64,000 nucleotides of DNA, from positions 3,658,001 through 3,722,000 of the forward strand of contig OZ234493.1 of NCBI GenBank assembly GCA_965153455.1, given 5' to 3'. The notes under the pieces are model-generated. The model was not told the DNA's origin, did no database searches, and worked only from the letters and a program-made list of their open reading frames with translations. A program made the translations under genes and the position numbers. Positions 1-64,000 of the stretch are shown piece by piece (within the stretch, counting starts at the first letter, position 1; every line of letters starts with the position of its first letter). This DNA is from Sphagnum compactum. Lineage: Eukaryota.

Positions 1-2563
1 TACATCCAATGCTTCTATATTTTTCTTCCATCTCAAAAAAATTTAATATTATGTTTGCACCTTTTCTTTTCTCAAACAATTCCCAATAACTACCTGTTAA
101 GTTCAATATTGGATTTTTAATGCCAAGGCTCTAAGTTACAACTATTTTGAAAAATGATTTGAGTTTCTTTAAAAGCTTTGCATTCATTCACATGTTAGAA
201 TTTGTTCCCCCCCCCCCCCCCCCCCCAAGGTTTAATATTAAATGTTTCATCAATCATTATTGGGGTTTAACATCAAATTTCATATTGATCAATTGGGGAA
301 TTAATACTAGATTTACCATAAACATCCCATCTAAGAGGCAATATTTGTGACAACAATTTCCATTCCACAAAAACTTGAGTTTTATATTATATTTCCCATT
401 AAGCAACACATGGATTTATTAATCTCAAATCATTTTCATTTTCTATTTAAATGTGCATACAAAATAGTTATAAAACATGTTTTTCCATTCTTGACAAAGA
501 AAAACCAATCAACACATCTACTTTAACACATATCACATTTATAATTGTTGGGTGTATTTATAATCAAACAAGCCACCTAAGGGGGTGGACACTATTTTAA
601 ATTGCAATTCTATATTTGTGAAAAATCACAACTAGGGGTTAAATCATTAGGCTTGTCCATTTCAATTTCAAAATTTTGAACTTTCACATTTAATTTTTGA
701 ATAATCACACATGTTCAGTGATATTTATAATTTGGTTTACTAATTTTTTGACTAATATCATAAAGGGAATCCACATTGGATGCATAGTTTGCAAACTATC
801 ATATTCTAAAACTTTTAACAAGTCTAATTTAACCTGCACTTTTCATATGCCACTTTTGAGCCAACTAATGAAAATTTTATTTAAATCGATCAATATATTC
901 TTCTAAACTAACTTATTGATCTAAACTAACTTATTGAAGAGTTTATACATCCCAAAAGACTACAACTAATATGTTAAGATCATTTGACTTAAACTTGGTG
1001 CATGATCCATAGCTCACTTCAAACATCTTTGTTCATATAATATTGCTAGTAACTACTCATGCTTTTAACATACTTCTAGTCCCTTTTTTATATTTTGCAT
1101 AATACATTTGGGGTATTATTAAACCATTAAGTATATTTGTGAAACCCAAAAAACTACCAATGTATGACCTCTGCCTAATTTCTACACAAGCCTCCTTTCC
1201 CAAATATACATCTTGAAGCTCATGTTAATAATCTATTTCAATGATGATCAAATGCACCTACTCATACATCAATACGAAATTGAAAAACACACCAATTCTA
1301 GTCATGACAACATAATCTCAAGATATTAAAAAGTTGTAGTTATAGTTGAACTAAAGTTGCTAACCAATACTTAAAATGGTGGTGCCAATTTCACTAAGGA
1401 AAAATTTTATTGGATTTGAAAACAAATTTTGGAGCTTGAAATTGGGATTCATATCAACCTTTGAAAGGAAAGTTTGAATTAATATATATGTGAACAACTA
1501 GAAGATCCAAGCAAACACCCTGTGAGACTCTTGTGTGTTCTTGGTTTACAAGTGTCAAAGCTTGAAGAATTTTTTTTGTATTGTTGAATGTCAAATCAAT
1601 TCAGGCATGTCTAATGTAACAATGCCTTTGGCTTTAGGTTTGATTGTGTTTAGCTAAATACAAGTGTTATTGGAGTCGCAAGAATCAAAATTGCTATAAA
1701 ACTCTTTTTAAAACTCACTACATATAGGCGTTGGTTGTGGTTTTCAACAAACAAATTCCAAATTACAAACAACATTTTCATGTATTTAGTTAATTTTGGA
1801 AATTTGAAAAAACAAGAATTAATAATTAATCATTTGAAAATTAAAAATAAACTTTGATTTGGGGGTCACCGAATGATGCAATGTCATAGATATTAATAAT
1901 GTTATGGTTCAAATTTAATAAAAAATTTGATCATAACCACCAAGTTAAAAAAATGTCCAAAATTAACAACACAACTTGTAAGCAAAAAAATTCAAATTAA
2001 CAAAAGAAACTTGTACAATAAAAATACATATATTATAACAACAACAATGTCTATTGGTTACAAAACTCCCAAAAAATTCACAAATTTACTATTAATGTGG
2101 AAGTTATAAATTAATGCACATAAATGAAGAAATATCTTATATTTGATTAATCAACTGAGATTTTCAGAATTTCCACAAATTTATGATGGATTTTGTTGTT
2201 ATTAAAAAAATTTCATTTTATCTTGCTAGATTGCAAATTTAAACACAAATTTTCAATGTCATGTATAACAATTCAAAGTTAGCTTTGGTACTGTTATTGT
2301 GAAGGAAAATTATGACCATCAAAGAAATGAACTTATGTTTTATCACAAAGTGTTTAGAGGTTTATTTAATAAGATATTTTTTGAAATTTAGCTTTTATTT
2401 AACTCAATTTTATTTAAAATAATTTCTTATTTAGTGTATTATAATATGTAATTTTGTTTAAATAAATGATTCAATGCAAATTAGTCATCTCACACATTTC
2501 CACTGAAAGAAGGGGGATGGGTGAATGTTGGGCATGGGTATCCTTGGGTGGGTCAACTAGGAA

Positions 2564-4010
2564 CACTACTAGGAAATGCGTCCTAGTTCACTATGGGTTT
2601 CACTAAGATTTTGAGTGAATTTGAACAATTTTACCTAGTGAAATTGTTTAACCCCCTAATGAACAGGGACCAGTTGCTCCGGACAATGACTTGTTTCACT
2701 AGTACCTAGTGAAACAAGGTTATTTTCAAGTGAAATACAAATTTACCAAACCATTCACTTGCTAGTTAATTAACTAACCAGTATGGAAATTAATTAAATT
2801 TTAATTATCTAATATATAATACTATTGATAATTTCATGATTTTTAAAGCCTATTATTTATTGACACGTGTCACTATCTACGCTAGGTTAAAAACCTAGCC
2901 TAGGTAGGTAAGTAGGCCACGTAATCAACCTAAGCACCTAACCTAAGAATTCGATAGGAAAATATCATGGTTTGCACCCTTAACCTTAGGAATGGGGGCA
3001 AACACCTTTACCATCAAACCACCCCACTTGTTGTGATAATATGTTACATTATATTCTATTTATCAAATACTTCATTTTAAACATTACAAAAATATAAACT
3101 TTGAAAATTCATATCTTATTGAGATTTTGTTCAAATGAAATTATTCGATTTTATTTTTTAAAAATATTCAATAATGTACATAATTACATTTATTTCCTTT
3201 TGAAAGTTTAAAATCATTTGAACAAAAAAAAAGTTGAATATCATTATTCAATAACATTTCAATGACCATTCTTTTGAAAAAAAAAATTTAGTAAATGGAT
3301 TTTTTTTGTTAATATAATAATACTACGTATGTTAAACTACTTTCAATTATTATATGATTATTTTTCATTAATTTAAATTATTTTACCCTACATTATTTAC
3401 GGTTATTTATGGTTATTTTAAATTACTTTTGGTTATTTTTGGCTATTTCACCCTATGTTACTTTTGGTTATTTTAAGTTATTTTTGGTTATTTTAACTTA
3501 TTTCACCTTAAACTATTTTCAGCTATTGTAAGTTTTTTTGTTATTCTATGTTATTTTTGGCTATTGTAGATTATTTCAATTTAAACTACTTGAAGTTATT
3601 ATAAATTACTTTTGGTTATTTTAACTTATTTCACTTTAGACTATTTTCAGCTATTGTAAGTTTTGTTGTCTATTCTATGTTATTTTTTGCTATTGTAAAT
3701 TATTTCAATTTAGATTACTTGTAGCTATTATAAGTTACTTTTGGCTATTGAAAATTATTTCACCTTAAGTTATTTTCATTTATTATAAATTATTTCACCT
3801 TAGATATTATTTTTGGCAATCCTAAGCAATATTAATATATTTGGCTATTGGTTGTTCTTTTATTAGTGCTATTGGTGGTTATTAATGGCTACTGATACCT
3901 ATTCTATTTGTGGCTATTAATGTTTTTAGTGGTTATTCTATTAATAGTTATTGATGGTTATTATATTAATGGCCATTAGTAGTATTCTATTGGTTGCTAT
4001 TCGTGGTTTA
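2564..4010. mobile_element. Truncated non-autonomous CACTA (En/Spm) element, sister copy of 5816-8031
   Basis: Begins CACTACTAGGAAATGCGTCCTAGTTCACTATGGG, as does the copy at 5816, and aligns with it for about 550 bp and again from TTGGCAATCCTAAGC (~3813). No right TIR found; right boundary approximate. Confidence 0.75.
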
Positions 4011-5815
4011 TTTCTTTAAAATGTGACAAAATTTGTCCAAAAAAGATCATTGGGAAGGATCACTATATTAATCAACCATTGGATGTAAAGTAACATGTTA
4101 GGATGACTTCCTTGAATTTAGTCTTGGATGAAGGTCAATTGTGATTTAAGGTCCTCAATAGTTTGGAACTAAATAACAAAGGACATGGGTTGTGAACATG
4201 AACGATCAATTTGATGCACACATGTATGCAATTTCATCACATCCATTTTCCAAGCACCCTTTGCTTAATATGATATCATTCTCGAAAAAAATCTCTTTAT
4301 AATTAAGGACAATATATACCAAATTGCTCTATGAATGTTCGTCCAAATTAATAATCCATCAAGTTCAACAAATTTTCCTTTGGAAATTGATAGAAAAGTT
4401 TTAATTTTTTTTTGGATGAAAAGAAAACACATTTCACAAATCTAACATCAAGAACATCTGAAAATGCTTCCAAAGGAGGCATTTTGAAAAAAGAAATGGT
4501 TTTGTACCTCATCACCTCCCCCACCCAACATCATTAAAATGGTGGACATTGTTAAACAACCATGTATTACCTCTAGAATTGTCACAAGGGGTCTCGTATG
4601 GCACTTGTCGAACTCTCCATTTAAAAAAACTTATTCTTGTCCATCAACTTCCTTGTGGAGCCTAAAACAATTACATGGGTTTAGATTACAACGAGGACCA
4701 TGGTGAAAAGGTTAGTGCCATTGACATTAGGGGGCTCATGGCCATGGATGACAATGGTCCCAATTCATATGATGGTGTTGTGATTCATGAGCTGAAAAGG
4801 TCATTCGCCTTGATGGAGCAAACCTTATCTCAATTATAAAATACAATGGTCAAAATCATTTCCAAGTGCAAGGAGGGTGGTCTTGTATTTCGTGACCAAT
4901 ATGTGACACCACTTCTATGAGTTGTTGCATTGGACATTTGAAACATTTGTTGGGCATGAACTAATGAATCAATGCACATGGGTATGGTGTTTAGTCAAAC
5001 GGAGGATGGTTTGGGGAAATTAATTAATTGATTGAAAGACTTGCATGAAACTATGTTGAAACATGTAGATTTTTGTAGCAAGAGGACCTAAAAATAAATG
5101 AGGGCTTCACATTTGTACTCACCACCAAAATAATATGTGGTGTTCAATCCATTTGTGATTGATGATTATGCAAAATTTGTTTTATCATGCATACCTCAAT
5201 GTGTTAGTTGCCAAATTTTCTTCTGCATGAAATATTAAATGCCCACCCATGTGTTCAATGTTAAAAAATCTTGCAACAAATATACACAATGTGAGTTATA
5301 ACACAAGATACTTTACCCGTTGACTATAAAGGTTTCCACAATATTCATACATTAAAGGTGTGTCAAAAACCCAATGAAGGTTCAACATCACTAAATGTTT
5401 ACAATGCAACACTGCCAAAAATAAAGGAATATTCATATTACTATCAATATGTAATGTCCTTGGTTGGATATCACATATATACCACCATTCCTTTAAATGG
5501 GATAATATAAATAAGCCTTGGGTTAGATATTGTGTCAATAGATTGTCATTGAGAAATAACACACACACACAAGAAGGTTTGTAATATACTAATTGAAGCA
5601 ATATAAATAATCCTTAGGTTAAATATTGTGTTTATGTATTGTCATGAAGGTATTGCACACACATGAAAATTAGAAGGTTTTCAATACTCTAATTGGGGTA
5701 ATATAATTAAGCTTTAGGTTAGATAATGTGTTTACAAACTATCATGATCATCAAAGTTTGTAATACTATGATTAAAGTAATATAAATAATCCTTATGTTA
5801 AATATCGTGTTTATA

Positions 5816-8031
5816 CACTACTAGGAAATGCGTCCTAGTTCACTATGGGTTTCACTAGATTTTTGAGTGAAATTGTTTAACCCCCTAGTGAACGGGGACT
5901 AGTTGCTACGGACAATGACTTGTTTCACTAATAACTAGTGAAATAAGGTTATTCTCTAGTGAAATACAAATTTACCAAACCATTCACTTGCTAGTTAATT
6001 AACTAACCAGTATGGAAAATAATTAAATTTTAATTATTTAATATATAATACTATTGATAATTTCATGATTTTTAAAGCCTATTATTTATTGACACGTGTC
6101 ACTACTTACGTTAGGTTAAAAACCTAGCCTATGTAGGTAGGTAGGCCACGTAATCAACCTAGGCACCTAACCTAGGAATTCGATAGGAGAATATTCGGTC
6201 AACATACCATGTTGACCACACACAACACCACCCATGAGGTTTGATCCCTTGACCTTTGGAATGGGGGCAACACCTTTACCATCAAACCACCCCACTTGTT
6301 ATGATTATATGTTACATTACATTTTATTTATTAAATACTTCATTTTGAACATTACAAAAATATAAACTTTGAAAATTGGCAATCCTAAGCAATTATAATA
6401 TATGGCTATTGGTTATTTTTTTATTAGTGCTATTGGTGGTTATTAATGGCTATTGGTACCTATTCTATTTGTGGCTATTAATGTTTTTTAGTGGTTATTC
6501 TATTAATAGTTATTGGTGATTATTCTATTAGTGGCCATTAGTAGTTATTCTATTGGTAGTTATTCTATTAATGGCTATTGGTGGCTATTCTATTAATGGC
6601 TACTGGTGGCTATTCTATTAATAGCTATTCGTGATTAATATATTAATGGCTATTGGTGGTTATTCTATTAATGGCTATTGGTGGCTATTTTATTAATGAT
6701 TATTCGTGATTAATTTATTGATGGATATTGGTGCCTACTCTATTAATGGTTATTGGTGGCTAATATATTAGTGACTATTTATGATTAATCTATTAGTGGC
6801 TATTGGTGGCTAATATATTAATGGCTATTGGTGGCTATTCTATTAATGGCTACTGGTGGTTATTCTATTAATGGCTATTGGTGGCTATTCTATTAATAGC
6901 TATTTGTGATTAATGTATTAATGGCTATTGTGGTTATTTTATTAATGGCTATTGGTGGGTATTTTATTAATGGCTATTCATTATTAATTTATTAATGGAT
7001 ATTGGTGGCTATTCTATTAATGGCTATTGGTTGCTAATCTATTAATGGTTATTTGTGATTAATCTATTAATGGTTATTGGTGACTATTCTATTAATGGCT
7101 ATTGGTGGCTATTCTATTAATGGTTATTCGTGATTAATCTATTAATGGCTATTGGTGGATATTCTATTAATGGCTATTGGTGGATATTCTATTAATGGCT
7201 ATTGGTGGCTATTTTATTAATGGCTATTGGTGGTTATTTTATTGGTGGTTACTGACGGCTATTTTATTATGGTTATTATTGGTTATTGTATTATAAGTAT
7301 TGTTGGTTATTATATATTATATTACAACTATTGGTGATTATTGTATTATAAATTATTGTTTGATATTCTACGTTATAATATCATAAGCTATTGGTAGTTA
7401 TTATATTGTAGGGTATTTAAAATTATTTTTCATAGGTTATTATTTTCTATTTTAAGTTATTTTTACCTTAGGCCATTATATTCTGTTTTAGATTATTTTA
7501 AAGTTATTATGCTTAGGATAAAATCATTTATAATAACATTAAGTAGAATGACCTTGAATAATTTAAAGTATAACTTGAAATAACATACATTAATTTAAAA
7601 TAAATAACCTAAGGTATAGCCTAAAGTTAGTTGAATAATTTAATTTTAAATAATTTAAAAGCTTATAATAAACTAGTTAAGATACTTTAAGGTAAAATAA
7701 CATATAATAATTTAGGGTACAATAATTTATAATAGACTATAATAACATAAAATATAAGTTATAATAACTAAAGTAGCTTAAAATAATATAGGGTATATCA
7801 TAAAATAACATAGATATAATATTTTAAAAAACATAGAAATAAACCTATTTGCTATAGTAAATTGTAATAGTGAATTATGTTAACTAGAAATGAAACATGA
7901 TGTCTACATAGTGATATTATAATGAAATAACTTTCATTAGGTGAAATCAGTAAAATGCAATGAAGTTATTTCACTTTTAAGGTCCCATAGTGATTTAAGC
8001 TAATAAACTACACCCCACTTTGGTAGTAGTG
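5816..8031. mobile_element. Non-autonomous CACTA element with both termini
   Basis: Left end CACTACTA (5816), right end TAGTAGTG (8031). Flanking 3-mers ATA/ATG (TSD with 1 mismatch). Removing the element restores a unit of the flanking tandem array. No coding capacity. Confidence 0.85.
6540..7260. repeat. 25-bp minisatellite inside the CACTA element
   Basis: Many degenerate copies of TATTCTATTAATGGCTATTGGTGGC. Confidence 0.85.
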
Positions 8032-11000
8032 ATGGATTCCCATGAGGGTATTGCACACACACAAGAAAATCTAAAGGTTACGCAATACCCTAATCAAAAA
8101 ATATATAAATAATATTTAGGTTAAATATAATGTTTATAGATTGTCATGAAGGTATTGCACGCACAAAAAGGAATCTAGAGGTTTTGCAATACCTTAATCA
8201 AAATAATATAAATAATTTTAAGGTTAAATATGGTTTTTACAAATTGTCATGAGGGTATTACACACATAAAAAAGAATCAATGGGGTTTTGTGATACCTTA
8301 ATAAAGGTAATATAAATAATCCTTAGGTTAAATATAATGTTTATAAACTCATAAAAGTATTGCACACACATAAGAAAATCCAAAGGGATTGCAATATCTA
8401 ATCAAGGCAATATAAATAAGATGGTGATGATTATAATCAATGAAGGTATTACAAAAATCAATGCATTCATGATTTTTTAAACTTTAACATGCTTTTGAAA
8501 CAGTTTTGCAATACATTTATTGAATAATTGAATTTCATTATATGACCTTGAACCGCAATGTAATACCTTTATCTATCACTAAATAATTGATTAAACATGA
8601 ATTTGGGCATTATTTTCTACAAAATTTCATTTATGCCCAATGTATTATGTAACCAAAATTGGAATTCATCTTTTTTAAATTATAAGCATACAATCTTTCA
8701 TACATTCACAATAAATGCAAAATGAAAGAACAAAATGCCACATGTGATAAAATATGGGTGTTGGACACCATGGTATAAAAATTGTGTAAGTCCAAAATAT
8801 GTCCATCATCTCTATGTCTATCCAAAAAGTTCAAAATCAATTAATGAAAATGAGATACGTCCACTATAAGCGACTCAACAAAACTAACAAAAAGGGATGA
8901 CATGCCATTCACCTTCTTATAGTTTGCCACATAATCTTGTGCCCTTTAGGTTTGGTGGCATGTGAACAACTAACAGTTGGCCAAAACTGCTTGCACAACT
9001 TTGACCACAAAACCCTTTTTGATGTTGCTTCAAATCTTATCGTGAAGGCAAACACACTAATTTATACAATGTATCATGTATTTCAATATTTGATTTTAGA
9101 TGTGTAGGACTCTTATTGACTGGCCATGAATCATCTTTGATGCATGGTATTGTGTAAACAAATAAATCTCCTGGTGAATCATGGTATTGTGTAAACACAT
9201 ATATCTCTTGGTGCCACATTGTTTTACTAGAAGCTTTCTTCCAATTTTTGAAGTCTCATGTGCATTTCAAGACCTTTGTGTGGGTGGTTTAATTCCTTCA
9301 AATGACTAATGCTAAGTCTCATTTCATTCCACCTTGGAAATCACATTGGGGGATGGACCCCACACCCCATTTAATGATGCCAAGGAGAGTGAACAACGTA
9401 GAAACATTTAAGTGAATTATTTTGAGTGTCATTCAAAGACGATGACTTCAAGATTATGAAACCAAAATAACAAGTTGCATATTGCTTTCTATTGAAGTTT
9501 TTGGTGTTTTTACTAAAGATATACATGGAAATAGACTTGCATCACTCAAGCAAAAAAATTGCTTATAGTTTTAGAGGTTTGGATTACGATGAACTATAAT
9601 TTTTTCCCTCCAAATTTAACTTGTAGATCTAACTATTCTAGAGCAAAAAATCTTGAACTGAAAAAATTTAATAGCTTAGTAAAAAATCCCACATTGCCAC
9701 CTTTTTATAAATTCAAATGCTTTCATCATCATCTTCGTTCAGTTTGTGGAAAATGGATTTTTTTGGGTCAAAATTGCAAACAAAATATTTATGTTGAAAG
9801 ACGAATGACCCACAATTTAAGATGCACCCATCAAGGAAGGATGCCATTTCATGACATAAAAACGAGTAATAAAGGGGAAAGTATCCATGAACAACATATC
9901 TTTCTCCAAGTCCACAAAATGATAAAAAAAGATCAAGTAGGATTATGTGACTGCTAGAAAAAAAATTAGCAAATGTGGCCTTTGTAAACCAAGAGTTATA
10001 GAAGAAAACATAATGAAAGCACTATGAAAATACAATTATTAGCATTTATTACATGTAGGCAACCATGTCAACACAACCTATGCTTTTTGGGGTTGGAAAC
10101 AATCAACATGAAACCAAATGATTGATCAAACTTTTTGTTAATACTGCTTTAGGTTGACATATACAAACTAATTAATTGACCATGTATGGTCTAACTATAG
10201 TCCACATCAAATGGGATTTTATACTACAATCAACTTGCAAGGTGACCATGATGCAACAAAATGTTGATCGTTGAGAATTAATGCACATCACAAGATCAAT
10301 GCCACACATAGTAATCAACAAATTGCATTGGCTTGAGTTGCATTGATATGTACAAATTGGGTTTCTAGCTAGATATCAAGAATATAATGAATGGAAAGGA
10401 ACAAAAGAATTTTCAACACTTTAGGAGGATTGAAGTCAAGTTAAATAAAATTGAGAAATAATTGCTTGATAATAAAATTCGTAAAATTTTAAATCTAACT
10501 ACATGTCATCAAACAAGAAGAAAAGGAAACCTAGTTGCATAAAGAGTTGTACATTGAAGGACTATAACAAGAGGGAAAAAGTTTGTTGGCATAAGAACTT
10601 AAGGAATCATTCCAAACTTCATGATTTCAACTTTGTTTGAGGAGTTTTTAGCTTCTTGGCCATGTGGTCACAAGTCATTATCTACTATCCATATGTTTAG
10701 TAGAAAGAGAACATGCATGAAATAGAACTAGTTGCAATTGTAAACCTACATTCCATTGAGTTCTTATGAATTTTCAAGTCACAGAAATAAGAAAAGGAAC
10801 AAGAAGATTGTGCTTTGCTTTATGTACATTTACAATTATTAGCATTGAGAAAGCTACCAAGGCACATAACTTCAATTTTGACAAATTTGACTTTACACAT
10901 ATGCTTTCAAAGCAATTAATCTTGGCAAATATTGAAACAAGATAATGTTCTTTCAAAAGAATCTCAAAGTTATTATCACGTGTAGTTGTGTAGAGTATAA

Positions 11001-13277
11001 CAAAAAAATGACATTATTAACCAATCAAAAAAGAAACACTACCATGGCTAAGGGGCTAAGTTAATTCAATCTTCAACTTTTAAAAAAATAGAGGAATTAA
11101 AAGTGCCCATCACTCAAGATGGATTCCATGCAACCTTATAATCTCTTCTTATATCAAGAGATTCTTGAAGAAACATATAATAATTAAGAAAAAACCTTTT
11201 AAACTTAAGACCTCTACTTAAAAGAACAATTAAAATAAGCCTTGAAAGATGTCTATGTTAACTAAAATTGCTTGACAAAATTGAGGATTAATTTAATGTC
11301 TTAGAAATTGGAACAATCACCATTTATATTTTAAAAATTTAGACTTTGGATAAGAGGCTCAAGCCCTTTGCAACATATGTATGAATAAATAATTCTTGAC
11401 CTAGAGATGAATCATATGTCCAAGCTATTAGGAGCCAAGACTAAAATCTCCTAAGAGGCTAATTTAGCAACTTGTGGGATTGATGATTAAATACAACTTG
11501 ACTTAAATATTTTAACATACTTCCAAACTATTAGGGACCAAGACCTAAATCTTCTAAAAGGCCTAAGCTCTTGCAGAATATCTCTATGACCAAAGAAATC
11601 TTGACTAAAAAACAGAACATAAGTCCAAGCTTACAGGGACCCAACCCTAAATCTTCCATGACTGGAATCTTTTAAGAATTAATATATTCCGAAGCTATCT
11701 AATAGGGTACCCGAACCTAAATAGACTTCCAAGGATGGAACACACTTCCACTATGGGAAAGAGGTTCAGCATAAACCAGACCCATCTTATACATCCATGT
11801 GAGAGGAAACCAAAACATTCAAATCAGCAATAAAACTCTCTACCACCCAAAAATTGAGATTCACAAGGGTGAGGATTCATACAAACCAATGCTATATGAG
11901 CAAGAGCAGTCAAAACATTGGATTCTTAAGGTGTAAAGTGCAACCACCTTGAATAGCCTAATGAGATGGAATTTCGTTCAAAACTGGGAAGCTCAGAAAA
12001 AGACAAAACATAATTGGACATGTAAACATTAGGTAAGAAATTGATAAGAAAACTTATGTTGAGACATAAGATGTTATGGTCCCAATTTAAGGGTCAAACG
12101 TGTTTTTCTTTAGGGTGTCTAAGGTCATCAAGAAAGGCCAATTAGCACCAAATTTCTCGCATCAGGTAAATTTTTTTGAGCACTTTCACCTACTATGGCA
12201 TAGAAATGGTACAATCAATGAAATAATAGTCATCAAAGATTTTAGCACCAAGTCTCACTACCACCCACCATTTGTCCATATTCTTGAAACAAGTCTCCAA
12301 GTCCAGACTAAGTGACCCTAAAGGCTTCTATGTGTTGATGTCCTTGGAATGAGTCTTGGGCTCTGGACTAAGAGACCCTTAAGCAGGCTGGGTGTCCCGC
12401 TCTAATTGGGACCATGCCTAGAAGATTAGAGAGAAACAAACCATATCTATGACAAAATCCTAAACCCTATGACAAGCAATGCTTGTACAATCAATCGAAT
12501 CAAGAATTAGCCCTGAAAACGAACCATAGATAATCAAAGACAGTTGAGAATTGCAGCAAACAAGCAAGTGCACTAATCAATGCTTACTTAGAATGGGAAA
12601 AAAATAAAAATAAAGACTAAGCTATATTTGATGTCACCTGGCTTAAAAACTCCCTGGGAAAATGTCCAATTTGCAATAAAAAAGAAAGCCAAAAATTCTG
12701 AGTCTAAACCCAATCCAGAGAGTCCTCCAACAGAATTTCTTGAAGGTTTTTCAGAAGTGTGCTAAAACCAAAAGAATCTGTGATTTTGCATTACTCATCA
12801 GCTGTGTCAATTTTGCAAAATTTTGCACAGAGAGAGAGAGAGAGAGAGGAGAAATTGTGAAGTACTCTAAGAAAACTTTAGTGTAAAATGGAGGTGCATG
12901 GAGGGCTGTAATTTACCTCCAGGATTGGGTAGGTATACTATAGTACAAGTGCAGATTCTTCAACACATGTCTGTCAACTAATCAATTAATTTTATGTTGA
13001 AAATTAAAATATTTCTGAATATTTCAACAGATTCTATATTTTCTTTCAGAACTGTTTTACTGCTTTGAAAAAAAATAAAAATTCAAAAGATTTCAACATT
13101 ACTATGAATAATGTAATTGGTGTTTGAAGCTGCCAAGGGTATGACAGAATTCCATTTTGAGGAGGGTGAGCGTTCAGAGCTCTCGCTATTTACGAGGCAG
13201 AATCATACAGGTTAATCTCAACCACTGATTTTATTTTACATAATTTGTCTTGTTTGATCTCAGCCGTTGTTGGCCTG

Positions 13278-13308
<31 letters not shown>

Positions 13309-13582
13309 ACGAACCAAGTGTTGTGCAGATTCTCGGCTGCTGCAACACACCAGAGCTAGCGAAGAAGGAAAGAACTCCATCGACGAAACTCTGCTTCCTT
13401 CATATCTCTATACAATCCATTCCAAAGACATCGGATCTGCACTGACGTGTGTTCCACAATACCAAATTTCTGTCCAAAAAGAGTCTCTCAGAGAAAGTGC
13501 GAGAGAAAGAGTCTCTTAGACGAAGTGCGAGAGAAAGAGTCAGACTCTCTGCGAAACAGAGCGAGAGAAAGAAAGTGTGCAT

Positions 13583-13606
13583 AGAGAGAGAGAGAGAGAG
13601 AGAGAG
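13583..13606. repeat. (AG)n microsatellite next to the copia insertion site
   Basis: Pure AG run ending just before the ATATT target-site duplication; a similar run lies at ~12829-12848. Confidence 0.9.
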
Positions 13607-13612
13607 AATATT

Positions 13613-13936
13613 TGTTGAGAATCTCAGGTTGCACAGCAACAAACTTTAGGAAAGATGCATAACATTACAAGTTCGCAAGTCTAAGTCCCAGTGTCTATCT
13701 CGCTACTCGACTTGCTGCTTTTTATCCTTTCGGTCGGGCTTACAGGACCTACGGGCACGTGACAAGGGTACGCTACTTATCGAATCTTCTAGAAGGAACT
13801 TTTGAAACTTCTACACGTGACTAGGCGGCTCCAGATGCAGACTATTCAATGTTCCAGTCATTCGGGTGTCGAAATCCTTATGATTGCTATCACGTGCCTA
13901 GCTAACCTGTTATTAACCCGACAGCTGATTTCAACA
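13613..13936 (-). repeat. 3' LTR of the copia element
   Basis: TGTTGAGAATCTC...GATTTCAACA; 5 substitutions versus the other LTR by manual comparison. Confidence 0.95.
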
Positions 13937-13950
13937 TTCCCCCACACACG
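13937..13950 (-). promoter_or_regulatory. Polypurine tract (PPT)
   Basis: Minus strand reads CGTGTGTGGGGGAA directly before the 3' LTR. Confidence 0.75.
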
Positions 13951-13955
13951 AATGA

Positions 13956-16900
13956 CTATTCTATGCCTATCTCCTTCTTGCACTTCTTGAATTGGCCTGG
14001 TGCCAGTGCCTTGGTCAGGATGTCCGCCTTCATGTCCTCCGTTTTGCAGAAGACGAAGTTGACTTCCTTGCGTGCCACACGTTCCCTCGCAAAGTGGTGG
14101 ATCACATCAATGTGCTTCGACCTTTGAGAAGCAATAGGATGTTTCAGCAGTTGAATTGCTCCTTGGTTGTCGCAGTAGATTTGAACATGTCCCAGGTCGA
14201 GCCCCAGATTCGCCCCCAGCTTTCGAAACCACAGCGCTTCTTTCACTGCCTGCCCCGCGCTTAAAACCTCTGCTTCGACCGTTGACACGGCCACCGTTGG
14301 CTGCAATCGGGTTGACCAGCTCACCGCTCCCCCAAACATCAGGAAGACATACCCTGTTGTGGACCTTCTCGAATCCAGGTCTCCTGCGTAGTCCGCATCG
14401 CAGTAGCCCACAAGAGTCTCACTGCTCCCCCCAAAGGTTAGGCCGTAGTCTGCAGTCCCCACGAGATAGCGCACTACTCCAAGCGCGGCTTCCCAGTGTG
14501 CTACTGTTGGTGCTGCCATGTAGCGCGCCAACGCCCCCACAATATCAGGGCGCGTGCACACGCTCAGGTAAAGCAGACTTCCCACGCACTCGCTGTAAGG
14601 GAATCTCACCATGTCCAGGGGCTCCCCCTCCTTTCTGAGTTTCTCCCCCGCTGCCTGTGGCACTGAGCGCGCGCGTGCATCTGCCAGTCCATACCGGCTG
14701 ATCAGTTCCCCCGTCAGCTTTTTTTGGGTTAGCTTCAGGCTCCGTGCCTCTCGATCACGTGAAAGCTCCATTCCCAGAAAGTAGGTGGCAGGCCCCAGAT
14801 CCCACACGATAAACTTGGCTGTCAGATGCGCTTTCACCTTTGCTACTCGCTCTTCTCCTTGGGCCGCCACTAGAATGTCATCGACCCAGACAAGCAGCCA
14901 AACTGTCTTACCGTCCAATGTGCCTTGGAAGAGTGCCGCGTCCGCAGACGATGCCACAAACTCAAGGTCCTCCAAGACCTTCTTAAGGCACTGATGCCAT
15001 GCCCGAGGCGCCTGCCGCAGTTCGTAGAGAGCCTTCAGCAGACGACACACTGTATTCGGCCCTCCTTGCTCATACCCCTGCGGTTGCTGCATATAAATCT
15101 CTTCCTCTAACTCTCCGTTGAGGAAGGCCGTTTTCACATCAAGCTGGTGCAGCTCCAGGTCTTGCTGCGCTACAATCGCCAGCAGTGCTTTCAAAGTTGT
15201 GTGCTTGCTCACCAGGGCGTACACCTCCTCGAAATCGACCCCTTGCTTCTGCAGGAACTCCTTTGCCACCAAACGGGACTTGTACCGTTCAACGTTTCTT
15301 TGTGCGTTCCGCTTGACTTTGTAAACCCACTTCATAAGGATTGGTTTTACCCCTTCCGGCCTTTCCACCAGCTCCCAGGTGTCGTTCTCTAAGAGCGAGC
15401 GCATCTCTTCGTCCATGCTTTTCTGCCAAAGCTCACTCTCCTCCCCCGAAACAGCTTCCTGGTATGTTTGCGGCTCATGATGCTCCCCCGATCTCCTTGG
15501 GTTGCTCCCCTCAATTGCAAGGTTTGCCCGATACCTTGCAGGTGTCCTCCTTTCACAAGCAGGGTTTCTTCGCAGCTCTTGTTCCTCACCATCCTCCTCG
15601 TCCTTTAAGTCGATCTAGAGAGGGAGTTTTTGGCTTGCTGCTGCTCCCCGTGTAAGGACTCCTGACGGGCCACTGCTTTCCTCTCTCCCAGTGCCAGGCT
15701 TCCCCGTAGGGATATCTCCTGCACCCATCTGAGTAGGAGGGCTCACATGGCTAAGGTCACGAGCACCCTCCTCCTCCTTCTTCGAGCCAGAGCTCAGCTC
15801 AATGGTCTCGAAGGCAGGCTTTTCGTTGACGATGACATCACGAGACACCAAGATCCGCCCATCTCTTTCCCGCAGCACCCTGTAGGCTTTGCAGTCCGGC
15901 TCATACCCCACAAACACCCCTCTCTCACTGACTGATTGCATCTTCTTCCTGTTTTCCTTGGGGATGTGCATGTATGCGCGTGCCCCAAACACACGCATGT
16001 GATTCACGTCCGGCTTCTCCCCAAAGAACTTCTCCTAGGGTGTCTTACCGTGCACTCTTGAGGGCAGCCGGTTGCGGGTATAGTTGGCGGTCACCATGGC
16101 CTCTGCCCACAGCTCTTCTCCAAGCCCCGAGTCTTCTAGCATTGCCCTCCCCTTTTCTTGCAGGTCTCTATTCAACCGCTCTGCTGATCCGTTCTGTTCA
16201 AGCGAGTATCCAGCTGTCTTTCTGTGCGTGATACCTCTCTTGCTCAGAAGGGTGGTCATCTCTTCGTTGACATACTCACCCCCTTTGTCCGTTTGCACTG
16301 CTTTGACTTTCTTCCCAGTCTGCAGCTCCAGGCGCGCTAGTACCCCTTCTGTGACGGCTGTAACGTTGCTCTTCTTCTTCAAAGGTTGCACCACAGACAA
16401 CTTGCTGTAATCGTCCAAGAAGGTTGCTAGGTATCTGCTCCCCCCCTTTGACGCCTTTGGCATAGGTCCACACACGTCCATGTGCACCAGCTGAAGCGGC
16501 TCTGTGCTTTCTTCTGACACAGACTCCTTTGGAAAGGACTCACGAGTCTGTTTCCCCAGGATACATGGCTCGCACACCAAGGTTTTCTTTTCTCTAAACG
16601 CTTTTCCGCTCACTCGGACAACGGAGACTAGCTCCTCTTCAGCCATCTTTGCCAGGTTTTCATACCCCTCGTGCCCAAGTCTTCTATGCCACAGCTCCGG
16701 ACTCTCAGCTTCTCTCACAAGCAAGCACGAGTCTCTCCAAGACAACCCCGGCTGGCAGATTGCAAACAGGCCCCCTTTCTGCTCCGCTCGCAGCACGACC
16801 TCATTTCTCATGAACACTTGGCACACTCCCCGCTTAAAGACAAACTCCGCTCCAAGCTCAGTTGCCTTGCTCACAGAAAAGAGGTTCTCTGCAACTCCTG

Positions 16901-17951
16901 GGACAAACATCACCTCACGGAGAGTGTTGACCCGCTCACCAACTGGTGTTAGACACCGCAGCTCCACCGTGCCAACTCCTGTCGCCTTGAGCACCCCTTT
17001 GTTGCCAAACTTGATCTCCCGCTCTCCATCCTTAAGCGGCTCCAGGGTTTTGAACAGGCTCTTATCCCCAGTCATGTGCTGGCTTGCCCCCGAGTCCAAA
17101 AACCACTGTCTAGGATCTGCTTCTTCCGCCGCAGTGAAGGCAACCCCCTGGTTGCTTTTAGACTTTCCCCTCTTAGGGCAGTCCCTCTTCATGTGGTCCG
17201 GGCTTCCGCAAGTGAAGCACCCCTTCTTGCTCCTTGACTTTCCAGACCCCTCTGACCCCTGAGAACCCTTGCGGCACTCCCTCTCAAAGTGCCCAAGCTC
17301 ACCACACTTGTGGCACCTCATGGATGCTTTCTTGCCCTTCCCACTGCCTCCTTTCCAAGCAGCGTAGGCTACCGCAGTCGTTGACTCCTTCTCATCCAGG
17401 TCAAGCGAGCTTGCCTTCAACCTCTCAGTCTGCTCATGGATTTGCGGCTGTGGGAGCATCTCGTCTACTGACTTGACTACGTCTGCTGCCACTAAAACAG
17501 TTACCAACGTGTCAAACTCCTTTGACAAACCGGTAATCACACTCATAGCGAGGTCCTCTGGCTTTACCTCAGCTCCTGCAGCAAGCAGCTCCCTCTCCAA
17601 GTCCTTTGCTCTGCCGACGTACTTTGCCACAGGCTCTCTTGACTCTTGTTTGAGGGTCATCAGCTCCCTTTTCAGCTGCAGTTTCCGGGCCGTGGTCTTG
17701 CCCCTGAACACCCTCTCTAACTCATCCCATGCTTGTTCGGCGTTCCTTGCAGCTACAACACGTCCCAGGTATTGCTCCGTAACATTCAGTCCAATCAGAG
17801 CCTTTGCTTCTGCAGACCTATCAGCGTCTGCTTCAGGTTCTGTCACCCCTTTCCACAGCTTCTTGTGGACAAGGAACATTTCCATCCTCTGGGACCACAC
17901 CGCATAGTTTTCGCCATTTAGCGGCTCTATGCTAATCTTAACGTCTGCCAT
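13956..17951 (-). pseudogene. Copia gag-pol polyprotein in one reading frame with two premature TAG stops
   Basis: Two CCHC knuckles (CHKCGELGHFEREC, CFTCGSPDHMKRDC), protease WFLDSGASQHM, integrase WHRRLGH..CEPC / HMDVCG / TDKGGEY / NGSAER, RT HQLDVKTAFLNG..WVDD, RNase H YCDADY..YCDNQ..ADILTK. The three ORFs are in frame across stops at 16035-16037 and 15615-15617 (linker translated by hand). Confidence 0.95.
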
Positions 17952-18122
17952 CTTTCCTGAACCAAGCTTCTTCCAACGTCAGGGCTGAGCACACTCTTGT
18001 GCTTAGACTTTGTTTCCGGTGATTATCCAGGCGAGCGCCTTCACCACAAAACCTCTACCAACCCTAGCGTCAACTTGCTCACTATGGCTGACACAATTAC
18101 CACCCCTAAAGCTCCTAGCGCC

Positions 18123-18136
18123 GTGGGCCCATAACC
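18123..18136 (-). promoter_or_regulatory. Primer-binding site complementary to the 5' half (anticodon arm) of initiator tRNA-Met
   Basis: Minus strand GGTTATGGGCCCAC abuts the 5' LTR. This is the known copia/Osser-type half-tRNA PBS rather than the TGG-starting PBS for a tRNA 3' end. Confidence 0.9.
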
Positions 18137-18460
18137 TGTTGAAAATCTCAGGTTGCACAGCAACAAACTTTAGGAAAGATGCATAACATTACAAGTTCGC
18201 AAGTCTAAGTCCCAGTGTCTATCTCGCTACTCGACTTGCTACTTTTTATCCTTTCGGTCTGGCTTACAGGACCTACGAGCACGCGACAAGGGTACGCTAC
18301 TTATCGAATCTTCTAGAAGGAACTTTTGAAACTTCTACACGTGACTAGGCGGCTCCAGATGCAGACTATTCAATGTTCCAGTCATTCGGGTGTCGAAATC
18401 CTTATGATTGCTATCACGTGCCTAGCTAACCTGTTATTAACCCGACAGCTGATTTCAACA
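18137..18460 (-). repeat. 5' LTR of the copia element
   Basis: TGTTGAAAATCTC...GATTTCAACA, followed on the + strand by the TSD ATATT. Confidence 0.95.
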
Positions 18461-21206
18461 ATATTGGCATACCTTTTTCATAAACTCTGATGATGTAGAG
18501 TTGAAACCCGTTGTCTTCTAGTCCTTCTCTCCTGTCGATCGTTTCTGAGAGGACAATCACCACCTCTTTCCACTAGAAGCTGTAATACTACTGCCAATAT
18601 TTATATGACTTCTGTAACAAATCACACAGCACTTCTCCAGCACCCGAAGAGAGATCCACTAAAAGATTCATTACACGAGACGAGTGCCTTCCTAAATCCG
18701 CATTTATTTTAACTACTTTTTCTTGGCACTCCTGAGGGATCCATTCTTCTTCTAGTATGGAGATCTTGTGATTCAGTTATTGTGCGTGCACTGACCACTG
18801 AGCTTTGCTTTCGCTCCCCTCCCCCCCCGAAAGCTAGCAAAAACAAGCAGCAGAAAAACAAAGAAAGAAAGGGAAAAAAAAAAATCCTTTTCAACAGAGC
18901 AAACACATCCCTGGCTGCACAGTGCAAAGGTCTTGGTGCTCTCTTTCTGTGATCTAGTTTCTAAAAACCTCCATCCAGATCTGTCTTTTGCTTTTGTTTC
19001 GACACGAGATTTCCTGCACTTGATCTTGATCTGTCAAGCGCTAAGAAAATTATACTGCAAAAGGACTTTACCACGGCATCTAATCTCATCTGGAACGTCC
19101 CGGAAGAGTTCCTGCCACGTCTTTCAAGCTCGGAAATGGAAACAGAGCGAGCTAGGTGCTAGATCGCAGGCAAAAAAAAAAGACAAAAAAAGGGGAAAAA
19201 AGCAGAGAAAGAAGTCAGAATTTCTATGTGATTTTTCCCGCTCCCTCGAAGCGGAATTAGACAAAAGAATTGAAGCTGTAGAACCTGGACAATCAAGCTC
19301 ATGATTGACTCAAACTTGGTTGCTTGCACAACAACAACAACAACATAATAATAAAAGCTCAAGAACCCATGGCAACAGCAATAATCTCAGAAAACAACAA
19401 CTGCAAAAGAACCCACAAGATAAACAAGAAAAAAAAAGGAAAAATGAAAGAAGAACAAGAAGAAGAACTCTTGAACTTGCAATGCGAGCTTCTAGAAACA
19501 TTTGTCCAACAAAAAAAAGCAATCCGAGCCGAGAGCAAACTACCCCGAAAACAAAACCAATGAAAACAAAATGAAATGCATGGGTTTGACGAACAAGGCA
19601 GGAAAGAAATAAATATAAGAAGGGAGAAATATATATCCTATTATATGGCCGATATATATGGGAAGGGAAGAAAATACAGACTTTTTAAGGCACGATGAGG
19701 TCAAAATTACATTTTTTTTTTCTGAAACCATTTTTTTGCGGCTTTTGTGCCCCCTGGTTTTCGCCACCACATTTTTGTTAGTTTTTGAAAACCAGCAATA
19801 TAAGTCCAATAGTCGCCCACCTATAATATAATATACTAGAGGGTACCCGTGACCTTCGGACACTGTGAAGTCCCCCAGTTTCCTTAAACCATATTTATTT
19901 CAAAGAAACATTCTGTTTTAAACAACTGCACGTCGTGAACGTAGCTTCTCGCGGAGCCATTTAGGAGATCACCCGCCCCAGACCCTTAACTGGTTTTTTT
20001 TTTCTTTTTGGGGGTGGGTTTGTCCCCATCCACATAAATTCCCCGTCTCTGTGCGACAATAATAATAAATCTTTCTCGACTTTTACACAAAAACCGCTCG
20101 GGCTTTGAATTTTTTAAAGTCATCGACCACATAAAAATATATATTTTTTTCTTTTTTTCTTTTTTTTTGGCAGAGAAAATGAAAACAAATCTGCATGTGC
20201 GCAGCAGTCTGGTGACGACACAAAACAATCCAGATATACCCTCCGGTTATCAGAACGGGTACAGATAAACTATTCCCACCCACTGACCCACTACTGGTCC
20301 TCCAGAATTCAAACAACCGACTTTGGTCTCTATGAGAAAGAAAAAACAAACTGGGTAGAGAACCACCGGTTCTTACTTTCCGGTTTTTTCGTGAAAACCA
20401 CCAATTCTGTAAGGTTCTGTTTGGAGATAACTAGAATCGACTGTTCTTTAGAAATTGAAAGAACCTCGCAACACTGATCTAAACCTCTGAAGAAGATGGA
20501 ATTGACGGTTCTTTAGAAATTGAAAGAACCTTGCAACACTGATCTAAACCTCTGAAGAAGAAGATGAAGAAGAAGAAGAAGCAGCAACAATAACAATCGC
20601 AGCACCACCAAACAAAAATTGTGAGTGGAAATTTTATTCATTCACAGTTCATTTTCACACAAAATTTCCTTCTGTGACTACTTACTTAGTTTATTAGTTT
20701 CCTCTTTAGCACCGACGACTCCTTACACCAGCTGTTGCAGCAGCGGTCATCATCTACTGATCTACTGAGGAACTTGGATGGATTCTGCCACATTCTGAAT
20801 GATTCACAGATAGAGAAGTCTAGTAATGAACCATTTTCTGGCCTTCTATGGATGCACATAGTAACTTTTCACATGAACATTGTGCTATGCCAAAGTTGCA
20901 TATGCCAAGTGGTTTGTGATGTCTGCATACAATGTGTTGTTCTGCGTGCTTCAGTCAATTTTAAATATATAGAGAATTTGATGGAGCATTTGGAAGCAGC
21001 CAGTATGGTGAGTTGTTGTAAGTATCTTAAGGTCCCTGTCATCAGCCCTAATGATTCTCCATTGTCTACAAAACAGGCATTGAACTTTGCATTTAAGGAT
21101 TACTTCAAAGCTCTGTTTGGTACAAAAGGACAGGGATGGTTACTAGATGTGGTTTGCTGGAAACCTTGCATCTGGGGCTGCAGCAGGTGCCTCATCAAAT
21201 CTCTTT

Positions 21207-21749
21207 GTGACACATCCTCAACTGTTACTGCCAACCCAAGACGTTCTTTCATTGCCTTTGCCACCAACTCATATACCTCAGCTTGCAATTTCTCAACAGC
21301 TGGCATTCGATACTTCTTTGATTGCTGCAGCACACCAAAACCATATGTTTGTCAAGCTCTGCAAGTGGCAAGAGATTTCATATGAGTGCAAGTGCATCAC
21401 ACTTATTGGGCTTAGTTCTTTTGGCCACAGAACCCCTGCCAAGACTAAAATGCAGAGAGTAAGAGAGCTGGAGAGTAACCCATAGTAACCCATAGATTGT
21501 GCTCACAGGATTGCACCCATTCCTTGGATCTGGCAAACTGTTTGGAAAGAGAATTGAACACAAACAGAAAGCTAGGGAGAGATAAAGAACCTTGTATGCC
21601 ATGCAAGTATCATGAAAACGAAGGTGAATATCATTTCTTTTACTGTCACTGACAACAGCAAAAGCTCGTTGCTTCCCAAGACCCAGCGTCCCTCTGCCAG
21701 CAAATGAGCCTATTCCAAAAGCCACAACACTTGCTAATGACCTTCCTAC
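21207..21749 (-). pseudogene. MINPP1: Two-exon fragment of multiple inositol polyphosphate phosphatase (histidine acid phosphatase family)
   Basis: Exon 21749-21591 (ACAG acceptor, AAG|GT donor) encodes VGRSLASVVAFGIGSFAGRGTLGLGKQRAFAVVSDSKRNDIHLRFHDTCMAYK. Exon from 21324 (CTGCAG acceptor) encodes QSKKYRMPAVEKLQAEVYELVAKAMKERLGLAVTVEDVS. Both match the recalled plant MINPP middle region (PRASASAVAFGMG..RAFAV..LRFF.C..YK..PAVDKLK). Similarity stops before the expected LWFLCKQ and no other exons were found. Confidence 0.75.
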
Positions 21750-22059
21750 CTGTCAAAACAGTTTTCAATTAGCATACCCTTTGCAGGAAAAAAACACACA
21801 TTGCTGACCTCATTTCCAAGCTATTTTTGTCTCACCTCGGCGTAGAAGGTTATTCCTCTTTCGGTTTGGGTTTTTATCCTTTTGCTTCCTCTGCAGCAGG
21901 AGATATGCGTTGCATAGCAGCGAGGTGGTCAGCTGATGCGACAGCAATGTTAAGCGCCAGGGAAAGGCCAGCACCGGTGGCCGTCATCGCTCGCAGCGGC
22001 CCAAGCTCCTCGCCACCAACAGGAGAAGCGAGCAAGCTCCGCTGAACACATAAACAATT

Positions 22060-22491
22060 GTGGATAAGTTTGGAGGTTCAGCAAGCTCCAGCTCGAAGCT
22101 GCTTACTCAAGCGAACATTAAGGAGCTTGCCGAAGTTGCTGCGAGACTGGAGAGTCAGCGTGCTACTGCAAGATTGGAAATGGGATCAGGCCGCCAAGCC
22201 GGAGCCGCAGAGGGAGGAGGCGGTGCAGCAAAACGACGTCCAAGCATCGAGGAGACTGGCAAGAAGATAGCAACAGAGGTAAGACAAAGGGTAGAGGATC
22301 TGCAGGGAGGAGTGGATGGGGTTATAGAAGTAGGAGAGTATGCGAAAGAAGGACTTGACAAAAGGATCAAAGTCCTGAACCTCGCAACTGAAGAAGTCAA
22401 AGAAACAGGCACCCAAGCTGCCGATATTGCAGCAAAGGGATGGGAGGCGCTTGCAAAACGAACGGAAGATCTCGTTTGGACAAATAGTTGA
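22060..22491 (+). other. GC-rich ORF with hydrophilic Ala/Glu/Lys-rich, LEA-like helical character; possibly a decayed gene
   Basis: ..EETGKKIATEVRQRVEDLQ..EEVKETGTQAADIAAKGWEALAKRTED. No ATG at the ORF start; the upstream Ala/Ser/Arg-rich segment (21906-22045) is in another frame. Family not established. Confidence 0.3.
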
Positions 22492-23000
22492 TCATCTGGA
22501 AGACTAACCCACTCTTCTTTGAACTCCACTGCCACCACTTCCCTCCAAGCGCTTCCACGTACTGCCTTAAAGTTGTTCATTTCTTACTTTTGAGCTCCTT
22601 TGGTGTGACGATCCCCCATAAGATGTCTCCTCTCTTCGGCAGCTTCGGACTGGTACCTTTCTTCTCCGTGCCTCCATTTGGTTTCTGTTGTTGCTGGCCC
22701 TCCATCGCTCACTCTGCTAAATTCCTGCAGACCACACAAAAACAATTTCGCAGTGCTAAAACAAACTGCGTTAACAGGATCACATGAACATGTGGATAAA
22801 CTGCTGCCGCCACCATGAGTCGTCGTCCTCCTCCCGTTCCATCATCTTCTTCTTTCGTGATCAGGAACTTGGATGGAAGGATGACGGGACGGATGACGGG
22901 ACGGATGACGGGACGGATGGATGGAAAGGACGACCACCCAAGGATATTATATAAGTAGATATATTCTAGGTTCCCAAGACCATACCCTTGAGCAAAGCAT

Positions 23001-23580
23001 ATGGGACAAAGTGAGGTGGTTATTGGGAACACGTTAGGGAAGACATTGGGAACTTGGGAAAAACATGTTAAGAACCCATTGAGAACTTGATGGGAATAAG
23101 AAAAAATTCGAAAAATCCACCGGCCTTGTGCTGCCTTGAAATAGTCTAAAGGTTTTTTTCCAAACGAGGGCCTTTGAAATTAGGATGTAATTATGCACTT
23201 CAAAAATTCTTCTCACATGCCAGGGGCTAATATTATATTTGCCCATCGTTGATAATGCAGTCAGTACAAGATTGACCCCCATCACCATAAGAAGTGGTGC
23301 ACATATTTCCCCTCTCCTCGTGGCCCACAAGTCAAGGTAGGTACGTAGGTAGTAGTGTTTGTTAGGTGGGTGGGATATTCAAAATTTAGGGTTTCCTGGT
23401 GATACAAAAGAGCTTCTTGGAAGTTGACTCGCAATTGCATTTTGAGGAGATTTCGGGATTTTGGTGTTCCCACCATGTTCTCACCAAGTTCCCAATGGTT
23501 TCCTATGACTCCTGATGTGTTCCCAGATTCTCATACATGTTCCCCAAGATTCTCTCAATAGCACCAGGCTTTTATCCCAT
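23001..23580. mobile_element. Possible foldback/MITE-like non-autonomous element
   Basis: Left arm ATGGGACAAAGTGAGGTGGTTATTGGGAAC.. with repeated GGGAAC motifs mirrors a right arm rich in GTTCCC and ending ..CAATAGCACCAGGCTTTTATCCCAT. TSD not identified. Confidence 0.4.
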
Positions 23581-25861
23581 TGAGGGAGGGGCACCCATGG
23601 GTGTGAGTCCGAACGTGTTCCCAAACCTCAGGAGGATGCACAAGTACTGGAACCTCCCCTTACATAAACAACTCTCTTTTAATTTCCTAGCTTCTTTCTT
23701 GGTTCGTAGAAAAGAAATATTTGTATGGGAACATGGGAACATATAAAATTGGGGGAGCTCCCCTGGCATAACTCCGTAGGGTTCTTCTGCTTTGGGGGGA
23801 GGGGGGTGAGATCCCTCAAAAAGGGAGTTGTTTACGATATTGTCCAGTTTCAAACTTTTATCTCAACTACATGCCTAAATTCACCCAAATAAAATAAAAT
23901 GGAAACATTGCATACTTAAGACATGTTCCAAAAGGAAGAACTACATGCCTAATGCCCACCCCACAAATTTTCTTCACAATATCCTTTGATCTCTCAAATA
24001 CTAACAATATAATTGAAAAGACCCTTTTGATCCCATAGTTTTAGAACCACATACACTTTCACATATGTAAAACATTGATATTTTGCGGTGCATTTAATTG
24101 CAAGGTACCACCATATTTAGCTCAATTTCTCCTCTACCAAAGGTGGGGCACGTCAAAAAGCAAAAGGCCTAGTATTGCCTATTCGTATGAGCATTCCGTT
24201 TTTTGAAATGCCCAACCTCTTTTTTCGTACTTTCCCCGCGATCCATGTGGTGTATCATAGGAAAAGATAATAATAAAATTCAACTAGGATACTTTACATT
24301 GGGTAACCCCCTTGGAGCAAGGCATTCTTAAACTAAGTTCCCTCACCTGTGTGGGGGCCCCGGGTGATTATTTTGAGAATATCACATTCCTTAAGCATTA
24401 CCCTACACTTTAAAAAAAAATCAAGTTAAAAATGTATCACATGCATGCAAAAATGATGATAACAACTTTTTATCAAAGTTTATTCAAACAAAGAGAAAAG
24501 ACCCAAAAAAATTCCCCTTAAAAGATCCCTTTTTATCCACAATAGTGAGGGTTCAATTGTTTGAGTTTTATAAACATGACATGAGGCCAATGGCCAAAAT
24601 GACTCTCCTAAATGAATTCATTTACCCACTAGACCATGTTAAATGTTACCATGTTACCCACAATCATCAACCCACTAGCCAACATCTACGAGGTCAAACA
24701 ACATGAGAATTCAAGAGTAAAACTTGGGGGGGGGAAGAGGGTCAGTTCAACTTGGTCCCCCTATCATGTTGAAGGCTTCATAAGATGACCACCTTCAAAA
24801 GGAAGGGCTTATTGCTTTGCAAAGAATGATGGCTTATAGTGAGGTTGAAAATTGGCTCAATTTCTTTCAAAGCACTTGGAGAAAATTTAGATGGCCCCTT
24901 TATGTTTGTGAATATCTTTTCAAGGAAAAAGAATGGATCTTACACTTACTTGCATACTCCATAAAGAGGGAGGATCTTACGCCTGCAACAAGCATAAGAT
25001 CCCTCCACTACTCTTAAGGAGTAGCACAAGAACCCTCCCCTCCTAGGCCTTGTCATCTATGTATGTTTAGCAAGGCCCCCCAAACAAGAGGGGACAAAAC
25101 ACTCTAGGTAACATGCCCTCCAATAACACTAGGCATGTCTTTAAGGAAAGCAACCATACCTTAAATGTGAAAATAGAGGAAGCAAGGAAGTACTTAAATT
25201 ACAATATGATAAAAAGCAAAAGCAAAACCAGTTTCTCCTTTTCATCAGTTTAAACTCTTTACAAGAGGCTTAATTATTTCTCCTTTTTCCTTAGCTCCAA
25301 GATGGTCAAGAGTTAGGGGGAGAGGGTGGGGAGGGACCCATTTGTGAAGATTGATTTTGTCCTTCCATCTAAGTCTCACTTTGTCTTTCTTTCATTCGTC
25401 CACAGTGGGGTTTACTTCTATTGGAGAAAAAGTCACAAAAAGACATCGAAAGAAGAGAAACAGGCTACACAAAACATGAGGGTTAAAAAGTCTTCCATGC
25501 AAAAAAAAAAAGTTGCTTTGTTTTGTGTGAAGGAAAACATTTCCATGATTCAGCCAGGGAGTGGTTTAATCCAAAGAGCTACCTACTTTAAAGAAACGAT
25601 CATCTTGTGTCAGTGATGATGTAGTTTAATCCAAATGGGCTACTTGCATGTCTGATATCAAGAAGGTCCGTGTTGGTTGGCTCCACTTGCAAAACAGATA
25701 TACTACAGCACACTCGGGACACGCTGAAACCCCATCCCATCCAGAACCATCTGGTAGTAGTTTCCATTTGGTCCCACCTCCTTTTGAGGAATTTCCCACT
25801 AGCATGTGTTACTACTGTCTGAACTGTGAGAGAATTCCATGAAACATTTCTTGTTTGAAAT

Positions 25862-26112
25862 AGCTCTTGTTGGTTTATACTACCAGCGTTGTGATGTTCT
25901 TCATTTTTTATTTGAACTCTTGTTGGTTTCAAGCGTATCATACCAGTGTTGTGAGGTTCTTCATTTCTTATTTGAACTCTTGTTGGTTTATACCAGTGTT
26001 GTGAGGTTCTTCGGTTCTCATTTCAACTCTTGTCTGTTTGAACCAGTGTTGTGAGGTTCTTCATTTCTTATTTTTAACTCTTGTTGCTTTAAACCAGTGT
26101 TGTGGAGTTCTT
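25862..26112. repeat. ~50-bp tandem repeat (5 units)
   Basis: CCAGTGTTGTGAGGTTCTTC-like cores at 25883, 25943, 25993, 26043 and 26094. Confidence 0.8.
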
Positions 26113-26165
26113 TCCTCTTTACGAGATTCACCTTTGGTCTCAGCTTTGGTATTTTAAATGTATTA

Positions 26166-28898
26166 TCGTAGCGGCAAGGGAATTCACCCCCAAGCGCCGC
26201 GAATAATTAATTTCGAAAGTTTTGAGGTTTCGCTAAGGCAATTTCGAATTTAACAACATTTCGCGTCCGCCTTCCCAGACATAATTTCCATTTTCTCCCG
26301 TTGTGAAACAGTTTCTAGGTATGCACCGCGTTGTGGCTGGTAGGTACCGTACTGAATGCCATCCGATAATGAAAAGGCTCCGATAGACGGTGGAGATGAT
26401 GCCATTTTGGAGGGAAGCCCCTTCAAAGAGTGACTCAGTCCAAGGAACCAGTGACACAGGCTCTAAGTCTGAACATTGGGCCACTCTGGTCACTCCAGAG
26501 TTCAACTTCAAGCTCCTTTGGCATGGCTTGACCTCAGAGTCAGAGCAGAAGAGCTGTTGCAAGAAGAGGCATTAGGGCCGGGCGTTATGGCGTCAGGGGT
26601 GAGAATTGCCACGATCACCCGATTCTTTTCTGTGGATAAGAGGTCTGAAGAAGAAAAGGCTGCTGATAGAAAGTCTGCTCTAGCAAAGTGGCATGATGAG
26701 GAAAATGCTAGATTGGCTCGCAAGAAGGAGGCTGAAGCAGCTGCTGAAGCGAAAAGGCTTGCATCCAAAAGGCTTGTTGGCAGACCAAAGAAAGTCAGGC
26801 AGGCTCAGGCAGTTCTTGTAGGACAGGACGGAGAGGAAGGGAATCTAGAAGATGGGGGTGAGGAACCACCTGCCAAGAAGAAGAGGGGTCCCTACACCAA
26901 TTGGTTTGTGTCGGATCTTTGGAACTTCATCTTCGCTACAGTCAAGAAGCATCCTAGAAACCTCTATGATGCTCTCTTTTCCCTCCAACACAACAAAAAG
27001 CCAGGTTGATTAGGTAGCCCTTTTGACAAGCTAACCGTCCAAACGCTGAAAGGCTGGTTTGAGAAAAATGAGGAGGGGGTCTTTGTCCTGAAACGCAAGG
27101 TCGCAGACTGCATTGCACTGCAGAATGCGAGGAAAGCTAGCCACAAGCCTAGACCGACGGGGATTTTCACAGAGTTCCCTGAAACATTTGAGCTGGTCTG
27201 CAAGACGCTCAAGGGTGTGAGGGATGTTGGGCAGCCATTGGACGGTGGGATCATCCAGGGAATCATGCAGGGGTGCATCCAGCAGTCTGCCCCTGAGATG
27301 TTTCAGCGGACGGTGACGGGCAAGCGCGGGGAAGATGTCAAGTTCTCGGTGTCAAAGACCTTTGGGAAGGCCTTTGTCCGGAAGCACTTGGGGTGGACGT
27401 GGAGGCGGGTCACCATAGCAGCGAACAAGCTCCCGGAAGACTGGGAGAAGCAAGGTGATGAGACGGCGTACAGGGTTGTTGCCCTTTGCAAGTTGCACAA
27501 CATCCCCCCTGAGCTGGTTGTCAATTCTGATCAGACTGCCATCTACGTGCGGCCCGCAGCAGAGCAGACTTATGAAACCAAGGGAGTGAAGGCTGTTCGG
27601 AGTTTAGGAAAGGACGAGAAGAGGCAAATAACGGGGATGGTCAGCTCAGCTTCCAGTGGTAACATGCTTCCATTGCAGCTCATTTTCCAGGGGAAGACCA
27701 CAGCGGTGGTACTAAATCATGTTGAAGCCAGGGAAGCTGTCAGGAAAGGGTGGGGTTTGACCAACTCGGAGAATCACTGGTCAAATCAAACCACCATGAA
27801 GCGGTTTGTGGAGAAGGTCTTGAACCCGTGGCGCGTCGAGAAGTGCAAGGAGCTGGGGTTGGATTCTTCCAAGCAGAAGATGGTGTGGCTCATAGATTGC
27901 TGGAAAGTTCACACGTCGGAGGAGTTCCGAAACTGGCTTAAGGAAAACCACCCCCTCGTCCACTATCTTTATGTGGCTGCAAACTGCACAAGCAAGCTCC
28001 AGCCAGCGGATGTAGTGTTGCAGAGACCTTTCAAGCATGGTTTTCGTAAGCAGTTTGAGAAGTGGCAGAGTGAGTTGGTTGCTTCGTATCTTGCTGAAGG
28101 GGTAAGACCTGAGGATGTAGAGCTGCAAGTAGGAATCAAGAAGCTGCGCGAGTTACTTATTGGCTGGCTCCTATCGTCATGGGGCGAGCTTTGCGAGCAA
28201 GTGGAGATGATCCAGAAAGGCTGGGCCTTGTGCAGACTGGGCAACATTCTCATTCCCTGCTTCCAAGATGCAGCCATGGGGCAATGCCTGTAGAGGGGTC
28301 TGCTTGCGGAGCTGGAAAACCCTGGGGATGAACCTGAAGTCACCGAGGACGAGCTAGAGAGTGGGGCTTTTAGGAGCGCAGGCATCGAGGAAATTCTGTT
28401 GGTGGCATCGGTGCAGGATGTGATGAGTGCTTGCTTGGAGGAGGAGCACACGCTCGAAGTTTTCAAATCTTTGAGCCGGCAGGATGATGAGTTAGTGGCA
28501 GAGTTGGAAGAGCTAGAAAACCTGGCAGACCTTGATGACGTAGATGATATTTTCTTCTGACTTGCTATAAGCTGTACCTATTGATTCGAGTTACATGCTC
28601 AAGTCAATTACACTTCCTGATTGCTTGCATAATATGTGCTGTGTGATTCAATTAAGGTGATCAATATATCCAGGATGCTTCGGCTAGCAATGCATCGACT
28701 GATGATACAGCCATGGATCATGTCATTGTCATGATCTACATACCTACTTCCTTTCTAACACTATGGTCAATTTCTCCTGCGTCACAACAGATTTAATTTT
28801 TTCATTTCTCCATTTCTCCCTGCAGGCCCAATTTAGTTTCAAGTTTTTCTCCTTGGCCTGAAATAATTATTAAAAGATGAATTCCCTTGCCGCTACGG
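26166..28898 (+). mobile_element. Complete pogo-like (Tc1/mariner-related) DNA transposon
   Basis: 21-bp TIRs: TCGTAGCGGCAAGGGAATTCA (26166-26186) and TGAATTCCCTTGCCGCTACGG (28878-28898), with 1 terminal mismatch. TA TSD on both sides. Encloses a transposase gene. Confidence 0.93.
26587..28560 (+). pseudogene. DDE_1/pogo-like transposase (DD37D), intronless, two premature stops
   Basis: One frame from ATG 26587 to TGA 28560 with stops at 27007-27009 (TGA) and 28291-28293 (TAG). Motifs VNSDQT, PLQLIFQGKT, NHWSN, WLIDCWKVH, CTSKLQPADV; 37 residues between the 2nd and 3rd Asp; basic GRPKK and PAKKKR segments; acidic tail. Confidence 0.9.
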
Positions 28899-30965
28899 TA
28901 GAAGGTTCTCCAAGTGTGGGTTTGAGCCCCGTTCTTCCAATTTTTAAAATCTTTCAGTTTTGGGTTTGGCACATCTTTCTCAAATTCAAGAACTTTCAGC
29001 TTCGGTTCAAAAATCGAGTTCAAAAATTGAGTTTGATTCCATTTACACACTCCCCAATGCTGGCCATTGTACAGATACAAAGTTTGTCTCAAGAAATTAA
29101 AATATGAGTCTATATAGGTACGGAGTTCAACAATGATTTAAAATTAAATTTTAATTATGAAGCTCAAATCTACTAGTCAACTTTTTTTCAAATTCAACTT
29201 GCTTTCCTCAAGAGCTTGAACTTATCTTTTCAAGAGTGTTTCTTCATGGTTTTAGAAAAAGCAAAAGACTATTTCCAAGCTCTAATTTTTGTGTCGATTC
29301 CAACAAAGGTGTGTTCACTTGAGTCGAAGTCATAAGAATGTAAACCTAGACCCCCAATGTTTAACATTACAAACCAAATACTCACAACACTAATTTAAAC
29401 CAATATTGGGGATACTCATTTTGAAAAGTTCGAATTATTGATTCCAATTAATAAGAACCCAACCAAATGTTCAAAAATAGAATCAACATCAAAATTCAAC
29501 CAAAACCAAAAATACATGTCTATGAAAGTGATTAGAATTGGGGTTAAATGAAGATGAAGAGGAAGTTCACATCCATTATAGTCTAGGTTAGTAATAACTA
29601 GATTGGAACCAATTCTGCTTTTTGAAACTATAACAAAAGTTAGAATTTTTAATTTTTTTTTTGAAGAACCATCATATTTGGATTCTCAAATGTGTAGAAC
29701 TAGATACAAGATAGCTTTAATTTATTTAAAAAAACCAAAACTAGAGGCACTTATATATGCATGAAGTCCCAAACCACAATGGGAAGGCTAAAAAATTGGC
29801 TTAAGGAAGTTGATATGGGATCATCACAAACACATGTCTAAATTGAACTTGTGTTGATGCCCTGAATTATTCTATTTCTTTAGAATGTTTAAAATTTCTT
29901 TTTCTCACATACTATTCACAACCATAATATTTTTTGCAAATAAACCTTTGTCTTTTTAATACACTAGAAAATTATGTTCATTTCCACCATGGTTGATCTC
30001 AACAATCATATTTTATGTACACTAGTGATTTGTTTAACTTTCCATTTTGTTTAATTTCATATGATGTTTTTGCAACAACAAGTGACACAACACCCTAAAA
30101 TCATTCAAACCTTCTTTTCGGGGTGGGTAATCAACACTTGAAAAAACTTATTCCTTGCATTCACAAATTGTGGGAACATAATTGAATGGAGGGTTTCATG
30201 TGAAGCCAACTCATGGGGTTGTATTCAAAAGAAATGTTTAAAAAACATAGAAGCTTAAATTACTGTATATATATATACATTTTTATCAAACTTTGAATGT
30301 TTTTTTTGCAATGTCATTTAATATTCACATGAAGGTAGGTGGAAGGTATAGTGGTTCACAGATTAAACAATAAAGATATCATCTATATTCTCTATTTGTT
30401 AACTTTGACAAGGTCAAGGATTAACCAAATTAAAAACCTAAAGACACATGTGTGTATTTTTCCAAAATAAATGCATACCCTTTTGGAGGCCTTTATTTTA
30501 TGTTACAGTGAAAAACATCAACCTAGAAAACCTTAGTTTGAGTTAGATATGGATTTTATGAATTAAAAAACTTTCTTATTGTTTAAAATTCAAGAATTAG
30601 AATGATAGAAACAATATGATGCCAATATTTTAAAACTTATGTTGTATAAAGAAAACTTCATCATATTTCAATTCCTTATAGAACATATTAAGACTATTTA
30701 AGTCATTTCAAAGTCCATATACAAAAGTTGTTGCTAGTCAACAAGTCCAAACTTTCAAGTTACAAAATCCATAACAAGTTTTTCCTTAATGATTTATGCA
30801 AAATAATTTACAACTTCATTTATATAATTAACTTGACAACTTAAACCCAAGGCATTAAAATCACATTGAAATATATTTGCAAAACAATGAAGCTTGCAAT
30901 CACAACACCCTCGAAGAATTTCTTTGTGATAGAAAAAATGATGCTAGTATACCTTACAATGACCC

Positions 30966-31110
30966 ATGAAATTAGTAATTTTCGTATTGATGAGAGTTGC
31001 TATTGCTTTGGATTGTTTAGGTAATGGAAATTCTTTGCACATGATTGTTGAAATGTATAATGTAAATCAAAGTATAATTTCAAATATCATCAACATATTT
31101 GTATGGTTTA
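30966..31110 (+). pseudogene. PIF/Harbinger nuclease N-terminal (HTH) relic
   Basis: MRVAIALDCLGNGNSLHMIVEMYNVNQSIISNII resembles the Harbinger/HARBI1 pattern RVAIAL.RL.SG.S...IGE.FGV..STVS.IV. Confidence 0.55.
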
Positions 31111-31923
31111 ATGTAAAGTTTTTGTGGAATTACATTAAAGGTATATTAAAGGTGTGAAAAAATGATTTAAGATTTGTTTTTTCCTTATCAACAATTATGA
31201 TGCAATTAAGAAATATTGAATAATTATTTAACTAATACTAATTAATTCATAGTTGATAATTAGTAATTCATAGTTAATGTTTTTAAAATTCAGAATAGAA
31301 TATTAGTTAAATTTCAAAATATTAATATTGATTAATTATTCATTTAAGTAATTAATAACTAGTTTAAAAAAATTATTGAATTAATGATAATTATTTTTTA
31401 TTTATTCCATCATTAAAATTTAATACAAATTAATAATCTAGATTTAATTTTTATTCGGTTGAAATTTTAAAACTTAATCATCAATCAATTCTAAATATTT
31501 ATTACATATTTAATTATTGATAAAATAATAATTAAATAATAATAACTAGTTAATTAATCAATTAGTTACTTATTAATGATTTTTTTAATGAAATAATTAT
31601 CTATTTCATTTTAATATTTTTAAATTATTAAGTAACTATTAATTAACACTTGATCATTCATATTAATTAATTAACATCAATTATTGATCGATGTTTACTA
31701 TTGATTAATTAATTAGTTAATAATAATTTTTAATTAATATTTGATGCCATTACGATTTGTTACTATTAATAGATAAATAGGTAATAAGTGGATAAGTAGG
31801 TAGGTAATTAAACAAGTAGTAAATCAATAGGTTGTAGGTAGATAGGAAGTTAATGAATTAGTTAATTAATTAATGAATTAACTAGTTAATGAATGATTTA
31901 TTTACTTATGGAGTTGACACAAT

Positions 31924-32860
31924 CACTATGAGAAATTGTGTCCATCGAAATCACATTACCCTACAATTAAAACTCAAAAAACAACTCATACACAATTATT
32001 GTGCAACTATCCTTTTAGAAATATGGTGTATTAATAAATAAATTATCACACTAAAAAATTAATCAGTTGTATTATAATTGCAAATGAATTGAAAATGGGT
32101 CTTTTATATGATAATTTATACACATCATACATACATATGTAATCAACCATGTTTTACTTTTTAGTAGTTGCATGTGGCAACTACTTTAGATTTGTTGCAA
32201 ATGTGCATTAAAACACCAACTATGTTGTAACTAATGGATAATGTTCATACATGTGATCATGCCACATGTCCACTTTCCACCGCCCATTATGGGATAATTG
32301 CAACCAATTTCTTATTATAATTATCATTGATACAATTAGTACGGCCATTAATGTGCCAATACTAAAATATTATTGTTCAATTATGTTATGATTATAATAC
32401 TACTACTTATAATTTAATAAGGATACATATTCATTAGTTGTTTATATCTTCATCATCCATGTTTCATTTTGAATGATTTAATATGTTCTAGGAATGCTAC
32501 CTCAAGCTTTAAAAATTTATTTTTGAAATGCAAAGGAAAAGGAGTATTGAAAAAATAATAAGACAAATAAACTTTCCAACTTACAAAACATGTTTTTTTC
32601 TTTTATAAAATTCTTTAGACCCCTCCTAATCTCATAATATTGTTATTTTTTATTAGTTTTAAACGATTTAAAGTGTTATAGGAGGACCACTTAAAGTTCT
32701 ACAAATCATATTTGAACTTAAATAGCCTAGGCAAGTAGGTCCTATTTTTTTACCTACTTATGTAGGTAGATAGATAGATAGGTAGGTCCTAGGTAAATAC
32801 ATAAATATGTAAGTCTCAAAACCTACCAACCTATGGTTATGTACGACTTACCTAGCTACT

Positions 32861-32902
<42 letters not shown>

Positions 32903-33282
32903 GCCATGTGGCAATTTTTTTATTGTGCCATGTGTCACAATTTTGAACCATCATTAACAATCATAATGGACAATGGAGATCAATATTTTGAAAAATAAAT
33001 AATTTTTATGTCCAAAATTTTTCATAGTGCCATGTGTCATATTTCAATAGATGGATGACAATTAATGACATCAACATGACATCATAGGTGCAATTTTAAT
33101 AAATTTGCATAATAGTTCAAAATGAATTGTTTTGATAGAATTGTAATTGAATTGCAATGAGTTGCATTGTATATACAATGAGTTGCAATTTTGTAACTCA
33201 TACAACTTGTTCATTAGCATTCACGGCGTATAAATATAGTGAATTGCAAAGCCAATTGCAAAACACCATTTTTTTCATAGTG
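31924..33282. mobile_element. Non-autonomous CACTA element nested in an older repeat
   Basis: TIRs CACTATGAGAAA / TTTTTCATAGTG; perfect 3-bp TSD AAT (31921-31923 and 33283-33285); many AGTTGCA/TGCAACT subterminal motifs; internal (TA)n at ~32865-32898. Confidence 0.88.
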
Positions 33283-33285
33283 AAT

Positions 33286-34067
33286 TGAAAGGGAAACCAA
33301 ATTGTATGGGATAAAAAATTTAGTCACAACCTAGTTGCAAACTATTTATAACTAAATTGCAATTAGATTTTTTCTCCCATATCGTTTGGCTTCGCTTTCA
33401 AGTGTGTCAACTATATAAGTAGATGCATTGTAAATATTAAAATACACAAGATTTGCTAAATGGGATGAGCTAATTGAAGAAGCTTAACCTTAATTTGGTT
33501 AAATTCAAAACAAAATAAAACAAATTCAAAAATGTCCTAAGACTTATCTACCCACCTATTTCAACCTACTTACCTACCTCGGCCTATTTACCTACCTACC
33601 TACCTATTTACCTATTTATCTTTAACTTCCTTACCTACCCACCTATTTTTATTTTAAATGTTTCAAAAATCATAAATGTTGCCATTTGGCGCAAAATTAT
33701 TTGTCCATGTGTATGAATCAAATACCTTTAAAAAAATGGTTGAAATTAAAACAATTGGTAAAAAAGTTTATTTATTTAATATTCTTTGAATATGCCACAT
33801 GGCAACATGACATTGGTCATTATAAATTGGTCATTAGTCGCATGATAATCAAATAATAGTTGCATGTGTTGTATGGTCAACAAATGAAAAATACAGTCAA
33901 CTCAAATACATACTTCATCCATTGTCTACGTGATGACATCATCATTTGCAACTAATCTCTTATGCAACTTGTCCAACGCAATTACAAGTCATTTTAGTTA
34001 CAAATGCATATGCAACTAAAAATTAATTGTATGCTATAGTTGAAAATATGCAAATTTTCTTCTAGTG
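33286..34067. mobile_element. Right part of an older CACTA element (left end possibly 29962)
   Basis: Ends AAATTTTCTTCTAGTG (reverse complement CACTAGAAGAAAATTTGC) after dense TGCAACT motifs. A candidate partner CACTAGAAAATT lies at 29962 with flanks ATA/TTA; the pairing is uncertain. Confidence 0.55.
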
Positions 34068-37000
34068 TTAAAGGAAAATGGAGATTTCTTGTGAAAACAA
34101 TTAATTCATCATTGAAGTTTCTATTAAACTTAATCACATCATGTTTATTGTTTACATAACTTATGCATCATTGAAAAGGACTCAATTGTGATGCAATGGA
34201 TTAAAGAAGCTAGTAGAAAATGCAATGGATGCAAGATCAAGCATTTGGTGACCTTTGCATAACTAACGTATATCACATTGCTAAAGAATCCATTAAAATT
34301 AGTCATGAGATGATTCCAAAATCTTACCATCATACCAATATCTAATGTTTCATCTAAATTAGATGGAGTTTGAACATCTGAAAGGTTCAAAGACAAAGCT
34401 AACAAGGAATTGCTCAAAATAGGTACAATTTTTCATCTTCAAATGTTTGAACTTTATCAAATGCAAGCTTGAATTAAGACATGGAATCTTCAAGTGATGA
34501 GTTACAAATTTGATTATTAGTTTCATGGTAGACATTGAACACTTTGTACCTAGTCTACAAAGTGAAAAATAAAAAATATGATTATGCAATTTAAAGTTTG
34601 CCTATGACAGTTGTCATGTGCCCATTCATTAAATAATTATTGTACATAGAGCAAGCCAAATGTACCAATTTAACTTATATAAGTGTAAAGTATGTTGGGA
34701 AAACAAATGAAAGTTAGTCAAGAAAAAATAAACTAGTAGTTTTATCAATTGAAACATATAGACAATGCATATAGTTAGTAAAAAAGTTAAGCAAGTTGAT
34801 TTACTTAGGGCCTTTGATAAACAAACCAACCCATCAAACCAATTATGATAGTGGTTATAAGAATAGAAAGGTCGTTAGAAAGTTGGCAATTAGTTAGAGA
34901 ACGTAGATGGGTGTAGTCACACTAACATGTATCATTAGTAGTCGTAATCATTATTTAATTTTGTGTATTTTAAATTGTAAAAAGAGAAAAGAATTACAAG
35001 TGGATTTGATTTTGTACATGTTATTTTGATTATATTGATATACTTATCCATAAATTTAAAAGCAATCTAACAAATAAAAAATACACAAAACATTTTTTAT
35101 CATTTGTAACCAGTGCTTTTAAATAATAATCCAGCAATAACACACATAACACAAACTTTTGATTTTTTAAATTGAGATAATTTTGGAATTTTAAAAATAT
35201 AAACCTTGACATAATAATATTAACAAAAGTTTGGAGATTTTTTTTTAAAAAGTGATATATTGAAAATATTTGAAAAATGTTTTTGAAAAAAAAATGAAAA
35301 AATACAAGTTTAAGGGGCAAATGTGGTTCCTATTAATGTGGTTGGACCCATATAGTTAAAACTATTAGGTTCTTGGTATAAAAAGAAGGACAACACTAAG
35401 GAAGAGGTTTGCCATTTTAATTGGGGCATCCACTAATTTTGTATGGTATTCTTATGTAAATAAAAAATTGAGTTTGTACCCTTGTGTAAGGTGGTTGGTT
35501 TGTGGTATGTGTATGGTTGTTATGTGTGATGGATGTTAGAACATAGTGGGTATTAGGATGTTGTGAACTAAATATAAAAAGTCTATCAAGTGGGGGGAAA
35601 TGTTCAATTGCAGAAAATTCTGAAAAATGTTTTTGATTATAGTAGTAATGAGGATGAACACTTTGGGGGGAAATAATGGGAGTACATTTGGAAGAAGTTA
35701 TTAAGGGATGAAGGTTTTAAGAAAATAAAATAAAATTTTTGACTACTTATAGTACGTTATAAGGGTAAATGGCTTTGGCCATGAGGTATGTGGTATTTAC
35801 ATGGATAGATGGAGCAAGAACCTTGTAGTTTTATTGTTGAGATAAACAATCATAGAAGAATAAAACTAGCACCATTTAATTTCTCAAACAAAGTTGTTGT
35901 CTTTGTAAAGTTTTATATTAAAGTTAAATTATTCTTAATTATTATTTCAAACATGCCTTGCATTGCATGTTGTCTTGAAATGTTTTCTCCACTTTCTTTT
36001 CTAATGTGGGTAGTGCACAATCATTTAGTAGTTTGATTCCTTTGATCATTATGGTGGTTGTTTTTCAATTTCATCAAATTAATGTTTGAAACTTAATTTA
36101 TTTTTTTGAATTATCCTTTATGATGATTCCGCTTATGGGTAAAAAGTGGGCAAAAACATATTATCGAGTAAATAGGCTGGTGGATGAACATTTAAACAAG
36201 GTTGAATCCTCACATGTTGTTCCTTTGATTTTGAAGCTTGAAAAACATTTTAAACCTTACACCTAACACTTCAAACACTACAATAATCTTTCAATTCAAT
36301 GAAGGAATGGGTAAAATATGGGGTGTTTGGTGTAGGGGGGTTCAATGTTTGTGATGGGTGAATTAAAACACATTAGGATTTCAAGTTTAAGATCTTTGAT
36401 TGTTGCATTTTTGTCTCTACAATACAAAGAAAATTTGTAAAACATTAGTTGGTGCAGCCATTAGATTTGCCTCTATTATTCAAATTTTTTTTGTAAAGTC
36501 TTAGTTGGCGCACCCATCAGGTTTTAAATCATTCAAAATGGACTAAAAATGAAGAAGATATGAGGTTGGAACTAGAGAGGGTTTTAGAGCTATTTTTTCA
36601 AAAAAATTGAAGCAAACTATCAATCATCCTTTTCCTATGTTTGTTATGTTGTTGTTTTACTTCTAACGCTCAAAGAACATTTGTAGCCTTCCAATTTGTG
36701 CATCCAATGACATAAAAATCATTCAATTTCTAAGGAACTAATAAAATATTGAAAAATGTTCAGTGATAGGTATGTGTTCGATGATAGATGGTTCTACATT
36801 AATGGATTTTTAAAATGTCCCAAAGGCAAAAAAAAATTGGGTTGAACACATTATATTATATAAAACCCATATGCAAGTTGAAAACTTTAACAAATTGGAA
36901 TAAATAAATGAAACTAACTTCTTTATGCTTTTTATTTTCAAATGATTACACCAAAAAACATTAATTTTCAATGAAATATGAACTTTGCAATTTAAATAAT

Positions 37001-37879
37001 TCCATTGTAGGGTCAAAATCCATTAAAAATAAAGTTATGAACTCATAATTTATAATGGAATTGAGATTTTTGCATAATTTTGGAACATGCTAGTTTCAAA
37101 GGTTGTGACACTTAGGAATATTTTTTTTGAAAAATATGAAATATGTTATGAACTTCATAATTTGTTATTATGTGTAATAAAAGTTTTAAAAACTCAAAAT
37201 ACATCAATATCCAAACAACTATTTTTTATGATCAATACTAAATCAATAAAAATGCTCAAAAAAGTTGAAGTACAACACCATTAACTTGGACATGGAAAAA
37301 AATCAACTTTAACATCGTTTTCAAAATTATTCTATTTTTTTCAAAAAAATTCATTTAAAATTACATTTAAAAAAACTCTCAAAATAGACTTTACAATCAC
37401 AAATTTTTACACCCTACTATGCATTCACCCTTGTTCATGGCATCATACAACTTCCTTTTAGGTGACAATTATTTCTTAAAACCTCAAATTTTGCATTCTT
37501 TTCAACTTTGCAAGTTTTTAAATTTTCGTTTATAATGTCAAAGTGTATTTCTTTCAACATGCATATTAAGTTAATTCAGTGAAACCTAGGGTTACAACAA
37601 CAATACAAAAATTAATTTTGTGCTAAGGATTTGATACTTGTGCTTGCACACAATTTCAACACCATTAACAAACACTTATGGCTTGAAAAACTTCACCAAG
37701 CACAAAGTGAAGACTTGAAATCAAGGATATTAGAGAATGAAATATCACATGAATTAATAACATAATTGTAGTGAAATTAAAGATAATCCAATGCACTAAT
37801 TTTCAAGTCTCAGTTGAAACAAATTGAAAGGATTCAAAAAAAAAAATCAATGTTTAAATTATATCTAGAGTGTATTATT

Positions 37880-38452
37880 ACCTTGATGATGTTTTCATTT
37901 GGTGGTCTCATTGCAACACTTTTGAAGCGAATTGGGAATTTACAACATTTTGTGTGTGATTTTATGGTCTTAGTATAGTTCATATGATGGTTATTGTCTC
38001 TTGTGCATATTATTTGATGCTTTCATTTCACAATCTGGCTGCAATGCTTCTACAAGCAGATTATTAAACAATGTTTTATGCACGATTTCATGGTTTGAGT
38101 AAGTTCACGATGCTTTTCATTTCAGAGTCTCGTTGTGGCACTAAAGTTACAAGGAGATTATGAAATAAATTATGTTTTCTACACAATTTCGTGGTCTTGG
38201 TACAGTTCACATGGTTGTTTGTTCAAAGCATGTCTCCTTGATGATGCTTTCAATTTAAAGTCTCATTGCAACACTTTTGAAGTGGATTATGAAACAGTGT
38301 TATGTGCGCAATTTCATGGTCTGAGGATAGTTCACATGGCTATTGTATCCCATGCATATTACTTGAGGCTTTCAATTCAGATCAGAGTCTAGTTGCAAAG
38401 CTTTTGCAAGGAGATTATGAAATAGTCTTTTGTGCATGATTTCATGGTCTTG
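37880..38452. repeat. Degenerate ~95-130-bp tandem repeat (about 5 units)
   Basis: Recurring GATGCTTTCATTT..TCTCATTGCAACACTTTTGAAG..ATTATGAAAC..ATTTCATGGTCT..AGTTCAC blocks. Confidence 0.6.
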
Positions 38453-40455
38453 ACTTCACCTCGCACTACTTTTAGGTGAATTTTTCCACAAATTATATTG
38501 TCCTTGCATCCAGAAGAGGTTGTAAGGTACGTATATTGTCTTTGAAGTTCAAGCCTTGTTGCAGTTCCTCAATTTCTTTCCACAACTGATTGATGTAGCA
38601 TGTGGTATATGTAGTGCTTCAAGGTTTGGATAGATTTAAGCAGTAATCAAGTAGTAACCTAGTTTGTGAATTCTGCACTGATCAACACTAATGTTTCTGA
38701 AGAACTTGTTGCATCAGCAACTAGAAAGACGCAGCAAAATACCTATAGTATCTTCGGAGTTTGAACCTTGTTGGAGTTCCACAATTTCTTTCCACAACTG
38801 ACTGATGTAGCATGTGTTATAAGTAGTAGTGGTTCAAAGAGTGTGGAGGGACTATCCAAACTTGTTGAAGGATGTAAAGGAGCTATCTCAAGGGGAACTT
38901 TCACCATGAACATCAGTTATGGGAATTTGAGGCAGTCTGACTGTTAGTGAAATGCATGCATGATGATTAGCTGCATTTGAAGATTCCATTTTGTGTAGAC
39001 AAGGGAAGTGGATTTTGAACTTGGAACATCTTATACTGATATGAGTGAAGCTTTCTAGCAACAACTGATATGGTATAAGGGGATAATTGATGAATCTGCT
39101 GGGTGGGCAGAGCTTGTCAAAGAAGCTTCTTCATGCAGTGACTGTAACATCAGCTGCATGCTGCCTATTTCCATTTGCTTTACTGCATCTGGCTTTGGTA
39201 AGCCAATTTCTATCACTCTTCTTGACTTGCACTCTGACTTTATTGCCCATAGCTCTCTCATGATTCTTGGCTCTTGTTTGTTTCTAGCTTGTAAGTGACA
39301 AAATGGATGTCAATTGGATATGTACTGCACTGTGTATGAGGTCATCCAATTCAAATCTTGTTGGACCGACTGGTTGAGACGAATTGAGGGTAAATACATT
39401 TTTTTTCTTCAAAAGATCATTCTCTTAGAATCTCTCCATGTTATTTCTATCATTTCTCCAATTCCCTGGTCAGGTTCATGTTTTTGGTTGTTGTCCTCTT
39501 TATCATCTCCTTCTCTTTTATGTGTTGTTGAGCTAGCCAGCATCATGACCGAGTCTTCCCATTACTACCAGCATACATGTTGGTTAATGTATGGTATTGA
39601 TCTTCACGTACTGCCAAGTCTTATGAAGCTTGTGTGGATGTTATGTTCACCGGTCACTACCATACATGTTGTTGAAGGTCTCTGGAAATGCTTGTGGCTT
39701 TTGCTGTTGTTCAAATCACTCTCTCATTATCTCAGAGTCGTGTCTCTTCTTTTTCCTGTTTGCTGATATGCTGTTAGAACTTCAATCTTGATAACCTTAT
39801 TGTCAGTTCATCTCTCAATTCTATTCAGGTTGACTTAAATTGTAAGTATGGAGATGGTCTCAATGCTTACAGAGATATCTGTTGTGCCTTGTGACAGACA
39901 AATGGGGCAAACACACCCAGAGCAACATGGATCACCAGCATGGACATACATTAGCACTATTCTCTTTGGCATACATAATTCATTTGTTGAAGACAGGTAC
40001 TGCTGCTGATCTCTTTATCTGCTGATCTCTGATACTGAGTCTTATACAAGGGCAAGAGAAACAGACACAGAGCAGCAGGTGGGGCAAATATGCAACTGAG
40101 TGTCCCTGAAACTTCATCTTTCTATGTTTCTACAGGTCTATTCTGTGGACTCAAGCCTCTTTTTGTATGCAGATTTCAAAGTGACAACTGTGACATGCAG
40201 TTTGTCAAGGTTAAAGAGTCGTTAAATTGGTGAATGCCCCAATCTTCCATTCCAGTATGGTCTCAGTTGACCTCATCCTGATGAAGATTGAAGACCCTGT
40301 ATTTCTTTCAAAGCAGTGAAGTGGAGATGCAAACTGTTGCTCTTCCTCACTTATTGTTCTCTAAGAGTGGGAAATTAAAGTTTGGGACGTGCCCCTAGTT
40401 TGCACTACATAATTCACTGAGGTTGTTATGTTGATTAGTATTCTGTCTTAGCTTC

Positions 40456-40676
40456 TTACCTACCTATCGTCCTCTCATCACATTAATTGAAAAGATGCAT
40501 GTGGTCAATGTTGCATCTAGTTCCAGATGTTACCTACCTATGCTCCTCTCATCACATTAATTGGAAAGATCCATTTGGTCAATGTTGCATCTAGTTCCAG
40601 ATGTTACCTACCTATCCTGCTCTCATCACATTAATTGAAAAGATCCATGTGTCAATGTTGCGTCTAGTTCCAGATG
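40456..40676. repeat. ~74-bp tandem repeat, 3 copies
   Basis: TTACCTACCTAT..CTCTCATCACATTAATTG.AAAGAT.CAT.TG.TCAATGTTGC.TCTAGTTCCAGATG occurs three times. Confidence 0.9.
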
Positions 40677-40715
40677 TACGGAGTTCAACTTGCACTGAGA
40701 CAGAGGACAACAGCT

Positions 40716-41085
40716 GGACAACAGCTGGGGTACCCATCACCAGAAGCAAGTCACCTTGCACTGACACAAAGAAATTAGTTCTGTACAGACTGGAGCACCT
40801 GGACAACAGCTGAGGCACCCATCACCAGAAGCAAGTCACCTTGCACTGACACAAAGAAATTAGTTCAGTCCAGACTGCAGCATCTGGACAACAGCTGAGG
40901 TACCCATCACCAGAAGCACGTCACCTTGCACTGACAAAGAAATTAGTTCAGTACAGATTGCTCCACCTGGTCAACAGCTGAGGTACCGTCACCAGAAGCA
41001 AGTCACCTTGCACTCAGACAAAGAAATTAGTTTAGTACAGACTCCAGCACCTTGACAAAAGCTGAGGTACCGATCACTAGAAACA
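40716..41085. repeat. ~85-bp tandem repeat, about 4.4 copies
   Basis: GGACAACAGCTGAGGTACCCATCACCAGAAGCAAGTCACCTTGCACTGACACAAAGAAATTAGTT.. at 40716, 40801, 40886, ~40969 and ~41052. Confidence 0.9.
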
Positions 41086-42184
41086 AGAAGTACCATACCT
41101 TCCATTGTAAACTACGAGATGAACATTCAACTGCTGCTCCTAGGTACCCATAGAGCTATTTTCTAATCTGACATGTTTAGGGCTCAAACAGACACTAGGA
41201 GAGCAGCACTGCTCTCACTCTGGAACACTCTTCATTTTTTCCACCCCACCCAAAATACTTATGCTGCCCTTATTGTCACCCCGGAATGAATCCTCCGAAC
41301 CTGAGAAGGGCCCTACCTTTGTCATGGCCTTCAGTGGAGCCGAATAGCCAATGGGTCCACTTGTATCACATCCATATATTAAATGCACAGCTAAGGTAGT
41401 GGCTGCATTGTCATCTTTCCTTTCACCTGAGACCAGCGTATGAAGGCAGATGTTTAACACAGAAATTGGAGTCAATACATATGAGTACGTCTCAATCCTT
41501 GAATCTGAAATACTAGTTGCATTTCCAATTAGGTAATGAGACAAGCTGCAGGGATGGGGCACTCGAGAAGATTTCAACTACATTGTTAGCCAAACTGCCA
41601 CTCCCCCTGGCATTTACCACATCTGTCCATTCCTTTGACAACACGAACAGAATTTTTTTTGAAGGATAGGATGAGGCCTTGTTCTCGTGTCCAGCCAAAA
41701 AAACAAGGGCGATGAGGGCAGCTTGTAGTCTCATCACTGTTGCAGCGACGCAAGTTACTAATGATCAGGCCCCTGAATTTCTGTTTTCTCATTCCTCACT
41801 TCAAATGCAGCGAACAGAAGTGGCGAACAGGCATATGTACGAGAAGGTAAACGATCGCTAGCGCATTCGCGTCTGAGGTGGGGCCCGCTGAGCGGATCGC
41901 TAGGGTTACCGCTTGCCTTCTAAGAGAAAAATAGCTGGGGCTACTGTGTCCACAATCGGAACGCGCGGTTCTGCCCTGTTGCTTTACCCGCTCTTTCGCC
42001 TCTTCTTTTTGCTGCACCAGTAGTCTGCCGGCCCTGCCTTGCGGCGTCGGAGCTGAAGGTGGCTTTTGCATTTCTACCGATTGTTCAGCAACATCTCCCA
42101 TCCTTCTTCTTCTGCTGTTGCACCAAGGTCAGATCGCGCGACCGCCTTGCAAGCTGACGAAGAGGCGAACCACGGCCACTACCC

Positions 42185-42870
42185 GCCACTGTCTGATGTT
42201 TGCGCTCCCATACTGCATCGATCCAGCTAACACAGTGCACTGCATCTTCTTTTTCTGCATCGAGATCTGGCGCCCGACCCACAGCTGACGAAGAGACGAA
42301 GCGCAAGTGCGACCCCACCGCCTTCTGGTGTGTGCGCTACCAAGCTATACCGATGCAGGTAGGCTGCATCTTTTTTCTCATCGAGATTTTCCCGCCCTGC
42401 AAGTTGACGAGTAGACTAACCATGAAGGCAGACCCCGTCGCCTTCTGGTGTCTTTACTACCGAGCTAGACGGATCCAGCTACGTTGCACCTTCTTTTTCC
42501 GCATCGAGATCAGTTCCGTCCCGTAAGCTGACAAAGAGACGAACCACGACCGCAGAACTCACCGCCTTCTGGTGTGCGCTACCAAGCTACTCCGATCCGG
42601 CGAGGTTGCACCTTTCTTTTCCGCGTCGAGATCGGGCGGCTGCCCCTGCAAACTGAAGAAGAGATGAACCACGGCCGCAGATCCCATCGCCTTCTGGTGT
42701 GTGCGCTACCAATCTAGACTACACCTGGTTTTTCCGCGTCGAGATTGGGCGCCCGCCCCAGCCCCTGCAAGCAGACGAAGACACGAACCAGGACCGCAGA
42801 CCCCACCGCCTTCTGGTGTGCGCGCTACCAAGCTACAACGATCCAGCCCGCACACCGCGCTGCACCTGAC
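42185..42870. repeat. GC-rich ~122-bp tandem array (5-6 units) upstream of the NLR gene
   Basis: GCCTTCTGGTGT core at 42320, 42440, 42564, 42689 and 42808 (spacing 119-125), with shared TCGAGAT and GAAGAGACGAA motifs. Confidence 0.85.
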
Positions 42871-43084
42871 GGACCCCGCATCGCACCACGTTTTTTGCCC
42901 TTGCACCCGCGCATATACGTAGTGAAGGAAGGCGCAGCCTGTGGGCGACGTGCCATCTCTCATCAGTTCCTATTTCTACCTTACGAATCTAATCTCTGCT
43001 GCACGGAGTTGTGCAGCAGTTTCACAACGCGTAATCAGGCCAACTCTTCCGCAATCTCGTAACTCGTACTCATACCCACGAGTG

Positions 43085-46000
43085 ATGGGGATTTCTTTCC
43101 GCCAGATCGTTTTGGTGCATCGATTCTTGAGCAAAACAACACTCCCATCAACAATCCTAACCGTTGCATCGACACTCATAATCGTTTTTTGCATCCACAG
43201 TTTTTTGTTCCGAAAGTGGCGAGGCCGATCAGTTGGTTGTGAGGGTGAAATTGGGGTTTTCGATGTGCAGATTCGTCCCGTGACACAAGTATGGCCACCC
43301 GACGACTACAAGGGTCCCATTCATTTTGACGTCGTGTTCTTCCACGGCTTCCAATTCGGGCAGGATGCACCCAACATGTGGAAAACCACTTGGTCGACAC
43401 GAAATCGCCCAGAAACATGTTGGCCTCAAGAATGGTTGGGACCACAATTGGGCAACAATGTCAGAATCTTGCTCCTCTCCTACGATGCATATGCCACCAA
43501 ATCCAAGTCGCATGATTTTGGAAATACCGAAGATGTTTCACATATTGCAAAGAATTTGGTGCCAAGCGTGGTGACCAGGTCTGATTAAGAACCTATATTT
43601 GTCTGCTGCAATATTTCCAACTGTTTGTTATAAAGATTGCGGGGATTTAGGATTTAACACACACACACAAATTAATTATATCCTAAACTTACAAACTAGG
43701 TACTAGAAATATGGGTGCTTCAAATATGTTGTAATTTTTTGAAGCATGCCTTCGTGGAAGACAAAGGGGCGAGGAGTTTAGATCCAAACTGTAAATTCCA
43801 TTCTAGATTGTTCTTTTTAAGGTGTTTATGTGCAAGCTGCAACTGTTGTGGACTGAACATACAAGAGGCATGTACTCGAACTTGTGGGATGTACCAGATT
43901 CGCAATGAGCACAGATCTTAGCATATTGATTGTTGAAAGAATGCCACACATGGCTATTATGTGATTATTTAATGTTGTGCTTGTTTGATCTTGATCTACA
44001 GTGCCGAGTGGAAGTTGGGCCAAGAACACCCCTTTGTGCTTGTAGGGCACAGCTTTGGTGGTATTGTCATCGAGAGCTTGGTCATGGAGATTCATAAGAT
44101 ATCTCAACAACAACATTCTAACAATCTAGGGAAAACAGATGTTGAAAAGGCAAATCTTTTTTTTAAAAATATGGCAGGGGTGGCCTTTTATGCTGTACCA
44201 CATACTGGGTCACGAGAGTTAATTGAATATATTTGTAGACAATGTGAAATCAATTTGCACTCCAAGCAATTGGCCAAAGTCAAAGCAATCATCTTGGAAA
44301 ATATTGATCCCTCCATATCCAAGGCAGCAGATTTATCAAATGATTTTTTTAATACACTTGCAAGTTGCACAAACGTTCATGGTTTCATCGAAACCAAACC
44401 TATTGATGATAATGTGGTAAGTGATGAGCATTGTCAATTGTGTAATGAATGGTTAGTATTCAAAGACTATTGTATAGAAACTTAATAGGATTGGAATATA
44501 TTTGGTTTTGCAGGGTATGATTGTGGAATATGGACCAGCCCAAATTCCAGGACACAAATGTTATAGAGTTGAAGGTTGTGATCATTTCAGTGTTTGCAAG
44601 CCACCTGATCAAAACCATCCAAGTTATAATATGCTTTTGCAATTTTTGGAGGGCTGTCGAAAGGTAATAATTGTTGTCCAACTTACAATTATTGGAGATT
44701 AATATTAGTTGGAATTGAATATGTTGATTTGCCAATGTCCATGTTGATTAGCAATTTGTCAAATTGATTAATGTTTATGCTTTCAATGTTCTAGCATAGA
44801 AGAAGTTGCAAGGTTCATGTAGCATGTTGGAATGCACCAAATGGATAAGGCAAATTAACAATTTCAAATGAGACCAAGCCAATTTGAAAGATCTTTTGCA
44901 ATGTGCATATTTTTTATCAAAGCACATTGTACATATACTGAATTTAAGGAATTTTAAACCTTTTCACCCAAAGGCCAACCTTGGAGCAACCTTCATATGT
45001 TTATATTTCTAGACTCCTCTTGGGGTTTCATGGATCTCACTTATTGTTTTTGTCAATGAAAGTTGATTGTAGCTATAAAAAATTGTGAGCTTAGAAAAGA
45101 TAGATTGTAGCTTGTAGTCTTAATGGGCAAAGTTATGGCAATGAAAGTTTATGCTTTTCTTTTGTATTTATCAATATACAAGTTATGGGTTGCAAGGATT
45201 AAATGAGTTTGTGTTGATGTAGGATTTTCTATTGAAGCATGCAAGCCTACCAACATTGCCAAAACTTGTGATTGGGCTCGATGAAGCTATTGCCAATGTT
45301 AAGGGGAAAATTGTGGACAACCATATGCTAGCTGTGGTTGGTATGGGTGGGATTGGGAAGACAACTTTGGTGAAGAAACTTTACCATCAAATACATGCTG
45401 ATTTTAAGAAATCAAGTTTCTTGGAAAATGTCAAAGAAAGTGACATTGTGAAAGTTAAAAAGAAAATCATCATGGATTTATGTGGCTTGAAATTAAAGGA
45501 TCCTAAAACTTTTCTTAGATATTTTGAAGAATGTTGGACAGAAATGAAAGTACTTGTGGTCATTGATGATGTTAAAGAGATTCAAATGATTGAGCTATTT
45601 GGCGAAGACATAGATGGCATCAAAAGAAGTGAAAATGGCAGTAGAGTAATTATGACAGGGCGAAATTGGAAAGATTTTGAAAATGTTACACCTAAAGATG
45701 GGAAGTTTGAAATGGATGGACTCAATGAAAACCAAGCAATGGAGCTTTTTTCTTGGAAAGCTTTTAGACAGTCAACACCTCCCCATGATTTTGCATCCAT
45801 CACAAGTGAGGTGGTTGATGCATGTCAAGGGCTACCATTATCCCTTGAGGTCACGAGCTCTTGGCTCTCTACCAAAAGAAATCTACAAGAATGGAAAGAA
45901 GGTTTATCACGGTTGAAAAATGTAAAACCTTTTGATGGGGGTCGTATTGAAAATGATCAGCTTTGGGGTCGACTAAGGATTTGTTATTCTGACCTAGCCT

Positions 46001-49000
46001 ATGAAGAACAAGAAATGTTTTTAGATATTGCTTGTTTTTTTTCAGAATACAACTCAAAATTTGAAAGGGGGGTCACAATTCAAAAAGCATTACAAATATG
46101 GAAGGTCCCGTCACAATATTCATGGATGAGTAGTTTGCAAAATTTGAAGGATAGATCACTTGTCAAGGTGAATGACATAGGTAATTTGGTGATGCATGAT
46201 CAATTACGTGATATGGGTCGACAAATTGTAAAAGAAGCTTCTAGTTATGACCGTGGTAATCAAAGTAGGATTTGGGACAAGGAAGAAGCAAGAATGGTCC
46301 TTCTCAATGAGACGGTAATTACTTCATCCTTAAATGTTCATCAATCTTTCAATTGTACACATTGGTGATTCAATCAACATTGTGTGAAGTGTTGGATGTA
46401 CATATGAAAATCTAACTCAATTCATGGTACTGCATGTAAGTTAATGATGCATTCTCTAAACTAATATGGTATGGTGCTTTGTTGGTTTTTAGGTCACTCC
46501 AAATATTCAAGCCATTTGGTTGCCCGAAAATCTAGAACTTCCACGACAAGTAACAGCATCAAAATTTCACCAAATGACAAAATTGCGAATGCTCATCATG
46601 GAAGGAGCTAATGAAACATTCATACAATCTTGTCTCGGACAACATTTTAGCCAATTGAAATGGCTCAACATAAGTTCTGACATGACACAACTTCCTGAAT
46701 CCATGCAACACCTTGTTGCTTTAACTATTTTGCAATTGCAAAATTGTCAGAACCTATTATACATACCAAAATTTCTCATAAACATGACTTTGTTAATGCA
46801 TTTGGACTTTTACAACTGTTCCAAACTGACTTCACTACCACCAACAATTGGTGACTTCAAGCATTTGACCGAACTAAAGTTGAGTAAATGTGAAAATCTT
46901 AAGGAGGTTCCTCAAACCATTGGAAGCGTCTCTTCATTATCAATATTGGACTTATCTTATTGCAAGTCCATTGAATCACTACCATCAACAATTGGTGATT
47001 TGAAGCATTTGACCGAACTAAAGTTGAATGGATGTGAAAATCTTAAAGAGGTTCCTCAAACCATTGGAAACATCTCTTCATTATCAATATTGGACTTATC
47101 TTATTGCAAGTCCATTGAATCACTACCAACAACAATTGGTGACTTAAACCATTTGACCACATTATGGTTGAAAGGATGTGAAAATCTTAAGGAGGTTCCT
47201 CAAACCATTGGAAGCGTCTCTTCATTATCAATATTGGACTTATCTTATTGCGAGTCCATTGAATCACTACCAACAACAATTGGTGACTTGAAGCATTTGA
47301 CCAGATTATGGTTGGAAGGATGTGAAAATCTTAAGGAGGTTCCTCAAACCATTGGAAGCGTATCTTCATTATCAATATTGGACTTATCTGATTGCAAGTC
47401 CATTGAATCACTACCAACAACAATTGGTGACTTGAAGCATTTGACCACATTATGGTTGAAAGGATGTGAAAATCTTAAGGAGATTCCTCAAACCATTGGA
47501 AGTGTCTCTTCATTATCAATATTGGACTTATCTTATTGCAAGTCCATTGAATCACTACCAACAACAATTGGTGACTTGAAGCATTTGACTCAGTTATTAT
47601 TGGGACGATGTGAAAATCTTAAGGAGGTTCCTCAAACCATTGGAAGCATCTTTTCATTATCAATATTGCACTTATCTTATTGCAAGTCCATTGAATCACT
47701 ACCATCAACAATTGATGACTTGAAACATTTGACCGAACTAAAGTTGAATGCATGTGAAAATCTTAAGGAGGTTCCTCAAACCATTGGAAGCGTCTCTTCA
47801 TTATCAATATTGGACTTATCTTATTGCAAGTCCATTGAATCACTACCAACAACAATTGGTGACTTGAAGCATTTGACTGAACTAAAGTTGAACGAATGTG
47901 AAAATCTTAAGGAGGTTCCTCAAACTATTGGAAGCATTTCTTCATTATCAATATTGCACTTATCTTATTGCAAGTCCATTGAATCACTACCAACAACAAT
48001 TGGTGACTTGAAGCATTTGACCACATTATGGTTAGAAGGATGTGAAAATCTTAAGGAGGTTCCTCAAACCATTGGAAGCATCTCTTCATTATCAATATTG
48101 GACTTATCTGATTGCAAGTCCATTGAATCACTACCAACAACAATTGGTCACTTGAAGCATTTGACTCAGTTATTATTGGGACAATGTGAAAATCTTAAGG
48201 AGGTTCCTCAAACCATTGGAAGCATCTCTTCATTATCAATATTGGACTTATCTTATTGCAAGTCCATTGAATCACTACCAACAACAATTGGTGACTTGAA
48301 GCATTTGACCGAACTAAAGTTGAATGAATGTGAAAATCTTAAGCAGGTTCCTCAAACCATTGGAAGCATCTCTTCATTATCAATATTGCACTTATATGAT
48401 TGCAAGTCCATTGAATCACTACCAACAACAATTGGTGACTTAAACCATTTGACCGAACTAAAGTTGAATGGATGTGAAAATCTTAAGGAGGTTCTTCAAA
48501 CCATTCGAAACATCTCCTCATTATTAATGTTGGATTTATCATATTCCAAGTCCATTGAATCACTACCAACAACAATTGGTGACTTGAAGCATTTAACTGA
48601 ACTAAATATGGAAGGATGTCAAAATCTTAAGGAGGTTCCTCAAACCATTGGAAGCATCTCTTCATTATCAATATTGGACTTATCTTATTGCAAGTCCATT
48701 GAATCACTACCAACAACAATTGGTCACTTGAAGCATTTGACCACATTATGGTTGGAAGGATGTGAAAATCTTAAGGAGGTTCCTCAAACCATTGGAAGCG
48801 TCTCTTCATTATCAATATTGCACTTATCTGATTGCAAGTCCATTGAATCACTACCAACAACAATTGGTGACTTGAAGCATTTGACCACATTATGGTTGGA
48901 AGGATGTGAAAATCTTAAGGAGGTTCCTCAAACCATTGGAAGCGTATCTTCATTATCAATATTGGACTTATCTGATTGCAAGTCCATTGAATCACTACCA

Positions 49001-49459
49001 TCAACAATTGGTGACTTGAAACATTTGACCGAACTAAAGTTGAATGGATGTGAAAATCTTAAAGAGGTTCCTCAAACCATTGGAAGCGTCTCTTCATTAT
49101 CAATATTGGACTTATCTGATTGCAAGTCCATTGAATCACTACCATCAACGATTGGTGACTTGAAACATTTGACCGAACTAAAGTTGAATGGATGTGAAAA
49201 TCTTAAGGAGGTTCCTCAAACCATTGGAAGCGTCTCTTCATTATCAATTTTGGACTTATCTGATTGCAAGTCCATTGAATCACTACCAACAACAATTAGT
49301 GACTTGAAACGTTTGACCGAACTAAAGTTGAATGGATGTGAAAATCTTAAGGAGGTTCCTCAAACCATTGTAGTAGCTCTTAATTATCAATATTGGACTT
49401 ATTTAATTGCAAGTCCATTGAATCACTACCAACAACAATTGGTAACTAGAAGCATTTGA
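43085..49459 (+). CDS. Hydrolase-NBS-LRR (HNL) immune receptor with putative N-terminal membrane anchor; 5 exons: 43085-43578, 44002-44416, 44514-44663, 45223-46314, 46493-49459 (~1700 aa)
   Basis: All four introns are GT-AG and the exons join in frame. Hydrolase motifs DVVFFHG, CWPQEWL, RILLLSYD, LVGHSFGG, FYAVPHTGS, DHFSVCKP. NB-ARC motifs GMGGIGKTT, VLVVIDDV, GSRVIMTGR, GLPLSL, FLDIACFF, MHDQLRDMG. Then ~35 repeat LRRs. The frame ends after a 1-nt deletion near 49371, so the gene may be truncated or non-functional. Confidence 0.88.
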
Positions 49460-51391
49460 CGCAACTAAAGTTGAGTGAATGTGAAAATCTTAAGGAGGTT
49501 CCTCAAACCATTAGAAGCATCTCTTCATTATCAATATTGGACTTATCTTATTGCAAGTACATTGCATCACTACCAACAACAATTGATGACTTGAAGCATT
49601 TGACTCAGTTATTATTGGGAAGATGTGAAAATCTTGAAGAGGTTCCTCAAACCATTGGAAGCATCTCTTCATTATCAATATTGGACTTATTTAATTGCAA
49701 GTCGATTGAATCATTACCAACAACAATTGGTGACTTGAAGCATTTGACTAAATTATTATTGAGAGGATGTGAAAATCTTAAGCAAGTTCCTCAAACCATT
49801 GGAAACATCTCTTCATTATCAATATTGGACTTATTTAATTACAAATCCATTGAATCACTACCAACAACAATTAGTGACTTGAAGCATTTGACTAAACTAA
49901 AGTTGAATGGATGTGAAAATCTTAAGGAAGTTCCTCAAACCATTGGAAGCATCTCTTCATTATCAATATTAAACCTATCTTATTGCAAGTCCATTGAATC
50001 ACTACCAACAACAATTGGTGACTTGAAGCATTTGACCAAACTAAAGGTGAGTAGATGTGAAAATCTTAAAGAAGTTCCTCAAACCATTGAAAGCATCTCT
50101 TCATTATCAGCATTGAACTTATCTTATTGCAAGGCCATTGAATCACTACCAACAATAATTGGTGACTTCAAGCATTTGACCGAACTAAAGTTGAGTAAAT
50201 GTGAAAATCTTAAGGAGGTTTTTCAAACCATTGGAAGCATCTCTTCATTATCAATATTGGACTTATCTTATTACAAGTCTATTGAATCACTACCAATAAC
50301 AATTGGTGACTTGAAGCATTTGACCACATTATGGTTGGAAGGATGTGAAAATCTTAAGGAGGTTCCTCAAACCATTGGAAGCATCTCTTCATTATCAATA
50401 TTGCACTTATTTTATTGCAAATCCATTGAATCACTACTAACAACAATTGGTGACTTGAAACATTTGACCACGTTATGGTTGGAAGGATGTGAAAATCTTA
50501 AGGAGGTTCCTCAAACCATTAGAAGCATCTCTTCATTATCAATATTGGACTTATCTTATTGCAAGTCCATTGAATCAGTACCAACAACAATTGGTGACTT
50601 GAAGCATTTGACCAAATTATGGTTGGAAAGATGTGAAAATCTTAAGGAGGCTCCTCAAACCATTGGAAACGTCTCTTCATTATCAATATTGGACTTATCT
50701 TATTGCAAGTCCATTGAATCACTACCAACAACAATTGGTGACTTGAAACATTTGACTCAGTTATTATTGGGAGGATGTGAAAATCTTAAGGAGGTTTTTG
50801 AAACCATTGGAAACTTTTCCTCATTATTAATATTGGACATATTTGATTGGAACTACATTGAATCACTACCAACAATAATTGGTGACCTGAAGCATTTAAC
50901 CTAATTATTAGTGCAAGAATGTGAAAATCTTAATTAAGAAGGTTCTTCAAACCATTGGAAACATTTCTTCATTATCAATATTGGACTTATCTTATTGCAA
51001 GTCCATGGAATCACTACCAACAACAATTGGTGACTTGAAGCATTAGACCAAATTATGGTTGGGAGGATGTGAAAAATTCGAAGGAACTCCTTCAAACCAT
51101 TGGAAGCATCTCTTCATTATCAATATTGGACTTATTTATTGCAAGTTCATTGAATCACTACCAACAATAATTGGTGATTTGAACCATTTGAGTAAGTTAT
51201 TATTGGGAGGATGTGAAAATCTTAAGGAACCTCAAACCATTGGAAACATCTACTCATTATCGATATTGGATTTATCTTATTGCAAGTCCATTGAATCAGT
51301 ACCAACAACAATTGGTGATTTGAAACATTTGATAGAACTATTGTTGGCAGGATTTGGAAACTTGAAGGGGCTTCTTTGATCCATTGGAAGT
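46868..51391 (+). repeat. 144-bp coding tandem repeat (48 aa = two 24-aa LRRs), about 31.5 units
   Basis: Unit 1 starts at 46868 and unit 18 at exactly 49316 (17 x 144). Consensus TxLxLxxCENLKEVPQTIGSISSL-SILDLSYCKSIESLPTTIGDLKHL. Confidence 0.97.
49371..51391 (+). pseudogene. Out-of-frame distal LRR units of the NLR
   Basis: 1-nt deletion at ~49371, TAG 49447-49449 in the restored frame, open run 49456-50904, TAA 50902-50904, 4-nt insertion at ~50931 and further indels after 51070. Confidence 0.85.
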
Positions 51392-53890
51392 TGTGAAGGG
51401 AGCAATTAGTCATGGTAATAGTTAGTTAGTATATTTCTATTTACCTAGTTACTGTTTTAGGAATTATTAATTAGACTACATAATTTTTGTCACCGATTAA
51501 ATTTGAATAGATCATAGGATTTTATTTTTTAGATGTTATATTTTGGAAGAAGGAAGAAAATGAGAGGAGATTATTCATTATCGAAGATTGAGTTTTATGG
51601 GAGTATGAAACAAGAGTGTTTTGTTTTTTGGAAAATCTTTAATTCCATAGCTAAATTTGTTCTTTTGATGTTTTGTCATGTTTTCGTGATTGGATTTTAA
51701 TTTTGAAACTATCTATGAGTAGATTTAAATGAACTAATTTTTATTAGTATTAGTTTTATGATATGTTTTATTCCAAATTTAGGTCAAAATATAGGATTAA
51801 GAATTTTGTTGAATTAGATGAAGGAGTTAGGAATTTGAACCTCAATAGAAAGTTGCATTAGAATCAACAGGTCTAATGCAAAAACATGACTTTAATACTT
51901 TGATTTTTGAAGAAGAACAGAGATTCAACATGTCAGAAAGGGAGGAAGTAGTACCAAGGTATAGATCTACTTCACCTCCTTATTATCAAAAGGACCATGA
52001 GAATGAAGAGTTTGAACAAAGAACTCAGAATTTTGAACCTTCGATTCATTATATGGTTGAGTAAGAAGCTGTAACTTATGGCATCAAAATGTCCAGAGGA
52101 GTTGAGCCAGTATTTTTAACTAGATAGGAAACTATAGTCTTATCAAAAGCAGAACCAATAATAGCAAAAGGTGTACATGTGGCTATTAGATTAAGGTATA
52201 GGTATAGTGAACCCAAACTTAATCACCAAAGTGGAAGCATTGCTAGAGGAGTCCCAAGGGATTGGAGCAAAGGAATTCATAGAATGAACGAAGTTCCATG
52301 ACCTAACCCTCCACAATGCACATATTGTCATCAGATTGGACATTAGATCAATGAATGTCCATTATTGAAAATAATGTGAGGCAAAGATCTGCTGAACATT
52401 TCTAGAATTTGAATTTAGAACTTGCAAGGGCAAAAAACCATGGACGTGTTGAGTTAGAGGATCTATACCATGAAAGGGTTAGAATTTCATATAGACTCAA
52501 AGAATGGATCTCGAGAGATAACAAAATGGAAATGAAAGCTTAGATTATGGCAGATATAGTACCTATTTCTGTAGCTCTTGCACCAAATATGTTACATCAT
52601 AACAGTGTTGGAATTACTTATGTACGAGCTTCTAATCTTAGAATGGAACCAGTAAGATCTATACCATTATATTTTGTGGCCATGCTTCAATCTATGGTTA
52701 CAGTTACTGAAGCTCCATTTGTAATAGCACCAACCCATACTGTTGTTGGTATGAGATTTAGACCACAAACTTAGGGTAACACAACTTGTCAATGTGCATA
52801 GAGAGATGCCCAAAGAGTTGAACAAAGTTTTTGCTAGACAACCATCATATTCGGGAGGAGGAGGATCAAGACCACCAGAACCACCAAGACCTCTAGGACC
52901 TTTAGGCTATTTTGGATTGCCAATGATGAATCCAGGTAGACTACCATTACCACCAAACAAGCCTTATCCTCGGCCACTTAACTACCCTGAGTATGTGAAG
53001 AATTCTAACCCAGATGCTCATGTTAAAGTTTTTAAGACTACCATTAAAGCAAATGGTGAAATAGAAGATGTAAAACGTGTTAATATGTTTAGTTTTACCC
53101 TCAAAGATACTATGTCTAACTAGTGTAATAATTACATGGGAGATTACCTAGAATGTATTTTTGCAGAATTATAGTTAGTTTTTTATAAACGATTCAGAAT
53201 AATTCAAAATGATGAGCAAGTCTATCTACAGTTGAAAGACATGAAGTAGGAGATGAATGACAAAACGAGAGTTTATTATGAGAAATTATTGAAGTTAGCC
53301 AATAGTCTTCAACACAGGACAATAAATAGTTTCCTAACTATTGTTTTCATATCTAGATTACAACCATATTTGCGTGTAGCAACAACATGCATGAAGAGAG
53401 AAACCATGTAGTAGCATAAGGAAGGAGCTTTGGTTTGTGAAGAAGGAATTTTTGAAGTAGAAGTTATAAGTAATTTATCAATACCACAAAATAGTAAAAC
53501 AATATTAGTTCAAAAACCTCAAATTGTTCTAGAGAAAACATGAATGTATTCTACAAACTATCACAGAACAAATCATAATGTTGAAACATGTAAAATCAAA
53601 GATAGGAAGAATCTATTCTTGTAGTTTCTAAGGTTACCACTTAACAAATGAAAGTATAGAGACTTGTGAGGTATTCTTGTCATATCTATGGTGACATTGG
53701 ACACAAGATCATAAATTGTCATGAGTATAGTGACATGTAGAATATGTTTAAGAACAAAGGAGTGAAGACTACAGAGAAACCATATGTCGTGAAGCCCAAG
53801 GTTGCCAATCCTTCAGTTCATATAGTTGATGTCAACATGGCTATTACCAAGAGAAAGGTTATTGAAGAGCAAGTTTTCAAGGACAAAGGT
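51392..53890 (+). mobile_element. Degenerate Ty3/gypsy-like retrotransposon relic (probable LTR plus gag)
   Basis: Starts TGTGAAGGG exactly where LRR homology ends. Decayed gag-like text LNYPEYVKNSNPDAHVKVFKTTIKANGE..NMFSFTLKD..YYEKLLKLANSLQH and CCHC-like knuckles, with many stops. No pol or second LTR found. Confidence 0.65.
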
Positions 53891-54529
53891 CACCTGGACG
53901 CATTTTAAATTCTAATGAACACAATTGAAGACTATTGTTTATATTGTAATCACATAGAAATTCAAAGTGAAGATGTGGTTGTATCAATATTTTGCGAATT
54001 ATCGGAATGACACAGGAAACCCTAATTGGTAAAAGTTGTGGGTAGAAGGTAGATTATATTCTTGTGACTCTTGAAAAAATAGAACAATGAAGTTTTAATT
54101 GGATTTATCATTTATGAGTACTAGTTTTGTCTCCAGCGAAATGTCGAAGATTTAGCAAATGAAAGCTAGAAGAAGAAGCAAGAGAAGGCTTTGAGGAGAT
54201 TTGCGAATCTATTTGGCGTGTCTCCTCTGTTTGTTGTCACTACTAGAAATTTGCCATTTTGCAACTGCCGTATGCAACTGGTTTGGTTGCATTTTCAGTT
54301 GCATGCGACACATGCAACTGCAAATTCGCCTAGTTGCATAAAACCAGTTGCAGGCGCTTTTAGTTGCATGTCACAGTACGTATATGAACAAGTATATACG
54401 GTTGGGTTATACGGTTTCATCCACCCATATTCTATACCTACGGTTGTAAGTGCGACTACATGCAATTACACGGGTTGCGTTCACACTGCGTTACATGCAA
54501 ATTAGCTCACCCAATTGTATGCGAACACG

Positions 54530-55620
54530 TGTAGGGTTAGGGTTAGGGTTTTTCATCGGACCGTTTATAGTGCGCCACGTGGTAGCACAAAAATCGTTAG
54601 ATTTAGTTGCATATGCAACTGCTGACCCATGTTTTACGGTTAGGATTAGGGTTTTTTCATCGGACCGTTTACAGTGCACCACGTGCCAGCACAACAACCG
54701 TTAGATTTAGTTGCATATGCAACTGCTGACCCATGTTTTAGGGTTAGGGTTGGGGTTTTTCATCGGACCGTTTATAGTGCGCCACGTGGTAGCACAACAA
54801 CCGTTAGATTTAGTTGCATACGCAACTGCTAACCCATGTTTTAGGAATAGGGTTAGGGTTAGGGTTTTTTCATCGGACCATTTACAGTGCGCCACGTGCC
54901 AGCACAACAACCGTTAGATTTAGTTGCATATGCAACTGCTGACCCATGTTTTAAGGTTACGGTTAGGGTTGGGGTTTTTTCATCAGACCGTTTACAGTGC
55001 GCCACGTGCCAGCACAACAACCGTTAGATTTAGTTGCGTATGCAATTGCTGTCCCATGTTTTAGGGTTAGGGTTAGGATTGGGGTTTTTCATCGGACCGT
55101 TTATAGTGCGCTACGTGGCAGCACAACAACCGTTAGATTTAGTTGCATATGCAACTGCTGACCCATGTTTTAGGATTAGGGTTAGGCACATGAATTTTTC
55201 ATCAGATCGTTTATAGTGCGCCACGTGGCAGCACAACAACCGTTAGATTTAGTTGCATATGCAACTGCTAACCCATGTTTTAGGAATAGGGTTAGGGTTA
55301 GGGTTTTTTCATCGGACCGTTTACAGTGCGCCACGTGGCAGCATAACAACCGTTAGATTTAGTTGCATATGCAACTGCTGACCCATGTTTTAGGGTTAGG
55401 GTTTTTCACCAGACCGGTTGTAGTGCGCCACGTGGCAGTACAACAACCGTTAGATTTAGTTGCATAGGCAACTGGTGAGTTCCAGATGCAACTGCTGAGT
55501 TGCATATGCAACTGCTGACCTATGTTTTAGGGTTACGTTTAGGGTTAGGGTTTTCCATCATATAGGTTAAATATGTTTTAGGGTTAGGGTTTAGGGTTAG
55601 GATTAGGGTTTAGGGTTATG
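54530..55620. repeat. ~105-110-bp subterminal tandem array (about 9 units) with TTAGGG/TTTAGGG tracts
   Basis: CATCGGACCG-like cores at ~54554, 54658, 54761, 54871, 54981, 55090, 55200, 55310 and 55407. Units contain GCCACGTG, AGTTGCATATGCAACT and TAGGGTTAGGGTT variants. Confidence 0.92.
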
Positions 55621-56034
55621 ATGTATCAGGATTAGTAGCATTAACCATTGCCACATTAGCATTAGGAGCACACCTACACCTAGTTTAACTAATGTACATT
55701 ATACATATCAGGTCTCTATTATATTCCTCTAATGCTGAAAAATCAACCAATAAATATTACACACATAGATTTGTGATTTGTAATTTTGCATGTAACAAAT
55801 CTGCAGTTACTTAACCAACAAATTACCCTTTGTCATAACATTGAAATTCCATCCAATGGGGTTTAATGGCCATTGTTCCAATTACAACAACCAGGAATCC
55901 ATCACTCTATCAGGTCTATTAAACCTGACAATGTCTAAAATATCATTGACACCCAAAAAAGGCCATAACTACTCAAAATATGTTGGTTTTAGAATTCAAA
56001 AATCAACTAGCTCCCGACCTATAGTGCCCCTAAC

Positions 56035-59000
56035 TTAAGCATGCTTTCGCATTAGACGACCTTCCCATACAATGCTTGAACCTATTACATCCTTTAACAC
56101 ACATTGTGGGGGATCATCATTCTCATTTGGCACCAACAACGGGGTGTTGCCTTTACCTGCCACAATTTCACTTAACTGGACTCGGAACCATGACTCCTTG
56201 ACTGGCACCCCATGGTGGACACATCCTTGTCCTCCAACACTTGTTATCAGCCCCTTCGCTACAACCTCCGCATCAAGGTTACATAAGACAATTGCTTCCC
56301 CTACTTTAAACTGCACATCAACCAATAAAGAACCTTCATTCAATTTACCATGAGCAACCGATTTAGGAAAATGGAAATTTTGTTACAATATTGTGTCAAA
56401 CAGGGCATTTGTGTTCCCTAGTTATAAATCATAGATACTCAAGAGCATGTTGGTATTAACTTACCTGTTGCCTTGCCTTCTCTCCTACATTCCCCACCCT
56501 TGCACCAATATTAGAGCGTAGCCGACTGCTCACACCTCCTTTAGGTGCTGGCATACTTGCTGCCTTTTTTTGCACTTTCTGCCACACCAAATCCATCAAT
56601 GAATACAAATGTGAAACCATGTCAATGATTTCCCTTGAAGCTTGTATGCACCTAGACCCCAAACAATGTGGGTATGTTCTTAATCTTTAGATTGTAACAG
56701 AAAGAACAACAAATCTAGCTTCCACAATCTAACTTATGTCCTATTTTAGCCATGTAGTTCGTGCAATTCCCAACATCCCACACATATGCCACATTTGATA
56801 TACACTGCAAAAGTACTCCCACAATTGAACAATCCACAGCATTTCGTAGACTCTAACTTTAATGTGTTGGTCATGTTGGGCACTTAGATCGTACCTTTGA
56901 GGGTGGGCGTTGGCGGTTGATCTCATCTACACAGTCACCGCCTTTGCAAGCTACTCCAACTTCTTTGTCCTTCCCTGACATATTAGGATTCTGCCCCATA
57001 TCCTCTCCTATTAGCACATAGTTGGGGATATCGTCTCCTACTAGCACATAGTTGGGGACATGTGAAGGGACAACACCATCCACTTGTTGGCCCACCCCTT
57101 TTCCTGTAGAGATATGATCGGCTTTTGGAGCTAATTGTGTGGCACTCTCAACCACTGTTGTGCCTGACCCTCGTCCATCATGATCTGAATGAAGAACCTC
57201 ATGCAGGCTCTTTGCAACACCAAGAATCTCAGGGGATTCGGTCCTTGAAGGAACATCTACCTCTTCAATGTTTACAGTGGCTGCAACAGTTTTGGGGATT
57301 CTCACATTCACACCATCTTCTCGACATGCTAGCAATTGTTGCATGAAATCTTCTACCTTAGCATTCAATTTATCCATCCCTTCAATAACTTGGGAAACTT
57401 GGCCACTCATCTCTGGCAGCTTCTTTTCAATGGCAGTCATTCGAGAAAACAAACTGGGAGATTATGATGCCTGCCCAATAAACCCATCAAAAGATCCTTA
57501 CAATGACAACATAAGTATTCCACCTACTAATTACTATCAAACTCATGAAGGCAGAAATAAAAATGAATATCTAGTCCAGAACAAATCAGAAACTAATGAG
57601 GTTCAATCAATGCAAGTGGTTGCAGATTGAGCCGGGCTGCAAATCATGAGTAGCTCGATTCATTCAGCTGGCGAGTGGCACTTGCAAGCTAGTGCCGCGA
57701 GCTGGGAAAAGAATACCAGGATCTCTCACCATGATATATTCCAAACTCTACAAAAGAAGCAGCCACTAGAGCGGGCATCCAGAAAGACCCAAAGTTCCAA
57801 AATTCTCAAATGCAAGGAGATCATGTACACAAGACCTTTTAATTCCGCAAGCAACAAAACAAGAACTGCAGCAAATGCTGCACCAGAAAGAATAATAAAA
57901 CACAAAATGCAGGTCTCCTTGATTCTGTGCAAAGCTGCCATCAACCTGATCATCATCTCTGAATAGCTGCTGGTACTGCAAAACGAACCACCACTTACAC
58001 AAAAACAAAAAAACAAAAGAAATCAAAAATGAAATAAGAAATGAAAAGGAAAAACCTAAAAAAGAAAGAGGAGCTCCTATGTGAAGAGATTAGCTAAATA
58101 GACCGCAGAATTTGTACCCGAGGGGATACCGATGCAACATCTATACACACGTTAGCCAAAACAAAGAAATAAATTGTCTAATCTAAAATCTAACCAAGAG
58201 ATCAAATCTACAGCCTTTGCAACTTCGAAGCCTTTTCAAAGTTGCAGGGGCATCAGATTTGATCTCTTGGCTGGATGTTTAAACAATTTTGATCTATGCT
58301 TTAGCCTCTGGTGTGATTTGAAACCTTTTTTGAAGAGAAGCCATTAAAAGTTCAATTAAGCTTGGGGAATGAATTAGAGTGTTTGCCACTGCCAATAGAG
58401 TCCTTGGGAGCATTGAACAAACATTAGACCTCATAAGGCACCTGAAAGATATTGAATTCATATGTGAAGAGGTGAAACTAAAATGATTGTATAATCAGTA
58501 CTCAGTGGGCATCCAATGGTTGCTTAAGGACTAACTGACCAAATATGAGGAACAAGTTATCTACGAGGAAATCTAGCCAAGAAGATAAAATCTGAAGTTT
58601 CTGCTACATTGACAACATAGAACTCAACTTATCCTTGAATCCACAGGGTCATTATGCCACAGGTGACACAGTACCTGATGATATCATTTCCAGGACAGAT
58701 ACTAGTAAAAGTAGTGAGGGGATGTCACTTGGTAAGCTGTTTGGAAAGGCTACACCAGCTTCTGCTGATGATGGTACTGCTTTAGCAGACTTTCTGGTTG
58801 AGGTAGGCCATGCAATACCAGTGCTAATCACATCCCCTCAATCAACCATAACCAAGACAGAAAGGGAAAGGACAGGGAAAGACAAATGAAACAGCTAGGA
58901 AAACTCACTGGGTACCCAGGTGTGCCACTAGATTCTAGTCCCACAGCAGCCATCTCAGATATTGATGGGCTTCGGCGATGCCTGGATTTCTGCATTCACC

Positions 59001-62000
59001 CATTTTAGACATCATTCAGTGCTCAGCATTGTATGTGGCATGTGAGTGCATAATAACTTCAACATATTGTAATTTCCATTTGGCCATCACAACGGAGTAG
59101 GGTTTTAGGGTTAACTTGCCAATTTTGCTTCTATAGCTGCCTTACCACCATGCCCAAGGTGGCTTACATTTGTAACTGCCCCTCTTGCACCAACCATGTG
59201 TTCACTTTTATTCTTGGTCTCACGTTGTTGCCAATATGTCACTAATTTCTCCCATTGTTCTCGGTCCACTTCAAGTGGGCAGGCTTTGGCACCTTTCTAT
59301 GCATACCTTCTTTTTAAGCGTGCTCTTTCTCCTTTCATATATCGCCTTACACAATCCCTAAAGCCAACCCCACTTAATTCACCACCTACATATTCAAATC
59401 TCCCATCCAATTGCAACCGGAGTCTAGCCATGTCTACAGGGTCCTGTTCTGTAACCCTAACCACTGCCATGTTCAAAATCCGAGGTGCTAGCGACCTAAT
59501 CGCACCATCCCATGCATCCTTCCCTTCACATGCACCATCAATTTTGCCATGCCTTGTCACTTGCACCTTATGGCCTGGCAAGCCTTTCTCCTTTCGTTCT
59601 TGGGCTTCAAATTCTATAGCTCGCTTTGAAGCCCGTCGTTGCATACCCCTTTCAGCGAAAACCTTGGGCTGGGCATCTACTTCTATTTCATTGTCCAAGG
59701 CCATGTCTGGTGCTTGCCCGCCCATGGGTGAATGTGGTTGCACCCTTTGACATAGCCCCTGATCACACACACCCCCTCCTTCACCCCATGTTGATTCATA
59801 CATGTTGCTTGGAGCCCTTCCACAAGTGGCACAACAGTTTGTAAGTCCCTTGTGCCCAGGGCTCAATCTTACCTTCCAATTAGGACATTGTGACACTTGG
59901 CAAGAACTCCACTGTCTTGTGCGCCCACATTGTCCAGCATTCCATGTGCATTCTGAACTTCCAACACCATGTTTACATGCCTGATTATTGCACCTTGCAA
60001 AGTCACCACCATGCTTGCGACTTTGTACTGCTGCCTATGTGGTCTTTTGTAGCCTAGTGGCATTCACCATATCGACAAGTGGTGGGGTTTCAACCCGAGC
60101 TTTCTTTGATGTTGCTTTCTTTTCTCAAGCACACACACAACACATTATACATAGGGAATGGGTAGAAGCTAGGAAAACATACAGTCTGCTCATATATTGT
60201 CAACATGAGACATGTAAATTCCAAAAAAATAGAGATTCGTAAATCAAAAACAGAATTGGTGAGCTTTTCCAATGTTCGAGCTTCTCTTACATGCTCTTAG
60301 GATCTTGCAAAGACTGAGCTACAGGTCTGACCATCATATAGCACTTAACTGGAACCAGTGTTACGGATTACATAGATGACACCTCTATATGAAACAGAAC
60401 AAATTTTGGCAACAAGTTTGAGGTGCTTTTGCCTTAACCTTCTAAGCCTGTTGAGAGACTTTAATTAACCCTTTACAGAACACAGCATGATCAGCAAATT
60501 TTTGAAAGAAAACCACTTCATATTTGCATTACTGAAATCATGGAGATTTATAAGATTATTTCTGGACATGAAAGAAAACCTGATACAAAAGAAAAACTCT
60601 GATGAACAAAAAAGGCACAATTCTAGATCTTAACTGAAAGCTTGAAGACACTCTGGATAAAGGCAATAATTTCCAAGAACAGTGATAGACTTTGCAAGCT
60701 CTGAATTTAAAGAAACTATTACAAGCTCAAGCAAAAATCTCCAATCTTGATAAAGGAAATTAAAAAAAAGTGTACTACCGAGACCCCTACAACACCACAG
60801 ACCCATGTGTCTCGAATACGGAAGTGGTCCAATGCACACCTACTGGATCCATCATTGGCTTGTGAGTTCTCCATCCCTTTCTACACCATGTTTAATACCA
60901 GCAACCTCAACCTCTGTACAAAGAAGAATCAGAAGAGGTTTGAACCAGTAAGGAAGCATGAGTCCTCTTCTGTACAAACAAAAGAACTTTGGCCTTCCAC
61001 TCACTTAATACATGGCCAACATCAAGACCGAAAACAGAAGGAGAAAACTCAGCATTCTACTATGATTGACACTGTAAATAACATAAATTACCCCCTTATC
61101 TGAAAACGGACAGAGGCTAGTTGAAGAATTAAGGTGTTATTGCCTAAGCCTTCTATCATAGTTGAGAGACTTAATGTTGAAGACAGACAAATGAGTATTG
61201 GCAATTACCTTTTTAACTGGGCCCCATTTTATGTTTCCATTTCCAAATTTATGGAGCTTATGTGCTGTAACATGTAAACCCACAAGACAATACTAGATGT
61301 TCTACAAGTGGCTATCTCTAATGTGCAGTTTAAGAGCCAGTAAGCACATATCAGTTCTCCTATAACAAACGGGGCATTTGGATCGTAAGACAAGCACGCA
61401 ACCCCTAAAGAAAAAAGTGATTTGCAAACTCATCAGGGAGACAATTCTAGGATCATTAATTATACTTCTTCACATTCTTCAGGCACAAAATCCCACAGAG
61501 CATCACATCTCTTTACAGTGTGGCTTGTGCAGTTGGAACATAATCTTGACAATAATACATCTACAGTCAAGACCAATGTCACTGCTTCTTGAGGAATCTT
61601 GGAGGGGGATAAAATGCAGCATTCAGTTTAGATATGATGTCAGAAGAGAAAGAAAAGAAGAAAGTTCTGTTTGTCTCTGTTTGTGTTATATCAAACTAGA
61701 TGGTGAATGCAAAACAGGTGTGCACCAAGTCCACAAATGATAAGGAAGAGAGTGGTTGATCAGATCACTAGCAAAAAATCCATCTGTCAAGAATAAACCA
61801 GAAAAAAGATCTCTGAAAATCTTTAAGGAATCTGTAAGGAAACAATACACTACTGCAACAAAAACATGACGTTTGGATGATTGGATTGTTGGAAAAAATA
61901 ATCATTCACACATGAGATTGCATCAAAAAACACAAAATCACACACACCAGACTGCAGGAAAACACAAAATTGCACACCAGAAAAAAAATCACATACCAGG

Positions 62001-63316
62001 CTACCAAAATCAGACACCCAAATTGCAGCAAAAGACACAAAATCACATAGTACCAGATTGCAGAAAAAAACACACAGCAGACATAGAGGGAGGGAGCTCG
62101 GGGCACAGAGTCAGGTTGAGTCACAAAGCCTGTGGGGGGGAGTCTTTTTAATGTTTGTTAACATTTTACCAGAATTTGTTTGTCTGTTTTGTTGTAGATC
62201 TTGCCTACATGTTTTTATTCTGCTTTAGTTTCATTTGCTAGAATAAACTTCAACTCAATATGGACTAGCAAGGCTCATATAGGACCAGTCAAAAATTTCA
62301 CAGATATTGTGCCTTCAATAATGTTGTTACTTTTAGTATCTTTGACATCAAAATGGACCTCAGAAATAATATTTGATGGGGGGGGAGGGGTACATTACAT
62401 TTGGTGTGGGGGTCCGTTTGCTAGGTGCCTTATTCTGTTCCTTCATAACTGAAGATGCAACTGGCAGCTCAGAACCTTCTGACTCCTCTGCTTCAGAGTT
62501 GTAGTCGCTGCTACATGAAGTGTCGCATTCACTAGATGCTGCTGATGTCGACGACCCTTCCTCTTCCACCACATGACGATGTGGTTTTCCAGCATTCCTA
62601 GTGCTCCTCCTCTTGCTTTGGTGTCCAAGTGTTCTCCCATCCACCACCTTTTGGGTGGACTTCTTATTTGTCTTCTTCCTCCCTTGCATGGTTGCTGAGT
62701 CCATGAAGTGACGACTGCCAAGTGACCGAGTGTTTCCAAAATACAGCAAAGGAGTAATTAGTTTGGACTAAGACTGTCTCAATAAGCACATGACCACTAA
62801 CTAGCATACAAACCTAATTTTAAGCTATGCATGTAGTAAATGATCACCAGGAACCCTATTTCATGGTAGCACCGAACACATCGATTTCAAACCCTAAACC
62901 CTAACCCCATGAAAAATTAGAATAGATTGGAATTTGGAGAGTAGCTACAATCTAACACTAGAACAAAGATTATTGAAGCGTGTTCAAACTATTTGCGTAT
63001 ACACAAAACTCACGCACGTAGTCGGACTTCCAAACTTTTTCATACAGTGCAGGCAATGGAGATTGCACGATCCACTACTGAATTCTGTATGGTCCTCTCC
63101 ATTTATGCATGTGAAAACAAGTCTAAGAAGAACTCACAATTCTTGTGCGCTTCCTTCAACTTCTGCAAGTCGTTGTTTGAGTTGAGCAACGCGCTTGTTA
63201 CGTGCTAAAATGTAGGGGTTTAGCGTTGTTTCTTCGGGATCAGTATCCACCGTTCCTGAATCGTGACCCACTGTACCATCAGCATCACTGATGACTGCAT
63301 TTTCGTCACGCTCCAT
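56035..63316 (-). pseudogene. Multi-exon TnpA-like (Ptta/Tnp1 En/Spm) gene, disrupted
   Basis: Exon 63316-63138 (NPYILARNKRVAQLK) splices in frame to 62714. Region ~60030-59116 encodes ..RDCVRRYMKGERARLKRRYA*KGAKACPLEVDREQWEKLVTYWQQRETKNKSEHM (Ptta-like, TAG at 59297-59299). The last exon 56035-56343 (VVAKGLI..HHGVPV..WFRVQL..PL..P..LKDVIGSSIVW) is Tnp1/En/Spm-like. Full exon set not resolved. Confidence 0.7.
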
Positions 63317-64000
63317 CTGTACCTTACTCAAACAACTAGCCTTATGTTGGTCTTGCCTTAGAAATGCTAATTGTTATGGTATGCCACAAGCCTCCCCAAT
63401 GCTTCTACTCTTCCAAGTCTAGAAAAATTGGTTTTCTTAGAAAGCCTGACAACCTTTGCAGTTTGAACTTGAACATGTTGAGCCCACACACAAGCATTTA
63501 GTAGCTGCAAATTCCCCAGTGTAGTACAAACCCTCATTTATTATGGGGTACCTTTTAGAAAGTTACAACCAGTTTTATTTCTTTACAAGGGTGTGAATAG
63601 GAGCCTAACAAGGAGCATGTTTTGCACATTAGGCTGATACTTCTGATTTTTCAGTCTGTAAAGTTCATGCAGTTTGTAGCAGTTTGTAGTTCATCAGTAT
63701 ATGAAATGTGTGAGTTTAGAGCTAGTTCAAAAATCAATACTTGGCAAATAAATTGGAGAAACAGACCGGTTCCGACAAATGACAAGGATGATTTCAAAGA
63801 GCAGTAGTAGCCACCCACCCATGGTGAAAGTTTCTTTCATCTTCCCTTTCAAATTTTGTTTCCCTGCATTATACTCTTGCACCTGCACATCTTCAAATGC
63901 AATCCTTTGAAAGTTTCTGCAAGAAAGTGCATATGCGCATAACACTTCATCATGATATGTGCATGTGATGTTCCGGTTTGCTCAGCTCTACATACTGTTT

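Follow-up and report, generated by a model that had tools for sequence, protein, structure and literature searches.

A 144-bp leucine-rich repeat array with a homogenised scaffold and recurring cassettes in a probable hydrolase-NLR gene of a Sphagnum-like moss

Results

We analysed a stretch of 64,000 nucleotides (the window), whose forward strand carries a five-exon model with GT-AG introns running from 43085 to 49459. Spliced, it forms one uninterrupted frame of 1705 codons with one stop, and the GT-AG sites of all four introns are intact. Exon 1 (43085..43578) lies in the open frame 42926-43588, with a GT donor after 43578, and encodes the N-terminal part of an alpha/beta-hydrolase-like domain with an HG motif; its start codon, taken simply as the earliest ATG in that frame, is uncertain. 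Exon 2 (44002..44416, from the open frame 43973-44485, with an AG acceptor and a GTAAGT donor) continues this domain and contains a GHSFGG nucleophile-elbow motif. By tblastn, residues 71-155 of the Riccia Hyd-NLR P0040 match 43325-43573 in exon 1, and its residues 156-217 match 44015-44209 in exon 2. Exon 3 (44514..44663), with splice sites present, holds the end of the hydrolase-like domain and a linker, and matches residues 1-49 of Sphagnum magellanicum P0001 at 88% identity. Exon 4 (45223..46314), 75% identical to residues 50-421 of the same protein, encodes an NB-ARC ATPase with the P-loop GMGGIGKTT and a Roq1-like winged-helix domain (Pfam NB-ARC, E 2.2e-27, 96.3 bits against a cut-off of 23.5; WHD_ROQ1, E 6e-12). 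Exon 5 starts with about five irregular N-terminal LRRs (46493..46867), modelled by AlphaFold2 with strands at residues 7-10, 33-37, 57-61, 79-83 and 103-107, and then enters a tandem LRR array; Pfam assigns the LRR part to LRR_14 (E 4.9e-111) and LRR_13 (RPS4B-like; E 2.3e-52).

The spliced N-terminus aligns with residues 71-357 of P0040 (E 8.9e-24), in which DUF676 lies at residues 115-228, and with Ceratodon P0131 (E 9.2e-30). Pfam returned no families for the single hydrolase exon frames. The gene has the central NB-ARC with P-loop and the C-terminal LRRs of a plant NLR, together with, at its N-terminus, a DUF676-like alpha/beta-hydrolase domain, recognised by alignment and by the HG and GHSFGG motifs, as in the Hyd-NLR / HNL class. 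Our explanation of the locus as a whole, which we consider probable, holds that a Sphagnum-like moss gene of this class, of the intracellular immune-receptor type, has its C-terminal sensor domain in the repeat region. The proteins most similar to the gene product come from Sphagnum, at 67-79% identity. When longer proteins, of 1680-4795 residues, were searched, 67 matched at E <= 1e-60, none of them from Sphagnum, and no full-length annotated orthologue was seen in this set. Apart from a degenerate copia element and a frame resembling a DDE_1 transposase, no enzymes were seen near the gene.

Tandem Repeats Finder reports a single 144-bp array at 46832..51332 (31.3 copies, 89% matches, 0% indels, score 6708), and all 32 blastn matches of unit 10 in the window fall within 46832-51331. 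Cutting in 144-bp steps from 46868 yields 17 units without a stop or an indel (units 1-17, 46868..49315, 2448 nt), each made of two 24-residue LRRs. This agrees with a first-pass annotation that had counted 17 complete, indel-free units and whose readings of the first-LRR motif in units 1-18 (18 of 18) and of the second-LRR variants DLSY, DLSD, HLSY, HLSD and HLYD (five of five) were correct. Its array end at 49370 was wrong: the array continues to about 51332 through 13 further units, and 49370 is the point where unit 18 breaks down. The cassette order in units 1-17 is EEWWWQEEWQEEEWWEE. An AlphaFold2 model (mean pLDDT 81.7) gives a solenoid with a period of 24 residues, and in 14 of 14 LRRs the DSSP strands lie at unit positions 2-4/6 and 26-28. 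DNA identity among the 17 units is 91.4% overall and 94.9% without the first 21 nt; the mean pairwise protein identity is 85.6% over 816 residues, and 92% in the scaffold. The description of the units as near-identical even at synonymous sites is thus roughly true, although synonymous diversity over codons 8-48 is 0.076 and not zero.

Variation is not uniform along the unit. Entropy reaches 1.6-2.0 bits at unit positions 2, 4, 6 and 7 and is at most 1.0 bit at all others. The eight x positions of the two xLxLxx strands account for 518 of the 939 pairwise amino-acid differences in the 48-position unit, which none of 100,000 random eight-position sets reached, and the four x positions of the first LRR account for 364 of the 939, a figure that a single one of 100,000 random sets attained. 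Entropy and random sets together bear out the earlier claim that variation is concentrated in the xLxLxx strand on a constant scaffold. Also supported are cassettes that recur at positions placed in beta-strands by the AlphaFold2 model.

The cassettes fall into three haplotypes (E-K, x-W and Q-L; nt 3-20) that differ even at linked synonymous sites, so they are old haplotypes and not freshly mutated. Between types, synonymous divergence amounts to 0.455 over codons 1-7 but to 0.069 over codons 8-48, a difference of about 6.6-fold. The scaffold does not follow the cassette: units of different types differ at 5.94 scaffold sites and units of the same type at 6.77, and 4523 of 5000 label permutations reached the observed excess. 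Nor does scaffold distance rise with the separation of units along the array (Spearman rho 0.066; 1291 of 5000 permutations gave as much). All four gametes are seen in 46 of 91 informative site pairs, a mosaic pattern to be expected if unequal crossing-over or gene conversion had recurred during evolution, as in fungal NLRs of high internal conservation. Neither the scaffold variants nor the second-LRR variants are coupled to cassette type, in line with the previous observation that cassettes pair with different second-LRR variants.

A simpler history would be neutral, satellite-like amplification, in which a few already diverged LRRs were recently amplified and the x positions differ by ancestry, without selection or ongoing exchange. 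The three haplotypes with their linked synonymous differences do resemble three ancestral repeat types, and the pN/pS over the seven-codon cassette block (codons 1-7) is 0.88. Such a history predicts, however, a scaffold that tracks cassette type or position, whereas the type comparison (6.77 against 5.94) and the correlation with separation run against both. It also sits poorly with the four-gamete pairs, with scaffold synonymous divergence about 6.6-fold below that of the cassette block, and with the recurrence of the same pattern, with other cassettes, in four relatives. We regard it as unlikely. For the first strand's four x codons pN/pS comes to 1.89, and for the second strand's four positions to 0.76. 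Within types, a hand count at the four positions gives 11 nonsynonymous changes to 1 synonymous change, an excess over the neutral expectation of about 4.8:1 that is not significant. Positive selection at the variable positions is therefore not established from this single array, and relaxed constraint at exposed positions could produce much of the pattern.

Four Sphagnum relatives were compared with the window gene. Scaffold identity is 0.82-0.96 within a gene against 0.72-0.88 between the window gene and the relatives, and identity at the x positions within genes is only 0.38-0.75, which would argue for concerted evolution throughout the family. No six-residue cassette motif is common to the window gene and the four relatives, so exchange between genes is not shown. 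All four of the relatives examined end inside their own arrays with short non-LRR tails; truncation seems frequent in the family, or else the relatives' gene models are imperfect. More widely, 23 of 187 retrieved relatives contain a 200-residue window at least 80% self-identical at a fixed shift, a count obtained with a repetitive query that favours such proteins and hence not a frequency among plant NLRs. Near-identical LRR blocks are found in angiosperm TIR-NLRs as well (Vitis RPV1-like, Malus, Lycium). In Vitis, P0002, P0008 and P0121 are built with 71-residue units of three LRRs, which are 92-95% identical and differ mainly around the LxL strands. These angiosperm units are 69-71 or 96 residues long and follow a TIR head, whereas the window gene has a unit of 48 residues and a hydrolase-like head.

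The reading frame ends in unit 18 (49316..49458), which is degenerate. It carries a 1-bp deletion near 49370-49376 and, in the LRR frame, two nonsense codons (TAA at 49381-49383 and TAG at 49447-49449); because of these lesions the running frame passes into a 29-residue out-of-frame tail and stops at 49457-49459. The predicted product has 1705 residues with 17 complete units, and the 13 units downstream of unit 18 would be an untranslated, decaying remnant. The first-pass annotation had overlooked both the truncation and the progressive decay of the 3' units. Units 19-28 (49459..50898) keep an open LRR frame (ORF 49450-50904) that is severed from the upstream frame and more diverged: a unit here has on average 6.4 scaffold differences, where one of units 1-17 has 3.76, and the 18 core positions are changed in 11 of 180 cases against 4 of 306. 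Nonsynonymous to synonymous scaffold changes relative to the consensus stand at 49:15 in units 19-28 and 46:18 in units 1-17 (Fisher p 0.69); the two sets differ only in the amount of change and at core positions, not in this ratio. Units 29-31 and a terminal partial unit (50899..51380) contain stop codons and indels of +4, +1, -1 and -3, read from an alignment to the array consensus. Units 19-31 share some cassette variants with units 1-17 and carry others absent there (QLKLSE, KLLLRG, KLKLNG, KLKVSR, KLWLER and QLLLGG).

Pieces of the lesion-bearing unit 18 recur in sequence from other sources, and the lesion is real. In DNA run X3 a 51-nt contig matches 49383-49433 exactly, and in DNA run X8 three contigs lie at 49377-49433; these are independent runs from two other studies. 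Poly(A) RNA reads from run X22 cover 49366-49463 at a depth of 2-4.8 in a single orientation (52 mapped reads from about 12% of the run, so depth is low), and no near copy of this stretch exists elsewhere in the gene within 10 mismatches. Transcription thus runs through the lesion, which is left unspliced in these reads, and stranded poly(A) reads match the junction of units 17 and 18 with one SNP. Over 49478-49603, X22 reads come mostly from other units or paralogues. We also considered an 80-nt GT..AG intron at 49370-49449 that would join the open frames in phase (QTI/KHL): none of the X22 reads has the joint and read-through is 2-4.8-fold, which with so few reads speaks weakly against it; the intron was set aside, though it may be spliced rarely. 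Two apparent backward joints in the X22 mapping are reads of neighbouring units placed on a stretch that starts inside unit 17, and are not rearrangements.

These data bear on two doubts about the locus. Arrays of 144-bp units that share 91% identity are difficult to put together from short reads, and among the listed X3 and X8 contig pieces none spans a 401-bp test stretch, so array length or order might stem from mis-assembled near-identical repeats. We judge this very unlikely, given that many private differences make each unit distinguishable, that sequence specific to unit 18 recurs in two other DNA runs and in RNA, and that the frame is perfectly maintained over 17 units. A weightier doubt is that the gene is dead or dying, in which case the array would be the fossil of an earlier functional one and nothing would be diversifying now. 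Three lesions within 80 nt in unit 18, the four indels and stops in units 29-31, the commoner core changes in units 19-28, the low RNA depth and the truncated arrays of all four relatives point that way. Against this stand the intact 5' exons, GT-AG sites of four introns and 2448 nt of units 1-17 (1705 codons in all), the stranded poly(A) reads at the unit 17/18 junction with their one SNP, and the consideration that a truncated LRR domain of about 40 repeats could still work. We hold a pseudogene to be the less probable reading, though one with a real share of the weight.

Discussion

The best explanation of the array is that its units were shuffled in the course of evolution by gene conversion and unequal crossing-over, which the four-gamete and scaffold data support; the mechanism itself we infer. 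Recurrent events of both kinds within the array would keep the LRR units alike, a homogenisation amounting to concerted evolution in the germ line of a haploid plant. A block of about 20 nt encoding the exposed first-strand residues would persist as three old cassettes, E-K, x-W and Q-L, which vary further in amino acid at positions 2, 6 and 7, perhaps under selection. Recombination would reassort these cassettes along the solenoid and with the two-state second-strand variants (D/H, Y/D), and because of this reassortment the concave, presumably ligand-binding face may have been altered combinatorially over evolutionary time while the fold was preserved. Such an architecture would be the "high internal conservation" (HIC) of fungal NLR repeats realised with LRRs.

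It had been proposed that unequal crossover and gene conversion rewrite the binding surface combinatorially, possibly even somatically and in the manner of VLRs or TALE repeats. The evolutionary part is supported by the four-gamete result (46/91); for a somatic, VLR- or TALE-like process there is no indication. Programmed diversification would mean that units are rearranged within the life of a clonal haploid, or that silent units act as donors, in the way of lamprey VLRs or of gene conversion templated by pseudogenes. The architecture permits this, the silent units 19-31 carry cassette variants absent from units 1-17, and a Sphagnum-like plant is haploid and clonal. Yet the 64 kb contain no units beyond the array, no deaminase or dedicated recombinase gene was seen nearby, reads at units 17-19 show fixed single-nucleotide differences (8/8 and 3/3) with no mixture, and the cassette haplotypes are old; we consider such a process extremely improbable. 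The resemblance to VLRs and TALEs lies in near-identical modules, few specificity positions and combinatorial surfaces. Lamprey VLRs are assembled somatically from flanking donor cassettes, whereas the window has no stores of donor LRR cassettes beside an incomplete germline gene, all 32 unit matches in it lying inside the array. TALE repeats are helical units of 33-35 residues that read DNA bases by a two-residue specificity code; the units described here have 48 residues and consist of two beta-strand/helix LRRs.

The design is already known, and the locus is a plant LRR case of fungal-type HIC NLR repeats. In the available text of PMC4986451 and PMC13449251, the HNWD / het-e / het-d genes of Podospora encode a STAND ATPase followed by tandem repeats about 80-100% identical to one another with few hypervariable positions on the binding surface, and concerted evolution, reshuffling and changes of repeat number are proposed as the source of new specificities. 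Dyrka et al. (2014, PMC4986451), as far as that text goes, define HIC as repeats more than 85% identical over at least 100 residues and found no LRR in fungal NLRs. The window gene shares with the fungal genes the STAND ATPase and near-identical repeats (85.6% over 816 residues), and has four main hypervariable positions, 2, 4, 6 and 7, on the modelled binding face, as seen from entropy, random sets and AlphaFold2 strands. It differs in that the fungal repeats are WD40, ANK or TPR, whereas here LRRs in 48-residue double units follow a hydrolase-like head in a moss. Positive selection and length polymorphism have been shown in fungi, while the window gene is compared by the architecture of one array. 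HIC NLRs also occur in plants according to a 2026 survey, in its available text (PMC13449251).

The array resembles tomato Cf-2 / Cf-5 (Hcr2) as well. Both tomato genes have alternating two-LRR units with variable solvent-exposed residues, and Dixon and colleagues are said to have found, in 1998, allelic variation in LRR copy number there. Cf proteins are extracellular and membrane-anchored and lack an NB-ARC, whereas the window gene has an NB-ARC and a hydrolase-like head in the same spliced frame and thus lacks the Hcr2 layout. The closer match in domain order is the Hyd-NLR class, reported in bryophytes including Sphagnum in the available text of PMC11218826 and by Xue et al. (2012), as cited in that of PMC4986451; bryophyte Hyd-NLR / HNL proteins and the window gene have the same order of hydrolase-like head, NB-ARC and LRR. 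Neither "tandem repeat" nor "internal repeat" appears in the available text of PMC11218826, which mentions no near-identical LRR units. The LRR of Riccia P0040 is without such an array, falling outside the best 40 proteins by self-identity. In the literature covered we came across no account of NLRs from Sphagnum or other bryophytes with arrays of near-identical LRRs, the nearest being the 2026 survey's statement on plants; the supplementary tables of PMC11218826 and PMC13449251 may list the family.

The silent 3' units invite a bolder reading, in which frameshift-truncated arrays are normal in this moss family and units 19-31 serve as an archive from which mitotic or meiotic gene conversion, in a long-lived, clonal and haploid plant, copies cassettes into the expressed units. 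We think this improbable. If true, it would amount to heritable, pseudogene-templated change of an NLR binding face, convergent with fungal HIC NLRs.

Returning to shuffling over evolutionary time, the locus matters chiefly for how NLR diversity arises. Plant NLR diversity is usually attributed to gene duplication, point mutation and exchange between paralogues, and it is mainly from fungi that near-identical repeat arrays with few hypervariable positions are understood. The window gene shows such an array very cleanly for LRRs, in the hydrolase-NLR class and in a land plant of an early-diverging lineage, and the contrast of its old cassettes with its homogenised scaffold can be measured. As a practical warning, such genes are easily mis-annotated, possibly truncated, split or collapsed. 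If the pattern holds across Sphagnum genomes, the same diversity-enhancing architecture would have arisen in plants with a different repeat fold, and the 48-residue units with their four main positions would be a compact system for learning how LRR surfaces gain specificities.

Structure of the array and its gene

Tandem Repeats Finder placed the 144-bp LRR array at 46832-51332 (31.3 copies, 89% matches, score 6708, indel-free alignment), and the tandem-repeat scan found no second array of this kind within the window. Stepping by 144 nt from 46868, we obtained 17 units that keep register and frame throughout, each encoding 48 residues as two 24-residue LRRs of the type LxxLxLxxCxxLxxLPxxIGxL. 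Translation of the units reproduced all 18 first-strand motifs and all five second-strand variants read in the first-pass annotation. Its description of the units as near-identical even at synonymous sites is approximate only: codons 8-48 have a synonymous diversity of 0.076, and nucleotide identity among the 17 units is 91.4% over the whole unit and 94.9% without the first 21 nt. Its start at 46868 is in register, but it missed two points at the other end: 13 more units follow, and its end coordinate, 49370, is where the array breaks.

In our GT-AG gene model, five exons (43085-43578, 44002-44416, 44514-44663, 45223-46314 and 46493-49459) are separated by introns of 423, 97, 559 and 178 nt and form a single 1705-codon frame with one stop only, at its end; the start codon is uncertain. 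The fifth exon runs into the array and carries the terminal stop. Pfam assigns NB-ARC to the open frames 5′ of the array with E 2.2e-27 and a Roq1-like winged helix with E 6e-12; many LRR families are hit by the frames of the array itself. The N-terminus of the predicted product contains HG and GHSFGG motifs. Two proteins align to it with their own N-terminal regions: P0040 from Riccia (residues 71-357, E 8.9e-24) and P0131 from Ceratodon (E 9.2e-30). In P0040, residues 115-228 are DUF676, a putative serine esterase; the window's single N-terminal exon frames gave no direct Pfam recognition. Hydrolase-NLRs are reported in bryophytes, including Sphagnum (PMC11218826). The LRR exon's best relatives are proteins of Sphagnum magellanicum, S. 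jensenii and S. balticum, at 67-79% local identity, which marks the window as DNA of a Sphagnum-like moss. Directly 5′ of the NLR gene lie tandem repeats of 74, 85/167 and 119 bp (40456-41087 and 42241-42847), the 119-bp repeat being GC-rich.

Variation on the xLxLxx strands

Across the 17 units, positions 2, 4, 6 and 7 have entropies of 1.6-2.0 bits and all others at most 1.0 bit. The two xLxLxx strands have eight x positions between them, and these take 518 of the 939 pairwise amino-acid differences, a share matched by none of 100,000 random eight-position sets; the four first-strand positions alone take 364 (matched by 1 of 100,000 random sets). Entropy and permutation counts thus agree with the annotated concentration of variation in these strands, which is genuine and far above chance. 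It is established for LRR proteins in general that the x residues of xLxLxx are solvent-facing, on the concave side of the solenoid. An AlphaFold2 model of the LRR exon's first 461 residues (single-sequence input; mean pLDDT 81.7, pTM 0.81) is a regular solenoid, and DSSP gives each of the 14 LRRs in units 1-7 a strand that begins at unit position 2 or 26. Positions 2 and 4 (26 and 28) therefore lie inside strands, and positions 6/7 (30/31) at strand ends or just beyond.

In the same 17 units, the four first-strand positions have a pN/pS of 1.89, against 0.76 for their four second-strand counterparts and 0.34 elsewhere; across the seven-codon cassette block it is 0.88. Within cassette types, a hand count by codon table gave, at the four positions, 11 nonsynonymous changes against a single synonymous one, which is not significantly over the neutral site ratio of about 4.8:1. 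Positive selection has weak formal support here.

Cassettes re-assorted on a shared scaffold

The variable first-strand block (nt 3-20) occurs as three haplotypes, the E-K, x-W and Q-L cassettes, whose differences extend to linked synonymous sites (Leu3 CTA versus TTA and, in part, Thr1 ACC versus ACT). Synonymous divergence between types reaches 0.455 in codons 1-7 versus 0.069 in codons 8-48. Scaffold differences per pair are no greater between cassette types (5.94) than within them (6.77), and 4523 of 5000 type-label permutations reach the observed excess. Nor do scaffold differences increase with the separation of units in the array (Spearman 0.066, a value that 1291 of 5000 permutations reach). 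Informative two-state sites form 91 pairs, of which 46 contain all four combinations. Together, these four results say that the scaffold was homogenised through exchange among units, and that the cassette block retained distinct, far older variants, re-assorted with scaffold and second-strand variants. The core idea of the first-pass annotation, cassettes re-assorted on a shared scaffold, holds on the synonymous divergence, the permutations and the site pairs.

Truncation and decay

Unit 18 (49316-49458) carries a 1-bp deletion, with TAA (49381-49383) and TAG (49447-49449) in the LRR frame, and the frame running in from upstream meets a stop at 49457-49459 following 29 out-of-frame residues. 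The protein predicted from this frame comprises 17 complete units. Units 19-28 keep the LRR frame open (ORF 49450-50904) and are more diverged than units 1-17, with 6.4 versus 3.76 scaffold differences per unit and, at 18 core positions of the structure, changes in 11 of 180 versus 4 of 306 cells. Units 29-31 contain stops as well as indels of +4, +1, -1 and -3. These lesions thus form an intact-to-broken gradient along the array, and this copy is truncated and partly decayed.

Four public runs were mapped onto 49240-49640. Nowhere else in the gene does a sequence come within 10 mismatches of 49366-49463, which makes reads over this stretch specific. A contig from one DNA run (X3) matches 49383-49433 exactly, and three contigs from a DNA run of another study (X8) show 1-2 differences over 49377-49433. 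Poly(A) RNA reads (X22) reach a depth of 2-4.8 over 49366-49463 and of 7-9 at the unit 17/18 junction, with one fixed difference there (49311 G>A, 8/8 reads); their orientation is single throughout, which in most stranded libraries corresponds to + strand RNA. A frame-restoring 80-nt GT..AG intron in unit 18 is unsupported, since no X22 read, at low depth, joins 49369 to 49450. At 49478-49603, with about 39-fold depth, 35-37 of 38-39 reads carry consensus letters of other units at four places, and most of this depth therefore comes from other units or paralogues. The 49311 change (Arg47 to His, unit 17) also occurs in 2/2 Hi-C reads as well as in one contig of X8. At 49433 and 49465 the RNA reads show C>T, 3/3 at each site. 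These three differences, in reads of the same species label, are either allelic between individuals or assembly errors.

Proposed somatic diversification, and neighbouring elements

The proposed analogy to VLRs or TALE repeats stands for the architecture only; its extension to somatic diversification is unsupported. In the 64-kb window all 32 blastn matches of the unit lie inside the array, leaving no donor units elsewhere in that stretch, and the differences in the reads mapped to 49240-49640 are fixed, not mixed. No dedicated enzyme was found nearby, just a degenerate element of copia type and a frame resembling DDE_1. The former, on the - strand at 13956-17978, is the polyprotein of a Ty1/copia-type LTR retrotransposon (gag, zinc knuckle, integrase, RVT_2). 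Two in-frame stops divide it into three stop-to-stop frames that abut one another (16035-17978, 15615-16034 and 13956-15614). The latter is the second (27010-28293; weak DDE_1 endonuclease match, E 6.9e-09) of two abutting open frames on the + strand at 26473-28293, probably a transposase-derived gene or relic. Elsewhere, a tandem repeat of about 110 bp (54531-55478; 8.9 copies; periods of 219 and 329 score as well) has units opening with TTAGGG-like triplets (GGGTTAGGGTTAGGGTT), and AT-rich tandem repeats lie at 6475-7315 (25/50 bp, about 30 copies) and 3347-3792 (55/129 bp).

Relatives and known systems

The 48-residue unit also occurs in four Sphagnum relatives (P0001, P0003, P0004 and P0005). 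Scaffold identity is 0.82-0.96 within genes versus 0.72-0.88 between the window gene and these relatives; at the eight x positions, identity within genes is just 0.38-0.75, and no six-residue cassette of the relatives recurs in the window gene. As annotated, all four relatives end within the array with short non-LRR tails: either frameshift truncation is common in this family, or the gene models are incomplete. The hydrolase-like head is absent from three of the four.

Among 187 retrieved proteins, 23 contain a 200-residue window at least 80% self-identical at a fixed shift, a count that gives no frequency as a repetitive query enriches such proteins. These include TIR-NLRs of Vitis, Malus and Lycium with 69-71-residue units; LRR blocks of this length are 88-95% identical in P0002, P0008, P0121, P0124 and P0132 (Vitis), P0011 (Malus) and P0128/P0129 (Lycium). 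Near-identical LRR blocks occur outside mosses too, with a comparable architecture in flowering-plant TIR-NLRs.

The nearest worked plant example is tomato Cf-2/Cf-5, for which Dixon et al. in 1998 are said to have described two-LRR units. The LRR region of these genes is called 'highly repetitive' via intragenic recombination (PMC7468133). The pattern of our array also corresponds to that of the 'high internal conservation' (HIC) repeats described for fungal NLRs, although the units here are LRRs and there near-identical WD40, ANK or TPR units, which have few hypervariable, positively selected positions and undergo concerted evolution and repeat shuffling (PMC4986451, PMC13449251). Dyrka et al. 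detected no LRRs among fungal NLRs; a 2026 survey covered LRR proteins as well and states that plants, too, have HIC NLRs (PMC13449251). Our literature search, which covered main texts, returned no account of such arrays in NLRs of Sphagnum or of other bryophytes. For the window gene, concerted evolution with re-assortment of cassettes on the predicted binding face is supported.
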